This document shows positions 1 to 64,000 of a stretch of 64,000 nt of DNA, piece by piece. The notes under the pieces are model-generated. The model worked only from the letters and a program-made list of their open reading frames with translations, was not told the DNA's origin and ran no database searches. Numbering within the stretch: the first letter of the stretch is position 1; every line of letters begins with the position of its first letter. The stretch covers positions 981,853 to 1,045,852 of the forward strand of contig NC_090973.1 in assembly GCF_040807025.1 (NCBI RefSeq), written 5' to 3'. Both the position numbers and the translations under genes were made by a program. The DNA is from Struthio camelus (Eukaryota).

Positions 1-1000
1 CTCTCCCCTTCCCCCCCAAACCCGGACGCCTGGGTCCCTCTCCCCTTCCCCCCCAACCCGGACGCCTGGGTCCCTCTCCCCTTCCCCCCCCAACCCGGAC
101 GCCTGGGTCCCTCTCCCCTTCCCCCCCCAACCCGGACGCCTGGGTCCCTCTCCCCTTCCCCCCCAACCCGGACGCCTGGGTCCCTCTCCCCTTCCCCCCC
201 CAACCCGGACGCCTGGGTCCCTCTCCCCGCCCCCCCCCAAACCCGGACGCCTGGGTCCCTCTCCCCGCCCCCCCCCAAACCCGGACGCCTGGGTCCCTCT
301 CCCCTTCCCCCCCAACCCGGACGCCTGGGTCCCTCTCCCCTTCCCCCCCCAACCCGGACGCCTGGGTCCCTCTCCCCTTCCCCCCCCAACCCGGACGCCT
401 GGGTCCCTCTCCCCTTCCCCCCCAACCCGGACGCCTGGGTCCCTCTCCCCGCCCCCCCCCAAACCCGGACGCCTGGGTCCCTCTCCCCGCCCCCCCCCAA
501 ACCCGGACGCCTGGGTCCCTCTCCCCGCCCCCCCCCAAACCCGGACGCCTGGGTCCCTCTCCCCGCCCCCCCCCAAACCCGGACGCCTGGGTCCCTCTCC
601 CCTTCCCCCCCCAAACCCGGACGCCTGGGTCCCTCTCCCCTTCCCCCCCCAAACCCGGACGCCTGGGTCCCTCTCCCCTTCCCCCCCCAAACCCGGACGC
701 CTGGGTCCCTCTCCCCTTCCCCCCCCAAACCCGGACGCCTGGGTCCCTCTCCCCCCCCCCAAACCCGGACGCCTGGGTCCCTCTCCCCTTCCCCCCCCAA
801 CCCGGACGCCTGGGTCCCTCTTCCCTTCCCCCCCCTAACCCGGACGCCTGGGTCCCTTTAACCCCTCCCCGGACCCCATGGGCAGGGGAGTGTGGGGCGT
901 TTCCCCGGACGCCTGGGCCCGTGGGGTGATGCGGGGTGTGATTCCCCGGACGCCTGGGCCCCGTGCCCGGACGCCGGGGTCCCCGCTGAGCCCCCCCCCC
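1..1000. repeat. ~40-bp tandem minisatellite (~21 clean copies to 845, degenerate to ~1000), unit ctctccccttcccccccaacccggacgcctgggtccct
   Basis: Direct tandem copies with C-run length variation. It abuts the ALDOA ATG-exon acceptor. Its core is the reverse complement of the GGGACCCAGGCGTCCGGG family seen at 10555-13130 and 17940-18330. Confidence 0.95.
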
Positions 1001-1023
1001 CTTTCCCCGCAGCCGCCGCCACC

Positions 1024-1135
1024 ATGCCGCACCAGTACCCGGCGCTGACGCCCGAGCAGAAGAAGGAGCTCGCCGACATCGCCCTGCGCATCGTCGCCCC
1101 CGGCAAGGGCATCCTCGCCGCCGATGAGTCCACCG
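1024..1135 (+). CDS. ALDOA: Fructose-bisphosphate aldolase A, coding exon 1 (start codon)
   Basis: Translates [37 protein letters not shown](G), near-identical to vertebrate ALDOA N-terminus. Kozak gccgccaccATGc. AG acceptor at 1011-1012 implies an upstream 5'UTR exon. GT donor at 1136. Confidence 0.92.
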
Positions 1136-1900
1136 GTGCGGCGCTGGGAGCACTGGGAGGGGAGCGGGGGGCACTGGGAGGGGATTGGGGGGCACCAGGT
1201 GGCGCTGGGAGGCACTGGGAGGGGACTGGGGGGTTCCCAGGTGGCACTGGGGGGCACTAGGGTGAGATCAGGGGCACTGGGGAGCACTGGGAGAAGATTG
1301 GGGGGCACTAGGTGGTGCTGGGAGGGGACTGGGAGGTGCTGGGAGGGGACTGGGGGCTCTCAGGTGGCACTGGGGGGCACTAGGGTGAGATCAGGGGCAC
1401 TAGGGAGCACTGGGAGAAGATTAGGGGGCACTAGGTGGTGCTGGGAGGGGACTGGGAGGCACTGGGAGGGGACTGGGGGCTCTCAGGTGGCACTGGGGGG
1501 CACTAGGGTGAGATCAGGGGCACTGGGGAGCACTGGGAAAAGAGCAGGGAGGCTGTGGGAGTGAATTGAGGGGCACTGGGTGACACTGGAAAGGGATTGG
1601 GGGGCACTAGGTGACACTGGGAGAGGAGTTGGGGCATTGGGAGGGGATCGGGAGGCAGTGGGTGACACTGGGGGAGGGACTGGGAGCACTGGGAGGAGAT
1701 CGGGGCACTGGGAGGGATCGGGAGGCAGTGGGTGATGCTGGGAGGGAATGGGGTGACATTAGGTGATACTGGGGAGGACTGGGAGGTCTTGGGAGGGGAT
1801 TGGGGGCACTGGGTGGGACTGGAAGTTGCTGGTGGAAGACTAGGAGGTTACTGGGGAGAACTACAAAAGCATTAGGAGGCACTGGGTGACGCTGGGAGGG
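1136..1900. repeat. ALDOA intron 1 G-rich minisatellite (ggcactgggagggga; ~122-bp higher-order unit x3 at 1244-1610)
   Basis: The first units, caccaggtggcgctgggagg at 1193-1213, copy the donor region caccggtgcggcgctgggag at 1130-1150. Confidence 0.9.
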
Positions 1901-2900
1901 CACTGGGTGACCCCAGGTGAGACCAGGAGGAGCCCAGGTGGCCCCAGGTGAGTCTGGGAGCACTGGGAGCCCCACAACCCCTGGCATCCCTGGTGCAACG
2001 GGAGCGTGGGTGCCACCAGGGTGCCCATGGGTGACCGCAGGTGACGCTGGGTGACCCCAGGGTGCCACTGGGGGTTACAGGGTGACCCCAGGTGAGACTG
2101 GGAGGCCCTGGGAGCACTGGGAGCCCCACAACCCCTGGCAACCCTGGTGCAACGGGAGCGTGGGTGCCACCAGGGTGCCCATGGGTGACTGCAGGTGACG
2201 CTGGGTGACCCCAGGGTGCCACTGGGGGTTACAGGGTGGCCCCAGGTGAAATCAGGAGGCCCTGGGAGCCCCACAACCCCTGGCAACCCTGGTGCAACAG
2301 GAGCGTGGGTGCCACCAGGGTGCCCATGGGTGACTACAGGCGACAGTGGGAGAGCCCAGGTGCCACTGGGGGTTTCTAGGTGGCCGCAGGTGGCCACCAG
2401 GTGGCCCCAGGTGAGACCGGGAGGCCCTGAGAGCGCTGGGAGCCCCACAACCCCTGGCAACCCTGGTGCAACGGGAGCGTGGGTGCCACCAGGGTGCCCA
2501 TGGGTGACTGCAGGTGACGCTGGGTGACCCCAGGGTGCCACTGGGGGTTACAGGGTGGCCCCAGGTGAAATCAGGAGGCCCTGGGAGCCCCACAACCCCT
2601 GGCAACCCTGGTGCAACAGGAGCGTGGGTGCCACCAGGGTGCCCATGGGTGACTGCAGGCGACAGTGGGAGAGCCCAGGTGCCACTGGGGGTTTCTAGGT
2701 GGCCGCAGGTGGCCACCAGATGGCCCCAGGTGAGACCGGGAGGCCCTGAGAGCGCTGGGAGCCCCACAACCCCTGGCAACCCTGGTGCAACGGGAGCGTG
2801 GGTGCCACCAGGGTGCCCATGGGTGACTGCAGGTGACGCTGGGTGACCCCAGGGTGCTACTGGGGGTTTCTAGGTGGCCCCAGGTGGCCACCAGGTGGCC
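1900..2900. repeat. 319-bp higher-order tandem repeat x3 (~160-bp subunit) in ALDOA intron 1
   Basis: The track shows identical 110-aa ORFs at 2195 and 2514, offset by 319 bp. A CTCF-like core CCACCAGGGTGCC recurs about 6 times. Confidence 0.9.
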
Positions 2901-3015
2901 CCAGGTGAGACCGGGAGGCCTTGGGAGCACCGGGAGCCCCGCAAAGCCCAGCCGCCTGGGGTGGCGTGGGTGCCGCGGGCGGCCCCGGCGGGTGACGCGG
3001 GCGGCCCCGGCGCAG

Positions 3016-3227
3016 GCAGCATCGCCAAGCGGCTGAGCTCGGTGGGGGCGGAGAACACGGAGGAGAACCGCCGCTGGTACCGCCAGCTGCTCTTCACGGC
3101 CGACCAGCGCGTCGACCCCTGCATCGGCGGCGTCATCCTCTTCCACGAGACCCTCTACCAGAAGGCCGACGACGGGCGCCCCTTCCCCGCCGTCATCCGC
3201 GCCAAGGGCGGCCTCGTCGGCATCAAG
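3016..3227 (+). CDS. ALDOA: ALDOA coding exon 2
   Basis: cag acceptor 3013-3015. Encodes [71 protein letters not shown]. Phase continues exon 1. GT donor 3228. Confidence 0.92.
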
Positions 3228-3239
3228 GTGGGGACGTCG

Positions 3240-4690
3240 GGGGGAGGCGGAGGCGTTGGGGAGATGGGGGGAAGTTGAGGGAACGTTGAGGGACGGTGGT
3301 GGACACAGAGATGTTGAGGGGATGCAGGGACGTTGGGGAGGCGTGGAGATGTTGAGGGAACGTTGGGGCACGGTGGTGGGCGCAGAGAGGTTGAGGGGAC
3401 GCAGGGGCGTTGGGGAGGCGTGGAGATGTTGAGGGAACGTTGGGGCACGGTGGTGGGCGCAGAGACGTTGAGGGGACGCAGGGACGTTGGGGAGATGTGG
3501 AGATGTTGAGGGAACGTTGGGGCACGGTGGTGGACGCAGAGAGGTTGAGGGGACGCAGGGACGTTGGGGAGATGTGGAGCCGTTGAGGGAACGTTGGGGG
3601 ACGGTGGTGGACGCAGAGATGTTGAGGGGACATTGGGGAGGCGTGGAGACGTTGAGGGAACGTTGGGGCACGGTGGTGGGCACAGAAGTTGAGGGGACGC
3701 ATGGACATTGGGGAGGTGTGGAGATGTTGAGGGAGCGTTGGGGGACGGTGGTGGACACACAGGTGTTGAGGGGACGCAGGGACGTTGGGGAGACACGGAG
3801 CCGTTGAGGGAACGTTGGGGGACGGTGGTGGATGCAGAGATGTTGAGGGGACGCAGGGATATTAGGGAGGCGTGGAGATGTTGAAGGAACGTTAGGGGAC
3901 AGTGGTGGACACGGAGAGGTTGAGGGGGACGTAAGGACGTTGGGGAGACGTGGAGCCGTTGGGGGACGGTGGTGGACGCAGAGATGTTGAGGGAACATTG
4001 GGGAGGCGTGGAGACGTTGAGGGAACGTTGGGGCATGGTGGTGGGCACAGAGAGGTTGAGGGGACGCAGGGACGTTGGGGAGGCGTGGAGATGTTGAGGG
4101 AGCGTTGGCGGACGTTGGTGGACACAGAGGTTGAGGGGACGCAGGGACGTTGGGGGGACGTGGAGCCGTTGAGGGAGCGTTGGGGGACGGTGATGTTGAT
4201 GGGATGCAAGGACGTTGGGGAGATGCGGAGACGTCGAGGGGACGTTGGGGGACATGGAGGTGACAGGATGTGCGGATGTTGGACACGGGGACACAAAGGG
4301 GACGCAAGGACGTCGGGGAGATGCAGAGCCGATTAGAGGACGTTGGGGGACACGGAGACGTGGATGCGACGTGGAGACGTTGGGGGGGGGACGTGGAGGG
4401 GACACTGGGGGACGTAGAGATGTGGAGGGGACGTGGGGATGTTGGGAGACAAGGAGACGTTGAGGGGACGTCGGGGGACGTGGAGACATGAAGGGGACGT
4501 AGGGACGATGGGGCACAAGGGGACATTGGGGACGTTGAGGGACACGGGGATGGTGGGGGAACGTAGTCTCAGAGTGGGGACATCGAGGGGACGTTGGGGG
4601 AGACAGGGACGTTGGGGGGATGTGGGGGACGTGGGGACGGGGTGGCCATGGAGCCAGGCCAGCTCCCAGTGACCGTGTCCCCGCGTCCCC
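3240..4690. repeat. ALDOA intron 2 ~80-bp G-rich minisatellite (gttgagggaacgttggggcacggtggtgggcgcagagaggttgaggggacgcagggacgttggggaggcgtggagat)
   Basis: About 18 tandem units. The subsequence ggtggtggacacagaggttgagggg resembles the exon-3 start ggtggacaagggggttgtg. Confidence 0.9.
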
Positions 4691-4701
4691 CCCCCCCCCA
4701 G

Positions 4702-4756
4702 GTGGACAAGGGGGTTGTGCCCCTGGCTGGCACCAATGGCGAGACCACCACCCAGG
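4702..4756 (+). CDS. ALDOA: ALDOA coding exon 3
   Basis: Polypyrimidine tract plus AG at 4700-4701. Encodes VDKGVVPLAGTNGETTTQ(G). gtgagt donor at 4757. Confidence 0.9.
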
Positions 4757-4759
4757 GTG

Positions 4760-6300
4760 AGTGACCGTCCCCGAGGGTGGCCTCATGTCCCTGCAAGGTC
4801 TCCAAGGGTGGCCCCGAGGGTGTCCCCATGTCCCCAAGGGTATTCCTAGGTCCTTAGGAAGTCCCCAAAGATGTCCTCAAGGGCTTCTCGGGTCCCCAAG
4901 GGCGTCCCCAGGTCCCCAAGGGCGTCCCTGAGGGCTTCCCTGTGTCCCCAAAGGGGTCCTCGTGTCCCCAAGAGGTTCTCTAGGGTATTTCGGTGTCCCC
5001 AGGTCCCCAAGGGTGTCCCCAAGGGGGTCCCTGTGTCCCCAAGCGGTGCCCAACATTGTTCCTGTGTCCTCATCGGCATCCCAGTGTCCCTGGCTGTGTC
5101 TGCGTGTCCCCAAGGCTGTCCCCGTGTCCCCGAAGCTGTCCCCAAGTCCTCTCTGCCTTCTCCACCTTCCCAAGGCTGTCCCCGTGTTCCCTATGTCATC
5201 TCTGTCTCTCCAACGCTGTCCCCAAGGCCATCTGTGTCCCCGACGCCATCCCCGTGGCTCTCCCCACGCGTTCCCTGCCACCATCCCCACCTCCTCGCCG
5301 GTGTCCCCAAGGCCGTCCCAGTGTCCCCAAGGCCATTGCCATCACCATCTCCATGCCTCTCCCTGCGCGGTCCCTGCTGGTGTCCCCGAGGCCATCCCCC
5401 AATGCCACCCCATGTCCCCGAGGCCATCTCCACGTCCCTACGGCCATCTCTGCGTCCCCAAACCCATGACTGACCCCATCTCTGTGGTTCAGTCCCCGCT
5501 GGTGTCCCCGAGGCCGTCCCCAAATGCCACCCCATGTCCCCTACGGCCATCTCTGCGTCCCCAAGCCCATGACCAACCGCATCTCCGTGGTTCAGTCCCC
5601 ACTGGTGTCCCCGAGGCCATCCCCCAATGCCACCCCATGTCCCCGAGGCCATCTCCACATCCCTACGGCCATCTCTGCGTCCCCAAGCCCATGACCAACC
5701 CCAACTCCGTGGTTCAGTCCCTGCTGGTGTCCCCGAGGCCATCCCCCAATGCCACCCCATGTCCCCGAGGCCATCTCCCACGTCCCTACGGCCATCTCTG
5801 CGTCCCCAAGCCCATGACCAACCGCATCTCCGTGGTTCAGTCCCCACTGGTGTCCCCGAGGCCGTCCCCAACTGCCACCCCATGTCCCCGAGGCCATCTC
5901 CACATCCCTACGGCCATCTCTGCGTCCCCAAGCCCATGACTGACCCCATCTCCGTGGTTCAGTCCCCACTGGTGTCCCCAAGGCCGTGCCCCAAGGCCAT
6001 CCCCATGTCCCCTACGGCCATCTCTGCGTCCCCAAACCCATGACTGACCCCATCTCCGTGGTTCAGTCCCTGCTGGTGTCCCCAAGGCCGTCCCCAACTG
6101 CCACCCCATGTCCCCGAGGCCATCTCCACATCCCTACGGCCATCTCTGCGTCCCCAAGCCCATAACCAACCCCATCTCCACGGTTCTCCATGGTCCCCGA
6201 GGCCATCTCCACGTCCCTACGGCCATCTCTGCGTCCCCAATGCTGCCCCCCGCCGTCGTCCTCGTGGCCGTGTCCCCCTCCCCCCCCCATCCCCACCCGC
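4760..6300. repeat. ALDOA intron 3 minisatellites: ~20-bp gtccccaagggtgtcccc (4780-5200) then ~120-bp unit containing ccatctctgcgtccccaagcccatgaccaacc (5200-6250)
   Basis: The periodicity shows in the repeated ORF peptides [23 protein letters not shown]. Confidence 0.9.
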
Positions 6301-6327
6301 GTCCCCACGGTGTCCCCGCGCGCCCAG

Positions 6328-6488
6328 GCCTGGACGGGCTGATGGAGCGCTGCGCCCAGTACAAGAAGGACGGGGCCGACTTCGCCAAGTGGCGCTGCGT
6401 GCTCAAGATCTCGGAGCACACGCCCTCGCGCCTCGCCATCATGGAGAACGCCAACGTCCTCGCCCGCTACGCCAGCATCTGCCAGCAG
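6328..6488 (+). CDS. ALDOA: ALDOA coding exon 4
   Basis: cag acceptor 6325-6327. Encodes [55 protein letters not shown] donor 6489. Confidence 0.92.
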
Positions 6489-6489
6489 G

Positions 6490-7335
6490 TCTGTCACCCC
6501 CGCCCCAGACGTGGCGTGGGGTGCCGGCGGGTCCCCGCCTCCTTTTGTCACCTGGGAGGGGTTGGAGAGCTCCCGGCGTCGGTGTGTCACCCCCTCCCGG
6601 GGGTGGCTGGGGACCTCCCGGCTGGGCTGTCGCGCCGGGACGCGATGCGGTGGCGTGTCCCTGCGTTCCCTCTCGTCACCCCGGGGTGGCCGGGGGTCTC
6701 CTGGCCGCGGCGCGGCGCCGGGACGCGACGTCGGTGGTGTCCTTGCGTCGCCTCTTGGCGCTCTGGGATGGCCGGAGATGTCCCGGCGGTGTCGTAGCGC
6801 CGGGATGTGGCCTTGGCGGCCTTCCCGCGTCACCTGCTGCCACCCCGAGGTGGCTGGGGATCTCCTGGCTGCGCTGTGGCACTGGGACGTGGCTTCGGCC
6901 ACGTCCCTGTGCCACCTGCTGCCACCTCGGGGTGGCTGGGGACATGCTGGTTCCACCGTGGTGCTGGGACGTGGTTTTGGTGGCGTTCCTGTGTCACCTC
7001 GGGATGGCTGGGGACTTCCTGGTTGTGTCGTGGTGCCAGGAGATGGCCTTGGCAGTGTCCCTGTGTCGCCTAGTGTCCCCTCCTGTCACCATGGGGTGGC
7101 TGGGGAGCTCCTGGCTGCGCTGTGACACCCAGACGTGGCTTTGGTAGCATCTCTGCGTCACTTGCTGTCACCCCCGGGGTGGCTGGGGGCCTCCTGGTTG
7201 TGCCGTGATGCCGGGACGCGGCCTTGGCGGGGCCCTTGTGTCACCTATTGTCACCCCGAGGGGGCTGGGCACCTCCTGGCTGTGGGTCCGTGTGCCCTTG
7301 TGTCGCCCCAGGGTGGCCGGCTGCCCCCAGGTGTC
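6490..7335. repeat. ALDOA intron 4 ~85-95-bp minisatellite (gtcacc..ggggtggctgggga.ctccyggctg.gctgt..cgccgggacg)
   Basis: About 9 units that start directly at the donor (gtctgtcaccc). Confidence 0.85.
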
Positions 7336-7371
7336 CTCGCACGTCCCCCAACTCGTGCCCTGTCCCCCCAG

Positions 7372-7455
7372 AACGGCATCGTCCCCATCGTGGAGCCCGA
7401 GATCCTCCCTGACGGCGACCACGACCTCAAGCGCTGCCAGTACGTCACGGAGAAG
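7372..7455 (+). CDS. ALDOA: ALDOA coding exon 5
   Basis: AG acceptor 7370-7371. Encodes [30 protein letters not shown] donor 7456. Confidence 0.92.
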
Positions 7456-7540
7456 GTGGGTGTCCCCGCGTTCCCCGCCGCGTCCCCAACCGCCTCCCTG
7501 TCCCCGCCGCGTCCGCAACGTGTCCCCGCCGCGTCCCCAG

Positions 7541-7715
7541 GTGCTGGCGGCCGTCTACAAGGCGCTGAGCGACCACCACGTCTACCTGGAGGGGACCCTG
7601 CTCAAGCCCAACATGGTGACGGCGGGTCACGCCTGTCCCAAGAAGTACAGCCCCGAGGAGATCGCCATGGCCACCGTCACTGCCCTGCGGCGCACCGTGC
7701 CACCCGCCGTCCCCG
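7541..7715 (+). CDS. ALDOA: ALDOA coding exon 6
   Basis: cag acceptor 7538-7540. Encodes [58 protein letters not shown](G). gtgag donor 7716. Confidence 0.92.
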
Positions 7716-7805
7716 GTGAGCCTCGGTGGCACCGGCGTGGCCCTGGGTTGGCCCCATCCCCTACGGCCGCGTCGCGCCGCGGCTGACGTCCCCGTCCCCG
7801 CGCAG

Positions 7806-8005
7806 GCATCACGTTCCTGTCCGGGGGCCAGAGCGAGGAGGAGGCGTCGCTGAACCTCAACGCCATCAACCGGTGCCCGCTGGCGCGGCCCTGGGCCCTG
7901 ACCTTCTCCTACGGGCGGGCGCTGCAGGCCTCGGCCCTGCGCGCCTGGGCCGGCAAGCGCGACAACACCAAGGCCGCCCAGGAGGAGTACGTCAAGCGCG
8001 CCCTG
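7806..8005 (+). CDS. ALDOA: ALDOA coding exon 7
   Basis: cag acceptor 7803-7805. Encodes (G)[66 protein letters not shown]. gtaggt donor 8006. Confidence 0.92.
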
Positions 8006-10330
8006 GTAGGTGGGGGGACGCGGCGGGGACGTGGGGATGGGGGTCGTGGTGGGACGTGGGTTCTGGTGGGACGTGGTGACATGGATTGTGGTGGGACGTG
8101 GGGATGGGTGTCGTGGTGGGAGGTGGAGGCAGGAGGACGGGGTGCTGGTGGGACGTGGTTGACATGAGGATAGCGGCTGTGGTGGGGCATGGGGACAGGG
8201 CTCCTGGTGGGATGTGGTGACATGGGGACAGGGGTGCTGGTGGGACAGGGTGATATGGGGACGGGGGTCATGGTGGGGCGTGGAGACATGAGGACAGGGG
8301 TGCTGGTGGGACATGAGGACATGGAGATGAAGGTCCTGGTGGGATGTGGTGACATGGGGATGGGGGTGCTGGTGGGACGTGGTGATGTGGGGACGGGGAT
8401 CCTGGTGGGACATGGGGACATGGAGGTCCTGGTGGGACGTGGGGACATGGGGACGGGGGTCGTGGTGGGACGTGGGGACATAGAGATGGAGGTCCTGGTG
8501 GAACGTGGTGACATGGGGATGGGGTGCTGGTGGGACGTGGGGACATGGAGATGGAGGTCCTGGTGGGATGTGGGGACATTGGGACGGGGGTCCTGGTGGG
8601 ATGTGGTGACGTGGGACGTGGTGACGTGGGGATGGAGGTCCTGGTGGGACGTGGGGACGGGGGTCCTGGTGGGACGTGGTGACGTGGGGACGGGGGTCGT
8701 GGTGGGACGTGGGGACGGAGGTCCTGGTGGGAGGTGGGGACGGGGGTGCTGGTGGGACGTGGGGACATTGGGACAGGGGTCGTGGTGGGGCATGAGGACA
8801 TGGGGACGGGGGTGCTGGTGGAACGTGAGGACGTGGGTGCTGGTGGGACATGGTGACATGGGGATGTGCGTCGTGGTGGGACGTGAGGACATGGGGATGT
8901 GGATTGTGGTGGGACGTGGGGACGGGGGTGCTGGTGGGACGTGGGGACGGGGGTGCTGGTGGGACGTGGGGACATGGAGATGGAGGTCCTGGTGGGACGT
9001 GGGGACGTGGGGATGGGGGTCGTGGTGGGACGTGGGGACATGGAGATGGAGGTCCTGGTGGGACGTGGTGACGTGGTGACGGGGGTCATGGTGGGACATG
9101 AGGACGTGGAGACGGAGGTCCTGGTGGGACGTGGGGACGGGGGTCGTGGTGGGACATGAGGACGTGGAGATGGAGGTCCTGGTGGGAGGTGGGGACGGGG
9201 GTCATGGTGGGACATGAGGACGTGGAGATGGAGGTCCTGGTGGGAGGTGGGGACGGGGGTCGTGGTGGGACATGAGGACGTGGAGATGGAGGTCCTGGTG
9301 GGAGGTGGGGACGTGGAGATGGAGGTCCTGGTGGGATGTGGGGACGTGGTGACGGGGGTCGTGGTGGGACATGAGGACGTGGAGATGAAGGTCCTGGTGG
9401 GACGTGGGGACGTGGAGATGGAGGTCCTGGTGGGACGTGGTGACGTGGTGATGGGGGTTGTGGTGGGACATGAGAACATGGAGATGGAGGTCCTGGTGGG
9501 AGGTGGTGACGGGGGTCGTGGTGGGACATGAGGACATGGAGATGGAGGTCCTGGTGGGACGTGGGGACGTGGAGATGGAGGTCCTGGTGGGACGTGGTGA
9601 CGGGGGTCATGGTGGGACATGAGGACGTGGAGACGGAGGTCCTGGTGGGACGGGGGGACGGGGGTCGTGGTGGGACATGAGGACGTGGAGATGGAGGTCC
9701 TGGTGGGACGTGGGGACGGGGGTCGTGGTGGGACACGAGGACGTGGAGATGGAGGTCCTGGTGGGACGTGGGGACGGGGGTTGTGGTGGGACGTGGGGGC
9801 ATGGAGATGAAGGTCCTGGTGGGACATAAGGACATGGGGACGTGGGTCGTGGTGGGACATGGGGACATGGGGACGTGGTGACGGGGGTCGTGGTGGGACA
9901 TGAGGACGTGGAGATGAAGGTCCTGGTGGGACATGAGAACATGGGGACGTGGGTCGTGGTGGGACATGGGGATGTGGGTCCTGGTGGGACATGGGGACAT
10001 GGGGACGGGGGTCGTGGTGGGACACGAGGACGTGGAGATGGAGGTCCTGGTGGGACGTGGTGATGTGGTGATGGGGGTTGTGGTGGGACATGAGAACGTG
10101 GAGATGGAGGTCCTGGTGGGACGTGGTGACGTGGTGATGGGGGTTGTGGTGGGACGTGAGGACGTGGAGATGGAGGTCCTGGTGGGACGTGGTGACGTGG
10201 TGATGGGGGTTGTGGTGGGACATGAGAACGTGGAGATGGAGGTCCTGGTGGGACGTGGTGACATGGGGACGGGGGTCCTGGTGGGACGGGGGGACGGGGG
10301 GAGCGCGGGCGTCCGCGGCGTGACGCGCGG
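8006..10330. repeat. ALDOA intron 7 G-rich minisatellite (ggaggtcctggtgggacgtggggacatggagat, 30/60-bp units with higher-order structure)
   Basis: The unit resembles the donor region gccctggtaggtggggggacg. It fills essentially the whole 2.3-kb intron. Confidence 0.9.
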
Positions 10331-10346
10331 CTCCCTGCGCCCGCAG

Positions 10347-10442
10347 GCCAACTCGCTGGCGTGCCAGGGCAAGTACGCGCCCAGCGGGCCGGCGGGGGCC
10401 GCCGCCAGCGAGTCCCTCTTCATCTCCAACCACGCCTACTGA
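10347..10442 (+). CDS. ALDOA: ALDOA terminal coding exon (stop TGA 10440-10442)
   Basis: cag acceptor 10344-10346. Encodes [31 protein letters not shown]. The 8 exons sum to 1095 nt, giving 364 aa as expected for ALDOA. Confidence 0.92.
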
Positions 10443-10505
10443 GGGGCCCCGGCGTCCGGGGCCGCCCCGCCCCCCCCCCGCCGCCGCCGCCTCTCCCGCT
10501 CCGGC

Positions 10506-10511
10506 AATAAA
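10506..10511 (+). promoter_or_regulatory. ALDOA: ALDOA polyadenylation signal AATAAA
   Basis: aataaa lies 64 nt after the stop codon in ccggcaataaacggcatctg. A GC-rich minisatellite starts right after it. Confidence 0.75.
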
Positions 10512-10554
10512 CGGCATCTGCCTCCGCACCCGCGTCTTGGGGGGCCCGGGCGGC

Positions 10555-13130
10555 CGGGGGAGGGGACCCAGGTGTCCGGGGAGGGGCCCAGGTGTCCGGG
10601 GAGGGGCCCAGGTGTCCGGGAGGGGCCCAGGTGTCCCGGAGGGAACCAAGCGTCTGTAATGGGCCCAGGTGTCCGGGGAGCGGCCCAGGCGTCCTGGAGG
10701 GACCCAGGTGTCCAGGAAGGGGCCCAGGCGTCCTGGAGGGACCCAGGTGTCCAGGGAGGGGGCCCAGGAGTCCAGGGAGGGGCCCAGGCATCCGGGGAGG
10801 GACCCAGGTGTCCAGGGAGGGGCCCTGGCGTCCGGGAGGGAACCAAGTGTCTGTAATGGGCCCAGCTGTCCGGGGAGGGACCCAGCTGTCCGGGGAGGGA
10901 CCCAGGCGTCTGAGAGGGGCCCAGGCATCCGGGAAGGGCCCAGGTGTCCTGGAAGGACCCAGGCGTCTGGGGAGGGGGCCCAGGAGTCCAGGGAAGGGCA
11001 GAGATGTCCGGAGAGGGGCCCAGGCGTCCCGGAGGGAACCAAGCGTCTGTAATGGGCCCAGGCATCTGGGAGGGACCCAGGTGTCCGGGGGAGGGGCCCA
11101 GGCGTCTGGGAGGGGCCCAGGCGTCCTGGAGGGACCCAGGTGTCCAGGAAGGGGCCCAGGCGTCCTGGAGGGACCCAGGCGTCCTGGAGGGACCCAGGAG
11201 TCCAGGGAGGGGCCCAGGCATCCGGGGAGGGACCCAGGTGTCCAGGGAGGGGCCCTGGCGTCCCGGAGGGAACCAAGTGTCTGTAATGGGCCCAGGTGTC
11301 CGGGGGGACCCAGGTGTCCGGGGAGGGGCCCAGGTGTCCGGGGAGGGGCCCAGGCGTCTGAGAGGGGCCCAGGCGTCCGGGAAGGGCCCAGGTGTCCGGG
11401 GGAGGGGGCCCAGGCGTCCGGGGACGGGGGCCCAAGCGTCCGGGAAGGACCAGGGCATCCGGGGAGGGCCCAGGTGTCCGGGAGGGCCCAGGCGTCCGGG
11501 GAGGAGGCCCAGGAGTCTGGGAAGGACCAGGGCATCCGGGAAGGGGCCCAGGTGTCCCGGAGGGAAGCAAGCGTCTGTAATGGGCCCAGGTGTCCGGGGA
11601 AGGGGCCCAGGTGTCCGGGGAGGGGCCCAGGTGTCCGGGAGGGGCCCAGGTGTCCGGGAGGGAACCAAGCGTCTGTAATGGGCCCAGGTGTCCGGGGAGC
11701 GGCCCAGGCGTCCTGGAGGGACCCAGGTGTCCAGGAAGGGGCCCAGGCGTCCTGGAGGGACCCAGGTGTCCAGGGAGGGGGCCCAGGAGTCCAGGGAGGG
11801 GCCCAGGCATCCGGGGAGGGACCCAGGCATCCGGGGAGGGGCCCTGGCGTCCCGGAGGGAACCAAGTGTCTGTAATGGGCCCAGGTGTCCGGGGAGGGAC
11901 CCAGCTGTCCGGGGAGGGGCCCAGGGGTCCGGGGAGGGGCCCAGGCATCCGGGGAGGGACCCAGGCGTCTGAGAGGGGCCCAGGCATCCGGGAAGGGCCC
12001 AGGTGTCCTGGAAGGACCCAGGCGTCTGGGGAGGGGGCCCAGGAGTCCGGGGAAGGGCAGAGATGTCCGGAGAGGGGCCCAGGCGTCCCAGAGGGAACCA
12101 AGCGTCTGTAATGGGCCCAGGTGTCCGGGGAGGGACCCAGGTGTCCGGGGAGGGGCCCAGGCGTCTGGGGAAGGGCCCAGGGAAGGGCCGAGGTGTCTGG
12201 GGAGGGACCTAGGTGTCTGGGAGGGGCCCTGGCATCCGGGAGGGACCCAGGCGGCTGGGAGGGCCCAGGCATCCGGGGAGGGGTCCAGGTGTCTGGGAGG
12301 GGCCCAGGCGTCCGGGAGGGGCCCAGGTGTCCGGGCAGGAAGGGGCCCAGGAGTCCAGGAGGGCCCAGGTGTTCGGGAGGGCCTAGGTGTCCAGGAAGGG
12401 GCCCAGGCGTCCGGGGAGGGACCGAGGTGTCTGGGGAGGGCCCAGGCATCCGGGGAGGGGCCCAGGCGTCCGGGAAGGACCCAGGTGTCCTGACAAGGAC
12501 CCAGGAGTCCGGGGAGGGGCCCAGGTGTCCGGGAGGGGCCCAGGCGTCCGGGGGGACCCAGGTGTCCGGGGAGGGACCCAGGCATCTGGGGAGGGACCCA
12601 GGAGTTCGGGAGGGGCCCAGGCATCCGGGAGGGGCCCAGGAGTCCAGGGAAGGACCCAGGCATCTGGGAGGGACCCAGGTGTCTGGGAGGGGCCCAGGTG
12701 TCCAGGAGGGGCCCAGGCGTCCGGGAGGGGCCCAGGCATCCAGGGAGGGGCCCAGGCATCCAGGGAGGGGCCCAGGAGTCCAGGGAAGGACCCAGGTGTC
12801 CGGGAGGGGCCCAGGCATCTGGGAGGGACCCAGGTGTCCGGGAGGGGCCCAGGCATCTGGGAGGGACCCAGGCGTCCGGGGAGGGGCCCAGGCGTCCGGG
12901 GAGGGGCCCAGGAGTCCGGGAGGGGCCCAGGAGTCCGGGGAAGGACCCAGGTGTCCGGGAAGGACCCAGGAGTCCGGGAGGGACCCAGGAGTCCGGGGAA
13001 GGACCCAGGCGTCCGGGGAGGGGCCCAGGCGTCCGGGGAGGGGCCCAGGCGTCCGGGGAGGGGCCCAGGTGTCCTGGAGGGCCCAGGCGCCCTGGGGAAG
13101 GGCCCAGGCGTCCGGGGAGCCCCCGGCGAG
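10555..13130. repeat. Intergenic ~21-bp minisatellite (gggacccaggcgtccggggag / ggggcccaggtgtccgggga), >110 copies, punctuated by gggaaccaagcgtctgtaatgggcccagg
   Basis: Direct tandem array with ~1-kb higher-order similarity (ORFs at 10592 and 11590). It is the same family, in inverted orientation, as the array at 1-1000. Confidence 0.95.
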
Positions 13131-13139
13131 CTCTCCCCG

Positions 13140-13260
13140 CCCACTGGCTCGCGCCCCGTGACGTCACGCCCTGCGGGGCGGCCCTCCCGCACGTCACTTC
13201 CGTCCCGCCGGTGGGCGGGGCCGGGGCCGGAAGTGACGCGCGGCGGCGGCGGCGGCCGGG
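13140..13260 (+). promoter_or_regulatory. PPP4C: CpG-island core-promoter module; candidate PPP4C TSS and non-coding exon 1
   Basis: It contains a perfect palindromic CRE TGACGTCA (13159-13166), a half-CRE ACGTCA, an inverted ETS pair CACTTCCG (13195-13202) and CCGGAAGTGACG (13227-13238), and an Sp1 box GGGCGGGGC (13213-13221). A possible donor GG|GTGCGA lies at 13260. It sits 2.6 kb after the ALDOA polyA signal and 2.9 kb before the PPP4C ATG, and a possible acceptor ggggggcag is at 16092-16094. Confidence 0.45.
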
Positions 13261-13269
13261 TGCGACCCG

Positions 13270-15650
13270 CGGCGGGTTCGGGGGTCGCCGGGGGGGTTCG
13301 GGGGGGGCCGGTTGGGGGCCGGTTGGTTTTTGGGGGCGGCTGGGGGGTTCTAGGGGCGGTGTGGGGGGGTTGGGGGGGTAGTTGGGGTGTTGCGGGGGCG
13401 GTTTGGGGGGGGTTGGGGGCAGGTTGGGGGGTTTTGGGGGTGTTTTGGGGGTGTTTGGGGGCAGTTTGGGGGTTTTGGGGGTGTTTGGGGGCAGTTGGGG
13501 GGTAGTTGGGGTGTTGCGGGGGCGGTTTGGGGGGTTTTGGGTACAGGTGGAGGGGGTTGGGGGCGGTTTGGGGGTGTTTGGGGGCAGGTTGGGGGGTTTC
13601 GGGGGTGTTTGGGGGCAGTTGGGGGTTTGGGGGCAGTTTGGGGGGTAGTTGGGGGTAGTTGGGGTGTTGGGGCAGTTTGAGGGGGTTGGGGGCGGTTTCG
13701 GGGTGTTTGGGGACAGGTTGGGTGTTTTGGGGCAGTTCGGGGGTAGTTGGGGTGTTGGGGCGGTTAGGGGGGTTGTTTGGGGGCAGGTTGGGGGGTTTCG
13801 GGGGTGTTTGGGGGCAGTTTGGGGGTAGTTGGGGTGTTGCGGGGGCGGTTTGGGGGGTTTTGGGTACAGGTGGAGGGGGTTGGGGGCGGTTTGGGGGTGT
13901 TTGGGGGCAGGTTGGGGGGTTTTGGGGGTGTTTGGGGGCAGTTGGGGGGTTTTGGGGGTGTTTGGGTGCAGTTGGGGGTTTGGGGGCAGTTTGGGGGGCA
14001 GCTGGGGGTAGTTGGGGTGTTGTGGGGGCAGTTTGAGGGGGTTGGGGGTGGTTTCGGGGTGTTTGGGGACAGGTTGGGTGTTTTGGGGCAGTTCGGGGGT
14101 AGTTGGGGTGTTGGGGCGGTTTGGGGGGTTGTTTGGGGGCAGGTTGGGGGGTTTTGGGGGTCTTTGGGGGTAGTTGGGGTATTGGGGCAGTTTGAGGGGT
14201 TTTGGGGACAGTTTGAGGGGGTTGGGGGTGTTTGGGGGCAGGTTGGGGGTTTTGGGGGGCAGTTGGGGGTAGTTGGGGTGTTGTGGGGGTAGTTTGAGGG
14301 GGTTGGGAGCGGTTTGGGGACAGTTTGGAGGTTTTGGGGGTCTTTGGGGGCAGTTTGGGGGTAGTTGGGGTGTTGTGGGGGCAGTTTGAGGGGGTTAGGA
14401 GCAGTTTGGGGGTGTTTGGGGACAGGTTGGGGGTTTGGGGGTCTTTTGGGACAGTTTGGGGGCAGTTTGGGTTTTGGGGACAGTTTGAGGGGTTTGGGGG
14501 CAGGTTTGGGGTAGTTGGGGTGTTGTGGGGGCAGTTTGGGGGGTTTGGGGACAGTTTGGGGGGTGTTTGGGGGTGGTTTTGGGGGTCTTTGGGGGCAGTT
14601 GGGGTTTTGGGGCAGTTTGGGGGAGTTTGGGACATTTTGGAGGGTCTTTGGGGGCAGTTTGGGGGGCAGTTTGGGGGTAGATGGGGTGTTGGGACGGTTT
14701 GGGGGGGTTGGGGGTGGTTTTGGGGGTGTTGGAGGGTCTTTGGGGGTAGTTTGGAGGGTTTGGGGGCAGTTTGGGGGTAGTTGGGGTGTTGTGGGGGCAG
14801 TTTGGGGGCTTTGGTGACAGTTTGAGGGGGTGGGAGCAGTTTGGGGGGTGTTTGGGGGCGGTTTTGGGGGTCTTTGGAGGCGGTTGAGGTTTTGGGGCAG
14901 TTTGGGGGTTTTGGGACAGTTTGGGGGGGTTTGGAGGCTGTTGGCGTAGGTGACAGTTTGGGGGCAGTTTGGGGACAGCTGGGGGGATATTTGGGGGCAG
15001 TTTGAGGGATTTTGGGGGCCACTTGCGGTTTGGGGGCAGTTTGGGGCAGTTTGAGGGGTTTCGGGGGGCGGTTTGAGGGGTTTGGGGAGACTTGAAGGGA
15101 TTCAGGGGCTGTTGGGGGAGTTTGGGGGAGCCGGAGGGATTTCGGGGGCAGTTGGGAGGGTTTTGGCTCCGTTGGCGAGGGGGGTGGGCAGGTTTGGGGG
15201 GGACGTTTTGGATTTGGGGGGCAATTGAGGGGATTTAGGGGACAGTTGGGGGGAGTTGGGGGGGCAATGGGGGCCCGTTGGGATGTTTTGCAGAGCGCTG
15301 GCGCGATTTGGGGTCAGGCTGGGGGTTTTTTTTGGGAGCGGTGGGGGGGGGTCACTTTGGGGGTCTTTAGGGGCACTTGGGGATTTTTGGGTCACTTTGG
15401 GGGTCGTCGGGGGGTCGGGGGGGCCGTTGGGGCCTTGGGGGGGGCATTTGGGGGTCGTCGGGGGGTTGGGGGGGCCGTTGGGGCCTTGGGGGGGCATTTG
15501 GGGGTCGTCGGGGGGTTGGGGGGGCCGTTGGGGCCTGGGGGGGCATTTGGGGGGTGCAAGCGGAGTTGGGGGGGTCTGGGGGCAATTGAAGGCAACGGAG
15601 GGGCAGTTCAGGGGGGGCTGGGGGGGGCTTTTGGGGGGGTGGAGGGCAAC
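13270..15650. repeat. G-rich minisatellite ggggg(c)ag(t)ttggggg(g)t(g)tttgggg (~20-bp units; G4T4-like)
   Basis: It fills the putative PPP4C intron 1 and has very high G-quadruplex potential on the + strand. It grades into the CAATTAG field at its 3' end. Confidence 0.95.
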
Positions 15651-15954
15651 TGAGGGGTCCGGGGAGCGATTAGGGGCTCGGGGGGGGTAATTAGGGGCTG
15701 TTGGGGGCACTTGGGGGTGTCGGGGGCAGTTAGGGGCTTGAGGGGGGGCTGTTAGGGGCATTTGGGGGGCAATTGGGGGTGCTGGGGGGCAGTTAGGGCA
15801 TTGGGGGGGCTATTGAGCAGGTAGGGAGTCGGGGGGCAATTAGGGGTGGGGGGCAACGAGGAGGGGGGCTGTGGTGTCCGGGGGGGGCAATTAGGGGTTG
15901 TGGGGGGGGTTAATTAGCCCTGATGGGGGGGGCAATTACCGTCCCCCCCCCAAG

Positions 15955-15975
15955 TGGCCATTTCACGTCACCTGG
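15955..15975 (+). promoter_or_regulatory. PPP4C: CRE-like TCACGTCA plus GGCCATTTC (YY1-like) motif ~130 bp upstream of the PPP4C ATG
   Basis: aagtggccatttcacgtcacctgggattgacgagcc. This is an alternative or proximal promoter element if the ATG exon is the first exon. Confidence 0.3.
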
Positions 15976-16099
15976 GATTGACGAGCCAGCACCGATGGGG
16001 GGGGGACGAGCCTAGCTGCCGTTGGGGAAAAGGGGGCAAAATTAAGTCATGGGGGTAATTAGGGGGGGCTAATTAACAGTTAATTAGGGGGGCAGGGCC

Positions 16100-16197
16100 A
16101 TGGGGGAGCCGAGCGACCTGGACCGGCAGATCGAGCAGCTGCGGCGCTGCGAGCTCATCAAGGAGAGCGAGGTGAAGGCCCTCTGCGCCAAGGCCAG
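16100..16197 (+). CDS. PPP4C: Serine/threonine-protein phosphatase 4 catalytic subunit, coding exon 1 (start codon)
   Basis: Encodes [32 protein letters not shown](R), which I recognise as the PPP4C N-terminus (human [33 protein letters not shown]). gtaccc donor at 16198. Confidence 0.92.
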
Positions 16198-16319
16198 GTA
16201 CCCCGGGGGGGGGGGCAATTAACCCCCGCACGGGGGTAATTAACCCCCACCGGGCTCGTTAGCCCCTCGGCGGGGCAATTAACCCGCCGGCGGGCCGCTG
16301 ACGAAGGGCCGTCCCGCAG

Positions 16320-16371
16320 GGAGATCCTGGTGGAGGAGAGCAACGTGCAGCGGGTGGACTCGCCCGTGACG
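16320..16371 (+). CDS. PPP4C: PPP4C coding exon 2
   Basis: cag acceptor 16317-16319. Encodes (R)EILVEESNVQRVDSPVT. gtgagc donor 16372. Confidence 0.9.
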
Positions 16372-16488
16372 GTGAGCGGGGCGATTAGCGGGGCTAATTA
16401 GGCCTCGGAGGGGGTAATTAGGGCTTGGAGGGGGTAATTAGGGGGCGGATTTGCCCCCCTCACCCCCCCGTTTTGCCCCCCCGCCCAG

Positions 16489-16539
16489 GTGTGCGGCGAC
16501 ATCCATGGGCAGTTTTACGACCTCAAGGAGCTCTTCCGG
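16489..16539 (+). CDS. PPP4C: PPP4C coding exon 3
   Basis: cag acceptor 16486-16488. Encodes [17 protein letters not shown]. gtgagt donor 16540. Confidence 0.9.
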
Positions 16540-16544
16540 GTGAG

Positions 16545-17832
16545 TCGCCCTGCTAATTGCCCCCCGCCCCGACTTAATTACCCCCCAGTAGACCCCCCCA
16601 CGCTTAGTTAGTCCTATCGGTGTTTAATTACCCTTTTTCAGTAGCCGATTATCTCTGATTGTTTGTTATCTGCTTAATTAGTGCCTGATGTGCGATTATC
16701 ACTCCGCTTTTTAACTCTTCTCGCTTAATTACCCCCTTAATTGACCTCCCTTTTTAATTGCACCCCCTTAATTGCCCCCAGTTCAGGCTTGACTGCCCCC
16801 CAACCGCTCATTGCCCCCCCTAATTGCTGCCCTGGTTGCTAATTATTCCCATGGTTGTTAATTGCCCCCCAGGCTATTTGTCCCTGTTGTTGTTTCTTAT
16901 CTTTAGTTGTTCCTGTTAATTATCTTTTCTGGGCTTAATTGCCCCCCCCCACTGCTAATTGCTCTCTGATTATGAGTTATTTATGTGGTCCTCAATTAGC
17001 CCTGGCTCCTAATTGCTCCTTTGCCTCGTTAGTTTGCTAGTTTGAGGCCTAATTGCCCCTAATGGCTGCCTAATTGCCCCTGCTAATTGCCCCACAAGCC
17101 CTAGTTGCCTCTGTAGTTGCCCCTGATTACGTGTTAATTGCTCTTCTCAGTCCCTAATTGCTCCCCTGGGTTTCCCCCACCCACTCCTAATTGCTCTAGA
17201 GCCCCTAATTGCCCCCCCCCATGCCCAACAGCCCCCCCCCAAATTGCCCCCCCAGCCTTGAATTGCCCCTTCAGCACCTTTTTGGCTCCCCTGGAGCTAA
17301 TTATCTCCCTAATTGCCCCATCACTAATTGCCCCTCCCAGCCGCAAATAGCTTCCCCGATTATCTCTCAGTTGCTAATTATCCTCTTAATTGCCTCCCCC
17401 AGCCCCTACTTGCCCCCGCTAGCCCTAATTGCCCCCCCCAACTCCTCCCAGGCCCTAATTACTCCCTTAATTGCCCCCCGGTCCCAAATATCCCCCCGAA
17501 TTGCCCCCGAGCTCCTAGCTGCTCCTTTCAGCCTTTTTTGCCCCCGTAATTGCCCCGTAGCCCTTAATTACTGTCTTAATTACCCCCCCCGGCCCCTAAC
17601 TGCTTCCCTTAGACCTATTTGCTGCTGTAATTGCCCCGTAGCTGCTAATCACCCCCTTAATTACCCCCCCCAGCCCCAGACAGCTTTCCCTAATTATTAA
17701 TTAGGTGTTTTGTTTGCTTGGGGTGGGGGGGGGGGCTTGGTAGCTTCCTTAATTGCTCTGTGGGCCGTAATTACCTGCCTAATTGCTCTGCTCAGTCCCT
17801 AATTGCTTTCCTCCCTAATTACCCCCCCCCCG
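16545..17832. repeat. C-strand (inverted) version of the same motif field: ~50 copies of (c)ctaattgcccc / cttaattacccc in PPP4C intron 3
   Basis: cccctaattgcccc is the reverse complement of ggggcaattagggg. Orientation flips at ~16455-16470, just upstream of exon 3. The region is relatively AT-rich. Confidence 0.85.
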
Positions 17833-17835
17833 CAG

Positions 17836-17937
17836 GTGGGGGGTGACGTCCCCGAGACCAACTACCTGTTCATGGGCGACTTCGTGGACCGGGGCTTCTA
17901 CAGCGTCGAGACCTTCCTGCTGCTCCTCGCCCTCAAG
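17836..17937 (+). CDS. PPP4C: PPP4C coding exon 4
   Basis: cag acceptor 17833-17835. Encodes [34 protein letters not shown] (metallophosphatase GDxVDRG motif). GT donor 17938. Confidence 0.92.
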
Positions 17938-17939
17938 GT

Positions 17940-18330
17940 GGGGCCCAGGCGTCCGGGAGGGATGAGGAGGGACCCAGGTGTCCGGGCCGGGGGGGGGGAC
18001 AGGAGGGTAGGAAAGAGGGGCCCAGGTGTCCGGGAGGAGCCAGGCCCCTTTGTGTGCAAACCAAATGTCTGGTGGGGGGGGGGGAGGGTGTCTGGAGCAA
18101 GAAGGGGCCCAGGCGTCCGGGGAGGGACCCAGGCGTCCTGGTGACATTCAAGCGTCTGGAGTGAGAAGGGATCCAGGCATCCGGGGAGGGGTCCCAGGTG
18201 TCCGGGGTTGGGGGACGGGGACCCAAGTGTCCAGGAGGCTTCCAGGTGCCTGGGACCAGAGGGGACCCAGGCGTCCGGGGCGGGGGGGAAGGACCCAGGC
18301 GTCCGGGAGGACCCAGACGTGCGGGCGCCG
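17940..18330. repeat. Block of the gggacccaggcgtccggg(ga) minisatellite family inside PPP4C intron 4
   Basis: It has the same unit as 10555-13130 and about 12 copies. Confidence 0.85.
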
Positions 18331-18333
18331 CAG

Positions 18334-18507
18334 GTGCGCTACCCCGACCGCATCACGCTGATCCGGGGCAACCACGAGAGCCGGCAGATCACGCAGGTCT
18401 ACGGCTTCTACGACGAGTGCCTGCGCAAGTACGGCTCCGTCACCGTCTGGCGCTACTGCACCGAGATCTTCGACTACCTCAGCCTCTCCGCCATCATCGA
18501 CGGCAAG
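18334..18507 (+). CDS. PPP4C: PPP4C coding exon 5
   Basis: cag acceptor 18331-18333. Encodes [58 protein letters not shown] (GNHE motif). gtgagc donor 18508. Confidence 0.92.
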
Positions 18508-18529
18508 GTGAGCGCCCCCCCGGGGCCTG

Positions 18530-20750
18530 CGGGTAGCCCCGCGGCGCTCCTGCGGGGTGGCTGTGCTGCACACGCTAAGCACACGCTAAGAACATGCATG
18601 TTGTGTCGCACGTTCTGCTCACCCGGGACCTCCCTGTGTCCATCCGTGCTGCCCCAGGGTGCTTGGGTAGCCCCGCGGCGCTCCTGCGGGGTGGCTATGC
18701 CGCACACGCTAAGCACACGCTAAGCACATGGGTGTCGCACGCTGTGCTGTGCTCACCCGGGACCTGCCCGTGTCCCTCCGTGCTGCCCCAGGGTGCTTGG
18801 GTAGCCCCGTGGCGCTCCTGCGGGGTGGCTATGCCGCACACGCTAAGCACACGCTAAGCACATGGGTGTCGCACGCTGTGCTGTGCTCACCTGGGACCTC
18901 CCTGTGTCCCTCCGTGCTGCCCCAGGGTGCTTGGGTAGCCCCGCGGCGCTCCTGCGGGGTGGCTGTGCCGCACACGCTAAGCACACGCTAAGCACATGGG
19001 TGTCGCACGCTGTGCTGTGCTCACCTGGGACCTGCCCGTGTCCATCCGTGCTGCCCCAGGGTGCTTGGGTAGCCCCGCAGCGCTCCTGCGGGGTGGCTGT
19101 GCTGCACATGCTAAGCACACACTAAAAACATGCATGTTGTGTCGCACGTTCTGCTCACCTGGGACCTGCCCATGTCCATCCGTGCTGCCCCAGGGTGCTT
19201 GGGTAGCCCCGCGGCGCTCCTGCGGGGTGGCTGTGCCGCACACGCTAAGCACACACTAAGCACATGGGTGTCGCACACTGTGCTGTGCTCACCCGGGACC
19301 TGCCCGTGTCCATCCGTGCTGCCCCAGGGTGCTTGGGTAGCCCCGCGGCGCTCCTGTGGGGGGGGCTGTGCCGCACACGCTAAGCACACGCTAAAAACAT
19401 GCATGTTGTGTTGCACGTTCTGCTCACCCGGGACCTGCCCGTGTCCCTCCGTGCTGCCCCAGGGTGCTTGGGTAGCCCCGTGGCGCTCCTGCGGGGTGGC
19501 TATGCCGCACACGCTAAGCACACGCTAAGCACATGGGTGTCGCACGCTGTGCTGTGCTCACCCGGGACCTGCCCGTGTCCCTCCGTGCTGCCCCAGGGTG
19601 CTTGGGTAGCACCGCGGCGCTCCTGCGGGGTGGCTGTGCCGCACACGCTAAGCACACGCTAAAAACATGCATGTTGTGTCGCACGTTCTGCTCACCCGGG
19701 ACCTGCCCGTGTCCCTCCGTGCTGCCCCAGGGTGCTTGGGTAGCCCCGTGGCGCTCCTGTGGGGGGGCTGTGCCGCACACGCTAAGCACACGCTAAAAAC
19801 ATGCATGTTGTGTCGCACGTTCTGCTCACCCGGGACCTGCCCGTGTCCCTCCGTGCTGCCCCAGGGTGCTTGGGTAGCCCCGCGGCGCTCCTGCGGGGTG
19901 GCTGTGCCGCACACGCTAAGCACACGCTAAGCACATGGGTGTCGCACGCTGTGCTGTGCTCACCCGGGACCTCCCTGTGTCCATCCGTGCTGCCCCAGGA
20001 TGCTTGGGTAGCCCCGTGGCGCTCCTGCGGGGTGGCTATGCCGCACACGCTAAGCACACGCTAAGCACATGGGTGTCGCACGCTGTGCTGTGCTCACCTG
20101 GGACCTGCCTGTGTCCATCCGTGCTGCCCCAGGGTGCTTGGGTAGCCCCGCGGCGCTCCTGCGGGGTGGCTGTGCCGCACACGCTAAGCACACGCTAAGC
20201 ACATGGGTGTCGCACGCTGTGCTGTGCTCACCTGGGACCTGCCCGTGTCCATCCGTGCTGCCCCAGGGTGCTTGGGTAGCCCCGCAGCGCTCCTGCGGGG
20301 TGGCTGTGCCGCACATGCTAAGCACACGCTAAAAACATGCATGTTGTGTTGCACGTTCTGCTCACCCGGGACCTGCCCGTGTCCCTCCGTGCTGCCCCAG
20401 GGTGCTTGGGTAGCCCCGTGGCGCTCCTGTGGGGTGGCTATGCCGCACACGCTAAGCACACGCTAAGCACATGGGTGTCGCACGCTGTGCTGTGCTCACC
20501 CGGGACCTGCCCGTGTCCATCCGTGCTGCCCCAGGGTGCTTGGGTAGCCCCGTGGCGCTCCTGTGGGGTGGCTATGCCGCACACGCTAAGCACACGCTAA
20601 GCACATGGGTGTCGCACGCTGTGCTGTGCTCACCCGGGACCTGCCCGTGTCCATCCGTGCTGCCCCAGGGTGCTTGGGTAGCCCCGCGGCGCTCCTGCGG
20701 GGGGGCTGTGCCGCACACGCTAAGCACACGCTAAGCACACGCATGTTAGG
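18530..20750. repeat. 134-bp tandem repeat x~16.5 in PPP4C intron 5
   Basis: Identical 87-aa ORFs recur every 134 bp on both strands. The unit ...gcacacgctaagcacatgggtgtcgcacgctgtgctgtgctcacccgggacctg... resembles the acceptor/exon-6 start cacgctaagcacacgcgtgtgccgtgcagATTTTCTGCGTGCACGGGGGCCTG. Confidence 0.95.
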
Positions 20751-21032
20751 CACCTTACTGTGCACCTTGCGTGTCCCTACGCGTGGCCACGTCGTTCTGA
20801 GGTACAGCGTAGGCCCCTCTTCCTTCTTGCAGGCCGAGTGTGCAGCACATACTAAGCACATGCTAAGCACACGCGTGTTGCATGCCCAACTTACACTGCC
20901 GCAGAGCCTAAGGGCTGGGCAGCGGGCCGGGGGCGCCCTGCGGTGACACGGGAAAGCCCGGCGGGGTGGGGGGGAAGGCCGGCGGGGGGCCGGCGGCACG
21001 GCCCACGCTAAGCACACGCGTGTGCCGTGCAG

Positions 21033-21159
21033 ATTTTCTGCGTGCACGGGGGCCTGTCGCCCTCCATCCAGACGCTGGACCAGATCCGCACCATCGACCG
21101 CAAGCAGGAGGTGCCCCACGACGGCCCCATGTGCGACCTGCTCTGGTCCGACCCCGAAG
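21033..21159 (+). CDS. PPP4C: PPP4C coding exon 6
   Basis: cag acceptor 21030-21032. Encodes [42 protein letters not shown](G). gtaggc donor 21160. Confidence 0.92.
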
Positions 21160-21164
21160 GTAGG

Positions 21165-22400
21165 CAGCCCACGCGAGGCGCACGCTAAGCCCACGCGAGG
21201 CGCACGCTAAGCCCACGCGAGGCGCACGCTAAGCCCACGCGAGGCCTGCTGCCGGCTGTGCAGGCGGGTGGTGTCTGTGCGGGGTGCTGACACGTAGCAA
21301 GCGTGTTGGAGGCGCAACGCACTGGGCGGCGTCCCCCCTGCGCGGGGCCGACACGCGTGTGCCACGCGTGTGGCCGACCCCACGGGCTGGCCCACGTCCC
21401 CGCACGGGGCCGACACGCGTGTGCCCGACCCCCCCGGGCCGGCCCGTGTCCCTACGCGGGGCCGACACGCGTGTGCCATGCGTGTGGCCGACCCCATGGG
21501 CTGGCCCACGTCCCCGCGCGGGGCCGACACGCGTGTGCCATGCGTGTGGCCGACCCCACGGGCTGGGCCACGTCCCCCCATGGGGCCGACACACGTGTGC
21601 CATGCGTGTGGCCGACCCCACGGGCTGGCCCACGTCCCCCCATTGGGCCGACACGCGTGTGCCATGCGTGTGGCCGACCCCGTAGGCTGGCCCACGTCCC
21701 CCCATGGGGCTGACACGCGTGTGCCATGCGTGTGGCCGACCCCGTAGGCTGGCCCACGTCCCCCCATGGGGCCGACACGCGTGTGCCATGCGTGTGGCCG
21801 ACCCCGTAGGCTGGGCCACGTCCCCGTGCGGGGCCGACACGCGTGTGCCATGCGTGTGGCCGACCCCGTAGGCTGGGCCACGTCCCCGTGCGGGGCCGAC
21901 ACGCGTGTGCCATGCGTGTGGCCGACCCCGTAGGCTGGCCCACGTCCCCCCATGGGGCCGACACGCGTGTGCCATGCGTGTGGCCGACCCCGTAGGCTGG
22001 GCTACGTCCCCCCATGGGGCCGACACGCGTGTGCCATGCGTGTGGCCGACCCCGTAGGCTGGCCCACGTCCCCCCATGGGGCCGACACGCGTGTGCCATG
22101 CGTGTGGCCGACCCCGTAGGCTGGGCCACGTCCCCGTGCGGGGCCGACACGCGTGTGCCATGCGTGTGGCCGACCCCGTAGGCTGGCCCACGTCCCCCCA
22201 TGGGGCCGACACGCGTGTGCCATGCGTGTGGCCGACCCCGTAGGCTGGCCCACGTCCCCCCATGGGGCCGACACGCGTGTGCCATGCGTGTGGCCGACCC
22301 CGTAGGCTGGGCTACGTCCCCCCATGGGGCCGACACGCGTGTGCCCCGTGCGTGGCTGACCCCCCGTGGCCGACACGCGTGTGTCCCCCCCCCACGCGCG
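21165..22400. repeat. PPP4C intron 6 arrays: 22-bp cccacgcgaggcgcacgctaag x4 (21165-21250) and 62-bp unit gccgacacgcgtgtgccatgcgtgtggccgaccccgtaggctggcccacgtccccccatggg x~17 (21300-22350)
   Basis: The 62-bp unit is homologous to the exon-7 start. Repeat ccacgggctggcccacgtccccgcacggggccgac matches exon ccacgggctggggcgtgtccccgcgcggcgccggc. At peptide level, repeat [13 protein letters not shown] matches exon [13 protein letters not shown]. The unit contains the palindrome ACACGCGTGT. Confidence 0.9.
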
Positions 22401-22404
22401 GCAG

Positions 22405-22594
22405 ACACCACGGGCTGGGGCGTGTCCCCGCGCGGCGCCGGCTACCTCTTCGGCAGCGACGTGGTGGCCCAGTTCAACGCGGCCAACGACATCGACATGA
22501 TCTGCCGGGCCCACCAGCTCGTCATGGAGGGCTACAAGTGGCACTTCGGCGAGACCGTCCTCACCGTCTGGTCCGCCCCCAACTACTGCTACCG
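22405..22594 (+). CDS. PPP4C: PPP4C coding exon 7
   Basis: cag acceptor 22402-22404. Encodes (D)[62 protein letters not shown](R). gtgagg donor 22595. Confidence 0.92.
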
Positions 22595-22599
22595 GTGAG

Positions 22600-25500
22600 G
22601 GGGACGCCCGCGGGGACACGGGGACAAGCGTGGTGCTCTAACACGTCCCCGACGACGGAGAACGTGACCGGGGATGGAGATGGGGGGACGTGACCGAGGA
22701 CGGGATGGGGACGGGGGGGGACATGACCGAGGTTGGGATGGGGATGAGGGGACGTGACCAAGGACGGGATGGGGACATGGGGGGACATGACCGAGGACGG
22801 GATGGGGACATGGGGGGACATGACCGAGGACGGGATGGGGACATGGGGGGACATGACCAAGGACGGGATGGGGACATGGGGAGACTTGAGTGAGGATGGG
22901 GACAGGTGGTGACCGGGGACGGGACGGAGGAGACGTCACCGGGGATGGGGGGAACGTGACCGAGGACGAGGACAGAAGGACGCGACTGGGGGTGGGACGA
23001 GGGGACATGACCGAGGACGGGATGGGGATGAGGGGACGTGACCAAGGACGGGATGGGGACATGGGGGGACATGACCGAGGATGGGATGGGGACATGGGGG
23101 GACATGACCGAGGACGGGATGGGGACGGGGTGACATGACCGAGGACGGGATGGGGACATGGGGAGACTTGAGTGAGGATGGGGGCGGGTGGTGACCGGGG
23201 ACAGGGACGCGGGGATGCGGGTGGTGACCGGGGACGGGACGGAGGGGACGTCACCGGGGATGGGGGGAACGTGACCGAGGACGAGGACAGAAGGACGCGA
23301 CTGGGGGTGGGACGAGGGGACATGACCGAGGACGGGATGGGGATGAGGGGACGTGACCAAGGACGGGATGGGGACATGGGGGGACATGACCGAGGATGGG
23401 ATGGGGACATGGGGGGACATGACCGAGGACGGGATGGGGACGGGGTGACATGACCGAGGACGGGATGGGGACATGGGGAGACTTGAGTGAGGATGGGGGC
23501 GGGTGGTGACCGGGGACAGGGACGCGGGGATGCGGGTGGTGACCGGGGACGGGACGGAGGGGACGTCACCGGGGATGGGGGGAACATGACCGAGGACGAG
23601 GACAGAAGGACACGACTGGGGATGGGACGAGGGAACATGACCGAGGACGGGATGGGGATGAGGGGACATGACCGAGGACGGGATGGGGACATGGGGGGAC
23701 ATGACCGAGGACGGGATGGGGACATGGGGAGACTTGAGTGAGGATGGGGGCGGGTGGTGACCGGGGACAGGGACGCGGGGATGCGGGTGGTGACCGGGGA
23801 CGGGACGGAGGGGACGTCACCGGGGATGGGGGGAACATGACCGAGGACGAGGACAGAAGGACACGACTGGGGGTGGGACGAGGGGACATGACCGAGGACG
23901 GGATGGGGACGAGGGGACGTGACCAAGGACGGGATGGGGACATGGGGGGACATGACCGAGGACGGGATGGGGACATGGGGAGACTTGAGTGAGGATGGGG
24001 GCGGGTGGTGACCGGGGACGGGACGGAGGGGACGTCACCGGGGATGGGGGGAACGTGACCGAGGACGAGGACAGAAGGACGCGACTGGGGATGGGGACAT
24101 GGGGGGACGTGACCGAGGACGGGATGGGGATGAGGGGACATGACCGAGGACGGGATGGGGACATGGGGGGACATGACCGAGGATGGGATGGGGACATGGG
24201 GGGACATGACCAAGGACGGGATGGGGACATGGGGGGACGTGACCGAGGACGGGATGGGGATGAGGGGACATGACCGAGGACGGGATGGGGATGAGGGGAC
24301 GTGACCAAGGACGGGATGGGGACATGGGGGGACATGACCAAGGACGGGATGGGGACATGGGGGGACATGACCGAGGACGGGATGGGGACGGGGTGACATG
24401 ACCGAGGATGGGATGGGGACATGGGGAGACTTGAGTGAGGATGGGGACAGGTGGTGACCGGGGACGGGACGGAGGAGACGTCACCGGGGATGGGGGGAAC
24501 GTGACCGAGGACGAGGACAGAAGGACGCGACTGGGGGTGGGACGAGGGGACATGACCGAGGACGGGAAGGGGATGAGGGGACATGACCAAGGACGGGATG
24601 GGGACATGGGGGGACATGACCGAGGACGGGATGGGGATGAGGGGACATGACCGAGAACGGGATGGGGACGGGGGGGGAGTTGACTGAGGATGGGGGCGGG
24701 TGGTGACCGGGGACGGGACGGAGGAGACGTCACCGGGGATGGGGGGAACGTGACCGAGGACGAGGACAGAAGGACGCGACTGGGGGTGGGACGAGGTGAC
24801 ATGACCGAGGACGGGATGGGGATGAGGGGACGTGACCAAGGACGGGATGGGGACATGGGGGGACGTGACCAAGGACGGGATGGGGACATGGGGAGACTTG
24901 AGTGAGGATGGGGACAGGTGGTGACCGGGGACGGGACGGAGGAGACGTCACCGGGGATGGGGGGAACGTGACCGAGGACGAGGACAGAAGGACGCGACTG
25001 GGGATGGGACGAGGGGACATGACCAAGGACGGGATGGGGACATGGGGGGACATGACCGAGGACGGGATGGGGACGGGGTGACATGACCGAGGACGGGATG
25101 GGGACATGGGGAGACTTGAGTGAGGATGGGGGCGGGTGGTGACCGGGGACAGGGACGCGGGGATGCGGGTGGTGACCGGGGACGGGACGGAGGGGACGTC
25201 ACCGGGGATGGGGGGAACATGACCGAGGACGAGGACAGAAGGACGCGACTGGGGGTGGGACGAGGGGGAACGTGACTAAGGATGGGGACGGGGGGACGTG
25301 ACTGGGGACGGGAGGAGGTGACCGGGGACAGGACGGAGGGGACATGACTGGGGACGGGGAGAGGGGGAGGTGACCAGGGATGGGGACGGAGGACACATGA
25401 CCGGGGATGGGGACAAGGGGGACATGACCAAGGGCGAGGATGAGGGAGCGTGACCGGGGACAGGAGGAGGCGACCAGGGATGGGACAGAGGGGACATGAC

Positions 25501-26010
25501 CGAGGACGGGGACAGCGGGACGCGACTGGGGACAGGAGGACATGGCTAGGGACAGGTCGAGGGGGACATGACCGAGGACGGGGACAGCGGGACGCGACTG
25601 GGGACAGGGACGGAGGAGATGTGACCGAGGACGAGGAGAATGAGGACAAGGGGAACGTGACCGAGGACGGGAACAGGGGGAACGTGACCGGGGACGAGGT
25701 GACATGACCAGGGATGGGGTGAACATGAGCAGGGCCGAGGTGACATGACCGAGGACGGGGGGAACGTGACCGGGTATGGGTGAACATGATCAGGGCCGAG
25801 GTGACGTGACCGAGGACGGGGGGAACGTGACCGGGGATGGGTGAACATGTCCAGGGCCGAGGTGACATGATCAGGGCCGAGGTGACATGACCGAGGACGG
25901 GGGGAACGTGACCAGGGACGAGGTGACATGACCAGGGCCGAGGTGACGTGACCGAGGACGGGGGGAACGTGACCAGGGATGGGTGAACATGATGAGGGAC
26001 GAGGTGACAT
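22600..26010. repeat. PPP4C intron 7 ~31-bp G-rich minisatellite (gacatgaccgaggacgggatggggacatgggggg) with 250-315-bp higher-order units
   Basis: It has about 100 units, and the ORF track shows RDGDMGGHD periodic peptides. It fills the 3.5-kb intron. Confidence 0.95.
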
Positions 26011-26112
26011 GACCGAGGCCGGGCAGTCACGGCCGGTAACCGAGGTGAAGGGACACGCGTGTGGGGGCTCCGAGACGTCCGCAGGCGTCGGGTGACGTCC
26101 CCGTCCCCGCAG

Positions 26113-26242
26113 GTGTGGCAACGTGGCGGCCATCTTGGAGCTGGACGAGCACCTGCAGAAGGAGTTCATCATCTTCGAGGCGGCGCCGCAGGAGACCCGC
26201 GGCATCCCCTCCAAGAAGCCCGTGGCCGACTACTTCCTGTGA
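26113..26242 (+). CDS. PPP4C: PPP4C terminal coding exon (stop TGA 26240-26242)
   Basis: cag acceptor 26110-26112. Encodes (R)[42 protein letters not shown]. The 8 exons sum to 924 nt, giving 307 aa as expected for PPP4C. Confidence 0.92.
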
Positions 26243-26389
26243 GCCCCCCGCCCGCACACGCGTGACCTGGCGGCGCCTCGGCCTGTGCCCTCCCGGGGAC
26301 GCGGCTGAGCCCTCCCGGGGACACGGGGACGCGGCTGGGTTCTCCTGAGGGTACGGGGACGCCCGTGGCCCGTCCCGTGTCCTGTCCCG

Positions 26390-27200
26390 GCGCACGCGTG
26401 GCCCGTCCCGGGGGCCACGCGTCCCGTCCCGTGTCGTCCCGGGGGCCACGTGTGTCCTGTCCCAGGGGCCACGTCATTCCAGGGGACACGCGTGTTGCGT
26501 AGTGTATCATCCTGGGGCAGGCGGGTCCCATCCCGTGTCATTCCCGGGGACACGCGTGTCCCATCCTGTATCGTCCTGGCACACGCATGTCCTGTCCCGG
26601 GGGACACGTGTCCCGTCCCGTGTCGTCCTGCGGGACACACGTGTCATGTGTCGTCCTGGGGCACGTGTGTCTTGTCTCAGGGGACGTGCGTGTCCCGTCC
26701 CGTGTCATTCCGGGGGACACGCGTGTCCCGACCCGGGGGACACGCGTCCCGTCCCGGAGGACACGCGTGTCGCGTCGTGTGTCATCCTGGGGCACGTGTG
26801 TCCCATCGCGGGGGACATGTGTGTCCCATCTTGTGTCATTCCGGGGGACACGCGGCGTCCCAGGGGACATGCACGTCCTGTCCCAGGCAGGTCCTGTCCT
26901 GTGTCGTCCTAGGGGACACGCGTGTCCCATCCCGCGTCCCTGGGGTCAAGGGTTTCCCTTTCCCTGTGTCCCCTTGGGGCGCCCGTGACCCCTGGGGACG
27001 CCTGTGACCCCCACCCGTGTCCCCTCCCAGATCCCCGGCCCCTGGGGACCCCTGTGACCCCCCCCCAGGGACACGCGTGTCCCCTCCCCTGGCCCCTGGG
27101 GACACCTGTGACCCCCCAGGGACATGCGTGTCCCCTCCTATGAGCCCTGGGGACCCCTTTGACCCCCAGGGACACGCGTGTCCCCTCCCATGACGCCAGG
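26390..27200. repeat. Array of the 16-bp perfect palindrome GGGACACGCGTGTCCC (>=6 exact, ~10 variant copies) in the PPP4C 3' region
   Basis: Exact copies are at ~26546, 26712, 26905, 27068 and 27168. Variants have CACGTG E-box or ACGCGT cores, with 30-60-bp spacing. It would form hairpins if transcribed as 3'UTR. Confidence 0.85.
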
Positions 27201-27356
27201 GGACACCCGTGAGCCCCCCCTTCCCCCCCCGTGTGCGTTTTGGGGTGAAACCGGGGGTTTTGGGGTTATATATTTTTTTTTCTGGACGTTCTTTCTGCTC
27301 CTTTTAGATAAAAAAAAGAGAAAAAAAAGAGAAAAAAGGTAAAAATGCAAAATTGT

Positions 27357-27362
27357 AATAAA
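27357..27362 (+). promoter_or_regulatory. PPP4C: Candidate PPP4C polyadenylation signal (AATAAA) in an A-rich tract
   Basis: This is the first AATAAA downstream of the PPP4C stop (~1.1 kb), inside an unusual A-rich block at 27296-27400 (ataaaaaaaagagaaaaaaaagagaaaaaagg...aattgtaataaaaacagg). The intervening 3' region is the palindromic array at 26390-27200. Confidence 0.35.
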
Positions 27363-27419
27363 AACAGGAAAAAAAGCAAAAAAAAAAAAGGAGTTGGTGA
27401 TCCCATCCCCCCCCCGCGG

Positions 27420-27615
27420 TGTTTGGGTGGCCGTGACCCCGCCCCCAGCCCTTCAGGCCCCGCCCCTGGCCCTTCAGGCCCCGCCCCTTTCCCCAAGCCC
27501 CGCCCCTGGGGCCTGCTCCCCCCCCCCTTAGGCCTGTCCTCCCCCTCGGGCCCCGCCCCCAGCTCCTTGGCCCCGCCCCGTGCTTCCCCCATTGGTGGGC
27601 GGCGGGAACCAATGG
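27420..27615. promoter_or_regulatory. Seven Sp1 GC boxes (CCCCGCCCC) followed by an inverted CCAAT pair (ATTGG 27591-27595, CCAAT 27609-27613)
   Basis: This is a classic TATA-less promoter composition immediately downstream of the putative PPP4C 3' end. The target transcript is unknown. Confidence 0.4.
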
Positions 27616-27699
27616 GAAGGCGAGGGGGCTGGTGGTGGCTGTGGCCCCGCCCACCGCCGTGGCCCTCGAGGGGCGGGGGGGGGCTGTAGAGGGGCTGGG

Positions 27700-28625
27700 G
27701 AGGGGGCGCCTATAGGGGGCGCCCAGGGGCTCTAGGGGGTTGGAGGAGGCGTGTGGGGGAGGGGCTATAGGGGATCTATAGGGGTTCCGGGGGGGGGGAT
27801 GTATGGGGGGTCCCGGGGGTCACGGGGGGGGGAAACGGGGTGTGTAGGGGCTCTACGGGGGCTATAGGGAGATATAGGGGGCTATATAGGAAGTTATGGG
27901 GGGGCATAGGGGCCATAGATGGGTAAACGGAGGAAAAAAGTGTGCTTTATGGCCCTATAGGAGGCATAGAAGATATAGGAGAGGCTATATAGGAGCTATA
28001 TAGCGTGGCCGTGGAGACTTGGGGCTCGTAAGAACTGTGTAGGGTCTATAAGAGATTATGGAAAGTCTATAGAAACTGCTGGGGGTTACGGGGCCTATAG
28101 AGGGTGGTAGAAGCCTATAGGGGGTCTGTAGGAGAGCAGACTGTATAGCGGGGGTAGGAGAGCGCTAGGGGGTTAGAGCCGATCTGTAGGGGCTGATGGA
28201 GGGGGGGCTGTAAAGGGATATATAGGGGCTGTAGGGTGGCCTGCAGGGCATGTAGGGGGGTTACGGGAACGCATATAGCATTGTCAGGAGCCTATAGGGA
28301 AGCGATTGAGGTCCTATAGGAGTTATTGAGCTCCTCTAGGAGTTATTGGGAGCCTATAGGGGGGTTATGGAATGGCGGGGGGGGGCTGCAGGGGGTTATA
28401 GAGCCCCTATGGGCGTTATAGGGGGTCCGTAGGGGGTCGCTATGGGGGTCCATAGGGGGTTGTATAGAGCCCCAGGACCACACGGGGGCAGCAGGAGGGA
28501 TTGGGGGTTAATAGGGGCCACAGGATGTATGGTTGCTAGGGCTGGTTGCTAGGGCACAGTTGCTCTGGTGGCTGGTTGCTAGGGGGCTGGTTGCTAGGGG
28601 CCGTTGCTAGGGGCTGTTGCTAAGG
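27700..28625. repeat. Degenerate ctataggg(g)/ctatatagga minisatellite, ending in ggttgctagggg x6 (28530-28620)
   Basis: It has about 40 copies of a TATAGG-containing unit. It is relatively AT-rich for this window. Confidence 0.8.
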
Positions 28626-28648
28626 CGCCGCGTGCTAGCCGGGCGGTC

Positions 28649-28692
28649 CCTTTAAGGGCACCCCCCCTCCCGCCCTCACCCAAGATGGCGGC
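28649..28692 (+). promoter_or_regulatory. TATA-like TTTAAGG (28651-28657) 30 bp upstream of a YY1/initiator-like cAAGATGGCGGCGGC (28682-28692), with ATTGG boxes at ~28795 and ~28840
   Basis: This spacing is typical of a TSS. The ATG at 28685 opens a 100-codon low-complexity ORF (MAAAASAAPPPALRRGG...) that contains the CCAAT boxes, so I treat it as regulatory rather than coding. Confidence 0.3.
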
Positions 28693-28899
28693 GGCGGCTT
28701 CGGCGGCCCCGCCTCCTGCCCTTCGCCGCGGCGGCGCCCGCCTCCCCCTGCCCTTCCTCCGCCCCCCGCCCCCCCCCCAGCAAGCCGCGCGCCCATTGGC
28801 CCGCGCCGGCGGCGGCCGGCAGCAAGGCGCGCGCCCATTGGCGGGGCCGCAGCGGGAGGTGGGAGGCGGGGGCGGGGGGCCAGTTGTGGGCCTGGGGGG

Positions 28900-30050
28900 C
28901 GGTTGAGGGGGCTGGGGGCGGCCATGGGGGTAGTTGTGGGGCGGTGGGGGCAAATGTGAGGCAGTGGGGGCAATTTGGGGGCAGTTGTGGGGCTGGGGGG
29001 GCAGTTGAGGGGGCAGTTGAGGGGGCTGGGGGATGATTGGGGGCAGTTGGAGCAGTTGTGGGGCAGTGGGGGCAGTTGAGGGGGCAGTTGAGGGGGCAGT
29101 TGTGGGGCTGGGGGATGATTGGGGCAGTTGGGGCAGTGGGGGCAGTTGAGGGGGCAGTTGTGGGGCTGGGGGATGGTTGGGGCAGTTGTGGGGCAGTGGG
29201 GGCAGTTGAGGGGGCATTTGTGGGGCTGGGGGATGATTGGGGGCAGTTGTGGGGCAGTGGGGGCAGTTGAGGGGGCATTTGTGGGGCTGGGGGATGATTG
29301 GGGGCAGTTGTGGGGCAGTGGGGGCAGTTGAGGGGGCAGTTGTGGGGCTGGGGGATAATTAGGGGGAAGTTGAGGCAGTTGTGGGGCAGTGGAGGCAGTT
29401 GAGGGGGCAGTTGTGCTGGGGGATGATTAGGGGGCAGTTGCAGTTGTGGGGCTGGGGGGCAGTTGAGGGGACAGTTGTGGGGCTGGGGGATGATTGGGAG
29501 CAGTTGGGGCAGTTGTGGGGCTGGGGAGGCAGTTGAGGGGGCAGTTGGGCTGGAGAATGACTAAGGGGCCGTTGTGGGGCTGGGGGGCAGTTGAGGGGGT
29601 AGTTGTGGGGCTGAGGGATGATTGGAGGAATTGGGGCAGTTGTGGGGCTGGGGGGCAGTTGGGGTGGGGGGCAGAAGTGGGGGCAGCGATGGGGCTGGGG
29701 CGGTAGTTGGGAGGCAGGTGCGGGGCCGTTGTGGGGCTGGGGAGCAGGTGTGGGGCAGTTGGGCTGGGGGATGATTGGGGGCAGTTGTGGGGCTGGGGGG
29801 CAGTTGGTGTGGAGGGGCAGAGGTGGGGGCAGCGGTGGGCCTGGGGCGGCAGTTGGGGGGCAGGTATGGGGCAGTAGGAGCAATTGGGGGCAGTTAAAGG
29901 GGGCAGATGTGGGGGCAGTTGGGAGTGGGGGCAGTTGGGGGCGGGGGTGGGAGAGGGGAGCTGGGGGCAGTTGTTGGGGGGCAGTTGGGCTGCAGGTACA
30001 TTGGGGGGGTATTTTGGGGTCGGGGGGCTGTAGGAGTCTAGGAGGGCCCA
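28900..30050. repeat. G-rich minisatellite ggggcagttgagggggcagttgtggggctgggggatgattgg (~60-bp unit)
   Basis: It belongs to the same ggggcagtt(g)gggg family as 13270-15650. Confidence 0.9.
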
Positions 30051-30065
30051 TTAGGGGCTTGGGAG

Positions 30066-31200
30066 GTGGTGTCAGCTGGAGCCTCCCATGAGCCTCTTGG
30101 TCTTACAAGGCTGACGTCAACCAGAGCCTCCCATGAGCCTCTGGGGCTTGTGTCAGCCAGAGCCTCCCATGAGCCTCTAGGGCTGACAGGGCTGATGTCA
30201 ACTGGAACCTCCCATGAGCCTCTCGGGTTGATGTCAACCAGAGCTTCCCACCAGCCTCTGGGGCCCGTGTCAAGCGGAGCCTCCCATGAGTCCCTGGGGC
30301 TGATGGGGCTGACATCAACCAGAGCCTGCCATGAGCGTCCGGGGCTAGTGTCAGCCAGAGCTTCCCATGAGTCTCTGGGGCTGGTGTCAACCAGAGCCTC
30401 CCATGAGCCTCTCGGGTTGATGTCAACCAGAGCCTCCCACCAGCCTCTGGGGCCCGTGTCAAGCGGAGCCTCCCATGAGTCCCTGGGGCTGATGGGGCTG
30501 ACATCAACCAGAGCCTGCCATGAGCGTCCGGGGCTAGTGTCAGCCAGAGCTTCCCATGAGTCTCTGGGGCTGGTGTCAACCAGAGCCTCCCATGAGCCTC
30601 TGGGGCTGATGTCAACCAGACCCTCCCGTGAGCCTCTGGGGCTGGTGTCAATCGGAGCCTCCCTTGAACCTCTGGGGCTGGTGTCAATCGGAGCCTCCCA
30701 TGGGCCTCTGGGGTCAGAGTCAACCAGAGCCTCCTATGAGCCTCTGGGGCTAGTGTCAACCGGAGCCTCCCATGAACCTCTGGGGCTGGTGTCAACCAGA
30801 GCCTCCCATGAGCCTCTGGGGCTGGTGTCAACCGGAACCTCCCATGAGCCTCTGGGGTCAGAGTCTCCCAAAACCTCCCGTGAGCCTCTGGGGCTGGTGG
30901 GGCTGACATCAACCTGTGCCTCCCATGAGCCTCTGGGGCTGGTGTCAACCGGAACCTCCCATGAGCCTCTGGGGCTGGTGTCAACTGGAACCTCCCATGA
31001 GCCTCTGGGGTCAGAGTCTCCCAAAACCCCCATGAGCCTCTGGGGCTGGTGGGGCTGACATCAACCTGTGCCTCCCATGAGCCTCTGGGGCTAGTGTCAA
31101 CTGGAGCCTCCCATGAGCCTCCAGGGCTGGTGTCAACTGGAGCCTCCCATGAGCCTCTGAGGCTGGTGTCAACCGGAGCTTCCCATGAGCCTCTGGGGTC
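30066..31200. repeat. 36/45-bp tandem repeat gtgtcaaccagagcctcccatgagcctctggggctg
   Basis: The track ORF 30066..31058 shows (ASHEPLGLVSTR)n periodicity, with about 28 units. Confidence 0.95.
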
Positions 31201-31210
31201 AGCCGGGGTC

Positions 31211-31228
31211 CCAGTAAAGCTTTACTGG
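31211..31228. promoter_or_regulatory. Perfect 18-bp palindrome CCAGTAAAGCTTTACTGG containing the AGTAAA variant polyA hexamer on both strands
   Basis: It lies at the junction between the 36/45-bp tandem array and the downstream CpG island. It could be a 3'-end signal or terminator-like hairpin for a transcript from the 27.6-28.7 kb promoters. Confidence 0.25.
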
Positions 31229-31289
31229 ATGACTTGCTGCCTGAGCCGTGATGTCACTGGGGGGGCGATGAGGTCACTGGCGGGGCTGT

Positions 31290-32357
31290 GATGACACGGG
31301 TTCCTGCGGCACCTATGGGAGCCATGGTGGGGGAGGGAGGGGCTTTAGGACCCGGGGCGGGGAGGCCGTTGGGGGCGGGACTACAACTCCCAGCGCGCTC
31401 CGCGCCCGGGCCTCCACTTCCCATGAGGGCTCTCCGCTCGGGAAGTCTCGCGAGACTACCGCGGCCCTTCCCCGCAGCTCTCGCGAGACCTGGGCGAGGG
31501 GGCGGGGCCCGGCGCCACGCGCCTCCCGCCGCCATCTTCCTTCCCTCCCCCTCTCCCCTCCCCACGCCGTTCCCGCGCGGGAGCGCCCGCTCCCGGCATA
31601 CCCCGCGGCGCCCCCCCCGGCTCCTCTCTGCTCTCGCGAGACTTCCCCCCTCCTCCCCCAACACCACCCCGCAAACCTCGCGAGGCTTCGCGCTCACGCC
31701 GCCACCACACCCCCCCGCGCGTTTTCCTCCATCTTCTCGCGAGACTTCCCCCCCTTCGCCGCGCCTCCATTTCCCATCCCCCTCCGCGCCGCACTCTCGC
31801 GAGACTTCCGCCCCCCCACAGGCTACGAGGTCGCCACCCCCTCTCCTCTCGCGAGACTTCCTCTCCCCCCTCCCCTCGGGTGCTCCCCCCCCCCCCGCTT
31901 TCTTTTCTCGCGAGAGCCGCCGGGCCGCGCCGGGCCGCCGCCATTTTGTTGCTCGCCCTGGCGCCGCGGACTCCATTTCCCGTGAGCCCCTCTCGGCGGC
32001 GGGGCCTGGCGCGGGGGGGGGGGCGGCGGCGGCGGGAGCGGGAGGAGGAGGAGGAGGCGGCGGCGGCCGCTCGGAGGCGGCGGGAGGAAGGGGAAGGGGA
32101 GGAAGTGGTGGTGGTGGTGGTGGTGGGCGGCGGGGGAGTGAAGCGAGGTAGCGGCGTCCGCCATTTTGCCGCGGCGGTAGTTGGTGGTGGCGGGGGAGGG
32201 GGGGCGGGCGCGGATGGCGGCGGATCGGCCCGGGCTGAGGCGGCGGCGGCGGCGGCGGTAGGCGGGAGCGGGCAGGCGCCTCCCCTCTCCCCCGCCTCCC
32301 CCCCCCCCCCGTCTCCCGCCTTCGCCGCCCCCCCCCTCCCCTCCCGCCCAGGTAAGA
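31290..32357 (+). promoter_or_regulatory. SRCAP: CpG-island promoter, candidate SRCAP promoter and non-coding exon 1
   Basis: It carries a ZNF143/THAP11-like ACTACAACTCCCAGC (31380-31394). There are seven perfect TCTCGCGAGA copies starting at 31446, 31479, 31632, 31735, 31795, 31847 and 31906, plus a variant at 31676. YY1-like GCCGCCATCTT (31528-31538), GCCGCCATTTTG (31937-31948) and CCGCCATTTTG (32158-32168) are present. A consensus 5' splice site CAG|GTAAGA (GT at 32352-32353) overlaps AAGATGGCGGCG, and a 3.4-kb repeat-filled intron then leads to the acceptor at 35751. Confidence 0.5.
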
Positions 32358-32559
32358 TGGCGGCGCGGACGCGGCCCCGCGCGCTCTTCCCCCCCCCCCC
32401 TCCTCCTCCTCCTCCTCCCGCCCGCGGGAAACGGCGGGAAACGGCCGCGCGCCGCCCCCTCCCCCCACCCCCCTGCCGGCGGCCGGTAACGGCAGCGGCC
32501 GCGCGCGTGAGGCGCCTCCTTCCCTTCCCCCCCCCCCCCCGTCCACACACACACTCCCG

Positions 32560-35500
32560 GGTTACGGGACCGGTGTGGGGCGGGGGGGGGGGGACCGGTG
32601 TGGGGAGCTCCGGTGTGGGGTGAGAGGGGGGGGGACCGGTGTGGGGTGAGGGGGGCCCCGGTGTGGGGAGCTCCGGTGTGGGTTGGGGGGGGGGGACCGG
32701 TGTGAGGTGAAGGGGGCCCCGGTGTGGGGAGCTCCGGTGTGGGGTGAGGGGGGGGGACCGGTGTGGGGTGAGGGAGGCCCCGGTGTGGGGAGCTCCAGTG
32801 TGGGGTGAAGGGGGCCCCGGTGTGGGGAGCTCTGGTGTGGGGCAGCTAGGAGCTCTGGTGTGGGGTGAGGGGAGCCTAGGTGTGGGGAGCCCCGGTGTGG
32901 GGCAGCTAGGAGCCCCGGTGTGGGGTGAGGGGGGCCCCGGTGTGGGGAGCTCTGGTGTGGGGCAGCTAGGAGCTCCGGTGTGGGGTGAGGGAGGCCCAGG
33001 TGTGGGGTGAGGGAGGCCCCGGTGTGGGGAGCCCCGGTGTGGGGCAGTTAGGAGCTCTGGTGTGGGGTGAGGGAGGCCCCGGTGTGGGGAGCCCCGGTGT
33101 GGGGCAGCTATGAGCCCCGGTGTGGGGTGAAGGGGGCCCAGGTGTGGGGGAGCTCCGGTGTGGGGTGAGGGAGGCCCCGGTGTGGGGAGCCCTGGTGTGG
33201 GGTGAAGGGGGCCCAGGTGTGGGGGAGCTCCGGTGTGGGGTGAGGGAGGCCCCGGTGTGGGGAGCCCTGGTGTGGGGTGAAGGGGGCCCAGGTGTGGGGG
33301 AGCTCCGGTGTGGGGCAGCTAGGAGCCCCGGTGTGGGGTGAGGGGGGCCCAGGTGTGGGGAGCTCTGGTGTGGGGCAGCTAGGAGCTCCGGTGTGGGGTG
33401 AGGGGGGCCTAGGTGTGGGGAGCTCTGGTGTGGGGCAGCTAGGAGCCCCGGTGTGGGGTGAGGGGGGCCCCGGTGTGGGGAGCTCTGGTGTGGGGCAGCT
33501 AGGAGCTCTGGTGTGGGGTGAGGGGGGCCCCGGTGTGGGGAGCTCTGGTGTGGGGCAGCTAGGAGCCCCGGTGTGGGGTGAGAGGGGGGCCCCGGTGTGG
33601 GGAGCCCCGGTGTGGGGCAGCTAGGAGCCCCGGTGTGGGGTGAGGGGGGCCCCGGTGTGGGGAGCTCTGGTGTGGGGCAGCTAGGAGCCCCGGTGTGGGG
33701 TGAGAGGGGGGCCCCGGTGTGGGGAGCCCCGGTGTGGGGTGAGGGGGGCTCCGGTGTGGGGTGAAGGGGGCCCCGGTGTGGGGAGCTCTGGTGTGGGGCA
33801 GCTAGGAGCTCCGGTGTGGGGTGAGGGGGGCCCCGGTGTGGGGAGCTCTGGTGTGGGGCAGCTAGGAGCCCCGGTGTGGGGTGAGAGGGGGGCCCCGGTG
33901 TGGGGAGCCCCGGTGTGGGGTGAGGGGGGCTCCGGTGTGGGGTGAAGGGGGCCCCGGTGTGGGGAGCTCTGGTGTGGGGCAGCTAGGAGCCCCGGTGTGG
34001 GGTGAGGGAGGCCTAGGTGTGGGGTGGGAGGGGGGCCTAGGTGTGGGGAGCTCCGGTGTGGGGTGGGGGGGGGGGGGCTGCGGTGTGGGGAGCCCCGGTA
34101 TGGGGCAGCTAGGAGCTCCGGTGTGGGGCAAAGGGGGCCCCAGTGTGGGGTGAGGGGGGCCCCGGTGTGGGGGATCTCCGGTGTGGGGCAGCTAGGAGCC
34201 CCGGTGTGGGGCAAAGGGGGCCCCGGTGAGGGGAGGTCAGTGAGGGGAGCCCCGGTGTAGGGTGAGGGGAGCCTCAATGTGGGGAACCGCAATGTGGGGT
34301 AGCCAGGAGCCCCGGTGTGGGGCAAAGGGGGCTCTGGTGTGGGGTGAGGGGGTGCTCGGTGAGGGGAGCCCCAGTGTGCAGTGAGGGGGGTCCCAGTACG
34401 GGGCAGCCAGGTGCCCCAGTGAGGGGCCCTGGTGGGGGGCGAGGGGGTCCCCAGTGAGGGGGTCCCAGTATGGGGCAGCCAGGTGCCCCAGTGAGGGGTC
34501 CTGGTGTGGGGTGAGGGGGTCCCCGGTGAGGGGGTCCCAGTATGGGGCAGCCAGGAGCCCCAGTGAGGGGTCCTGGTGTGGGGTGAGGGGCTCCCTGGTG
34601 AGGGGGTCCCAGTATGGGGCAGCCAGGAGCCCCAGTGAGGGGTCCTAGTGGGGGGTGAGGGGGCCTGAGTGTGGGGTGAGGGGCTCCCTGGTGAGGGGGT
34701 CCCAGTATGGGGCAGCCAGGCGCCCCAGTGAGGGGCCCTGGTGTGGGGTGAGGGGGCCTGGGTGTGGGGTGAGGGGCTCCCCGGTGAGGGGGTCCCAGTA
34801 TGGGGCAGCCAGGAGCCCCAGTGAGGGGCCCTGGTGTGGGGTGAGGGGGTCCCCGGTGAGGGGGTCCCAGTATGGGGCAGCCAGGCGCCCCAGTGAGGGG
34901 TCCTGGTGTGGGGTGAGGGGCTCCCTGGTGAGGGGGTCCCAGTATGGGGCAGCCAGGCGCCCCAGTGAGGGGTCCTGGTGTGGGGTGAGGGGCTCCCCGG
35001 TGAGGGGGTCCCAGTATGGGGCAGCCAGGAGCCCCAGTGAGGGGCCCTGGTGTGGGGTGAGGGGGTCCCAGTGTGGGGTGAGGGGCTCCCCGGTGAGGGG
35101 GTCCCAGTATGGGGCAGCCAGGCGCCCCAGTGAGGGGTCCTGGTGTGGGGTGAGGGGGTGCTCAATGAGAGGAGCCCCGATGTGGGGCGAGGGGCCCCAG
35201 TACCGGGGGCAGGGGAGCCTGGGGAGGACAGAGGGGGGTCAAGGTGCCCCCACGGAGGGGTCTGGGCCAGGGTCTCAGTGGGGCTTTGGGGTGTCCCCAG
35301 TGTGGGGGTCAGGGGGGCTCAGGGTGCTCCCAATGTGGCTGGGGGGGGGGGCTCAGTGTGGGGGCCGGGGGGACCCAGCATGTGGGTCAAGGAGGGCTCA
35401 GGGTGCCCCCAATGTGGCTGAGGGGGGGGTCCTAGGGTGGGGCTCAGGGTGCCCCCAGCGTGGGGGTCAAGGAGGGCTCAGGGTGCCCCCAGTGTAGGGG

Positions 35501-35600
35501 TCAGGGGGTCCCAGCGTGGAGCTCAGGGTGCCGCCAGCGTGGGGGTCAGGGGGGTCCTTGGGGGGGGCTGCGGGTGCCCTCAGCATGGGGGCAATTTGGG
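32560..35600. repeat. G-rich minisatellites in putative SRCAP intron 1: ~60-bp ccggtgtggggtgaggggggccccggtgtggggagctctggtgtggggcagctaggag (32560-34400) and ~80-bp ggtcccagtatggggcagccaggagccccagtgaggggtcctggtgtggggtgaggggctccc (34400-35180)
   Basis: Regular tandem periodicity, and ORFs with (PHTGTPSPGS)n-type peptides on the minus strand. Confidence 0.95.
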
Positions 35601-35751
35601 GTTGGGGGGGGCACCGGGTCAGAGGGCACCGCGAGGTCAAAGGTGGCACCTGGGAGCTGTTGTGGCAGTGTTTGGGGGGGGGGGGGGGGCGGGCGCCGGC
35701 AGCACCCACGGGTGCCCCCCACCCACCCCCCTCCCCCTCGTCTCCCCACAG

Positions 35752-35825
35752 CTGCGCCCCTCGCCGCCCCACCGGCACCGTGGAAGTGGAGTGCGAGGAA
35801 GACGAGGAGGGCCCAGCGCACGCAG
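35752..35825 (+). CDS. SRCAP: Tentative SRCAP 5' coding exon (no ATG)
   Basis: Strong polypyrimidine tract plus cacag acceptor (AG 35750-35751) and caggtgggg donor (GT 35826). It is followed by a tidy 101-bp intron. It reads (C)APRRPTGTVEVECEEDEEGPAHA(G) in phase with the next exon. It has no counterpart in the human N-terminus, so it is lineage-specific or 5'UTR. Confidence 0.35.
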
Positions 35826-35926
35826 GTGGGGCGGCGGGGAGGGTGCTGGGCGGCGGGAGGAGGGGGTGCCGAGCACCCAAGGGTGCTGAGCCCCCCCCCC
35901 ATGTCCCCCCCCCCCTCCTTCTGCAG

Positions 35927-36378
35927 GCAGTTCGGCGACCGGCGGCCCAGAGCGCAGGCTGGGCCGCCAGGGCACCCAGGAGCTGGACGGCTCGTCCCGG
36001 CGGCCGCCTGAGCAGGATGAGGCCGCCTCGCAGCACGCCCTGGGGCAGCCCGCGGCGCCCCGCGCCCAGCCGGCGCCGCCGCCGGCCCCCCCCGCCGCCG
36101 CCCCCCCCCTGCCGCCGCGCCCCGAGGTGACGGCCGCCCCCCCGGGCGGCGGGGGCGGCGCGTTGCGCCCCTCGCCCTCTCCCCCGCCGCCCCCACCCCC
36201 CAGCGCCCCCGGCAGCGAGCCCGTGTCGCCCGCCTCGGCCGGCTCGCCCGCTTCCGGCGCCGCCGCCGGCGGCTCGCCCCCCGCCAACGCCCGCCTCGAC
36301 GCCGCCGCCGCCGCCCCCCCGGACCCCCCCAGCCTCTGGGACAAGACCCACGCCGAGATCGCCGAGCAGGCCAAGCAC
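35927..36378 (+). CDS. SRCAP: SRCAP N-terminal coding exon ending ...SLWDKTHAEIAEQAKH
   Basis: ttctgcag acceptor 35921-35926. The frame reads ...SEPVSPASAGSPASGAAAGGSPP...DPPSLWDKTHAEIAEQAKH, matching human SRCAP ...SNPVSPASSSSPASSGAGGISPQ...KSHAEIAEQAKH. gtgagt donor 36379. There is no in-frame ATG in this exon. Confidence 0.8.
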
Positions 36379-39300
36379 GTGAGTGCAGGCGGGGAGGTGT
36401 TTTGGGGCAAATTGGGGTGGTTTTGGGGCCCGCTTGAGAATCAAACCCGTGCTGAGATCGCTGAGCACGTGTGTGTGGGGTCAGAGCAGTGTTTTGGGGT
36501 GGTTTTGGGTCCCTCTTGAGAATCAAACCCACGCTGAGGTCTCTCAGCACGTGTGTGTGGGGTCAGAGCAGTGTTTTGGGGCGAATCAGGGTGGTTTTGG
36601 GTCCCTCTCGACAATTGGAACCCACGCCAAGATCGCCGAGGAGGCCAAGGCCGTGAGTGCAGGCGGGGAGGCGTTTTGGGGTGAATCGGGGCGGTTTTGG
36701 GTCCCGTTTGAGAATCAAAACCCACGCCAAGATCGCTGAGGAGGCCAAGGATGTGAGTGTAGGTGGGGAGGTGTTTTGGGGCAATTTGAGGCGGTTTTGG
36801 GGCCCGCTTGAGAATCAAACCCGTGCTGAGATCGCTGAGCACGTGTGTGTGGGGTCAGAGCAGTGTTTTGGGGTGATTTGGGGTGGTTTTGGGGCCCGCT
36901 TGAGAATCAAATCCGTGCTGAGGTCTCTCAGCACGTGTGTGTGGGGTCAGAGAAGTGTTTTGGGGCGAATCAGGGTGGTTTTGGGTCCCTCTCGACAATT
37001 GTAACCCACGCCGAGATCGCCGAGCAGGCCAAGCACGTGAGTGCAGGTGGGGAGGTGTTTTGGGGCAAATTGGGGTGGTTTTGGGGCCCGCTTGAGAATC
37101 AAACCCGTGCTGAGATCGCTGAGCACGTGTGTGTGGGGTCAGAGCAGTGTTTTGGGGTGATTTGGGGTGGTTTTGGGTCCCTCTTGAGAATCAAACCCAC
37201 GCTGAGGTCTCTCAGCACGTGTGTGTGGGGTCAGAGCAGTGTTTTGGGGCGAATCAGGGTGGTTTTGGGTCCCTCTCGACAATTGGAACCCACGCCAAGA
37301 TCGCCGAGGAGGCCAAGGCCGTGAGTGCAGGCGGGGAGGCGTTTTGGGGTGAATCGGGGCGGTTTTGGGTCCCGTTTGAGAATCAAAACCCACGCCAAGA
37401 TCGCTGAGGAGGCCAAGGATGTGAGTGTAGGTGGGGAGGTGTTTTGGGGCAATTTGAGGCGGTTTTGGGGCCCACTTGAGAATCAAACCCGTGCTGAGAT
37501 CGCTGAGCACGTGTGTGTGGGGTCAGAGCAGTGTTTTGGGGTGATTTGGGGTGGTTTTGGGTCCCTCTCGATAAGTGGAACCCACGCCGAGATCGCCGAG
37601 GAGGCCAAGGACGTGAGTGCAGGTGGGGAGGCGTTTTGGGGCGATTCGGGGCGGTTTTGGGTCCCGCTTGAGAATCAAAACCCACGCCGAGATCGCCGAG
37701 GAGGCCAAGGATGTGAGTGTAGGCGGGGAGGTGTTTTGGGGCAATTTGAGGCGGTTTTGGGTCCCGCTTGAGAATCAAACCTATGCTGAGATCTCTGAGC
37801 CCGTGCGTGTGGGGACGCAGAAGTGTTTTGGGGCGATTTGGGGCGGTTTTGGGTCCCTCTCGATAGTTGGAACCCACGCCGAGATCGCCGAGGAGGCCAA
37901 GGACGTGAGTGCAGGTGGGGAGGCGTTTTGGGGCGATTCGGGGCGGTTTTGGGTCCTGCTTGAGAATCAAACCTATGCTGAGATCTCTGAGCCCGTGCGT
38001 GTGGGGTCAGAGCAGTGCTTTGGGGCGAATCGGGGCGGTTTTGGCTTTCTCTTGAGAATCAAAACCCACGCCAAGATCGCTGAGGAGGCCAAGGACGTGA
38101 GTGCAGGCAGGGAGGCGTTTTGGGGCAATTTGGGGCGGTTTTGGGTCCCACTGGAGGATTAAACCTGTGCTGGCATCACTGAGCCCATGTGTGTGGGGAC
38201 GGAGAAGCGTTTTAGGGTGCTTTGGGGCGGTTTTGGGTCCCACTCGAGAATCAAACCCGTGCTGAGGTTGCTGAGCACGTGTGTGTGGGGTCAGAGCAGT
38301 GTTTTGGGGTGATTTGGGGTGGTTTTGGGTCCCTCTCAAGAACCAAAACCCGTGCTGAGATCGCCGAGGAGGCCAAGGACGTGAGTGCAGGCGGGGAGGA
38401 GTTTTGGGGCAATTTGAGGCGGTTTTGGGTCCCACTCGATGCTCAAACCCACGCTGAGATCCCTGAGCATATGCGTGTGGGGACGCAGAAGTGTTTTGGG
38501 GCGAATCGGGGCGGTTTCGGGTCCCTCTCGATAATTGGAACCCTCGCCGAGCAGGCCGAGGACGAGAGTGCGGGCAGGGAGGCGTTTTGGGGCGAATCGG
38601 GGCGGTTTCAGGTCCCTCTTGATAATTGAAGCCCGTGCTGAGATGGCCGAGCATGTGTGTGTGGGCTCAGAGCAGTGTTTTGGGGCGAATTGGGGCGGTT
38701 TTGGGTCCTTCTTGATGATCAGAACCCGCTCAGGTATCGCCGAGCAGGCCAAGCACATGAGCGCAGGCAGGGAGGTGTTTTGGGGTGAATCGGGGCGGTT
38801 TTGGGTCCCTCTCAATAATTGAATCACGTGCTGAGATCGCTGAGCACAAGCACGTGGGGTCGGAGAAGTGTTTTGGGGCGATTTGGGGTGGTTTTGGGTT
38901 CCTCTCCAGAATCAAAACCCATGCCGGGATCGCCGAGCAAGCCGAGCGCACGCGTCTGGGGTCAGAGCAGTGTTTTGGGGTGAATCAGGGTGATTTTGGG
39001 TCCCTCTCGATAATTGAAGCCCGTGCCGAGATTGGTGAGCCCCTGCGTGTGGGGTCAGAGCAGTGTTTTGGGGCGAATCGGGGTGGTTTTGGGTTTCTCT
39101 TGGGAATCAAAGCCTGCGCTGAGATCGCTGAGGAGGCCAAGGACGTGAGTGCAGGCGGGGAGGCGATTTGGGGTGAATCAGGACAGTTTTGGGTCCCTCT
39201 CGAGAACCCAAACTCACACCAAGATTGGTGAGCCCGTGCGTGTGGGCTCAGAGCAGTGTTTTGGGGCGAATCGGGGCAGTTTTGGGTCGCTCTCGAGAAC

Positions 39301-40300
39301 CCAAACTCCTGCCAAGATCGCTGAGCCTGTGCGTGTGGGGTCAGAGCAGTGTTTTGGGGCGAATCGGGGTGGTTTTGGGTTTCTCTTGAGAATCAAAACG
39401 TGCGCCGAGATCGCTGAGGAGGCCAAGGACGTGAGTGCAGGCGGGGAGGTGTTTTGGGGTGATTTGAGGTGGTTTTGGGTCCCTCTCGATGATCCAAACC
39501 CGCGCCGAGGTCACTGAGCAGACCAAGCATGAGTGCTGATGGGGAGGTGATTTGGGGTGATTTGGGACGATTTTGGGTCCTTCTTAAGAATCAAAACCCA
39601 CGCTGAGATCTCTGAGCCCGTGCGTGTGGGGTCAGAGCAGTGTTTTGGGGCGAATTGGGGTGGTTTTGGGTTTCTCTTGAGAATCAAAACGTGCGCGGAG
39701 ATCCCTGAGGAGTCCAAGCATGTGAGCGCAGGTGGGGAGATGTTTTGGGGTGAATCGGGGTGGTTTTGGGTTTCTCTCAAGAACCAAAACCCACACCAAG
39801 ATTGCTGAGGAGGCCAAGCGTGTGGATGCAGGCAGGGAGGCGTTTTGGGGCAAATTGAGGCAGTTTTTGGTCCCTCTCGAGAACCCAAACTCCCACCAAG
39901 GTCGCCGAGCCCGTGCGTGTGGGGTCAGAGCAGTGTTTTGGGGCGAATCGGGGCGGTTTTGGGTTTCTCTTGGGAATCAAAAACCCGCGTGGACATCGTT
40001 GAGGAGGCCAAGGATGTGAGTGCAGGCGGGGAGGCGATTTGGGGCGAATCAGGACAGTTTTGGGCCCCTCTCGAGAACCCAAACTCACACCAAGATCGCT
40101 GAGCCCGTGCGTGTGGGCTCAGAGCAGTGTTTTGGGGCGAATCGGGGTGGTTTTGGGTTTCTCTTGGGAATCAAAGCCTGCGCTGAGATCGCTGAGGAGG
40201 CCAAGGACGTGAGTGCAGGCAGGGAGGTGTTTTGGGGTGAATCGAGGTGGTTTTGGGTCCCTCTCGAGAACCCAAACTCCCGCCAAGGTCGCCGAGCCCG
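36379..40300. repeat. ~140-bp tandem repeat (x~28) derived from the SRCAP exon-B 3' end plus splice donor
   Basis: Each unit carries a copy of acccacgccgagatcgccgagcaggccaagcacGTGAGTGCAGGcggggagg. An exact 44-nt copy including the GT donor lies at 37004-37047. Diverged copies are at 36610-36665, 36728-36770, 37298, 37386, 37575, 37690, 37880, 38075, 38350 and others. Repeat ORFs encode THAKIAEEAKD, versus real THAEIAEQAKH. Confidence 0.9.
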
Positions 40301-41002
40301 TGCGTGTGGGCTCAGGGCAGTGTTCTGGGGCGAATCGGGGCGGTTTCGGGTCTGCCGCGGAGCCCGGCGACCGCCGAGGGCAGCCCGAAGCGTGGCGACG
40401 CCGGGAGGCGTCTCGCGGCGCTTCGGCCCTTCTCCCCTTGCGGCCGGAGCCGAGCTCCCCGGCGGGGGGGGAGGGGGGGGGACGTGCAGCTTTTGGGGTG
40501 AATCGAGGTGGTTTTGGGTCCCTCTTGATAATCGGGCCGCGTTGAGATCGCTGAGCCCGTGCGTGTGGGGTCAGAGCAGTGTTTTGGGGTGATTCGAGGT
40601 GGTTTTGGGTCCCTCTCGAGAACCAAAACCTGTGCTGAGATCGCCGAGGAGGCCAAGGACGTGAGTGCAGGCGGGGAGGTGATTTGGGGCGAATCGAGGT
40701 GGTTTTGGGTCCCTCTCGAGAACTCAAACTCACACCAAGATTGGTGAGCCCGTGCGTGTGGGCTCAGGGCAGTGTTCTGGGGCGAATCGGGGCGGTTTCG
40801 GGTCCGCCGCGGAGCCCGGCGACCGCCGAGGGCAGCCCGAAGCGTGGCGACGCCGGGAGGCGTCTCGCGGCGCTTCGGCCCTTCTCCCCTTGCGGCCGGA
40901 GCCGAGCTCCCCGGGCGGGCGGGCGAGCGGGCGACGGGGCCGGTTTTGGGGGCGAAGCCGGGCGGTTTCGGGCCCGCCGCGACGCCTCGCCTGGCCGGGC
41001 AG

Positions 41003-41188
41003 GAGGCGCAGGTGGAGCACCGCGTGGCCGAGATGAAGAAGGAGGGCTTCTGGTCGCTCAAGCGGTTGGCCAAGGTGCCCGAGCCGGCGCGCCCCAAGGT
41101 GCACTGGGACTACCTGTGCGAGGAGATGCAGTGGCTGGCCGCCGACTTCGCCCAGGAGCGCCGCTGGAAGCGCGGCGTCGCCCGCAAG
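41003..41188 (+). CDS. SRCAP: SRCAP exon (HSA domain part 1)
   Basis: AG acceptor 41001-41002. Encodes EAQVEHRVAEMKKEGFWSLKRLAKVPEPARPKVHWDYLCEEMQWLAADFAQERRWKRGVARK, versus human EAEIETRIAELRKEGFWSLKRLPKVPEPPRPKGHWDYLCEEMQWLSADFAQKKRWKRGVARK. GT donor 41189. Confidence 0.88.
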
Positions 41189-41199
41189 GTGTGTGTGGG

Positions 41200-44100
41200 G
41201 GGGCGCCTTTGGGTGCCGCCGGGGTGCTGGGGGACCGGGTGTGAGTGCTGGAGGGTGTCAGGAGGGAGATTGGGGGTGTTGGAGGGCGCGTTTGGGTGCT
41301 GGAGGGGCAGGTTTGGGTGCTGGGGGGTGTGAGGAGGGTGAATGGGGGTGTTGGAGGGGCAGGTTTGGGTGCTGGGGGGTGTCAGGAGGGAGATTGGGGG
41401 TGTTGGAGGGCGCGTTTGGGTGCTGGAGGGGCAGGTTTGGGTGCTGGGGGTTGTCAGGAGGGAGATTGGGGGTGTCAGGAGGGGGAGTTTGGGTGCTGGG
41501 GGACTGAGTCTGGGTGCTGAGAGGTGTCAGGAGGGAGATTGGGGGTGTTGGAGGGTGCGTTTGGGTGCTGGAGGGGCAGGTTTGGGTGCTGGGGGGTGTG
41601 AGGAGGGTGAATGGGGGTGTTGGAGGGCGCGTTTGGGTGCTGGAGGGGCAGGTTTGGGTGCTGGAGGGTGTCAGGAGGGGGAGTTTGGGTGCTGGGGGAC
41701 TGAGTCTGGGTGCTGAGAGGTGTCAGGAGGGAGATTGGGGGTGTTGGAGGGCGCGTTTGGGTGCTGGAGGGGCAGGTTTGGGTGCTGGGGGGTTGTCAGG
41801 AGGGTGAATGGGGGTGTTGGAGGGGCAGGTTTGGGTGCTGGGGGGTGTGAGGAGGGTGAATGGGGGTGTTGGAGGGTGCATTTGGGTGCTGGGGAGGCCA
41901 GGTGTGGGTGCTGGGGGGTGTCAGGAGGGTGAGTTTGGGTGCCGGGGGGTGGGTTTGGGTGCTGGGGGGTGTCAGGAGGGGGAGTTTGGGGGGTGTGAGG
42001 AGGGTGAATGGGGGTGTTGGCGCGTTTGGGTGCTGGGGGGTGTCAGGAGGGTGAGTTTGGGTGCTGGAGGGGCAGGTTTGGGTGCTGGAGGGTGTGAGGA
42101 GGGTGAATGGGGGTGTTGGAGGGCACGTTTGGGTGCTGGAGGGGCAGGTTTGGGTGCTGGGGGGTGTCAGGAGGGGGAGTTTGGGTGCTGGGGGACTGAG
42201 TCTGGGTGCTGAGAGGTGTCAGGAGGGAGATTGGGGGTGTTGGAGGGCGCGTTTGGGTGCTGGGGGGGCAGGTTTGGGTGCTGGGGGGTGTGAGGAGGGT
42301 GAATGGGGGTGTTGGAGGGCACGTTTGGGTGCTGGGGGGCAGGTTTGGGTGCTGGAGGGTGTGAGGAGGGTGAATGGGGGTGTTGGAGGGCACGTTTGGG
42401 TGCTGGAGGGGCAGGTTTGGGTGCTGGGGGGTGTCAGGAGGGGGAGTTTGGGTGCTGGGGGACTGAGTCTGGGTGCTGAGAGGTGTCAGGAGGGAGATTG
42501 GGGGTGTTGGAGGGCGCGTTTGGGTGCTGGGGGGGCAGGTTTGGGTGCTGGGGGGTGTGAGGAGGGTGAATGGGGGTGTTGGAGGGCACGTTTGGGTGCT
42601 GGAGGGGCAGGTTTGGGTGCTGGAGGGTGTGAGGAGGGTGAATGGGGGTGTTGGAGGGCACGTTTGGGTGCTGGAGGGGCAGGTTTGGGTGCTGGGGGGT
42701 GTCAGGAGGGGGAGTTTGGGTGCTGGGGGACTGAGTCTGGGTGCTGAGAGGTGTCAGGAGGGAGATTGGGGGTGTTGGAGGGCGCGTTTGGGTGCTGGGG
42801 GGGCAGGTTTGGGTGCTGGGGGGTGTGAGGAGGGTGAATGGGGGTGTTGGAGGGCACGTTTGGGTGCTGGGGGGCAGGTTTGGGTGCTGGGGGGTGTCAG
42901 GAGGGGGAGTTTGGGTGCTGGGGGACTGAGTCTGGGTGCTGAGAGGTGTCAGGAGGGAGATTGGGGGTGTTGGAGGGTGCGTTTGGGTGCTGGAGGGGCA
43001 GGTTTGGGTGCTGGGGGGTGTCAGGAGGGCGAGTCTGGGTGCTGGGGGACTGAGTCTGGGTGCTGAGAGGTGTCAGGAGGGAGATTGGGGGTGTTGGAGG
43101 GTGTGTTTGGGTGCTGGAGGGGCAGGTTTGGGTGCTGGGGGGTGTGAGGAGGGTGAATGGGGGTGTTGGAGGGTGCATTTGGGTGCTGGGGAGGCCAGGT
43201 GTGGGTGCTGGGGGGTGTCAGGAGGGTGAGTTTGGGTGCCGGGGGGTGGGTTTGGGTGCTGGGGGGTGTCAGGAGGGGGAGTTTGGGGGGTGTGAGGAGG
43301 GTGAATGGGGGTGTTGGCGCGTTTGGGTGCTGGGGGGTGTCAGGAGGGTGAGTTTGGGTGCTGGAGGGGCAGGTTTGGGTGCTGGAGGGTGTGAGGAGGG
43401 TGAATGGGGGTGTTGGAGGGCACGTTTGGGTGCTGGAGGGGCAGGTTTGGGTGCTGGGGGGTGTCAGGAGGGGGAGTTTGGGTGCTGGGGGACTGAGTCT
43501 GGGTGCTGAGAGGTGTCAGGAGGGAGATTGGGGGTGTTGGAGGGCGCGTTTGGGTGCTGGGGGGGCAGGTTTGGGTGCTGGGGGGTGTGAGGAGGGTGAA
43601 TGGGGGTGTTGGAGGGCACGTTTGGGTGCTGGGGGGCAGGTTTGGGTGCTGGGGGGTGTCAGGAGGGGGAGTTTGGGTGCTGGGGGACTGAGTCTGGGTG
43701 CTGAGAGGTGTCAGGAGGGAGATTGGGGGTGTTGGAGGGTGCGTTTGGGTGCTGGAGGGGCAGGTTTGGGTGCTGGGGGGTGTCAGGAGGGCGAGTCTGG
43801 GTGCTGGGGGACTGAGTCTGGGTGCTGAGAGGTGTCAGGAGGGAGATTGGGGGTGTTGGAGGGTGCGTTTGGGTGCTGGAGGGGCAGGTTTGGGTGCTGG
43901 GGGGTGTGAGGAGGGTGAATGGGGGTGTTGGAGGGCGCGTTTGGGTGCTGGGGAGGCCAGGTGTGGGTGCTGGGAGATGTCAGGAGGGTGAGTTTGGGTG
44001 CCGGGGGGTGGGTTTGGGTGCTGGGGGGTGTCAGAGGGCGCGTTTGGGTGCTGGGGAGGCCAGATTGGGGTGCCGGGGGGGCAGGTTTGGGTGCTGAGGG

Positions 44101-44230
44101 GTGTCAGGAGGGCGCGTGGGGGTGTCAGAGGGCAAGTTTGGATGCTGTGGGGGGGGGCTAGATTTGGGTGCTGGGGGGGGGGGGCAAACGTGGGTGCCAA
44201 GTGGGGGCACCAAACTGGGGTGCTAGGCGG
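41200..44230. repeat. G-rich ~60-bp minisatellite (ggtgctggaggggcaggtttgggtgctggggggtgtgaggagggtgaatgggggtgttggagggcgcgtttgg) with ~650-bp higher-order units in the SRCAP intron
   Basis: Repeated track ORFs (LEGQVWVLGGVRR... ) recur at 42061, 42473, 43060 and 43358. Confidence 0.95.
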
Positions 44231-44361
44231 TGCTGAGGGGCGCCGGCAGGGGGAGAGGGGCGGCAGCGGGTGCCGGGGAGCGGCAGCGGGCGCTTGGGGG
44301 GGGTGCCCCCCACCCATAGGTGCCCCCCACCCATGGGTGCCCCCCCCCCCCGGGCCGGCAG

Positions 44362-44502
44362 GTGGTGCGCATGGTGCTGCGGCACCACGAGGAGCAGCGG
44401 CAGCGCGAGGAGCGGGCCAAGCGGGAGGAGCAGGCCAAGCTGCGCCGCGTCGCCGCCTCCATCGCCCGCGAGGTCAAGCACTTCTGGAGCAACGTGGAGA
44501 AG
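44362..44502 (+). CDS. SRCAP: SRCAP exon (HSA domain part 2)
   Basis: AG acceptor 44360-44361. Encodes VVRMVLRHHEEQRQREERAKREEQAKLRRVAASIAREVKHFWSNVEK. GT donor 44503. Confidence 0.88.
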
Positions 44503-44504
44503 GT

Positions 44505-47250
44505 GCCGGGGCTACCGCCCCCCCCCCGGGTGGCTACCGACACCCCTGGGTGGCTACCGACCCCCCCCCCGGTGGCTACCGACCCCCCCCCGGGCCCCCT
44601 GACACGCTGCCTCGCTCCGCTTGGCGTCTCTGTCCCGTCACCCCCCTTCATGGCTCTGCTGACCCCCCCTCGTGTGGCTACTGACCCCCCCTCATGTGGC
44701 TACTGACCCCCCCTCATGTGGCTACTGACTCCCGTGGGTGGCTACTGACTCCCGTGGGTGGCTACTGGCCCCCCCACGCGGCTACGGGCGCCCCTGACAC
44801 GCTGCGTCGCTCCGCTTGGCGTCTCTGCTGCGTCGCCACCTTTCATGGCTCTGCTGACGCCCCCCCATGTGGCTACTGACTCCCATAGGTGGCTACTGAC
44901 TCCCATAGGTGGCTACTGACTCCCATAGGTGGCTACCGACCCCCCCCCCGGCCCCCTGACACGCTGCCTCGCTCCGCTTGGCGTCTCTGTCCCGTCACCC
45001 CCCTTCATGGCTCTGCTGACCCCCCCTCATGTGGCTACTGACCCCCCCTCATGTGGCTACTGACCCCCCCCTCATGTGGCTACTGACCCCCCCCTCATGT
45101 GGCTACTGACTCCCGTGGGTGGCTACTGACTCCCGTGGGTGGCTACTGGCCCCCCCACGCGGCTACGGGCGCCCCCGACACGCTGCGTCGCTCCGCTTGG
45201 CGTCTCTGCTGCGTCGCCACCTTTCATGGCTCTGCTGACGCCCCCCCCAGGTGGCTACTGACTCCCCCAGGTGGCTACTGACTCCCCCAGGTGGCTACTG
45301 CCCCCCCCCCCGGCCCCCCCGACACGCTCCGTCGCTCTGCTTGGTGTCTCTGCCACGTCGCCACCCTTCATGGCTCTGCTGGCCCTGGGCGGCTACCAAA
45401 CCCTCCCTGGGTGGCTACTGAACCCCCCCATGCGGCTACAGGCCCCCGGTTGTGCTCTGTTGCTCTGCATAGCCCTGGGCTACCAAATAACAACCCCCCC
45501 CCCCCCAGGTGGCCACTGGGTCGTGTCTGACAAGCCCTGGGCTACCAACCTCGCTAGGTGGCTAGCAAACGCCCCAGGTGGCTACCAACCTCCCTAGGTG
45601 GCCACCATCCCATGTCCTGCTAGTGCTGGGCTACCAGACCTTTTTCAGTGGCCATGTGGCATGTCTCACTAGCCCTGGGCTGGCTACCGACCCTTGTTGG
45701 TGGCCCCCCACCCCATGTCCCACTAGCCCTGGGCTACCAAACCACTTTGAGCAGCCACGTGGCATGTCCCACTAGCCCTGGGTGGCTACCAACCCCCCCC
45801 CCAGGTGGCCATCACCCTGTGTTGACCAGCCGTGGGCTACTAGACCTCTCAGCGGCCACATGGCGTGTCTTGCTAGCCCCAGGTGGCTACCAAACATCCC
45901 AGGCGGCTACCAGCCCCCCTTTAGGTGGCCCCCACCCCATGTCCCGCTAGCCCCCGGCTACCAAACCTCTCTCAGTGGCTGTGTCTCGCCAACCCTGGGT
46001 GTCCGTGACCCCTCCTGGGTGGCTAACACCCGACCGGGTGGCTACCAAACACCCCCTAGGTGGCCACCATCCCCTCCCAGTGGCTCCCAAGTCCCCCTAG
46101 GTGGCCACCATCCCCTCCCAGTGGCTCCCAAGTCCCCCTAGGTGGCCACCAACCTGCTCCAAGTGGCTCCCAGCCCCTCCCCGGTGGCCACCGACCCCCC
46201 TCCGTGGGCAACCAGCTCCCTCCAAGTGACAACTGACCTCCCCAAGTGGCCACCAACCCCCCTCCTAGGTGGCTCCCAATCCCCCCAAGTGGCCACGAAC
46301 CCCCCCCAAGTGGCCACCATCCCCCCTCCAAGTGGCTCCAGCCCCTGCCAGGTGGCTACCCACCCCCCAAGTAGCCCCCAACCCCCCCCAAGTGGCCACC
46401 ATCCCCCCCTCCAAGTGGCTCCAGCCCCTGCCAGGTGGCTACCAACTCCCCCGAGGTGGCTACCCCCCCCCCAAATGGCTCCCAACCCCCTCTAGGTGGC
46501 TACCAACTCCCCCCAGATGACTCCCAACCCCCTCTAGGTGGCTACCAACCCCCTCGAGATGGCTACCATGCCCCCTCTAAGTGGCTCCAGCCCCTGCCAG
46601 GTGGCTCCCAACCCCCTCTAGGTGGCTACCCCCCCCCAAATGGCTCCCAACCCCCTCTAGGTGGCTACCAACTCCCCCCAGATGACTCCCAACCCCCTCT
46701 GGTGGCTACCAACCCCCTCGAGATGGCTACCATGCCCCCTCTAAGTGGCTCCAGCCCCTGCCAGGTGGCTCCCAACCCCCTCTAGGTGGCTACCCCCCCC
46801 CCAAATGGCTCCCAACCCCCTCTAGGTGGCTACCAACTCCCCCCAGATGACTCCCAACCCCCTCTAGGTGGCTACCAACCCCCTCGAGATGGCTACCATG
46901 CCCCCTCTAAGTGGCTCCAGCCCCTGCCAGGTGGCTCCCAACCCCCTCTAGGTGGCTACCAACTCCCCCCAGATGGCTCCCAACCCCCCGTAGCGGCCAC
47001 CAACCCCTCTGAGGTGGCTACCATGCCCCCTCCAAGTGGCTCCCAACCTCCACCAGGTGGCTACCATCCCCTCCAAGCGACAGCCAACCCCCCAAGTGGC
47101 TCCCAGCCCCTCCCCAAGTGGCTACCCACCCCCTAAATTGGCTCCCAAGCCCCTCCAAGTGGCCACCAATCCCCTCCAGGTGGCTCCCATCCCCACCCCG
47201 ATGCCTCCGTCTGGGGGCCGGGGGAGGCTGGGGGCCGGCGGGGGGGGGGC
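44505..47250. repeat. C-rich minisatellites in the SRCAP intron: ~20-30 bp gtggctactgacycccc(gtgggt) (44505-45300) then ~40-bp ccccaagtggctcccaaccccctctaggtggctaccaac with ~351-bp higher-order units (45300-47230)
   Basis: Near-identical ORFs at 46435 and 46786 are offset by 351 bp. Confidence 0.9.
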
Positions 47251-47285
47251 CGGCACTAGCCCGTCACCCCCCCCCCCCCCGGCAG

Positions 47286-47454
47286 GTGGTGCAGTTCAAG
47301 CAGCAGTCGCGGCTGGAGGAGCAGCGGAAGAAGGCGCTCGACCTGCAGCTCGACTTCATCGTGGGCCAGACCGAGAAGTACTCGGACCTGCTGAGCCGCA
47401 GCCTCAACGCCCCCCGCGCCCCCCCCGGGCGGCCCCCCCGGCCCGACGACGAAG
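47286..47454 (+). CDS. SRCAP: SRCAP exon
   Basis: cag acceptor 47283-47285. Encodes VVQFKQQSRLEEQRKKALDLQLDFIVGQTEKYSDLLSRSLNAPRAPPGRPPRPDDE(G). GT donor 47455. Confidence 0.85.
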
Positions 47455-47639
47455 GTGGGGGCGCCCGAGGGGGCCGGCGGGGGGGGCGTATGGGGTCCTC
47501 TGGGGGTGATACGAGGTGCTCCGGGGGGGGTATAGGGGAGTTACGGGGGGTGAGGGAGCTTCTCTGGCCCTGGGGGTGGGGGGGGAGTGTCACGGGGGGG
47601 ATATAGGGTGCTAGGGAGCTCTTATGTCCCCGGCAGGGG

Positions 47640-48480
47640 GGCACCAGGTTGGGGCCTCAGGGGCACCCATGGGTGCTGGAGGGGAGCTGGGGGGCACCAC
47701 GGGGGTGATGCAGGGGTGCTATGGGGAGCTGGGACCACCCCCGTGTGCTGGGGGGGCCACCTAGGACCCTGCCACAGCCCCCCAAGAGGCCACCCAAGGG
47801 TGCTGGCCCCCCTCCCACCCCAAAAGGGCCACCCAAGGGTGTGGGGGGCCACCTAAGACCCTGCCACAGTCCCCCAAGAGGCCACCCAAGGGTGCTGGTC
47901 CTCCTCTCACCCCAAAGAGGCCACCCAAGGGTGTGGGGGGCCACCTAAGACCCTGCCACAGTCCCCCAAGAGACCATCCAAGGGTGCTGGCCCCCCTCCC
48001 ACCCCGAAAGGGCCACCCAAGGTTGTGGGGGGCTACCTAGGACCCTGCCACAGCCCCCCAAGAGACCATCCAAGGGTGCTGGCCCCCCTCCCACCCCGAA
48101 AGGGCCACCCAAGGTTGTGGGGGGCCACCTAGGACCCTACCATAGCCCCCCAAGACATCACCCAAGGGTGCTGGTCCTCCTCTCACCCCAAAGAGGCCAC
48201 CCAAGGGTGTGGGGGGCCACCTAAGACCCTGCCACCGTCCCCCAAGGGTGCTGGTCCTCCTCTCACCCCAAAGAGGCCACCCAAGGGTGTGGAGGCCACC
48301 TAGGACCCCCCCCCCCCAGGTAGCACTCCAGATTTCAGGTTCCCCCCACCCCAAAGGGGCCACCCAAGGGTGTGGAGGGGCCACCTAGGCCCCACTCCAT
48401 CTAGGTGCCACCCATGGGTGCTGCCCCACCCCCTCCAAGAGGCCACCCAAGGGTGTTGGGCGCCCCCCCCCCCCCCGTCC
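47640..48480. repeat. ~120-bp tandem repeat ccacctaagaccctgccacagtcccccaagaggccacccaagggtgctggtcctcctctcaccccaaagaggccacccaagggtgtgggggg
   Basis: About 6 units, carrying a CCACCCA(A/T)GGGTG motif. Confidence 0.9.
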
Positions 48481-48547
48481 TGGCCCCGCTCGCCCCTCCT
48501 TAGCCCGGGGGGCGGCAGGGGCACCCACGGGCGCCGCCACCCCGCAG

Positions 48548-48723
48548 ACGGGGACTTCCAGCCGCACGAGGAGTCGGACGACGAGGCCACCATCGAGGCG
48601 GAGGAGCGGCAGGAGGGCAACGACCGCGAGAGCCGCCGCCGCGAGCTCGAGCTGCTCAAGCGCGAGGGGCAGCTGCCCCTCGAGGAGCTGCTGCCCCCCC
48701 AGCTGCTGGCCCGACCCCCCCAG
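48548..48723 (+). CDS. SRCAP: SRCAP exon
   Basis: cag acceptor 48545-48547. Encodes (D)GDFQPHEESDDEATIEAEERQEGNDRESRRRELELLKREGQLPLEELLPPQLLARPPQ, versus human DGDFQPQEDEEEDDEETIEVEEQQEGNDAEAQRREIELLRREGELPLEELL. gtaggg donor 48724. Confidence 0.85.
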
Positions 48724-48820
48724 GTAGGGCCCGTCGTGGTCCCCGCCGCCACCCGCGGGTGCCCCCCCTGCCCCCGACCCGCGGGCGCTCCCCCTCACCC
48801 GCCCCCGCGCTCGCCCGCAG

Positions 48821-48917
48821 CCGCCCGCCCGCTCGCCGCCGCCGCCCCCGCGCCGCCCCCGCCGGCCCTGGACGCCCCGGCAGCGCCGCCACGGCTTCGC
48901 CGCCCGCCGCCGCCACG
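48821..48917 (+). CDS. SRCAP: Tentative small SRCAP exon required for reading-frame continuity
   Basis: cgcccgcag acceptor (48818-48820) and gtgagtg donor (48918). At 97 nt it is the only arrangement I found that joins the phase-0 end of the previous exon to the phase-1 start of the exon at 51258. It encodes a P/R-rich peptide, PPARSPPPPPRRPRRPWTPRQRRHGFAARRRH, which is not conserved with human. Confidence 0.3.
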
Positions 48918-48919
48918 GT

Positions 48920-51245
48920 GAGTGCCGCCCCGCGTCACCCGCCCGGGGTCACCCCCTCTGCCCGGTGTCACCCGCCTGCTCCGTGTCCTCCCGCTCCCGG
49001 TTTCACCCGGCTGCTCCGTGTCTTCCTTCTCCTGGTTTCACCCTCCTGCTCCGCGTTCTCCCCCCGGCGTTGCCGCCCAGCGCTGCGTCCCCCTGGCGTC
49101 ACCCGTGTGGCGTCGCTCTGCTGCTCTGTGTCACCCTTTTGTGGTGTCACCCGCCTGCTCCGTGTCCTCCTGCTCCGCGTTCTCCCCCCGGCGTTGCCAC
49201 CCAGCGCTGCGTCCCCCCGGCGTCACCTGTGTGGCGTCGCTCTGCTGCTCGGTGTCACCCTTGTGCGGTGTCACCCTTTTGTGGTGTCACCCGCCTGCTC
49301 CATGTCCTCCTCCTCCGTGTTCTCCCCCCGGCGTTGCCACCCAGCGCTGCGTCCCCCCGGCGTCACCCGTGTGGCATCACTCTGCTGCTCGGTGTCACCC
49401 TTGTGCGGTGTCACCCTTTTGTGGTGTCACCCGCCTGCTCCGTGTCCTCCTGCTCCGTGTTCTCCCCCCAGCGTTGCCACCCAGCGCTGCGTCCCCCTGG
49501 CGTCACCCGTGTGGCATCGCTCTGCTGCTCGGTGTCACCCTTTTGTGGTGTCACCCGCCTGCTCCATGTCCTCCTGCTCCCGGTTTCACCCTCCTGCTCC
49601 GTGTTCTCCCCCCGGCGTTGCCACCCAGCGCTGCCTACCCTGGTGTCACCCCTGTGGCGTTGCTCTGCTGTTCTGTGTCACCCTCTTGCGGTGTCACCCG
49701 CCCGGTGTCACCCATCCACTGTGTGTCCTCCTCCTCCTGGTTTCACCCTCCTGCTCCATGTTCTCCCCCCGGCGTCGCTACCCAGTGCTGCGTCCCCCTG
49801 GCGTCACCCTGCTGCTCTGTGCCACCCTTGTGCGATGTCACCTGCCCGGTGTCACCTGCCCACTCTGTGTTCTCCCCCTCACCTCAGTTTCACCCTCCTG
49901 CTCCCCCTAGTGTTGCTGCCCAGCTCTGTATCCCCTGCCCTGGTGTCACCACCTTGGTGTCACCCCACCGTTCCATGTCACCTGCCTGGTGTCACCCGCC
50001 CACTCTATGTTGTCCCCATTTAGCGTGACCTTCGTGCTCCGTGTCTTCCCGCCGCGTCACGTTTGTGCTGCGGGTTTTTATGGTGTCAGTCGCGTAGCGT
50101 TGGGCTACTGCTCCTTGTCACCGTTTTGTGGTGTTACTTGCCTGATGTCACCCACTCAGCTGGTGTCGCCCACCCACTTTGTGTGCTCCACCCCCCAGCG
50201 TCGCCCTCCTGCTCCGTGTTTCCTCCGGTGTCACTGTCCTGCTCTGTATCCCTGCGTTGTCACCCCTACAGCGCTGCTCCTTGTCACCCTTGGACGGTGT
50301 CACCTGCCTGGGGTCACCCGCTCACTCTGTGTCCTCCCCATGGTGTCACCCGCCCTCTCCACATTCCCCCCCCCCCCCCCGGTGTTGCTGCCAGGTTCTG
50401 TATCCCTCTACTGACATCGCCACCCTGCTGTCACCCCACTGCTCCTTGTCAGCTTTTCGCAGTGTAACTTGCCCAGCATCACCTGCCCACCTGGTGTCAC
50501 CCGGCTGCATGGTGTCTTCTCCTCCCTGGTGTTATCCTCCTGCTCTGTGTGTCCTCCTGGTGTTGCTGCTCACCTCTGTATCTCCCTACCGACATCACCA
50601 CCACCCTGGTGTCACCCAGCTGTTGCTTGTCACCCTTTCGTGGTGTCGGCTCCCTGCTTCGTGTCTCCCCTGGTGTCACCTATCTGCTCTGTTCTCTCTC
50701 TACCAGTGTCGCCCACCTGGTGTCACCCCCCTCCCCATCGGGTGTCACTTGCCCAGCTGTCTTTCCCCTGGTGTCACCTACTCGGCTCTGTGTTTTTTCC
50801 CCAGTGTCACCCACCTGGTCTCACACGTCCGCTCCGCGTCCTCCCCCCGGTGCCACCTCCCCTTTTGTGTCACCCCCTTACATGCTGTCACCCACCTGCT
50901 TTGTGTCCTGCCCCCACAGTGTCACCTCTCTGTCCTGTGTCCTCCCCCCACGGCATCACCCCCGTCAGCTCCGTATCCCACAGTTGGTGTCACCATCCTG
51001 ATGTCACCCCCTCTGCAAGTGTCACCCGCCTCCTCCGTGTCACCCCAGCTCCGGGCTACACCCCCCCCCTCCAGCGTCACCCACCCACTCCACGTCCCCC
51101 ACAGCCACCCAGCGTCACCACCCCGGTGTCACCCCCCCCCCGCCCTGCAACACCTCCCCAGCGTCACCCTAGCTCCGTGTCACCCCTCCCCGGTGTCACC
51201 TCGGCTCTGTGTCACTCCTTCCGGTCCGCGTGTCCCCCCTCCCCC
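48920..51245. repeat. C-rich ~60/120-bp minisatellite (tgtcacccgcctgctccgtgtcctcctgctccgtgttctccccccggcgttgccacccagcgctgcgtccccc)
   Basis: The track shows long repetitive ORFs (48759..49910 and others). It fills a SRCAP intron. Confidence 0.9.
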
Positions 51246-51257
51246 CGCCCCCCGCAG

Positions 51258-51347
51258 CCGAGGACGAGGAGGAGACCATCGCCGCCCAGGAGCGCCTCGA
51301 GGGCGACGTGGACCACAAGAAGGAGCTCGACGACCTGGCCCGCGAAG
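51258..51347 (+). CDS. SRCAP: SRCAP exon
   Basis: cag acceptor 51255-51257. Encodes (A)EDEEETIAAQERLEGDVDHKKELDDLARE(G), versus human EDEEDTIAAEEQLEGEVDHAMELSELAREG. gtaggg donor 51348. Confidence 0.85.
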
Positions 51348-51615
51348 GTAGGGGCGGCGTCCCCCACGGCCCCCCGCGCGGCCCCCTGCCGCCACGCGCG
51401 GCCCCGAGCACTCCAACAGGTCCCCGCCCCCCCACCCAGCCGTGGGCCGGGATTTGGTAGCTGGTGCTCAGAGCAGCGGCTCCGGCGCAACCCGCGGCCG
51501 GGCTGCCCCGTGCCCGCCGCGCCACATACCCGGAGCGACACGGGTGGGCGGGCGGCGCGGGCGGGTGGGCGGGCGCGGGGCGGCCCCCGTGACGGCCCAT
51601 GTGGGCCCGGCGCAG

Positions 51616-51765
51616 GGGCGCTACCCATGGAGGAGCTGCTGGAGAAGTACGCGGGCGCCTTCGCCGACTCGGGCAGCTCCGAGGCCCCTTCCGAGCCCGG
51701 CTCCGGTTCCGGTTCCGGCTCCTCCGCCTACGACTCCCCCGAGGACGCCAGCAGCACCCGCTCGG
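51616..51765 (+). CDS. SRCAP: SRCAP exon
   Basis: cag acceptor 51613-51615. Encodes (G)ALPMEELLEKYAGAFADSGSSEAPSEPGSGSGSGSSAYDSPEDASSTRS(G), versus human ELSMEELLQQYAGAYAPGSGSSEDE. gtatgt donor 51766. Confidence 0.8.
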
Positions 51766-51779
51766 GTATGTCGGGGGGG

Positions 51780-52800
51780 GCCACCGAGGGGTGTCGGGAG
51801 CACTCGTGGGTGTTCGAGCTGCCAGAGGGTGTTGGGGATACCCATGGGTGCTGGGGTTGATCGAGGGCGCTAGAGCCACCCACGGGTGCTGGGGCCACCC
51901 ATGAGTGCTAGAGCTGCTGACGGCTGCTGGAGCCACCTCCAGGTGTCGGGGCCACCACTGGGTGCTAGAGCTGCCAAGGGGTGTTGGCAGCACCTGTGGG
52001 TGTTAGAGCCATCATTGGGTGCTGGGGCCACCCATGGGTGCTGGGGCCACCCTCAGGTGTTGGGGCCACCCATGGTTGCTAGAGCTGCCAAGGAGTGTCA
52101 CGGGCACCCATGGGTGTTAGAGCCATCATTCATGCTAGAGCCACCGACGGGTGCTGGGGCCACCCATGAGTGCTAGAGCTACTGATGGGTGCTGGGGCCA
52201 CCCCTGGGTGCTAGAGCTGCCAAGAGGTGTTGGGGGCACCCGTGGGTGTTAGAGGCATCATTGGGTGCTGGGGCCACCCATGGGTGCTGGGGTCAGTCAA
52301 GGGTGCTAGATCCACCAATGGGTGCTGGTGCCACCCTCAGGTGTCAGGGCCACCCCTGGGTGTTAGAGCTACCAAGGGGCGTCGGGGTCACTCACGGGTG
52401 TTAGAGCCACCCATGGGGGTTAGAGCCTTCCCTCGATGCTGGGGCCACCACCATGGGTGCTAGAGCCACCCGTTGATATCAGAACCACCTGTGGGTGCTA
52501 GCGGCACCACTACGGGGGCTACAGCCGCCCCCAAGCGTCAGGGCCGCCAATGGGTGTTGGCTTCACCCGTGGGTGCTGCAGCTCCCCTTAGATGCTGGGA
52601 CCACCCACGGGTGCTAGTGCCACTGCTGTGGGTGCCAGAGTCACCCACTGGTGTCAGGGCTACCCACGAGCGCTAGAGCCGCCTGCGGGTGTCAGGGTCC
52701 TCCACAGATGGTAGAGCCACCCCTGGGTGTCAGGGTCACCCGTCGGTGCTGGTGTCACCCCCGGGGTGCTGGAGCCCCCTCCATGGGTGCCTGGGCCACC
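51780..52800. repeat. ~21/63-bp minisatellite gccacccatgggtgctagagc / ccacccatgggtgctggggccaccc built on the palindrome CACCCATGGGTG
   Basis: More than 30 copies. The track ORFs show (LGPPMGARAAKGCWGHPWV)n. Confidence 0.9.
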
Positions 52801-52852
52801 CTGGGGTGCCGGCCCCGCTCACGGCACCCCCCCACCCCGGACGACCCCGCAG

Positions 52853-53181
52853 ACTCGCCGGCGGCCGAGAGCGAGGAGGACGAGGAGGAGGAGGAGGAGG
52901 ACGATGACGAGGACGAGGAGGAGGAGGAGGAGGACGACGAGGAGGACGAGGAGGTCGAGGAAGACGAGGAGGAGGAGGACGAAGAAGGGGCGGCGGCGGC
53001 CGGCGCCGAGGAGGAGGACCGCGGGGAGGACTGCGGCGTGGCCTACCTGCTGCAGGGCGACGAGGAGCGGGCGGGCGCCCCGCCGGCCGCCCCGGCCCCG
53101 GCCCCCAAGGCCGAGATCACCGACATCGCCGCCGCCGCCGAGAGCCTCCAACCCAAGGGCTACACCCTGGCCACCACCCAG
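52853..53181 (+). CDS. SRCAP: SRCAP exon (acidic stretch plus conserved [25 protein letters not shown])
   Basis: AG acceptor 52851-52852. Encodes a D/E-rich run, then [49 protein letters not shown], versus human FGVEYLLARDEEQ...[27 protein letters not shown] donor 53182. Confidence 0.88.
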
Positions 53182-53257
53182 GTGGGCCCCGAACCCGCCC
53201 CCTCCCCCCTTCCCCGGCACCCGCCCCACCTCCGCGCTGACGCCCCCCCCCCCGCAG

Positions 53258-53435
53258 GTGAAGACGCCCATCCCGCACCTCCTGCGCGGCACCCTGCGCG
53301 AGTACCAGCACATCGGCCTCGACTGGCTCGTCACCATGTACGAGAAGAAGCTCAACGGCATCTTGGCCGACGAGATGGGCCTGGGCAAGACCATCCAGAC
53401 CATCTCCCTGCTGGCCCACCTGGCCTGCGAGAAGG
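53258..53435 (+). CDS. SRCAP: SRCAP exon (SNF2 ATPase, Walker A GLGKT)
   Basis: cag acceptor 53255-53257. Encodes [59 protein letters not shown](G). gtgag donor 53436. Confidence 0.9.
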
Positions 53436-53439
53436 GTGA

Positions 53440-54480
53440 GGGGGCTGCCGGGGGCCGCCCGAGTGCCTCCCGGCCCCTTGGGGGGGGGGACTGGGGGGGG
53501 TTGGGTGTTGGTGACGGTGTGCAGGCACCTCGAGAGCTGCTCGTGGTGTTGGTGGGAGGTGCCGCGGGGTGTGGGGTGGTGTTGAGCGTGTGTGAGTGGC
53601 TCGGGGGCTGTTCGTGGTGGTGGTGGGAGGTGCCAGGGGGTTGTGGGTATTGGGGATGGTGTGCAGGCACCTTGGGGGCTGCTCAGGGTGTTGTTGGGAG
53701 GTGCTGGGGGGGTTGGGTGTTGTTGAGCATGTGCTGGCACCTTGGGGGCTGCTCAGGGTGTTGTTGGGAGGTGCTGGGGGGGTTGGGTGTTGTTGAGCAT
53801 GTGCTGGCACCTTGGGGGCTGCTCAGGGTGTTGTTGGGAGGTGCTAGGGGGTTGTGAGTGTTGTTGGTTGTGCGTGGGCACCTCGGGGGCTGCTCGTGGT
53901 GTTGTTGGGAGGTGCTGGGAGGTTGTGGGTGTTGTTGGTTGTGTGTGGACACCTTGGGCTGCTTGTGGCATTGTTGGGAGGTGCCGGAGGGTTGTGGGTG
54001 TTGGTTGTGTGTGGACACCTCAGGGGCTGCTCGTGGCGTTGTTGGGAGGTGCCGGAGGGTTGTGGGTGTTGTTGGTTGTGTGTGGACACCACAGGGGCTG
54101 CTCGTGGCGTTGTTGGGAGGTGCTGGGAGGTTGTGGGTGTTGTTGGTTGTGTGTGGACACCTCAGGGGCTGCTCGTGGCGTTGTTGGGAGGTGCTGGGAG
54201 GTTGTGGGTGTTGTTGGTTGTGTGTGGACACCTCAGGGGCTGCTCGTGGCGTTGCTGGGAGGGGCCGGAGGGTTGTGGGTGTTGTTGGTTGTGTGTGGAC
54301 ACCACAGGGGCTGCTCGTGGCGTTGTTGGGAGGTGCTGGGAGGTTGTGGGTGTTGTTGGCTGTGTGCAGGCGGCTCGCGGTGTTGTTAGGAGGTGCCAGG
54401 AGGTTGTGAGCGTTGGCGGTTGCGCGCGGGCGCCTCGAGAGCTGCTCGGCCGTTTCACCCCGCGGCTCCTGGGTGCTCCG
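53440..54480. repeat. G/T-rich ~60-bp minisatellite (ggctgctcgtggcgttgttgggaggtgctgggaggttgtgggtgttgttggttgtgtgtggacacctcag)
   Basis: About 16 units in the SRCAP intron between the GLGKT and SWGPHLII exons. Confidence 0.9.
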
Positions 54481-54540
54481 AGGGTACCCGGGACCCCCCC
54501 CGCCCCCGTCCCGGGGCTGACGCCCGCCGCCCCCCCGCAG

Positions 54541-54677
54541 GCAGCTGGGGCCCCCACCTCATCATCGTACCCACCAGCGTCATGCTCAACTGGGAGATGG
54601 AGCTCAAGCGCTGGTGCCCCAGCTTCAAGATCCTCACCTACTACGGGGCGCAGAAGGAGCGCAAGCTCAAGCGGCAG
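54541..54677 (+). CDS. SRCAP: SRCAP exon (SNF2 ATPase)
   Basis: cag acceptor 54538-54540. Encodes (G)[45 protein letters not shown]. gtgagg donor 54678. Confidence 0.9.
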
Positions 54678-54776
54678 GTGAGGGCGGCGGCGGGCCGGGT
54701 CGGGAGGCGGCGGGGTGCAGCCCCGACCCCCCTCACCCCGACCCGGCTCTGTGCCCCCCTGCCCCCCCCCCCGCAG

Positions 54777-54946
54777 GGCTGGACCAAGCCCAACGCCTTC
54801 CACGTGTGCATCACCTCCTACAAGCTGGTGCTGCAGGACCACCAGGCCTTCCGGCGCAAGAACTGGAAGTACCTCATCCTCGACGAGGCCCAGAACATCA
54901 AGAACTTCAAGTCGCAGCGCTGGCAGTCGCTGCTCAACTTCAACAG
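54777..54946 (+). CDS. SRCAP: SRCAP exon (SNF2 ATPase, DEAQ box)
   Basis: cag acceptor 54774-54776. Encodes [56 protein letters not shown](S). GT donor 54947. Confidence 0.9.
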
Positions 54947-55053
54947 GTGGCGGCGGCCGCCCGCGCCGGGCGCCCCCCCCCCCTCCCCGCCGTTGTCACC
55001 CGCGGGCCCTCACCGCCCTTTCTTTTGTCCTTCTTCCCGGCGGCGGGGGGCAG

Positions 55054-55246
55054 CCAGCGGCGCCTGTTGCTGACGGGGACGCCGCTGCAGAACAGCCTCA
55101 TGGAGCTGTGGTCGCTCATGCACTTCCTGATGCCCCACGTCTTCCAGTCGCACCGCGAGTTCAAGGAGTGGTTCTCCAACCCCCTCACCGGCATGATCGA
55201 GGGTAGCCAGGAGTACAACGAGAGCCTCGTCAAGCGGCTCCACAAG
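55054..55246 (+). CDS. SRCAP: SRCAP exon (SNF2 ATPase)
   Basis: cag acceptor 55051-55053. Encodes (S)[66 protein letters not shown] donor 55247. Confidence 0.9.
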
Positions 55247-55249
55247 GTG

Positions 55250-57000
55250 GGTGGGGTGGGGGGGAGCGACTGCCCCGGAATTGGGGTGTAGCTCTGTGGG
55301 GGTCGCCGCAAGATCGAGGTGTAGCTGCGTGGAGTCAGCCTGGTTCAGGGGTGTAGCTGCATGGGGGTCACCGTGAGATCAGGGTGTAGCTGCCTCGGGT
55401 CAGCCTGGCTGAGGGGCGTAGCTGCTTGGGGTCACCGTGAGATCAGGGTGTAGCTGCCTCGGGTCAGCCCGGCTGAGGGGTGTAGCTGCGTGGGGGCCAC
55501 CATGAGATCAGGGTGTAGCTGCGTGAGGTCAGCCCGGCTGAGGGGTGTAGCTGCGTGGGGGCCACCATGAGATCGGGCTGTAGCTGCATGGAGTCAGCCC
55601 GGCTGAGGGTTGTAGCTGCTTGGGGTCACCGTGAGATCAGGGTGTAGCTGGCTCGGGTCAGCCCTGCTGAGGGGTGTAGCTGCGTGGGGGTCACCATGAG
55701 ATCAGGGTGTAGCTGCGTGGAGTCAGCCCAGCTAAGGGTTGTAGCTGCCTGTGGTCACCGTGAGATCAGGGTGTAGCTGCCTGGGGTCAGCCCTGCTGAG
55801 GGGTGTAGCTGCGTGGGGGTCACCGTGAGATCAGGGTGTAGCTGCGTGGAGTCAGCCTGGCTGAGGGTTGTAGCTGCTTGGGGTCACCGTGAGATCAGGG
55901 TGTAGCTGCCTGGGGTTAGCCCGGCTGAGGGGTGTAGCTGTGTGGGGGTCACCATGAGATCAGGGTGTAGCTGCGTGGAGTCAGCCCGGCTGAGGGTTGT
56001 AGCTGCTTGGGGTCACCGTGAGATCAGGGTGTAGCTGCCTGGGGTTAGCCCGGCTGAGGGGTGTAGCTGTGTGGGGGTCACCATGAGATCAGGGTGTAGC
56101 TGCGTGGAGTCAGCCCGGCTGAGGGTTGTAGCTGCTCGGGGTCACTGCGAGATTGGGCTGTAGCTACATGGGGTGACTGAGATCAGGGTGTAGTTCCCTG
56201 GGGTCACCCTGACTCTGGGGTGTAGCTGCCTGAGGTCACCCCAGTTTTGGGGTGCAGCTGCCTGGGGGTACCCCAGATATCAGGGTACCACTGCGTAGGG
56301 GCACCCCAAATTTTTGGGTGTAGCTGCCTGGGGTGACCCCGTTGTTGGGGTGCAGCTCCCTTGGGAGATCCTAGTTTTGGGGTGCAGCTGTGAGGTCACC
56401 GTGGATTTCAGGGTGCCACTGCCTGAGGGTACCCCAAATTTTTGGGTGCCGCTGCCTGGAGGAACCCCAGATATCAGGGTGCCACTGCCTGAGGGTACCC
56501 CAAATTTTTGGGTGCTGCTGCCTGGAGGAACCCCAGATATCAGGGTGCCACTGCCTAGAGGTACCCCAAATTTTTGGGTGCCACTGCCTGGAGGAACCCC
56601 AGATATCAGGGTGCCACTGCCTGAGGGTACCCCAAATTTTTGGGTGCCGCTGCCTGGAGGAACCCCAGATATCAGGGTGCCACTGCCTGAGGGTACCCCA
56701 AATTTTTGGGTGCTGCTGCCTGGAGGAACCCCATATATCAGGGTGCCACTGCCTAGAGGTACCCCAAATTTTTGGGTGCCACTGCCTGGAAGTATCCTAA
56801 ATTTCAGGGTGCAGCTCCCTGGGGGTTCCCCAAACTTTTGGGTGCCGCAGCCTGGGGGTATCCCAGACTTCAGGGTGCAGCTCCCTGGGGTTCTACCCCA
56901 AATATTTGGGTGCCGCTGCCTGGGGCTACCTCCCGTTTTTGGGTGCAGCTCCCTGGGGTTCTCCCCCCACCCCTTTACCTTCCGGGGTGCCGTTCCGTGG
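55250..57000. repeat. Two minisatellites: ~63/126-bp gggtgtagctgcgtgggggtcaccatgagatcagggtgtagctgcgtggagtcagcccggctgag (55250-56300) and ~60/120-bp gggtgccactgcctgagggtaccccaaatttttgggtgccgctgcctggaggaaccccagatatca (56300-57000)
   Basis: Regular periodicity in the SRCAP intron between exons 55054-55246 and 57039-57175. Confidence 0.9.
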
Positions 57001-57038
57001 GGGGCACCTCCATATTTGACCCCCCCCCCCCCCCGCAG

Positions 57039-57175
57039 GTGCTGCGCCCCTTCCTGCTGCGCCGGGTGAAGGTGGACGTGGAGAAGCAGATGCCCAAGAA
57101 GTACGAGCACGTCATCAAGTGCCGCCTGTCCAAGCGGCAGCGCTACCTCTACGACGACTTCATGGGCCAGGCCAG
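57039..57175 (+). CDS. SRCAP: SRCAP exon (SNF2 ATPase)
   Basis: cag acceptor 57036-57038. Encodes [45 protein letters not shown](S). gtgag donor 57176. Confidence 0.9.
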
Positions 57176-57309
57176 GTGAGCGGGCCGGGGACGCCGGGGT
57201 CCCCTCCGCCGTCCCCCGTCACGCCCCCTCCCTCCCTCCCCCTTCCCCCCCCCGCCTCCTCCCCCCCAGTCTCCTCAGCCTGTCACCCGTCCCCCGCCAC
57301 CCCCCGCAG

Positions 57310-57496
57310 CACCAAGGCCACCCTGGCCACGGGCCACTTCATGAGCGTCATCAACGTGCTGATGCAGCTGCGCAAGGTGTGCAACCACCCCAACCTCTTC
57401 GACCCGCGGCCCATCCACTCGCCCTTCATCACCGAGGGCATCTGCTTCGTCACCGCCTCGCTCGTCCTGCGCGCCCTCGACCCCGACCCCTTCAAG
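57310..57496 (+). CDS. SRCAP: SRCAP exon (SNF2 ATPase)
   Basis: cag acceptor 57307-57309. Encodes (S)TKATLATGHFMSVINVLMQLRKVCNHPNLFDPRPIHSPFITEGICFVTASLVLRALDPDPFK. gtgacg donor 57497. Confidence 0.9.
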
Positions 57497-57499
57497 GTG

Positions 57500-60414
<2,915 letters not shown>

Positions 60415-60439
60415 TCACAGGGGGTGGTGGGTCCCCATG

Positions 60440-60870
60440 GGGGGGGTGCCAGGGTGTTTCAGGGGGGGTGGGGGCCGGGTGCTCACCCATGGGTGCTCCC
60501 CCCTCCCCCCAGGATGCTGCAGCCCCCGCCCCGGAGGGTATTTCGGGGGGGTGGGGGCTAGGTGCTCACCCATGGGTGCTCCCCCCCCCCAGAATGCTGC
60601 AGCCCCCCCCCGGAGGGTATTTCGGGGGGTGGGGGCCGGGTGCTCACCCATGGGTGCTTCCCCCCCCCCAGGATGCTGCAGCCCCCCCCCCCGGGGGGGG
60701 TGTTTCGGGGGGTTGGGGTGGGGGCTGGCTGCTCACCCATGGGTGCTCCCCCCTCCCCCACAGGATGCTGCAGCCCCCCCCCCCGGGGGGGTGTTTCGGG
60801 GGGTTGGGGTGGGGGCTGGCTGCTCACCCATGGGTGCTCCCCCCTCCCCCACAGGATGCTGCAGGCCCCC
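60440..60870. repeat. ~85-bp tandem repeat x5 that duplicates the SRCAP exon-P acceptor and exon start
   Basis: The unit is gtgctcacccatgggtgctcccccctcccccacagGATGCTGCAGCCCCC... Copies of cag|GATGCTGCAG lie at ~60511, 60592 (cagaATGCTGCAG), 60681 and 60763, and the real acceptor is at 60852-60854. Confidence 0.9.
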
Positions 60871-61108
60871 CCCAAGGCGGAGGGCCGGGTGCTGGTGCCG
60901 CCGGGGCCCCGGCCCCCCCCCGCGCCGCCCCCCGCCGCCACCGCCGCCCCCCCGCCGCCGCCGCTGCCCCCCGCCGGCCCCCCCGGCGCCCCCCTGGCCC
61001 TGGGGCTGGGGCTGGGCCTGGCCCTGGCCGCCCCCCCCCGGCCCCCGCCCCCACCGCCGCCACCGCCCACCCTCCTGCCCCCCCTCGGCCCCGCCGCCCC
61101 CGCCCACG
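60855..61108 (+). CDS. SRCAP: SRCAP exon (proline-rich)
   Basis: cacag acceptor 60852-60854. Encodes (R)MLQAPPKAEGRVLVPPGPRPPPAPPPAATAAPPPPPLPPAGPPGAPLALGLGLGLALAAPPRPPPPPPPPPTLLPPLGPAAPAH, versus human RMLQPVPKQEGRTVVVVNNPRAPLGPV.... gtgagg donor 61109. Confidence 0.8.
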
Positions 61109-61109
61109 G

Positions 61110-61800
61110 TGAGGGGGCGGGGCCGGGAGGGAGGGGGGCGGGGCCGGAGGGGGGCGGGCGTGGGGGTTTGAGAGGGGTGGGAGGGGGCGGGGCTTGGGTG
61201 CAGGGGGCGGGACCGGATGGAGGGGCGGGGCTGTGAGGGAGGGGGCGGGGCTGTACTATGGGGATTACTAGGAGGGGCGGGGCTTGTGCGCAGGGGGGGC
61301 GGGGCTGGGCTGTGAGAGGGATGGGTGGGGAGGGGGCGGGGCTTGGCTATAAGGATTACTAGGAGGGGGCGGGGCTTGTGCACAGGTGGCGGGGCTGGGG
61401 TGGAGGGGCGGGGCCGGGCTGTGGCCGGTAATAGGGGGCGGGGCTTGTGCGCAGGGGTGGGGTGGGGGCGGGGCTGGACTGGGAGGGGTGGAGGGAGGGG
61501 CTGGAGCTGAGGGTGGGGCTTGACTGGGAGATAAAAGGGGGTGGGGCTTGGCTGGGTGGCAGGGGGTAATGGAGGAGGTGGGGCTTGGCTGGGGGCGGGG
61601 CTTGCTGCGGGGGAGGGGCGGGGCTGGGGGCCTGGGTGGGTTTGGAGGGGGTGGGAGGGGGCGGGATTTGGCTGGGGGCGGGGCTGAGCAGCCGGGGTAA
61701 ATAAGGGGGTGGTATTCGAGATGGGCGGGGCTTGGCTGGGCAATAGGGCTACTGGGGGTATTGGAGGGGCGTGGCTTGGGGCATCTGGGGGCGGGGCCTA
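61110..61800. promoter_or_regulatory. SRCAP: Intronic array of ~25 consensus Sp1/KLF GC boxes (GGGGCGGGGC) with TATA-like CTATAAGG / GATAAAAGG / GTAAATAAGG insertions
   Basis: The unit GGGGGCGGGGCTTG(G/T)... recurs every 25-60 bp between SRCAP exons 60855-61108 and 61830-62087. It is a candidate internal promoter or enhancer, or a pure minisatellite. Confidence 0.35.
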
Positions 61801-61829
61801 ACCCCCCCCCCCCAAAATCCTTCCCTCAG

Positions 61830-62087
61830 TGCTGCCGCCGCTGGCTGGAGCCGCCCTGGGAGCCGCCCGGCCGCCGGCGCCGCCCCCCGTCGCTGCCGCC
61901 GCCGCCGCCCCCCTGAAAGCGGGGCCGGGTCCCGTGGGGCTGGGCCGGCCCCCGGGCGCCCCCCAAGCATCCCCGGCGCCCCCCAAGCCCGGCCCGGGGG
62001 CCCCCGCGCCCCTGCCCGCCTACGCCTTCCCCGGCGCCGGCCCCCAGCGCCTGCTGCTCTCGCCCGACATGCAGGCCCGCCTGCCCT
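61830..62087 (+). CDS. SRCAP: SRCAP exon ending ...QRLLLSPDMQARLP
   Basis: ttccctcag acceptor 61827-61829. Encodes (V)LPPLAGAALGAARPPAPPPVAAAAAAPLKAGPGPVGLGRPPGAPQASPAPPKPGPGAPAPLPAYAFPGAGPQRLLLSPDMQARLP, versus human ...QRLILSPDMQARLP. gtgagt donor 62088. The gene continues beyond the window. Confidence 0.85.
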
Positions 62088-64000
62088 GTGAGTGTCACCC
62101 CGTCACCTGCTCGTGCTGTCACCCCCCGGCCCTGTCACCCCCCATCGCTGAGTGCGCCACCTGCTGGCAGCGTCCCCTCCCCACTAACGGTGTCCGCTGG
62201 GGGCCCTGTCGCACCCTAACGTTGTCACCCGCTCACGGTGTCACCCGCTGGCAGCGTCACCCCCCATCGGTGTCCCCCGCTGAGTGCGCCACCTGCTGGC
62301 AGCGTCCCCTCCCCACTAATGGTGTCCGCTGGGGGCCCTGTTGCACCCTAACGTTGTCACCCGCTCACGGTGTCACCCGCTGGCAGCGTCACCCCCCATC
62401 GGTGTCCCCCGCTGAGTGCGCCACCTGCTGGCAGCGTCCCCTCCCCACTAACGGTGTCCGCTAGGGGCCCTGTCGCACCCTAACGTTGTCACCCGCTCAC
62501 GGTGTCACCCGCTGGCAGCGTCACCCCCCATCGGTGTTCCCCGCTGAGTGCGCCACCTGCTGGCAGCGTCCCCTCCCCACTAACGGTGTCCGCTGGGGGC
62601 CCTGTCGCACCCTAACGTTGTCACCCGCTCACGGTGTCACCCGCTGGCAGCGTCACCCCCCATCGGTGTTCCCCGCTGAGTGCGCCACCTGCTGGCAGCG
62701 TCCCCTCCCCACTAACGGTGTCCGCTGGGGGCCCTGTCGCACCCTAATGTTGTCACCCGCTCATGGTGTCACCCGCTGGCTGCGTCACCCCCCCATCGGT
62801 GTCCCCCGCTGAGTGCGCCACCTGCTGGCAGCGTCCCCTCCCCACTAACGGTGTCCGCTGGGGGCCCTGTCGCACCCTAACGTTGTCACCCGCTCACGGT
62901 GTCACCCGCTGGCAGCGTCACCCCCCCATCGGTGTCCCCCGCTGAGTGCGCCACCTGCTGGTGGCATCCTCTCCTCGCTAATGGTGACTGCTGGTGGTGC
63001 TGTCACACCCTAACGTTGTCACCTGCTCATGGTGTCACCTGCTCGCGGTGTCACCACCTATTGGCATCCCCCCTATTGGTGTTCCCCGCTGACTATGCCA
63101 CCTGCTGACGGTCTTCTCCCTGCTAATGGTGTCAGCGGCTGACAGTGTCACACCCTAACGCTGTCACCCGCTGACAGTTTCCCCTGCTGACAGTTGCCCC
63201 CCCCATCAGTGACCCCCGCTGACCATACCACCTGCTAACAGTGTCAACTGGTGGCAGTGTTGCGCCCTAACATTGTCACCCGCTGGCAGTGTCCCCCTGC
63301 CATCGGTGACCCCCGCTGACGGTGTCCTCTCCCTGCTAACGGTGTCAGCTGGTGGTGGTGTCACCCGCTCATGGTGTCACCCGCTTGCGATGTCACCCCC
63401 TGTTGGTGTCCCCTGCTGACCGCATTCACCCACTGACGGTGTTCTCTCTCCCCTAACGGTGTCAGTGGGTTGCAGTGTTGCCCCCTAATGTTGTTGGCTG
63501 CTAGTGGTGTTGCTTGCTCGTGGTGTCACCGTCCCCTAATGGTGTCAGCGGGTGGCAGTGTCGTCCCCTAATGTTGTTGTCTGCTGGCAGTGTCACTTGC
63601 TCATGGTGTCACCCCGTAATAGCGTTCCTCCCTTACCAGCGTCCCCCGCTAACACCGTCACCCCCTAACAGCGTCCCCCGCTGACGGTGTCCCCTCCTAA
63701 CGGCGTCCCCCCTTACCGGCATCCCCCGCTAACACCGTCACCCCCTAACAGCGTCCCCCGCTGACGGTGTCCCCTCCTAACGGCGTCCCCCCTTACCGGC
63801 ATCCCCCGCTAACACCGTCACCCCCTAACAGCGTCCCCCGCTGACGGTGTCCCCTCCTAACGGCGTCCCCCCTTACCGGCATCCCCCGCTAACACCGTCA
63901 CCCTCCAACAGCGTCCCCTGCCGACAGCACGCCCCACTGATGGTGTCCCCCCCTAACCATGTCCCCCGTTACCAGCGTCCTCCATTAACACCGTCACCTC
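62088..64000. repeat. C-rich ~132-134-bp tandem repeat (gctgagtgcgccacctgctggcagcgtcccctccccactaacggtgtccgctgggggccctgtcgcaccctaacgttgtcacccgctcacggtgtcacccgctggcagcgtcaccccccatcggtgtcccccg) x~7, then diverged units and a ~60-bp array (63600-64000)
   Basis: It starts immediately at the gtgagtgtcacc donor. The track ORFs show 44-aa periodicity. Confidence 0.9.

What the first reader, a model, noticed from the sequence alone, without database searches (positions are those of the whole stretch)
36345..40300. A 4-kb intronic minisatellite made of tandem copies of an exon end plus its 5' splice site (SRCAP)
The last ~35 nt of SRCAP exon B (encoding THAEIAEQAKH) together with its GTGAGTGCAGG donor is repeated about 28 times through the downstream intron, with a 140-bp period. 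A perfect 44-nt copy including the GT lies 659 bp downstream at 37004-37047. Each copy is a potential cryptic donor preceded by exon-like sequence, so this array could generate alternative 5' splice site use or exon extension, and it documents how the array was seeded.
Basis: seen in the sequence. Interest (0 to 1): 0.8.

Follow-up and report, generated by a model that had tools for sequence, protein, structure and literature searches.

The report
Exon-end repeat array in SRCAP intron
One intron of a bird-like SRCAP gene has grown from a few hundred bases to 4.6 kb by tandem copying of a 100-base piece holding the end of the upstream exon and its splice signal, which is a further example of the recently described "exon stuttering" of bird dot chromosomes, not a new kind of element.

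Summary
The monomer is 100 nt: the last 33 nt of an SRCAP exon plus 67 nt of intron (36346-36445). It occurs in a long (100 nt) and a short (92/93 nt) form, not with a 140-bp period. There are 44 copies after the authentic one: 21 long and 23 short. Fifteen keep an intact GTGAGT donor. The perfect 44-mer at 37004-37047 is confirmed. It belongs to a roughly 540-nt block that is 99.6% identical to 36346-36884.

The array fills about 94% of the 4,624-nt intron (36379-41002). The same intron is 167 nt and 495 nt in two other tetrapods, and the exon-end peptide HAEIAEQAKH is identical in human SRCAP. The exon therefore seeded the array.

Every GTGAGT decoy would add in-frame stop codons. Only a weaker pseudo-donor at 36469 gives an in-frame, stop-free 30-aa insertion.

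The class is known: "exon stuttering" on chicken dot chromosomes (Hron et al. 2026), boundary-spanning VNTRs in human F7, CBS, IFI6, LMNB2 and PDGF, and amphioxus "mirages". SRCAP is not in the published chicken list.

Verdict: a new, large member of a known kind. Interest is modest.

The parts
35927..36378 (+). SRCAP exon 'B', ending ...SLWDKTHAEIAEQAKH. It has no ATG in frame, so the start codon lies in an upstream exon.
   Evidence: Translation. The spliced B+C+D translation matches human SRCAP residues 89-211, E = 1e-62, and the Pfam HSA domain. The acceptor at 35925-26 is inferred from the sequence.
36379..41002 (+). Intron B-C, 4,624 nt. About 94% of it is monomers of the array.
   Evidence: Donor CAC|GTGAGT at 36379 and acceptor cag| at 41000-41002. 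The protein alignment with human SRCAP is contiguous across the junction.
36346..36445 (+). Monomer 1 of the array. It consists of the last 33 nt of exon B (ACC CAC GCC GAG ATC GCC GAG CAG GCC AAG CAC), the authentic donor and the first 67 nt of the intron. It spans the exon-intron boundary.
   Evidence: All BLAST copies start at 36346. Homology upstream of 36346 is not significant. Unit alignment.
36346..40352 (+). Main block of the array: 42 monomers including the authentic one. The order of L (100 nt) and S (92/93 nt) forms is LSSLLSSLSSLLSLLSLSLSSLSLSLSLSLSSLLSLLSLSLS.
   Evidence: TRF 36342-40352 with periods 93, 100, 192, 284 and 384. Segmentation and MAFFT alignment. Mean pairwise identity is 0.80 within L, 0.81 within S and 0.65 between L and S.
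37004..37552 (+). Recent copy of 36346-36884. It begins with the perfect 44-mer (37004-47), which reproduces the exon end and the donor.
   Evidence: Global alignment shows 2 mismatches and one 10-nt indel over about 540 nt.
36653..40666 (+). Span that holds the 15 decoy donors with intact GTGAGT. Their G(+1) positions are 36653, 36753, 37037, 37321, 37421, 37613, 37713, 37905, 38097, 38381, 39145, 39431, 40016, 40209 and 40661. A GTGAGC decoy lies at 39722.
   Evidence: The U1 duplex energy is -6.6 to -7.4 kcal/mol, against -6.9 for the authentic site. Every one brings 2 to 50 in-frame stops.
36469..36480 (+). First S-type pseudo-donor, CAC|GTGTGTGTGGGG, 90 nt into the intron. It is the only homologous pseudo-site that gives an in-frame, stop-free extension (+30 aa: VSAGGEVFWGKLGWFWGPLENQTRAEIAEH).
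   Evidence: The 12-mer is identical to exon C's authentic donor at 41189.
40353..40480 (+). Non-repeat GC-rich segment 'U' that interrupts the array.
   Evidence: It is about 99% identical to the start of 40805-40941.
40481..40804 (+). Second block of the array: a truncated monomer followed by S, L and S monomers. It is part of a 452-nt-offset duplication of the array's 3' end plus U.
   Evidence: 40093-40477 matches 40545-40931 at 93% identity. Alignment A1.
40805..40941 (+). Segment 'U-prime', the second copy of U. It diverges from U after about 120 nt.
40942..40981 (+). Degenerate partial monomer (GGTTTTGGGGGCGAAGCCGGGCGGTTTCGGGCCCGCCGCG), 21 nt before the acceptor. The junction 'monomer tail + CCGCCGCG' occurs three times, at 40330, 40782 and 40952.
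   Evidence: 30-nt local alignments, with 0 of 500 shuffles reaching the score.
41003..41188 (+). SRCAP exon 'C' (EAQVEHRVAEMKKEGFWSLKRL...GVARK), with donor AAG|GTGTGTGTGGGG at 41189.

Best explanation
**What it is.** This is a boundary-spanning intronic minisatellite. It matches the "exon stuttering" form of the "sequence stuttering" described for genes on bird dot chromosomes.

**How it arose.** A 100-nt segment was duplicated in tandem. The segment held the last 33 nt of an ancient SRCAP coding exon, its 5' splice site and the next 67 nt of a formerly short intron. The copies were then amplified. Amplification most likely occurred by unequal exchange, gene conversion or replication slippage between monomers.
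- An early variant lost 9 nt of the exon-like part and changed the donor to GTGTGT or GTGCGT. This is the S form.
- L and S forms were then co-amplified as higher-order blocks.
- The process is recent or ongoing. A block of about 540 nt that starts exactly at the exon-derived sequence is present twice at 99.6% identity.
- The authentic exon end therefore still behaves as the first monomer of the array.
- The coding exon itself is intact.

**Splicing (inferred, not shown).** The most upstream, authentic donor is used. This follows the experimentally studied human arrays of this type, such as F7 IVS7, LMNB2 and PDGF. Use of a decoy is expected to be rare. It would be unproductive for all GTGAGT copies because of premature stop codons. 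One exception is the proximal weaker site at 36469, which would add 30 residues in frame. On this reading the array has no dedicated function. It is a by-product of local repeat instability that the splicing machinery tolerates.
For: **Structure**
- TRF and unit alignment.
- Every BLAST copy of the exon end begins exactly at 36346.
- The 44-mer is perfect, and the 540-nt block is 99.6% identical to its copy.
- Units at both ends of the array have near-identical partners. Middle units are the most diverged.
- The array's 3' end plus segment U is duplicated at 93% identity.

**Direction of seeding**
- HAEIAEQAKH is identical in human SRCAP.
- The same exon end, donor and intron position occur in an unidentified tetrapod with a 167-nt intron and no repeat. 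They also occur in the frog Ranitomeya with a 495-nt intron.
- ORF fragments from other vertebrates all break at ...Q|EAE.

**Specificity**
- This is the only exon of those screened with genuine copies in an adjacent intron.
- The monomer is not found elsewhere in the window.

**Context**
- About 54% of the window is high-scoring tandem arrays, and GC content is 57-77%.

**Splicing consequences**
- Decoys are identical to the authentic site from +1 to +8 and have the same U1 pairing energy.
- All GTGAGT decoys bring in-frame stops. The site at 36469 gives a +90-nt in-frame extension.

**Precedent**
- Hron et al. 2026, PMC12954441.
- Borensztajn et al. 2006, PMC1557585.
- Amphioxus mirages, PMC3087553.
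Against: - No transcript data were available, so exclusive use of the first donor rests on analogy. [quoted passage not shown]
- No reads were available to exclude assembly error within the near-identical blocks.
- The species and chromosome of the window are not established.
- The two passerine contigs retrieved lack exon B within reach. There is therefore no close-relative comparison to date the expansion.
- The amplification mechanism (meiotic exchange versus replication-associated) cannot be distinguished from sequence.
Confidence: 0.82

Rival explanations
1. The array is a working alternative 5' splice-site module. Decoy donors are used regularly. They either make SRCAP isoforms or tune SRCAP output through unproductive splicing and nonsense-mediated decay.
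For: - Fifteen decoys are identical to the real donor from +1 to +8 with equal predicted U1 pairing. One decoy (37037) is identical from -33 to +11.
- The pseudo-donor at 36469 preserves the frame with no stop. Its 12-mer equals exon C's real donor.
- In human IFI 6-16 and CBS, proximal pseudo-sites of such arrays are used.
Against: - All GTGAGT or GTGAGC decoys introduce 2 to 50 in-frame stops. Thirteen of the 16 also shift the frame.
- In F7, LMNB2 and PDGF only the first site is used. [quoted passage not shown]
- The monomers are diverging freely, at 65-81% mean identity, with indels that destroy donors. This is not the pattern expected of a selected module.
- The orthologous intron lacks the array in other tetrapods.
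Confidence: 0.1
2. The array, or its near-identical blocks, is an assembly artefact. This could be over-expansion or mis-joining of repetitive long reads.
For: - The 36346-36884 and 37004-37552 blocks are 99.6% identical.
- Hron et al. warn that some local variation in such introns can be technical.
Against: - Monomers show a graded, structured divergence with two subfamilies, private indels and older duplications at 93% identity. Assembly loops do not produce this pattern.
- There are no Ns.
- The same architecture was verified with raw nanopore reads for other genes by Hron et al..
Confidence: 0.05
3. The repeat is older than the exon end. On this view an intronic satellite or dispersed element supplied the present exon 3' end and donor (exonisation), or the resemblance is low-complexity chance.
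For: The monomer's TTTTGGGG-rich part weakly resembles another array at 13.3-15.2 kb.
Against: - The exon-end peptide and the intron position are conserved in human, frog and another tetrapod that lack the array.
- The exon-like part of the monomer occurs nowhere else in the window.
- No shuffle produced a single match to the junction pattern, against 17 observed.
Confidence: 0.01
4. The array has an RNA- or DNA-level role unrelated to splice choice. Examples are a platform of U1 and hnRNP H/F sites that protects the long intron from premature cleavage, or a G-rich non-template strand that shapes transcription.
For: There are 190 GGG runs on the sense strand of the intron against 90 CCC runs, with a donor-like site in most monomers.
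Against: - Only 2 canonical G4 motifs were found.
- There was no Rfam match.
- The array is not conserved outside this lineage.
- Neighbouring introns carry unrelated arrays of both G-rich and C-rich polarity. This fits general instability better than a specific role.
Confidence: 0.03

Closest known systems
Exon stuttering / sequence stuttering on chicken dot chromosomes (Hron et al. 2026, Genome Biol Evol, PMC12954441)
   Same: - A lateral part of a coding exon, with its adjacent splice site, is copied in imperfect tandem through the neighbouring intron while the exon stays intact.
- The source sequence touches the exon border.
- The exon part is 33 nt. The published range is 20-187 nt with a median of 36.
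- The intron is almost fully covered by tandem repeats.
- The region is GC-rich and repeat-dense, and each intron has its own array.
- The locus passes their published BLAST criterion.
   Different: - SRCAP is not among the 115 genes listed in their Fig. S5.
- The species and chromosome of this window are not known.
- With 44 copies by my unit alignment, this case is very large. Their BLAST screen reported 1-44 copies per expansion, with a median of 4. By their exon-only criterion this locus gives 7 hits.
- Their paper does not analyse splicing consequences.
Human minisatellites whose first monomer spans an exon-intron boundary: F7 IVS7 (37 bp x 5-9), CBS IVS13, IFI 6-16 intron 2, LMNB2 (100 bp x 10-15), PDGF intron 4 (81 bp x 16-18) (Borensztajn et al. 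2006, PMC1557585)
   Same: - The first monomer contains the exon end and the authentic donor.
- The donor is reiterated downstream as pseudo-sites.
- The monomer size of about 100 nt equals that of the LMNB2 case.
   Different: - This case has more monomers and two diverged subfamilies.
- Here 33 nt of coding sequence are included, against 4 nt in F7.
- Here most monomers have drifted from the authentic site, whereas the F7 pseudo-sites are strictly identical.
- The splicing outcome is untested here.
Amphioxus 'mirage' minisatellites (Adh3, globins; Canestro et al. 2002; PMC3087553)
   Same: - These are minisatellite-like tandem duplications of an exon-intron boundary.
- Many units carry AG/GT signals.
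- Regular splicing is reported to be undisturbed.
- Units show concerted evolution within the cluster.
   Different: - Mirages are from cephalochordates and have few units (3-6 in the globin example).
- They were discussed as a route to new introns. Here the intron is ancient and has only been enlarged.
Introns born from tandem arrays (Zhuo et al. 2007) and intron gain by tandem duplication of an AGGT segment (Rogers 1989; Gao and Lynch 2009)
   Same: Tandem duplication reiterates splice signals.
   Different: - No new intron is created here. The intron position is shared with frog, another tetrapod and, by ORF fragments, a mammal.
- The monomers lack a good 3' splice site. Most have GAG at the candidate position, and only one has CAG.

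Membership tests
Exon stuttering (Hron et al. 2026) | Part of a coding exon is repeated, in direct orientation, in the adjacent (proximal) intron. The published screen uses blastn-short with no dust filter and requires hits of at least 20 nt and at least 42.1 bits. | tested here: met
   Exon B against intron B-C gives 7 hits of 42.1-65.9 bits, all on the plus strand. The shuffled-intron maximum is 20.3 bits. With the donor flank included there are 17 hits.
Exon stuttering (Hron et al. 2026) | The source sequence lies within 1 nt of the exon border, so the copied block spans the border and carries the splice site. | tested here: met
   The source is 36346-36378, which ends at the last exon base. 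Copies continue into GTGAGTGCAGG.
Exon stuttering (Hron et al. 2026) | Copies form imperfect tandem clusters, and the intron is heavily covered by simple or tandem repeats. | tested here: met
   TRF 36342-40352. There are 45 monomers in register, covering about 94% of the intron.
Exon stuttering (Hron et al. 2026) | The source exon and the coding sequence stay intact. | tested here: met
   The spliced translation aligns without a gap to human SRCAP residues 89-211.
Exon stuttering (Hron et al. 2026) | Location on an avian dot chromosome. | not testable with these tools
   No chromosome or species label is available. The context fits: GC content is 57-77% and 54% of the window is tandem arrays. 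The best protein matches are passerine. KAT8, PPP4C and ALDOA are listed on chicken dot chromosome 38. From my own knowledge, these are 16p11.2 neighbours of SRCAP in human.
Exon stuttering (Hron et al. 2026) | Intron length is polymorphic among individuals. | not testable with these tools
   This needs population long reads. The 99.6% identical block shows only that turnover is recent.
Boundary-spanning VNTR of the F7 IVS7 type | The first monomer of an intronic minisatellite contains the exon end and the authentic donor. | tested here: met
   Monomer 1 is 36346-36445.
Boundary-spanning VNTR of the F7 IVS7 type | The authentic donor sequence is reiterated downstream as pseudo-sites. | tested here: met
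   Fifteen copies have GTGAGT identical from +1 to +6, and most are identical to +8. The copy at 37037 is identical over -33 to +11.
Boundary-spanning VNTR of the F7 IVS7 type | Only the most upstream donor, or the first few, is used in vivo. | not testable with these tools
   No transcript data were available. Only the coding consequences were computed.
Introns created from tandem arrays or AGGT duplication (Zhuo 2007; Rogers 1989) | The intron itself is new and was created by the duplication. | tested here: not met
   The same intron position is found in frog (495 nt) and in another tetrapod (167 nt). ORF fragments also break at Q|EAE.
Introns created from tandem arrays or AGGT duplication (Zhuo 2007; Rogers 1989) | Each unit carries both a usable 5' splice site and a usable 3' splice site. 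| tested here: not met
   The candidate 3' position is mostly GAG, GAC or GAT. CAG occurs only in the unit at 38890, and AAG occurs in three units.

The most novel reading that the evidence does not exclude
The array may not be splicing-neutral. The proximal pseudo-donor at 36469 could yield an SRCAP isoform with a 30-residue insertion just before the HSA region. The 15 strong GTGAGT decoys could divert a length-dependent share of transcripts into nonsense-mediated decay. Copy-number variation of the array would then act as a cis-acting dosage variant of a chromatin remodeller that is dosage-sensitive in humans. The locus would also be a natural 16-site test of how the first of many identical 5' splice sites is chosen.
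Probability: 0.1. Interest if true: 0.6.

Novelty: new member of a known kind. Interest (0 to 1): 0.3.

Why it matters
As a phenomenon this is already described: exon stuttering in chicken, boundary-spanning VNTRs in human genes, and mirages in amphioxus. Its value is as a clean and unusually large example in an essential gene.

- It has 44 copies and two subfamilies.
- A very recent re-copying of the exon end shows that the coding exon is still an active partner in the array's turnover.
- It offers a natural substrate for testing 5' splice-site choice among many identical sites.
- It is a warning for annotation. The array produces dozens of spurious ORFs of 90 aa or more and many strong false donors.
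- It adds SRCAP to the list of affected genes. Exchange with the array could in principle alter the coding exon end, for example Q to E or H to D as seen in the L monomers.

Tried and rejected
1. **Fuzzy-regex scan.** A scan for the 44-mer timed out. A first pairwise scheme with wrong end-gap settings stretched the alignments. Both were replaced by a MAFFT unit alignment.
2. **Close relatives.** Passerine contigs were fetched through protein hits: Camarhynchus (L001) and Zosterops (L002). Both contain exon C. Neither contains exon B or this array, within 10 kb and 1.2 kb upstream respectively. They carry other, unrelated arrays, so they are uninformative for dating.
3. **Array-derived ORFs.** A protein search with a 181-aa ORF from the array gave no hit at E <= 0.001. 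It was meant to find the array in other assemblies.
4. **Exon homology upstream of 36346.** This is not significant. The consensus scored no better than 712 of 2000 shuffles. One variant was marginal at 77 of 2000.
5. **Is segment U an old copy of the intron 3' end plus exon C?** Only the 30-nt stretch 'monomer tail + CCGCCGCG' is shared, and nothing extends into exon C.
6. **Rfam scan of 35500-41500.** No family reached threshold.
7. **Apparent second stuttering hit.** The match between exon I and 52885-52917 is GAG/GAC acidic low-complexity coding sequence inside the exon. My tblastn-derived exon boundary was too short.
8. **Self-BLAST at 93% or higher.** It failed to list the 99.6% block. 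A global alignment was used instead.
9. **Human SRCAP sequence.** A sequence recalled from memory was used only to locate exons. Gene identity rests on the PDB and Pfam searches.


Full report
**Gene context.** The + strand of the window from about 35.9 kb onward encodes an SRCAP orthologue.
- A tblastn run with a human SRCAP sequence recalled from memory, used only as a lead, located about 15 collinear exon matches between 37.0 and 62.1 kb.
- Independent tools confirmed the identity. The concatenated translation of three predicted exons (ending at 36378, 41003-41188, and about 44362-44503) matches human SRCAP chain 6igm_H residues 89-211 at E = 1e-62, without a gap. It also contains a Pfam HSA domain.
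- The exon of interest ends ...SLWDKTHAEIAEQAKH at 36378, with donor CAC|GTGAGTGCAGG at 36379.
- The next exon starts at 41003, after ...ggccgggcag.
- The intron is therefore 36379-41002, which is 4,624 nt.

**The observation.**
- TRF finds one array at 36342-40352 with periods 93, 100, 192, 284 and 384 nt. It does not find a 140-nt period.
- I segmented the array on the anchor GGTTTTGGG and aligned the units with MAFFT. This gave 45 units in register. They are the authentic exon-intron junction unit, 41 further units up to 40341, and three more at 40510-40793.
- There are two forms.
  - L units (21 copies, about 100 nt) keep the whole exon-like segment ACCCACGCCGAGATCGCYGAGGAGGCCAAGGAC followed by GTGAGTGCAGG.
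  - S units (23 copies, 92/93 nt) lack 9 nt of the exon-like part. They read ...GAGATCGCTGAGCAC|GTGTGTGTGGGGTCAGAGCAG or ...CCC|GTGCGTGTGGGG.
- Identity to the last 33 exon nucleotides is 22-33 of 33 in L units and 16-21 of 33 in S units.
- Mean pairwise identity is 0.80 within L, 0.81 within S and 0.65 between the forms.
- The perfect 44-mer is confirmed: 36346-36389 equals 37004-37047.
- The junction pattern GCCAAGSACGTGAGTGCAGG with up to 2 mismatches occurs 17 times. All hits are on the + strand in this intron. None occurred in 100 shuffles.
- As a control, I screened the SRCAP exons in the window against their introns. I used the published exon-stuttering criterion (blastn-short, at least 20 nt, at least 42.1 bits).
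  - Only this exon has genuine copies: 7 hits of up to 65.9 bits, against a shuffled maximum of 20.3. With the flanks included there are 17 hits.
  - One other hit is acidic low-complexity coding sequence inside an exon whose boundary I had set too short.

**Anatomy of the monomer and the array.**
- All copies begin at 36346. Similarity upstream of that point is no better than shuffles.
- The simplest monomer is 36346-36445, which is 33 exon nt plus 67 intron nt. It spans the boundary.
- The unit order is LSSLLSSLSSLLSLLSLSLSSLSLSLSLSLSSLLSLLSLSLS, followed by SLS in the second block.
- Units at both ends of the array have partners at 0.9-1.0 identity. The central units (about 38.1-39.6 kb) are the most diverged, at 0.75-0.86 to their nearest neighbour. 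Several of these keep exon-type bases (CAG...CAC) with decayed donors. This suggests an old core with younger, homogenised flanks.
- The block 36346-36884 recurs at 37004-37552 with two mismatches and one 10-nt indel.
  - The copy's left edge is a hybrid. It has an L-unit head (as in the units at 36593 and 37261) joined to the exon-type sequence at ACCCACGCC.
  - This is what unequal exchange or gene conversion between the authentic junction and an L unit would give (inference).
- At the 3' end, the last units plus a unique GC-rich segment U (40353-40480) were duplicated with an offset of 452 nt, at 93% identity.
- A degenerate partial monomer lies 21 nt from the acceptor. The junction 'monomer tail + CCGCCGCG' occurs three times.
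- Monomers occupy about 94% of the intron.
- The monomer is not a dispersed element. Outside the intron, only its TTTTGGGG-rich part weakly matches another array at 13.3-15.2 kb.
- No Rfam family matches.

**Direction and age.**
- HAEIAEQAKH is identical in human SRCAP.
- Two Logan contigs from an unidentified tetrapod (L003, L004; GC 44%) carry ...TGGGACAAGACTCATGCTGAAATTGCTGAACAGGCCAAGCAC|GTAAGC. A 167-nt non-repetitive intron follows, then ...tattgcag|GAGGCCGAGATTGAG.
- In the frog Ranitomeya imitator (L005) the same intron is 495 nt.
- ORF fragments from other vertebrates all switch from non-coding-like to coding sequence at Q|EAE.
- The exon end, the donor and the intron position are therefore ancient. 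The array derives from them and is lineage-specific.
- Two passerine contigs contain exon C (93.5% amino-acid identity). They do not reach exon B and carry unrelated arrays, so the expansion cannot be dated more closely.
- A protein search with an array-derived ORF found nothing.

**Splicing consequences (computed) and behaviour (inferred).**
- Fifteen copies keep GTGAGT at the homologous position. Their predicted U1 pairing is -6.6 to -7.4 kcal/mol, against -6.9 for the authentic site. They differ from it only at exon positions -3 to -1.
- The copy at 37037 is identical to the authentic site from -33 to +11.
- Read-through from the exon meets a TGA at 36517.
- Every GTGAGT or GTGAGC decoy would include 2 to 50 in-frame stops. 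Thirteen of the 16 would also shift the frame.
- The exception is the first S-type site, CAC|GTGTGT at 36469.
  - It lies 90 nt into the intron and is in frame and stop-free.
  - It would add VSAGGEVFWGKLGWFWGPLENQTRAEIAEH.
  - Its 12-mer GTGTGTGTGGGG occurs nine times in the window: eight times in S units and once as exon C's own donor.
- No transcript data were available.
[quoted passage not shown] Reports for LMNB2 and PDGF agree, while IFI 6-16 and CBS also use the two proximal pseudo-sites.
- By analogy, I infer predominant use of 36379. Possible minor use of proximal sites cannot be excluded.

**Comparison with what is known.**
- The structure is an instance of a described class.
- Hron et al. 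(2026; PMC12954441) report "sequence stuttering" in introns of chicken dot-chromosome genes. They include "exon stuttering", in which a lateral part of an exon with its splice site is copied through the adjacent intron.
  - It affects 115 genes and 236 introns.
  - The source lies within 1 nt of the exon border in more than 90% of cases.
  - The exon part is 20-187 nt, with a median of 36.
  - There are 1-44 copies per expansion, with a median of 4.
  - The spans are 112-23,555 bp.
  - 95% of the affected introns are length-polymorphic.
- The present locus meets every sequence-level criterion, including their BLAST threshold.
- SRCAP does not appear among the gene headings of their Fig. S5, and the stored supplement file was not truncated.
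- KAT8, PPP4C and ALDOA are listed on chicken chromosome 38. From my own knowledge, these are neighbours of SRCAP in human 16p11.2.
- The window's composition fits that setting. GC content is 57-77%. About 54% of the window lies in high-scoring tandem arrays, and nearly every intron has its own array.
- Older analogues are the boundary-spanning human VNTRs and the amphioxus "mirages".
- It is not a case of intron birth from a tandem array or from AGGT duplication. The intron pre-exists and the units lack good 3' splice sites.

**Verdict.**
- The locus is a large, well-preserved new member of a known kind.
- It is most likely a tolerated by-product of local repeat instability and not a functional module.
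- It is useful as a natural test of 5' splice-site choice.
- It is also a caution for gene annotation, because the array yields many spurious ORFs of 90 aa or more on both strands.

Noticed in passing
L005 9343-9837 (Ranitomeya imitator, orthologous SRCAP intron): The frog's orthologous 495-nt intron is itself almost filled by an unrelated minisatellite. Its unit of about 26 nt (GGGGTAACCCGCCCGAGCACCCCCC) starts a few bases after the donor GTGAGTACCCGCCC, and each unit carries a GGTAAC donor-like motif. The same intron has therefore acquired a donor-adjacent array independently in an amphibian.
   Followed up: partly
window 41189-41200 and eight S monomers (36469, 36551, 36843, 36935, 37127, 37219, 37511, 38279): The 12-mer GTGTGTGTGGGG occurs nine times in 64 kb, against 0.2 expected. 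Eight occurrences are at the donor-homologous position of S monomers. The ninth is the authentic donor of the next exon (C). It is unclear whether this is coincidence or an old exchange between the two donors.
   Followed up: partly
window 1-64000: About 34.5 kb (54%) of the window lies in tandem arrays with a TRF score of at least 600, at 57-77% GC. Nearly every SRCAP intron has its own private array. Examples are 41221-44124 (starting 33 nt after exon C's donor), 44640-45385, 46037-47199, 53494-54366, 55283-56923 and 58218-59460. Only the B-C array contains exon sequence.
   Followed up: partly
window 40093-40477 vs 40545-40931: There is an older duplication (93% identity, offset 452 nt) of the array's last units plus the unique GC-rich segment U. 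The junction 'monomer tail + CCGCCGCG' appears three times (40330, 40782, 40952). The last copy lies just before the acceptor. This hints that the ancestral short intron ran from the donor through a monomer-like 60 nt straight into this segment.
   Followed up: partly
window 13329-15163: A separate array with a 20/21-nt unit (TTTGGGGGCGGTTTGGGGGG) shares only the TTTTGGGG-type motif with the non-exonic part of the SRCAP monomer. The matches are weak (75-92% over 14-44 nt).
   Followed up: no
L001 705-9797 (Camarhynchus parvulus contig CABFNF010000810.1, upstream of SRCAP exon C): The 10 kb upstream of exon C in this finch assembly contains unrelated arrays, and no exon B was found. The arrays include a 45-nt unit (CCAAAATTCTCTAAAAACGGCCC...), a 21-nt unit, and AT-rich units of 153-357 nt. 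This fits the report that orthologous introns of related birds carry different expansions, or it reflects an incomplete assembly.
   Followed up: partly
window 36300-41050, both strands: The array generates 30 ORFs of at least 90 aa, up to 334 aa when they run into the GC-rich exon. One is a 130-aa ORF that reads from exon B into the intron. These are likely to cause spurious gene calls by ORF-based annotators.
   Followed up: no
window 52851-52990: The SRCAP acidic exon contains (GAG/GAC)n low-complexity coding sequence. It produces a false 'exon stuttering' hit of 50 bits when the exon boundary is set too short. This is a caveat for automated screens of this type.
   Followed up: yes

What the first reader, a model, noticed from the sequence alone, without database searches (positions are those of the whole stretch)
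60440..60885. SRCAP 3' splice site and exon start duplicated five times in tandem
The acceptor context ctcacccatgggtgctcccccctcccccacag|GATGCTGCAG of the exon at 60855 is the last unit of an 85-bp tandem repeat. Four upstream copies keep an AG followed by GATGCTGCAG or AATGCTGCAG. Using any of them would insert multiples of ~85 nt (frameshifting) or signal NAGNAG-like competition, so the real acceptor must be selected among near-identical decoys.
Basis: seen in the sequence. Interest (0 to 1): 0.7.

Follow-up and report, generated by a model that had tools for sequence, protein, structure and literature searches.

The report
Intron repeat copies SRCAP splice acceptor
The end of one SRCAP intron, together with the first bases of the next exon, is present five times head to tail in a very GC-rich bird-type genome; this is a new example of the recently described "exon stuttering" of avian dot-chromosome genes, not a special splicing device.

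Summary
At 60451-60873, TRF finds 5.0 copies of a 79-92 nt unit. CAG|RATGCTGCAG occurs exactly five times in the window, with exon-like starts at 60513, 60593, 60672, 60764 and 60855. The gene is SRCAP. Only the last copy continues into the conserved ...KMKVNR|MLQAPPKAEGR sequence.

Each unit is a complete acceptor module: G-rich block, CTCAC branch candidate, C-rich tract and CAG. Copies 4 and 5 are identical from -91 to +10.

Not all decoys would shift the frame:
- +91 and +262 nt shift the frame.
- +342 nt is in frame but meets a TAG.
- +183 nt is in frame and open, adding 61 aa.

"NAGNAG-like" is the wrong analogy.

Context makes this ordinary. 72% of the window is tandem repeat. A second SRCAP intron (36.3-40.7 kb) repeats an exon end plus its GTGAGT donor about 17 more times. 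A 2026 paper (PMC12954441) describes exactly this in chicken dot-chromosome genes but did not analyse splicing.

Most likely the decoys are neutral by-products. They would be ignored because they lie farther from the exon's downstream donor and are followed by long G-runs; mis-spliced products would be removed by NMD. No transcript data could be obtained, so actual acceptor use is untested.

The parts
60451..60873 (+). Tandem array of five 79-92 nt units. It spans the 3' end of the intron and the first 10-19 nt of the exon.
   Evidence: TRF (5.0 copies, 89% matches). Five-copy family. Alignment A1. Unit identities.
60433..60512 (+). Unit 1, the ancestral-looking intron end. Branch candidate A at 60485, AG at 60511-60512. 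Decoy acceptor 1 has its exon-like start at 60513.
   Evidence: Use would add 342 nt, in frame, with a TAG at about 60559.
60513..60592 (+). Unit 2. Exon-derived GATGCTGCAGCCCCCGCCCCGGAGGG, then a G-run block, CTCAC (A at 60568), a C-tract and CAG. Decoy acceptor 2 has its exon-like start at 60593, which is A instead of G.
   Evidence: Use would add 262 nt, a +1 frameshift.
60593..60671 (+). Unit 3. Branch candidate A at 60646. Decoy acceptor 3 has its exon-like start at 60672.
   Evidence: Use would add 183 nt, in frame with no stop, giving a 61-aa insertion.
60672..60763 (+). Unit 4. Branch candidate A at 60735. Decoy acceptor 4 has its exon-like start at 60764. It is identical to the real acceptor from -91 to +10 except for one homopolymer base.
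   Evidence: Use would add 91 nt, a +1 frameshift.
60764..60854 (+). Unit 5, the functional 3' splice-site module. G-rich block at about -45 to -62. CTCAC branch candidate (A at 60826, position -29). C-rich tract. AG at 60853-60854.
   Evidence: The only adenines at branch-point distance are at -29 and -25.
60855..61108 (+). The real SRCAP exon, 254 nt and 90% GC, encoding (R)MLQAPPKAEGRVLVPP.... Its donor is CACG|GTGAGG.
   Evidence: PDB phmmer alignment to human SRCAP 996-1078. Frame continuity into the next exon. Composition.
59593..59762 (+). The preceding SRCAP exon, [15 protein letters not shown]...KPVKMKVN(R). Its donor is the weak CG|GTACCG. Its acceptor is a CAGCAG pair at 59590-59595.
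   Evidence: The exon end ...KMKVNR| is conserved in bird, mammal and fish contigs.
59770..60403 (+). A second, independent array that fills the 5' part of the same intron. GGGGACACC-type units with periods of about 18 and 50 nt.
   Evidence: TRF.
61830..62087 (+). The next SRCAP exon, ...PQRLLLSPDMQARLP. Frameshifted products from decoys 2 and 4 would meet stop codons here.
36346..40681 (+). A second case of the same kind in the same gene. The last 33 nt of the exon ending at 36378, plus its 5' splice site GTGAGTGCAGG, recur about 17-18 more times through the following intron.
   Evidence: 16 of the 17 copies found keep GT. The exon junction AKH|EAQVEH is confirmed by an ungapped alignment to human SRCAP 89-252 at E 4.6e-88.

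Best explanation
The array is a by-product of local tandem-repeat expansion, the 'sequence/exon stuttering' reported for avian dot-chromosome genes. Here the expansion happened to start from a block straddling the intron-exon border of a SRCAP exon.

The original block was about 57 nt of intron end plus about 26-30 nt of exon start. It was duplicated and re-duplicated on the intron side. The newest step produced units 4 and 5. The exon and the protein are untouched.

Each unit is a complete acceptor module, so the four upstream copies are true decoys. I infer, but have not shown, that they are not used appreciably, for three reasons:
1. Exon definition pairs the downstream donor at 61109 with the nearest acceptor. 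That gives a 254-nt exon, against 345-596 nt for the decoys.
2. Each decoy's would-be exon begins with G6-G8 runs and a G-quadruplex-type motif, which are intron-type signals. Real SRCAP exon starts never carry G-runs longer than 4.
3. Any leakage to +91, +262 or +342 gives premature stop codons and would be removed by nonsense-mediated decay.

The same logic explains the 5' splice-site array at 36.3-40.7 kb. In both arrays the copies lie on the intron side of the true site.
For: Shown:
- Five-copy array with intact CAG, C-rich tract and a private branch candidate in each unit.
- Units 4 and 5 are identical apart from one homopolymer base.
- Only copy 5 continues into sequence homologous to human SRCAP.
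- 72% of the window is in TRF arrays, and 63% in arrays with period of at least 20 nt and at least 3 copies.
- Of 29 SRCAP junctions scanned, 2 are repeated in the adjacent intron: the acceptor at 60855 and the donor at 36378.
- About 17 donor copies follow 36378.
- The longest G-run in the first 90 nt is 4 or less for all 13 real acceptors and 6-8 for the 4 decoys. In the 90 nt upstream of donors, 14 of 15 real donors have no G4+ run, while all 14 decoy donors have 1-3.

Literature:
[quoted passage not shown] It reports 236 introns in 115 chicken genes, 1-44 copies (median 4), with more than 90% of source sequences within 1 base of the exon border.
- PPP4C and ALDOA on chicken dot chromosome 38 are in that list. 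Aldolase and a PP2A-family phosphatase gene lie upstream in this window.

From established knowledge: exon definition and the poor recognition of long internal exons, and NMD.
Against: - No transcript evidence of any kind was obtainable, so 'decoys unused' is inference.
- The decoys carry no disabling mutations. Each has its own upstream G-rich enhancer-like block, so they look fully competent.
- The intron is only 1.1 kb. Under intron definition, the first decoy (60513) would be favoured.
- Decoy 3 is in frame and open, so NMD would not police it.
- The G-run discriminator rests on four non-independent decoys.
- The real exon itself has three short G-runs in its first 80 nt.
- The species and chromosome are not identified. 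SRCAP is not named in the paper or its held supplements.
Confidence: 0.7

Rival explanations
1. The decoy acceptors are really used and give alternative SRCAP transcripts. Decoy 3 would give a +61-aa in-frame isoform within the disordered proline-rich linker. Decoys 1, 2 and 4 would give NMD-targeted transcripts that lower SRCAP output (unproductive splicing).
For: - All decoys have intact CAG, C-tract, branch candidate and upstream G-rich block.
- Decoy 4 is identical to the real site from -91 to +10.
- +183 nt is in frame without a stop.
- PMC12954441 notes that such copies 'create potential alternatively spliced transcripts'.
Against: - The 61 inserted residues have no counterpart in human SRCAP.
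- The protein search with the repeat-encoded ORF found nothing.
- The decoy 'exons' would be 345-596 nt and rich in long G-runs, unlike any real exon start here.
- No avian spliced contig was found either way.
Confidence: 0.15
2. The repeated modules are functional in cis. One version is a cluster of G-rich enhancers and U2AF/U2-binding sites that helps splice an intron with a weak donor (GTACCG) and C-rich tracts. Another is decoy 3' sites that hold the intron back, as in the decoy-exon model of intron retention.
For: - The donor at 59763 is weak compared with GTGAGG in other birds.
- G- and C-rich motifs upstream of weak pyrimidine tracts enhance splicing (PMC2481429).
- Decoy splice sites can drive intron retention (PMC6097662 and PMC7373989).
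Against: - Arrays of unrelated sequence fill almost every intron and intergenic stretch of the window, so no locus-specific function is needed to explain this one.
- Units 4 and 5 are practically identical, which points to very recent duplication rather than maintained function.
- GT sites inside the array are poor donors, so no decoy exon is formed.
- The predicted RNA structure is no more stable than shuffled sequence, z = +0.94.
Confidence: 0.07
3. The copy number, or the array itself, is an assembly artefact of a long-read assembly in extremely GC-rich, homopolymer-rich DNA.
For: - The units contain C9-C11 and G6-G8 homopolymers that are error-prone.
- Short-read contigs of other birds break in this intron.
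- PMC12954441 warns that some local variation may be technical.
Against: - The units differ by ordered substitutions and indels. Units 1-3 are about 80 nt and carry GGAGGGTATTTC; units 4-5 are about 91 nt and carry GGGGGGGTGTTTC. That is not what a collapse or expansion artefact looks like.
- The same architecture is seen throughout the window.
- In chicken PHF8 it was verified on raw nanopore reads.
Confidence: 0.08

Closest known systems
Exon stuttering / sequence stuttering in genes of chicken dot chromosomes (PMC12954441, Genome Biol Evol 2026)
   Same: - A local, imperfect tandem expansion confined to one intron.
- The repeated block spans the exon border and carries the splice site.
- The exon itself stays intact.
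- Copy number (5) is near the reported median of 4.
- The setting is extremely GC-rich and repeat-saturated, next to aldolase and PPP4C-like genes whose chicken orthologues are listed cases on chr38.
   Different: - SRCAP is not named in that paper or its held supplements.
- The exon-derived part is short: 10 nt exact and about 26 nt with indels. That is probably below the paper's BLASTn threshold.
- The genome is probably not chicken GGswu. Gene spacing differs, and the protein keeps ancestral residues that other birds have changed.
- The paper did not look at splicing consequences, which are worked out here.
NAGNAG tandem acceptors
   Same: More than one AG could serve as the 3' splice site of one exon.
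   Different: - NAGNAG sites are 3 nt apart, share one branch point and tract, and change the protein by one residue.
- Here the sites are 79-92 nt apart and each has its own branch candidate and tract.
- A true CAGCAG pair does exist at the previous exon's acceptor, 59590-59595.
Decoy exons / decoy splice sites that promote intron retention (PMC6097662, PMC7373989)
   Same: Intronic, apparently competent splice sites that are not part of the productive mRNA.
   Different: - Decoy exons have both a 3' and a 5' site, and minigene work has shown that they act.
- Here only acceptors are repeated, the internal GT sites are weak, and no functional evidence exists.
G-rich and C-rich intronic splicing enhancers compensating weak, C-rich pyrimidine tracts in GC-rich introns (PMC2481429)
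   Same: Every unit has G-runs at about -45 to -62 and a C-rich, U-poor tract. This is the architecture described for such introns.
   Different: That work concerns single-copy introns. Here the whole enhancer-branch-tract-AG module is multiplied, so the enhancer cannot by itself tell the real site from the decoys.
Tandem exon duplication (origin of mutually exclusive exons)
   Same: Tandem duplication involving exon sequence and a splice site.
   Different: Only the first 10-26 nt of the exon is copied, and no donor is copied with it. No duplicate exon exists.

Membership tests
Exon stuttering (PMC12954441) | Imperfect tandem blocks of tens to hundreds of bases, expanded locally within one intron | tested here: met
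   Units of 79-92 nt, 5 copies, 80-100% pairwise identity. The array is confined to the intron 59763-60854 plus the exon edge.
Exon stuttering (PMC12954441) | The block contains a lateral part of the adjacent exon plus its splice site, with the source within about 1 base of the exon border | tested here: met
   CAG|GATGCTGCAG is present in all five units. The exon-derived part extends to about 26 nt with indels.
Exon stuttering (PMC12954441) | The coding exon itself is unaltered | tested here: met
   ...KMKVNR|MLQAPPKAEGR aligns without a gap to human SRCAP 986-1008.
Exon stuttering (PMC12954441) | The host gene lies on an avian dot chromosome | tested here: inconclusive
   GC is 57-77% across the window and TRF coverage is 72%. 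Aldolase and a PP2A-family phosphatase gene lie upstream. Chicken PPP4C and ALDOA are on dot chromosome 38. The species and chromosome of the window are unknown.
Exon stuttering (PMC12954441) | Intron length and copy number vary among individuals | not testable with these tools
   No population or read data are available.
NAGNAG tandem acceptor | Two AGs 3 nt apart that share one branch point and pyrimidine tract | tested here: not met
   Spacings are 80, 79, 92 and 91 nt. Each unit has its own CTCAC/CCCAT adenines at -21 to -29 and no other adenine at branch-point distance.
Decoy exon / decoy splice-site regulator | A cryptic exon with both 3' and 5' sites inside the retained intron | tested here: not met
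   GT sites in the array are GGG|GTGGGG, AGG|GTATTT, GGG|GTGTTT and TGG|GTGCTC. None has the +4A/+5G pattern of the gene's strong donors.
Decoy exon / decoy splice-site regulator | Shown to cause intron retention or non-productive spliceosome engagement | not testable with these tools
   This needs RNA-seq or minigene work.
Tandem exon duplication | A whole exon with both splice sites is duplicated | tested here: not met
   Only 10-26 nt of the 254-nt exon is repeated.
SRCAP orthologue (host gene) | Collinear homology to human SRCAP across the HSA and ATPase regions | tested here: met
   6igm_H residues 89-252 match at E 4.6e-88. Residues 886-1078 match at E 1.5e-62.

The most novel reading that the evidence does not exclude
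The four decoy acceptors, and the roughly 17 decoy donors in the intron at 36.3-40.7 kb, are actually engaged by the spliceosome. On this reading, exon stuttering creates a copy-number-dependent control on SRCAP output through NMD-coupled or detained transcripts, plus a +61-aa in-frame isoform from decoy 3. Copy-number polymorphism of these arrays would then be a heritable modifier of splicing efficiency in dot-chromosome genes. A milder version is also open. If the decoys are silent, the locus is a natural cis-competition experiment showing that 91 nt upstream and 10 nt downstream of an AG carry no information for acceptor choice.
Probability: 0.12. Interest if true: 0.6.

Novelty: new member of a known kind. 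Interest (0 to 1): 0.3.

Why it matters
By itself this is one more intronic minisatellite in a genome region that is 72% tandem repeat. Its use is as a clean test case.

- A real acceptor has a decoy 91 nt upstream that is identical to it from -91 to +10.
- In the same gene, a real donor is followed by about 17 near-perfect copies.
- If transcripts use only the authentic sites, splice-site choice here must rest entirely on context beyond the classical signals: distance across the exon, G-run content and exonic enhancers.
- The 2026 description of exon stuttering left the splicing consequences unexamined, and SRCAP offers both an acceptor array and a donor array in one gene.
- If the window is from a bird other than chicken, as the residue pattern suggests, it also extends the phenomenon beyond the single species in which it was reported.

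Tried and rejected
Cross-species view of the acceptor:
- Three protein-database searches were run.
- The first two returned only fragments. These confirm the exon end ...KMKVNR| in birds, mammals and fish, and give one spliced mammalian contig, VNRMLQPVPKQEG (P0071).
- The third search used the repeat-encoded ORF and found nothing.
- Contigs from other birds (L001-L005) stop inside a GGGGACAC-type repeat 100-150 nt after the orthologous donor, so they never reach the acceptor.
- A degenerate DNA pattern for the exon start found nothing in JGI metagenome contigs.

RNA structure as a discriminator:
- The 501-nt region folds no better than shuffles, z = +0.94.
- The 9-bp hairpin around the branch candidate is the same in all units.
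- This idea was rejected.

Anchoring the low-complexity part of the exon and the next exon:
- A PDB sequence search for this gave no hit.

Third boundary-derived repeat:
- I considered whether the array at 62146-63055 also copies the donor at 62087.
- The unit has GCTGAGTGCGCC against CTGTGAGTGTCACC, lacks GT, and gave no blastn hit.
- It was not accepted.

MaxEntScan could not be run. For copies 4 and 5, any method that scores -20..+3 must give the same value.

Species identification by exact-sequence look-up was judged unlikely to work and was not attempted.

Full report
**1. The observation**

- TRF finds a single array at 60451-60873: period 91 (units 79-92 nt), 5.0 copies, 89% matches, score 543.
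- The repeat finder returns a five-member family with start-to-start spacings of 83, 78, 89 and 91 nt. Within it, one 91-nt pair is 99% identical.
- The motif CAGRATGCTGCAG occurs five times in the 64-kb window, all in the array, against 0.00 expected from shuffles.
- The exon-like first bases are at 60513, 60593 (A instead of G), 60672, 60764 and 60855. Each is preceded by CAG.
- Units 4 and 5 have no substitution and differ by one homopolymer base over 101 nt. Units 2-5 are 92-93% identical. Unit 1, the leftmost, has no exon-derived head, is about 80% identical, and looks like the original intron end.

**2. The gene and the real acceptor**

The + strand from about 36.1 kb to the end of the window encodes SRCAP.
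- Spliced translations align without gaps to human SRCAP (PDB 6igm_H) residues 89-252 at E 4.6e-88.
- A second stretch aligns to residues 886-1078 at E 1.5e-62. It covers the junction in question: window ...[25 protein letters not shown] against human ...[25 protein letters not shown].
- The upstream exon is 59593-59762, with donor CG|GTACCG.
- The exon boundary after KMKVN(R) is the same in contigs from other birds, mammals and fish. One spliced mammalian contig reads VNRMLQPVPKQEG.
- The exon starting at 60855 runs to 61108 (CACG|GTGAGG) and keeps the frame into the next exon at 61830-62087. A PDB search of this low-complexity stretch gave nothing.

**3. Anatomy of a unit**

Reading 5' to 3', a unit contains:
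- an exon-derived head, GATGCTGCAG plus a C-run, alignable to the real exon for about 26 nt with indels;
- a G-run block, at -45 to -62 relative to the next AG;
- GCTCACCCATGGGTGCT, which contains a yUnAy-type branch candidate (CTCAC);
- a C-rich, U-poor tract;
- CAG.

Between decoy 4 and the real AG there are only six adenines, at -90, -83, -29, -25, -4 and -2. The branch point of each acceptor must therefore lie in its own unit, at -29 or -25. No AG intervenes. Every unit is thus a complete, private 3' splice-site module. For copies 4 and 5, any method that scores -20..+3 must return the same value.

**4. Consequences of using a decoy**

| Decoy | Exon-like start | Added nt | Resulting exon | Effect |
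|---|---|---|---|---|
| 1 | 60513 | 342 | 596 nt | in frame, TAG at about 60559 |
| 2 | 60593 | 262 | 516 nt | +1 frameshift |
| 3 | 60672 | 183 | 437 nt | in frame, no stop, 61 extra residues |
| 4 | 60764 | 91 | 345 nt | +1 frameshift |

- The frameshifted readings meet stops in the next exon, upstream of many further junctions. From established knowledge of NMD, they would be degraded.
- 'Frameshifting' is therefore right for only two of the four decoys.
- These frame calls depend on exact C9-C11 and G6-G8 homopolymer lengths, which long-read assemblies can get wrong.

**5. Context**

- The window is 57-77% GC.
- 72% of it lies in TRF arrays, and 63% in arrays with period of at least 20 nt and at least 3 copies.
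- SRCAP introns are almost wholly built of such arrays, each different from the next.
- I scanned 29 SRCAP junctions, taking 30 nt of exon plus 25 nt of intron, for copies. Two are multiplied in the adjacent intron: the acceptor at 60855, and far more strongly the donor at 36378.
- At the donor, the last 33 nt of the exon (ACCCACGCCGAGATCGCCGAGCAGGCCAAGCAC) plus GTGAGTGCAGG recur 17 times between 36620 and 40672 with 9 or fewer mismatches. One copy has a single mismatch, and 16 of the 17 keep GT.
- The finding is therefore not a peculiarity of one acceptor.

**6. What is known**

A 2026 paper (PMC12954441) describes 'sequence stuttering' in genes of chicken dot chromosomes: local, imperfect tandem expansions that fill introns.
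- It reports 236 such introns in 115 genes. Copy numbers are 1-44 (median 4). Exon parts are 20-187 bp (median 36). More than 90% of source sequences lie within 1 base of the exon border.
- The text contains no analysis of splicing.
- SRCAP is not mentioned in the text or the held supplements.
- PPP4C and ALDOA on chr38 are listed cases. An aldolase gene and a PP2A-family phosphatase gene lie upstream of SRCAP in this window.
- The present array meets the sequence-level criteria of exon stuttering. Chromosome type and polymorphism could not be tested.

**7. How it most likely works**

Shown: the decoys are intrinsically as good as the real site. Inferred: they are ignored because of context.
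- By construction the copies sit on the intron side of the true site. The true acceptor is therefore the one closest to the exon's downstream donor: 254 nt against 345-596 nt. Likewise, the true donor at 36378 is the one closest to its exon's upstream end. Exon definition favours the nearest pair and handles long internal exons poorly (established knowledge).
- Each decoy's would-be exon starts with G6-G8 runs and a G-quadruplex-type motif. The first 90 nt of all 13 real SRCAP exons examined have no G-run longer than 4.
- Symmetrically, all 14 decoy donors have 1-3 G4+ runs in the 90 nt upstream, and 14 of 15 real donors have none. Some donor coordinates in that call are off by 1-3 nt, which does not affect 90-nt windows.
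- G-runs are intronic enhancers in GC-rich introns with weak, C-rich tracts (PMC2481429). This cuts both ways, because every decoy also has its own upstream G-block.
- NMD would clear three of the four possible mistakes.
- Global RNA structure offers no explanation, z = +0.94 against shuffles.

**8. Rivals**

- Real use of the decoys, especially the in-frame decoy 3, is not excluded. I give it about 0.15.
- A cis-acting function, as an enhancer cluster or a retention decoy, is possible but unnecessary, since unrelated arrays are everywhere. I give it about 0.07.
- An assembly artefact is unlikely, because the units differ in an ordered way. I give it about 0.08.

**9. Verdict**

The gene, the site and the decoys are right. 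The frame consequences are overstated, the NAGNAG analogy is wrong, and the general phenomenon was missed.
- This is a new member of a recently described kind. Its interest is modest. Its main value is as a ready-made natural test of splice-site choice, since SRCAP holds both an acceptor array and a donor array.

Noticed in passing
window 36346-40681: The last 33 nt of the SRCAP exon ending at 36378, plus its 5' splice site (..GCCAAGCAC|GTGAGTGCAGG), recur 17-18 more times through the following 4.6-kb intron. 16 of the 17 copies found keep GT, and one copy (37004-37048) has a single mismatch. This is a much larger splice-site array than the one in the finding.
   Followed up: yes
window 59770-60403; L001 1276-1416, L004 838-941, L005 1515-1640: The 5' part of the same intron is a separate GGGGACACC-type array. 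Contigs from other birds (91% protein identity in the preceding exon) carry similar 'cttggggacac' repeats right after the orthologous donor, and their short-read assemblies end there. Repeat expansion in this intron is therefore not limited to one species.
   Followed up: partly
window 35703-60836 (37 sites): The 12-nt palindrome CACCCATGGGTG, allowing 1 mismatch, occurs 37 times against 1.4 expected. All sites are on the + strand, in or just upstream of the SRCAP gene, in at least five different arrays (35.7, 44.3, 47.7-48.5, 51.8-52.7 and 60.5-60.8 kb). It often lies 20-35 nt upstream of an acceptor (44362, about 48.4 kb, 60855). A motif shared between otherwise different arrays is unexplained.
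   Followed up: partly
window 59763-59768: The donor of the intron in question is GTACCG, with no +4A or +5G, whereas the orthologous donor in other birds is GTGAGG. A dense G-run array starts 7 nt downstream.
   Followed up: partly
window 59590-59595: The acceptor of the preceding exon is a true tandem CAGCAG (NAGNAG) pair. Its two AGs would give QVDMG... or VDMG....
   Followed up: no
window 1-64000: 72% of the window lies in TRF arrays with score of at least 50, and 63% in arrays with period of at least 20 nt and at least 3 copies. Arrays differ from intron to intron. Most are G-rich on the sense strand, with GC skew up to +0.7.
   Followed up: yes
window 6100-7800 and 18200-18500: Upstream of SRCAP on the + strand lie exons of a class I aldolase (residues 126-274 of aldolase A/C, E about 1e-88) and of a PP2A-family phosphatase catalytic subunit (PPP4C-like by my reading). 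Chicken PPP4C and ALDOA are listed exon-stuttering genes on dot chromosome 38, but there they span 32 and 55 kb, far more than here.
   Followed up: partly
window 57036-57495 and 59593-59762, compared with P0003, P0007-P0010, P0014, P0068-P0072: The window's SRCAP keeps mammal-like residues ([39 protein letters not shown]). Goose, pigeon and several unnamed birds share changed ones (RRLKVD, EHVL, ASGHF, NHPDLFEPRP, ALEGR, KPVRMKVNR). By parsimony the source lies outside the clade of those birds, possibly a palaeognath. This is inference only.
   Followed up: no
window 60907-61105: The real exon itself contains short in-frame tandem repeats, for example CCCTGG x6 at 60992-61029 giving LALGLGLGLALA, and 17-22-nt proline/alanine units. 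This part does not align convincingly to human SRCAP. Repeat expansion seems to act inside coding sequence as well.
   Followed up: no
window 62146-63055: A 132-nt x 6.9 array starts 59 nt after the donor at 62087. Its unit contains GCTGAGTGCGCCACC, which resembles the donor region CTGTGAGTGTCACC but lacks GT. It may be an old, degenerated donor copy, but the similarity is too weak to call.
   Followed up: partly
window 60863-60864: The copied exon head GATGCTGCAG carries its own AG 10 nt downstream of every acceptor, including the real one. Using it would delete 10 nt and shift the frame.
   Followed up: no
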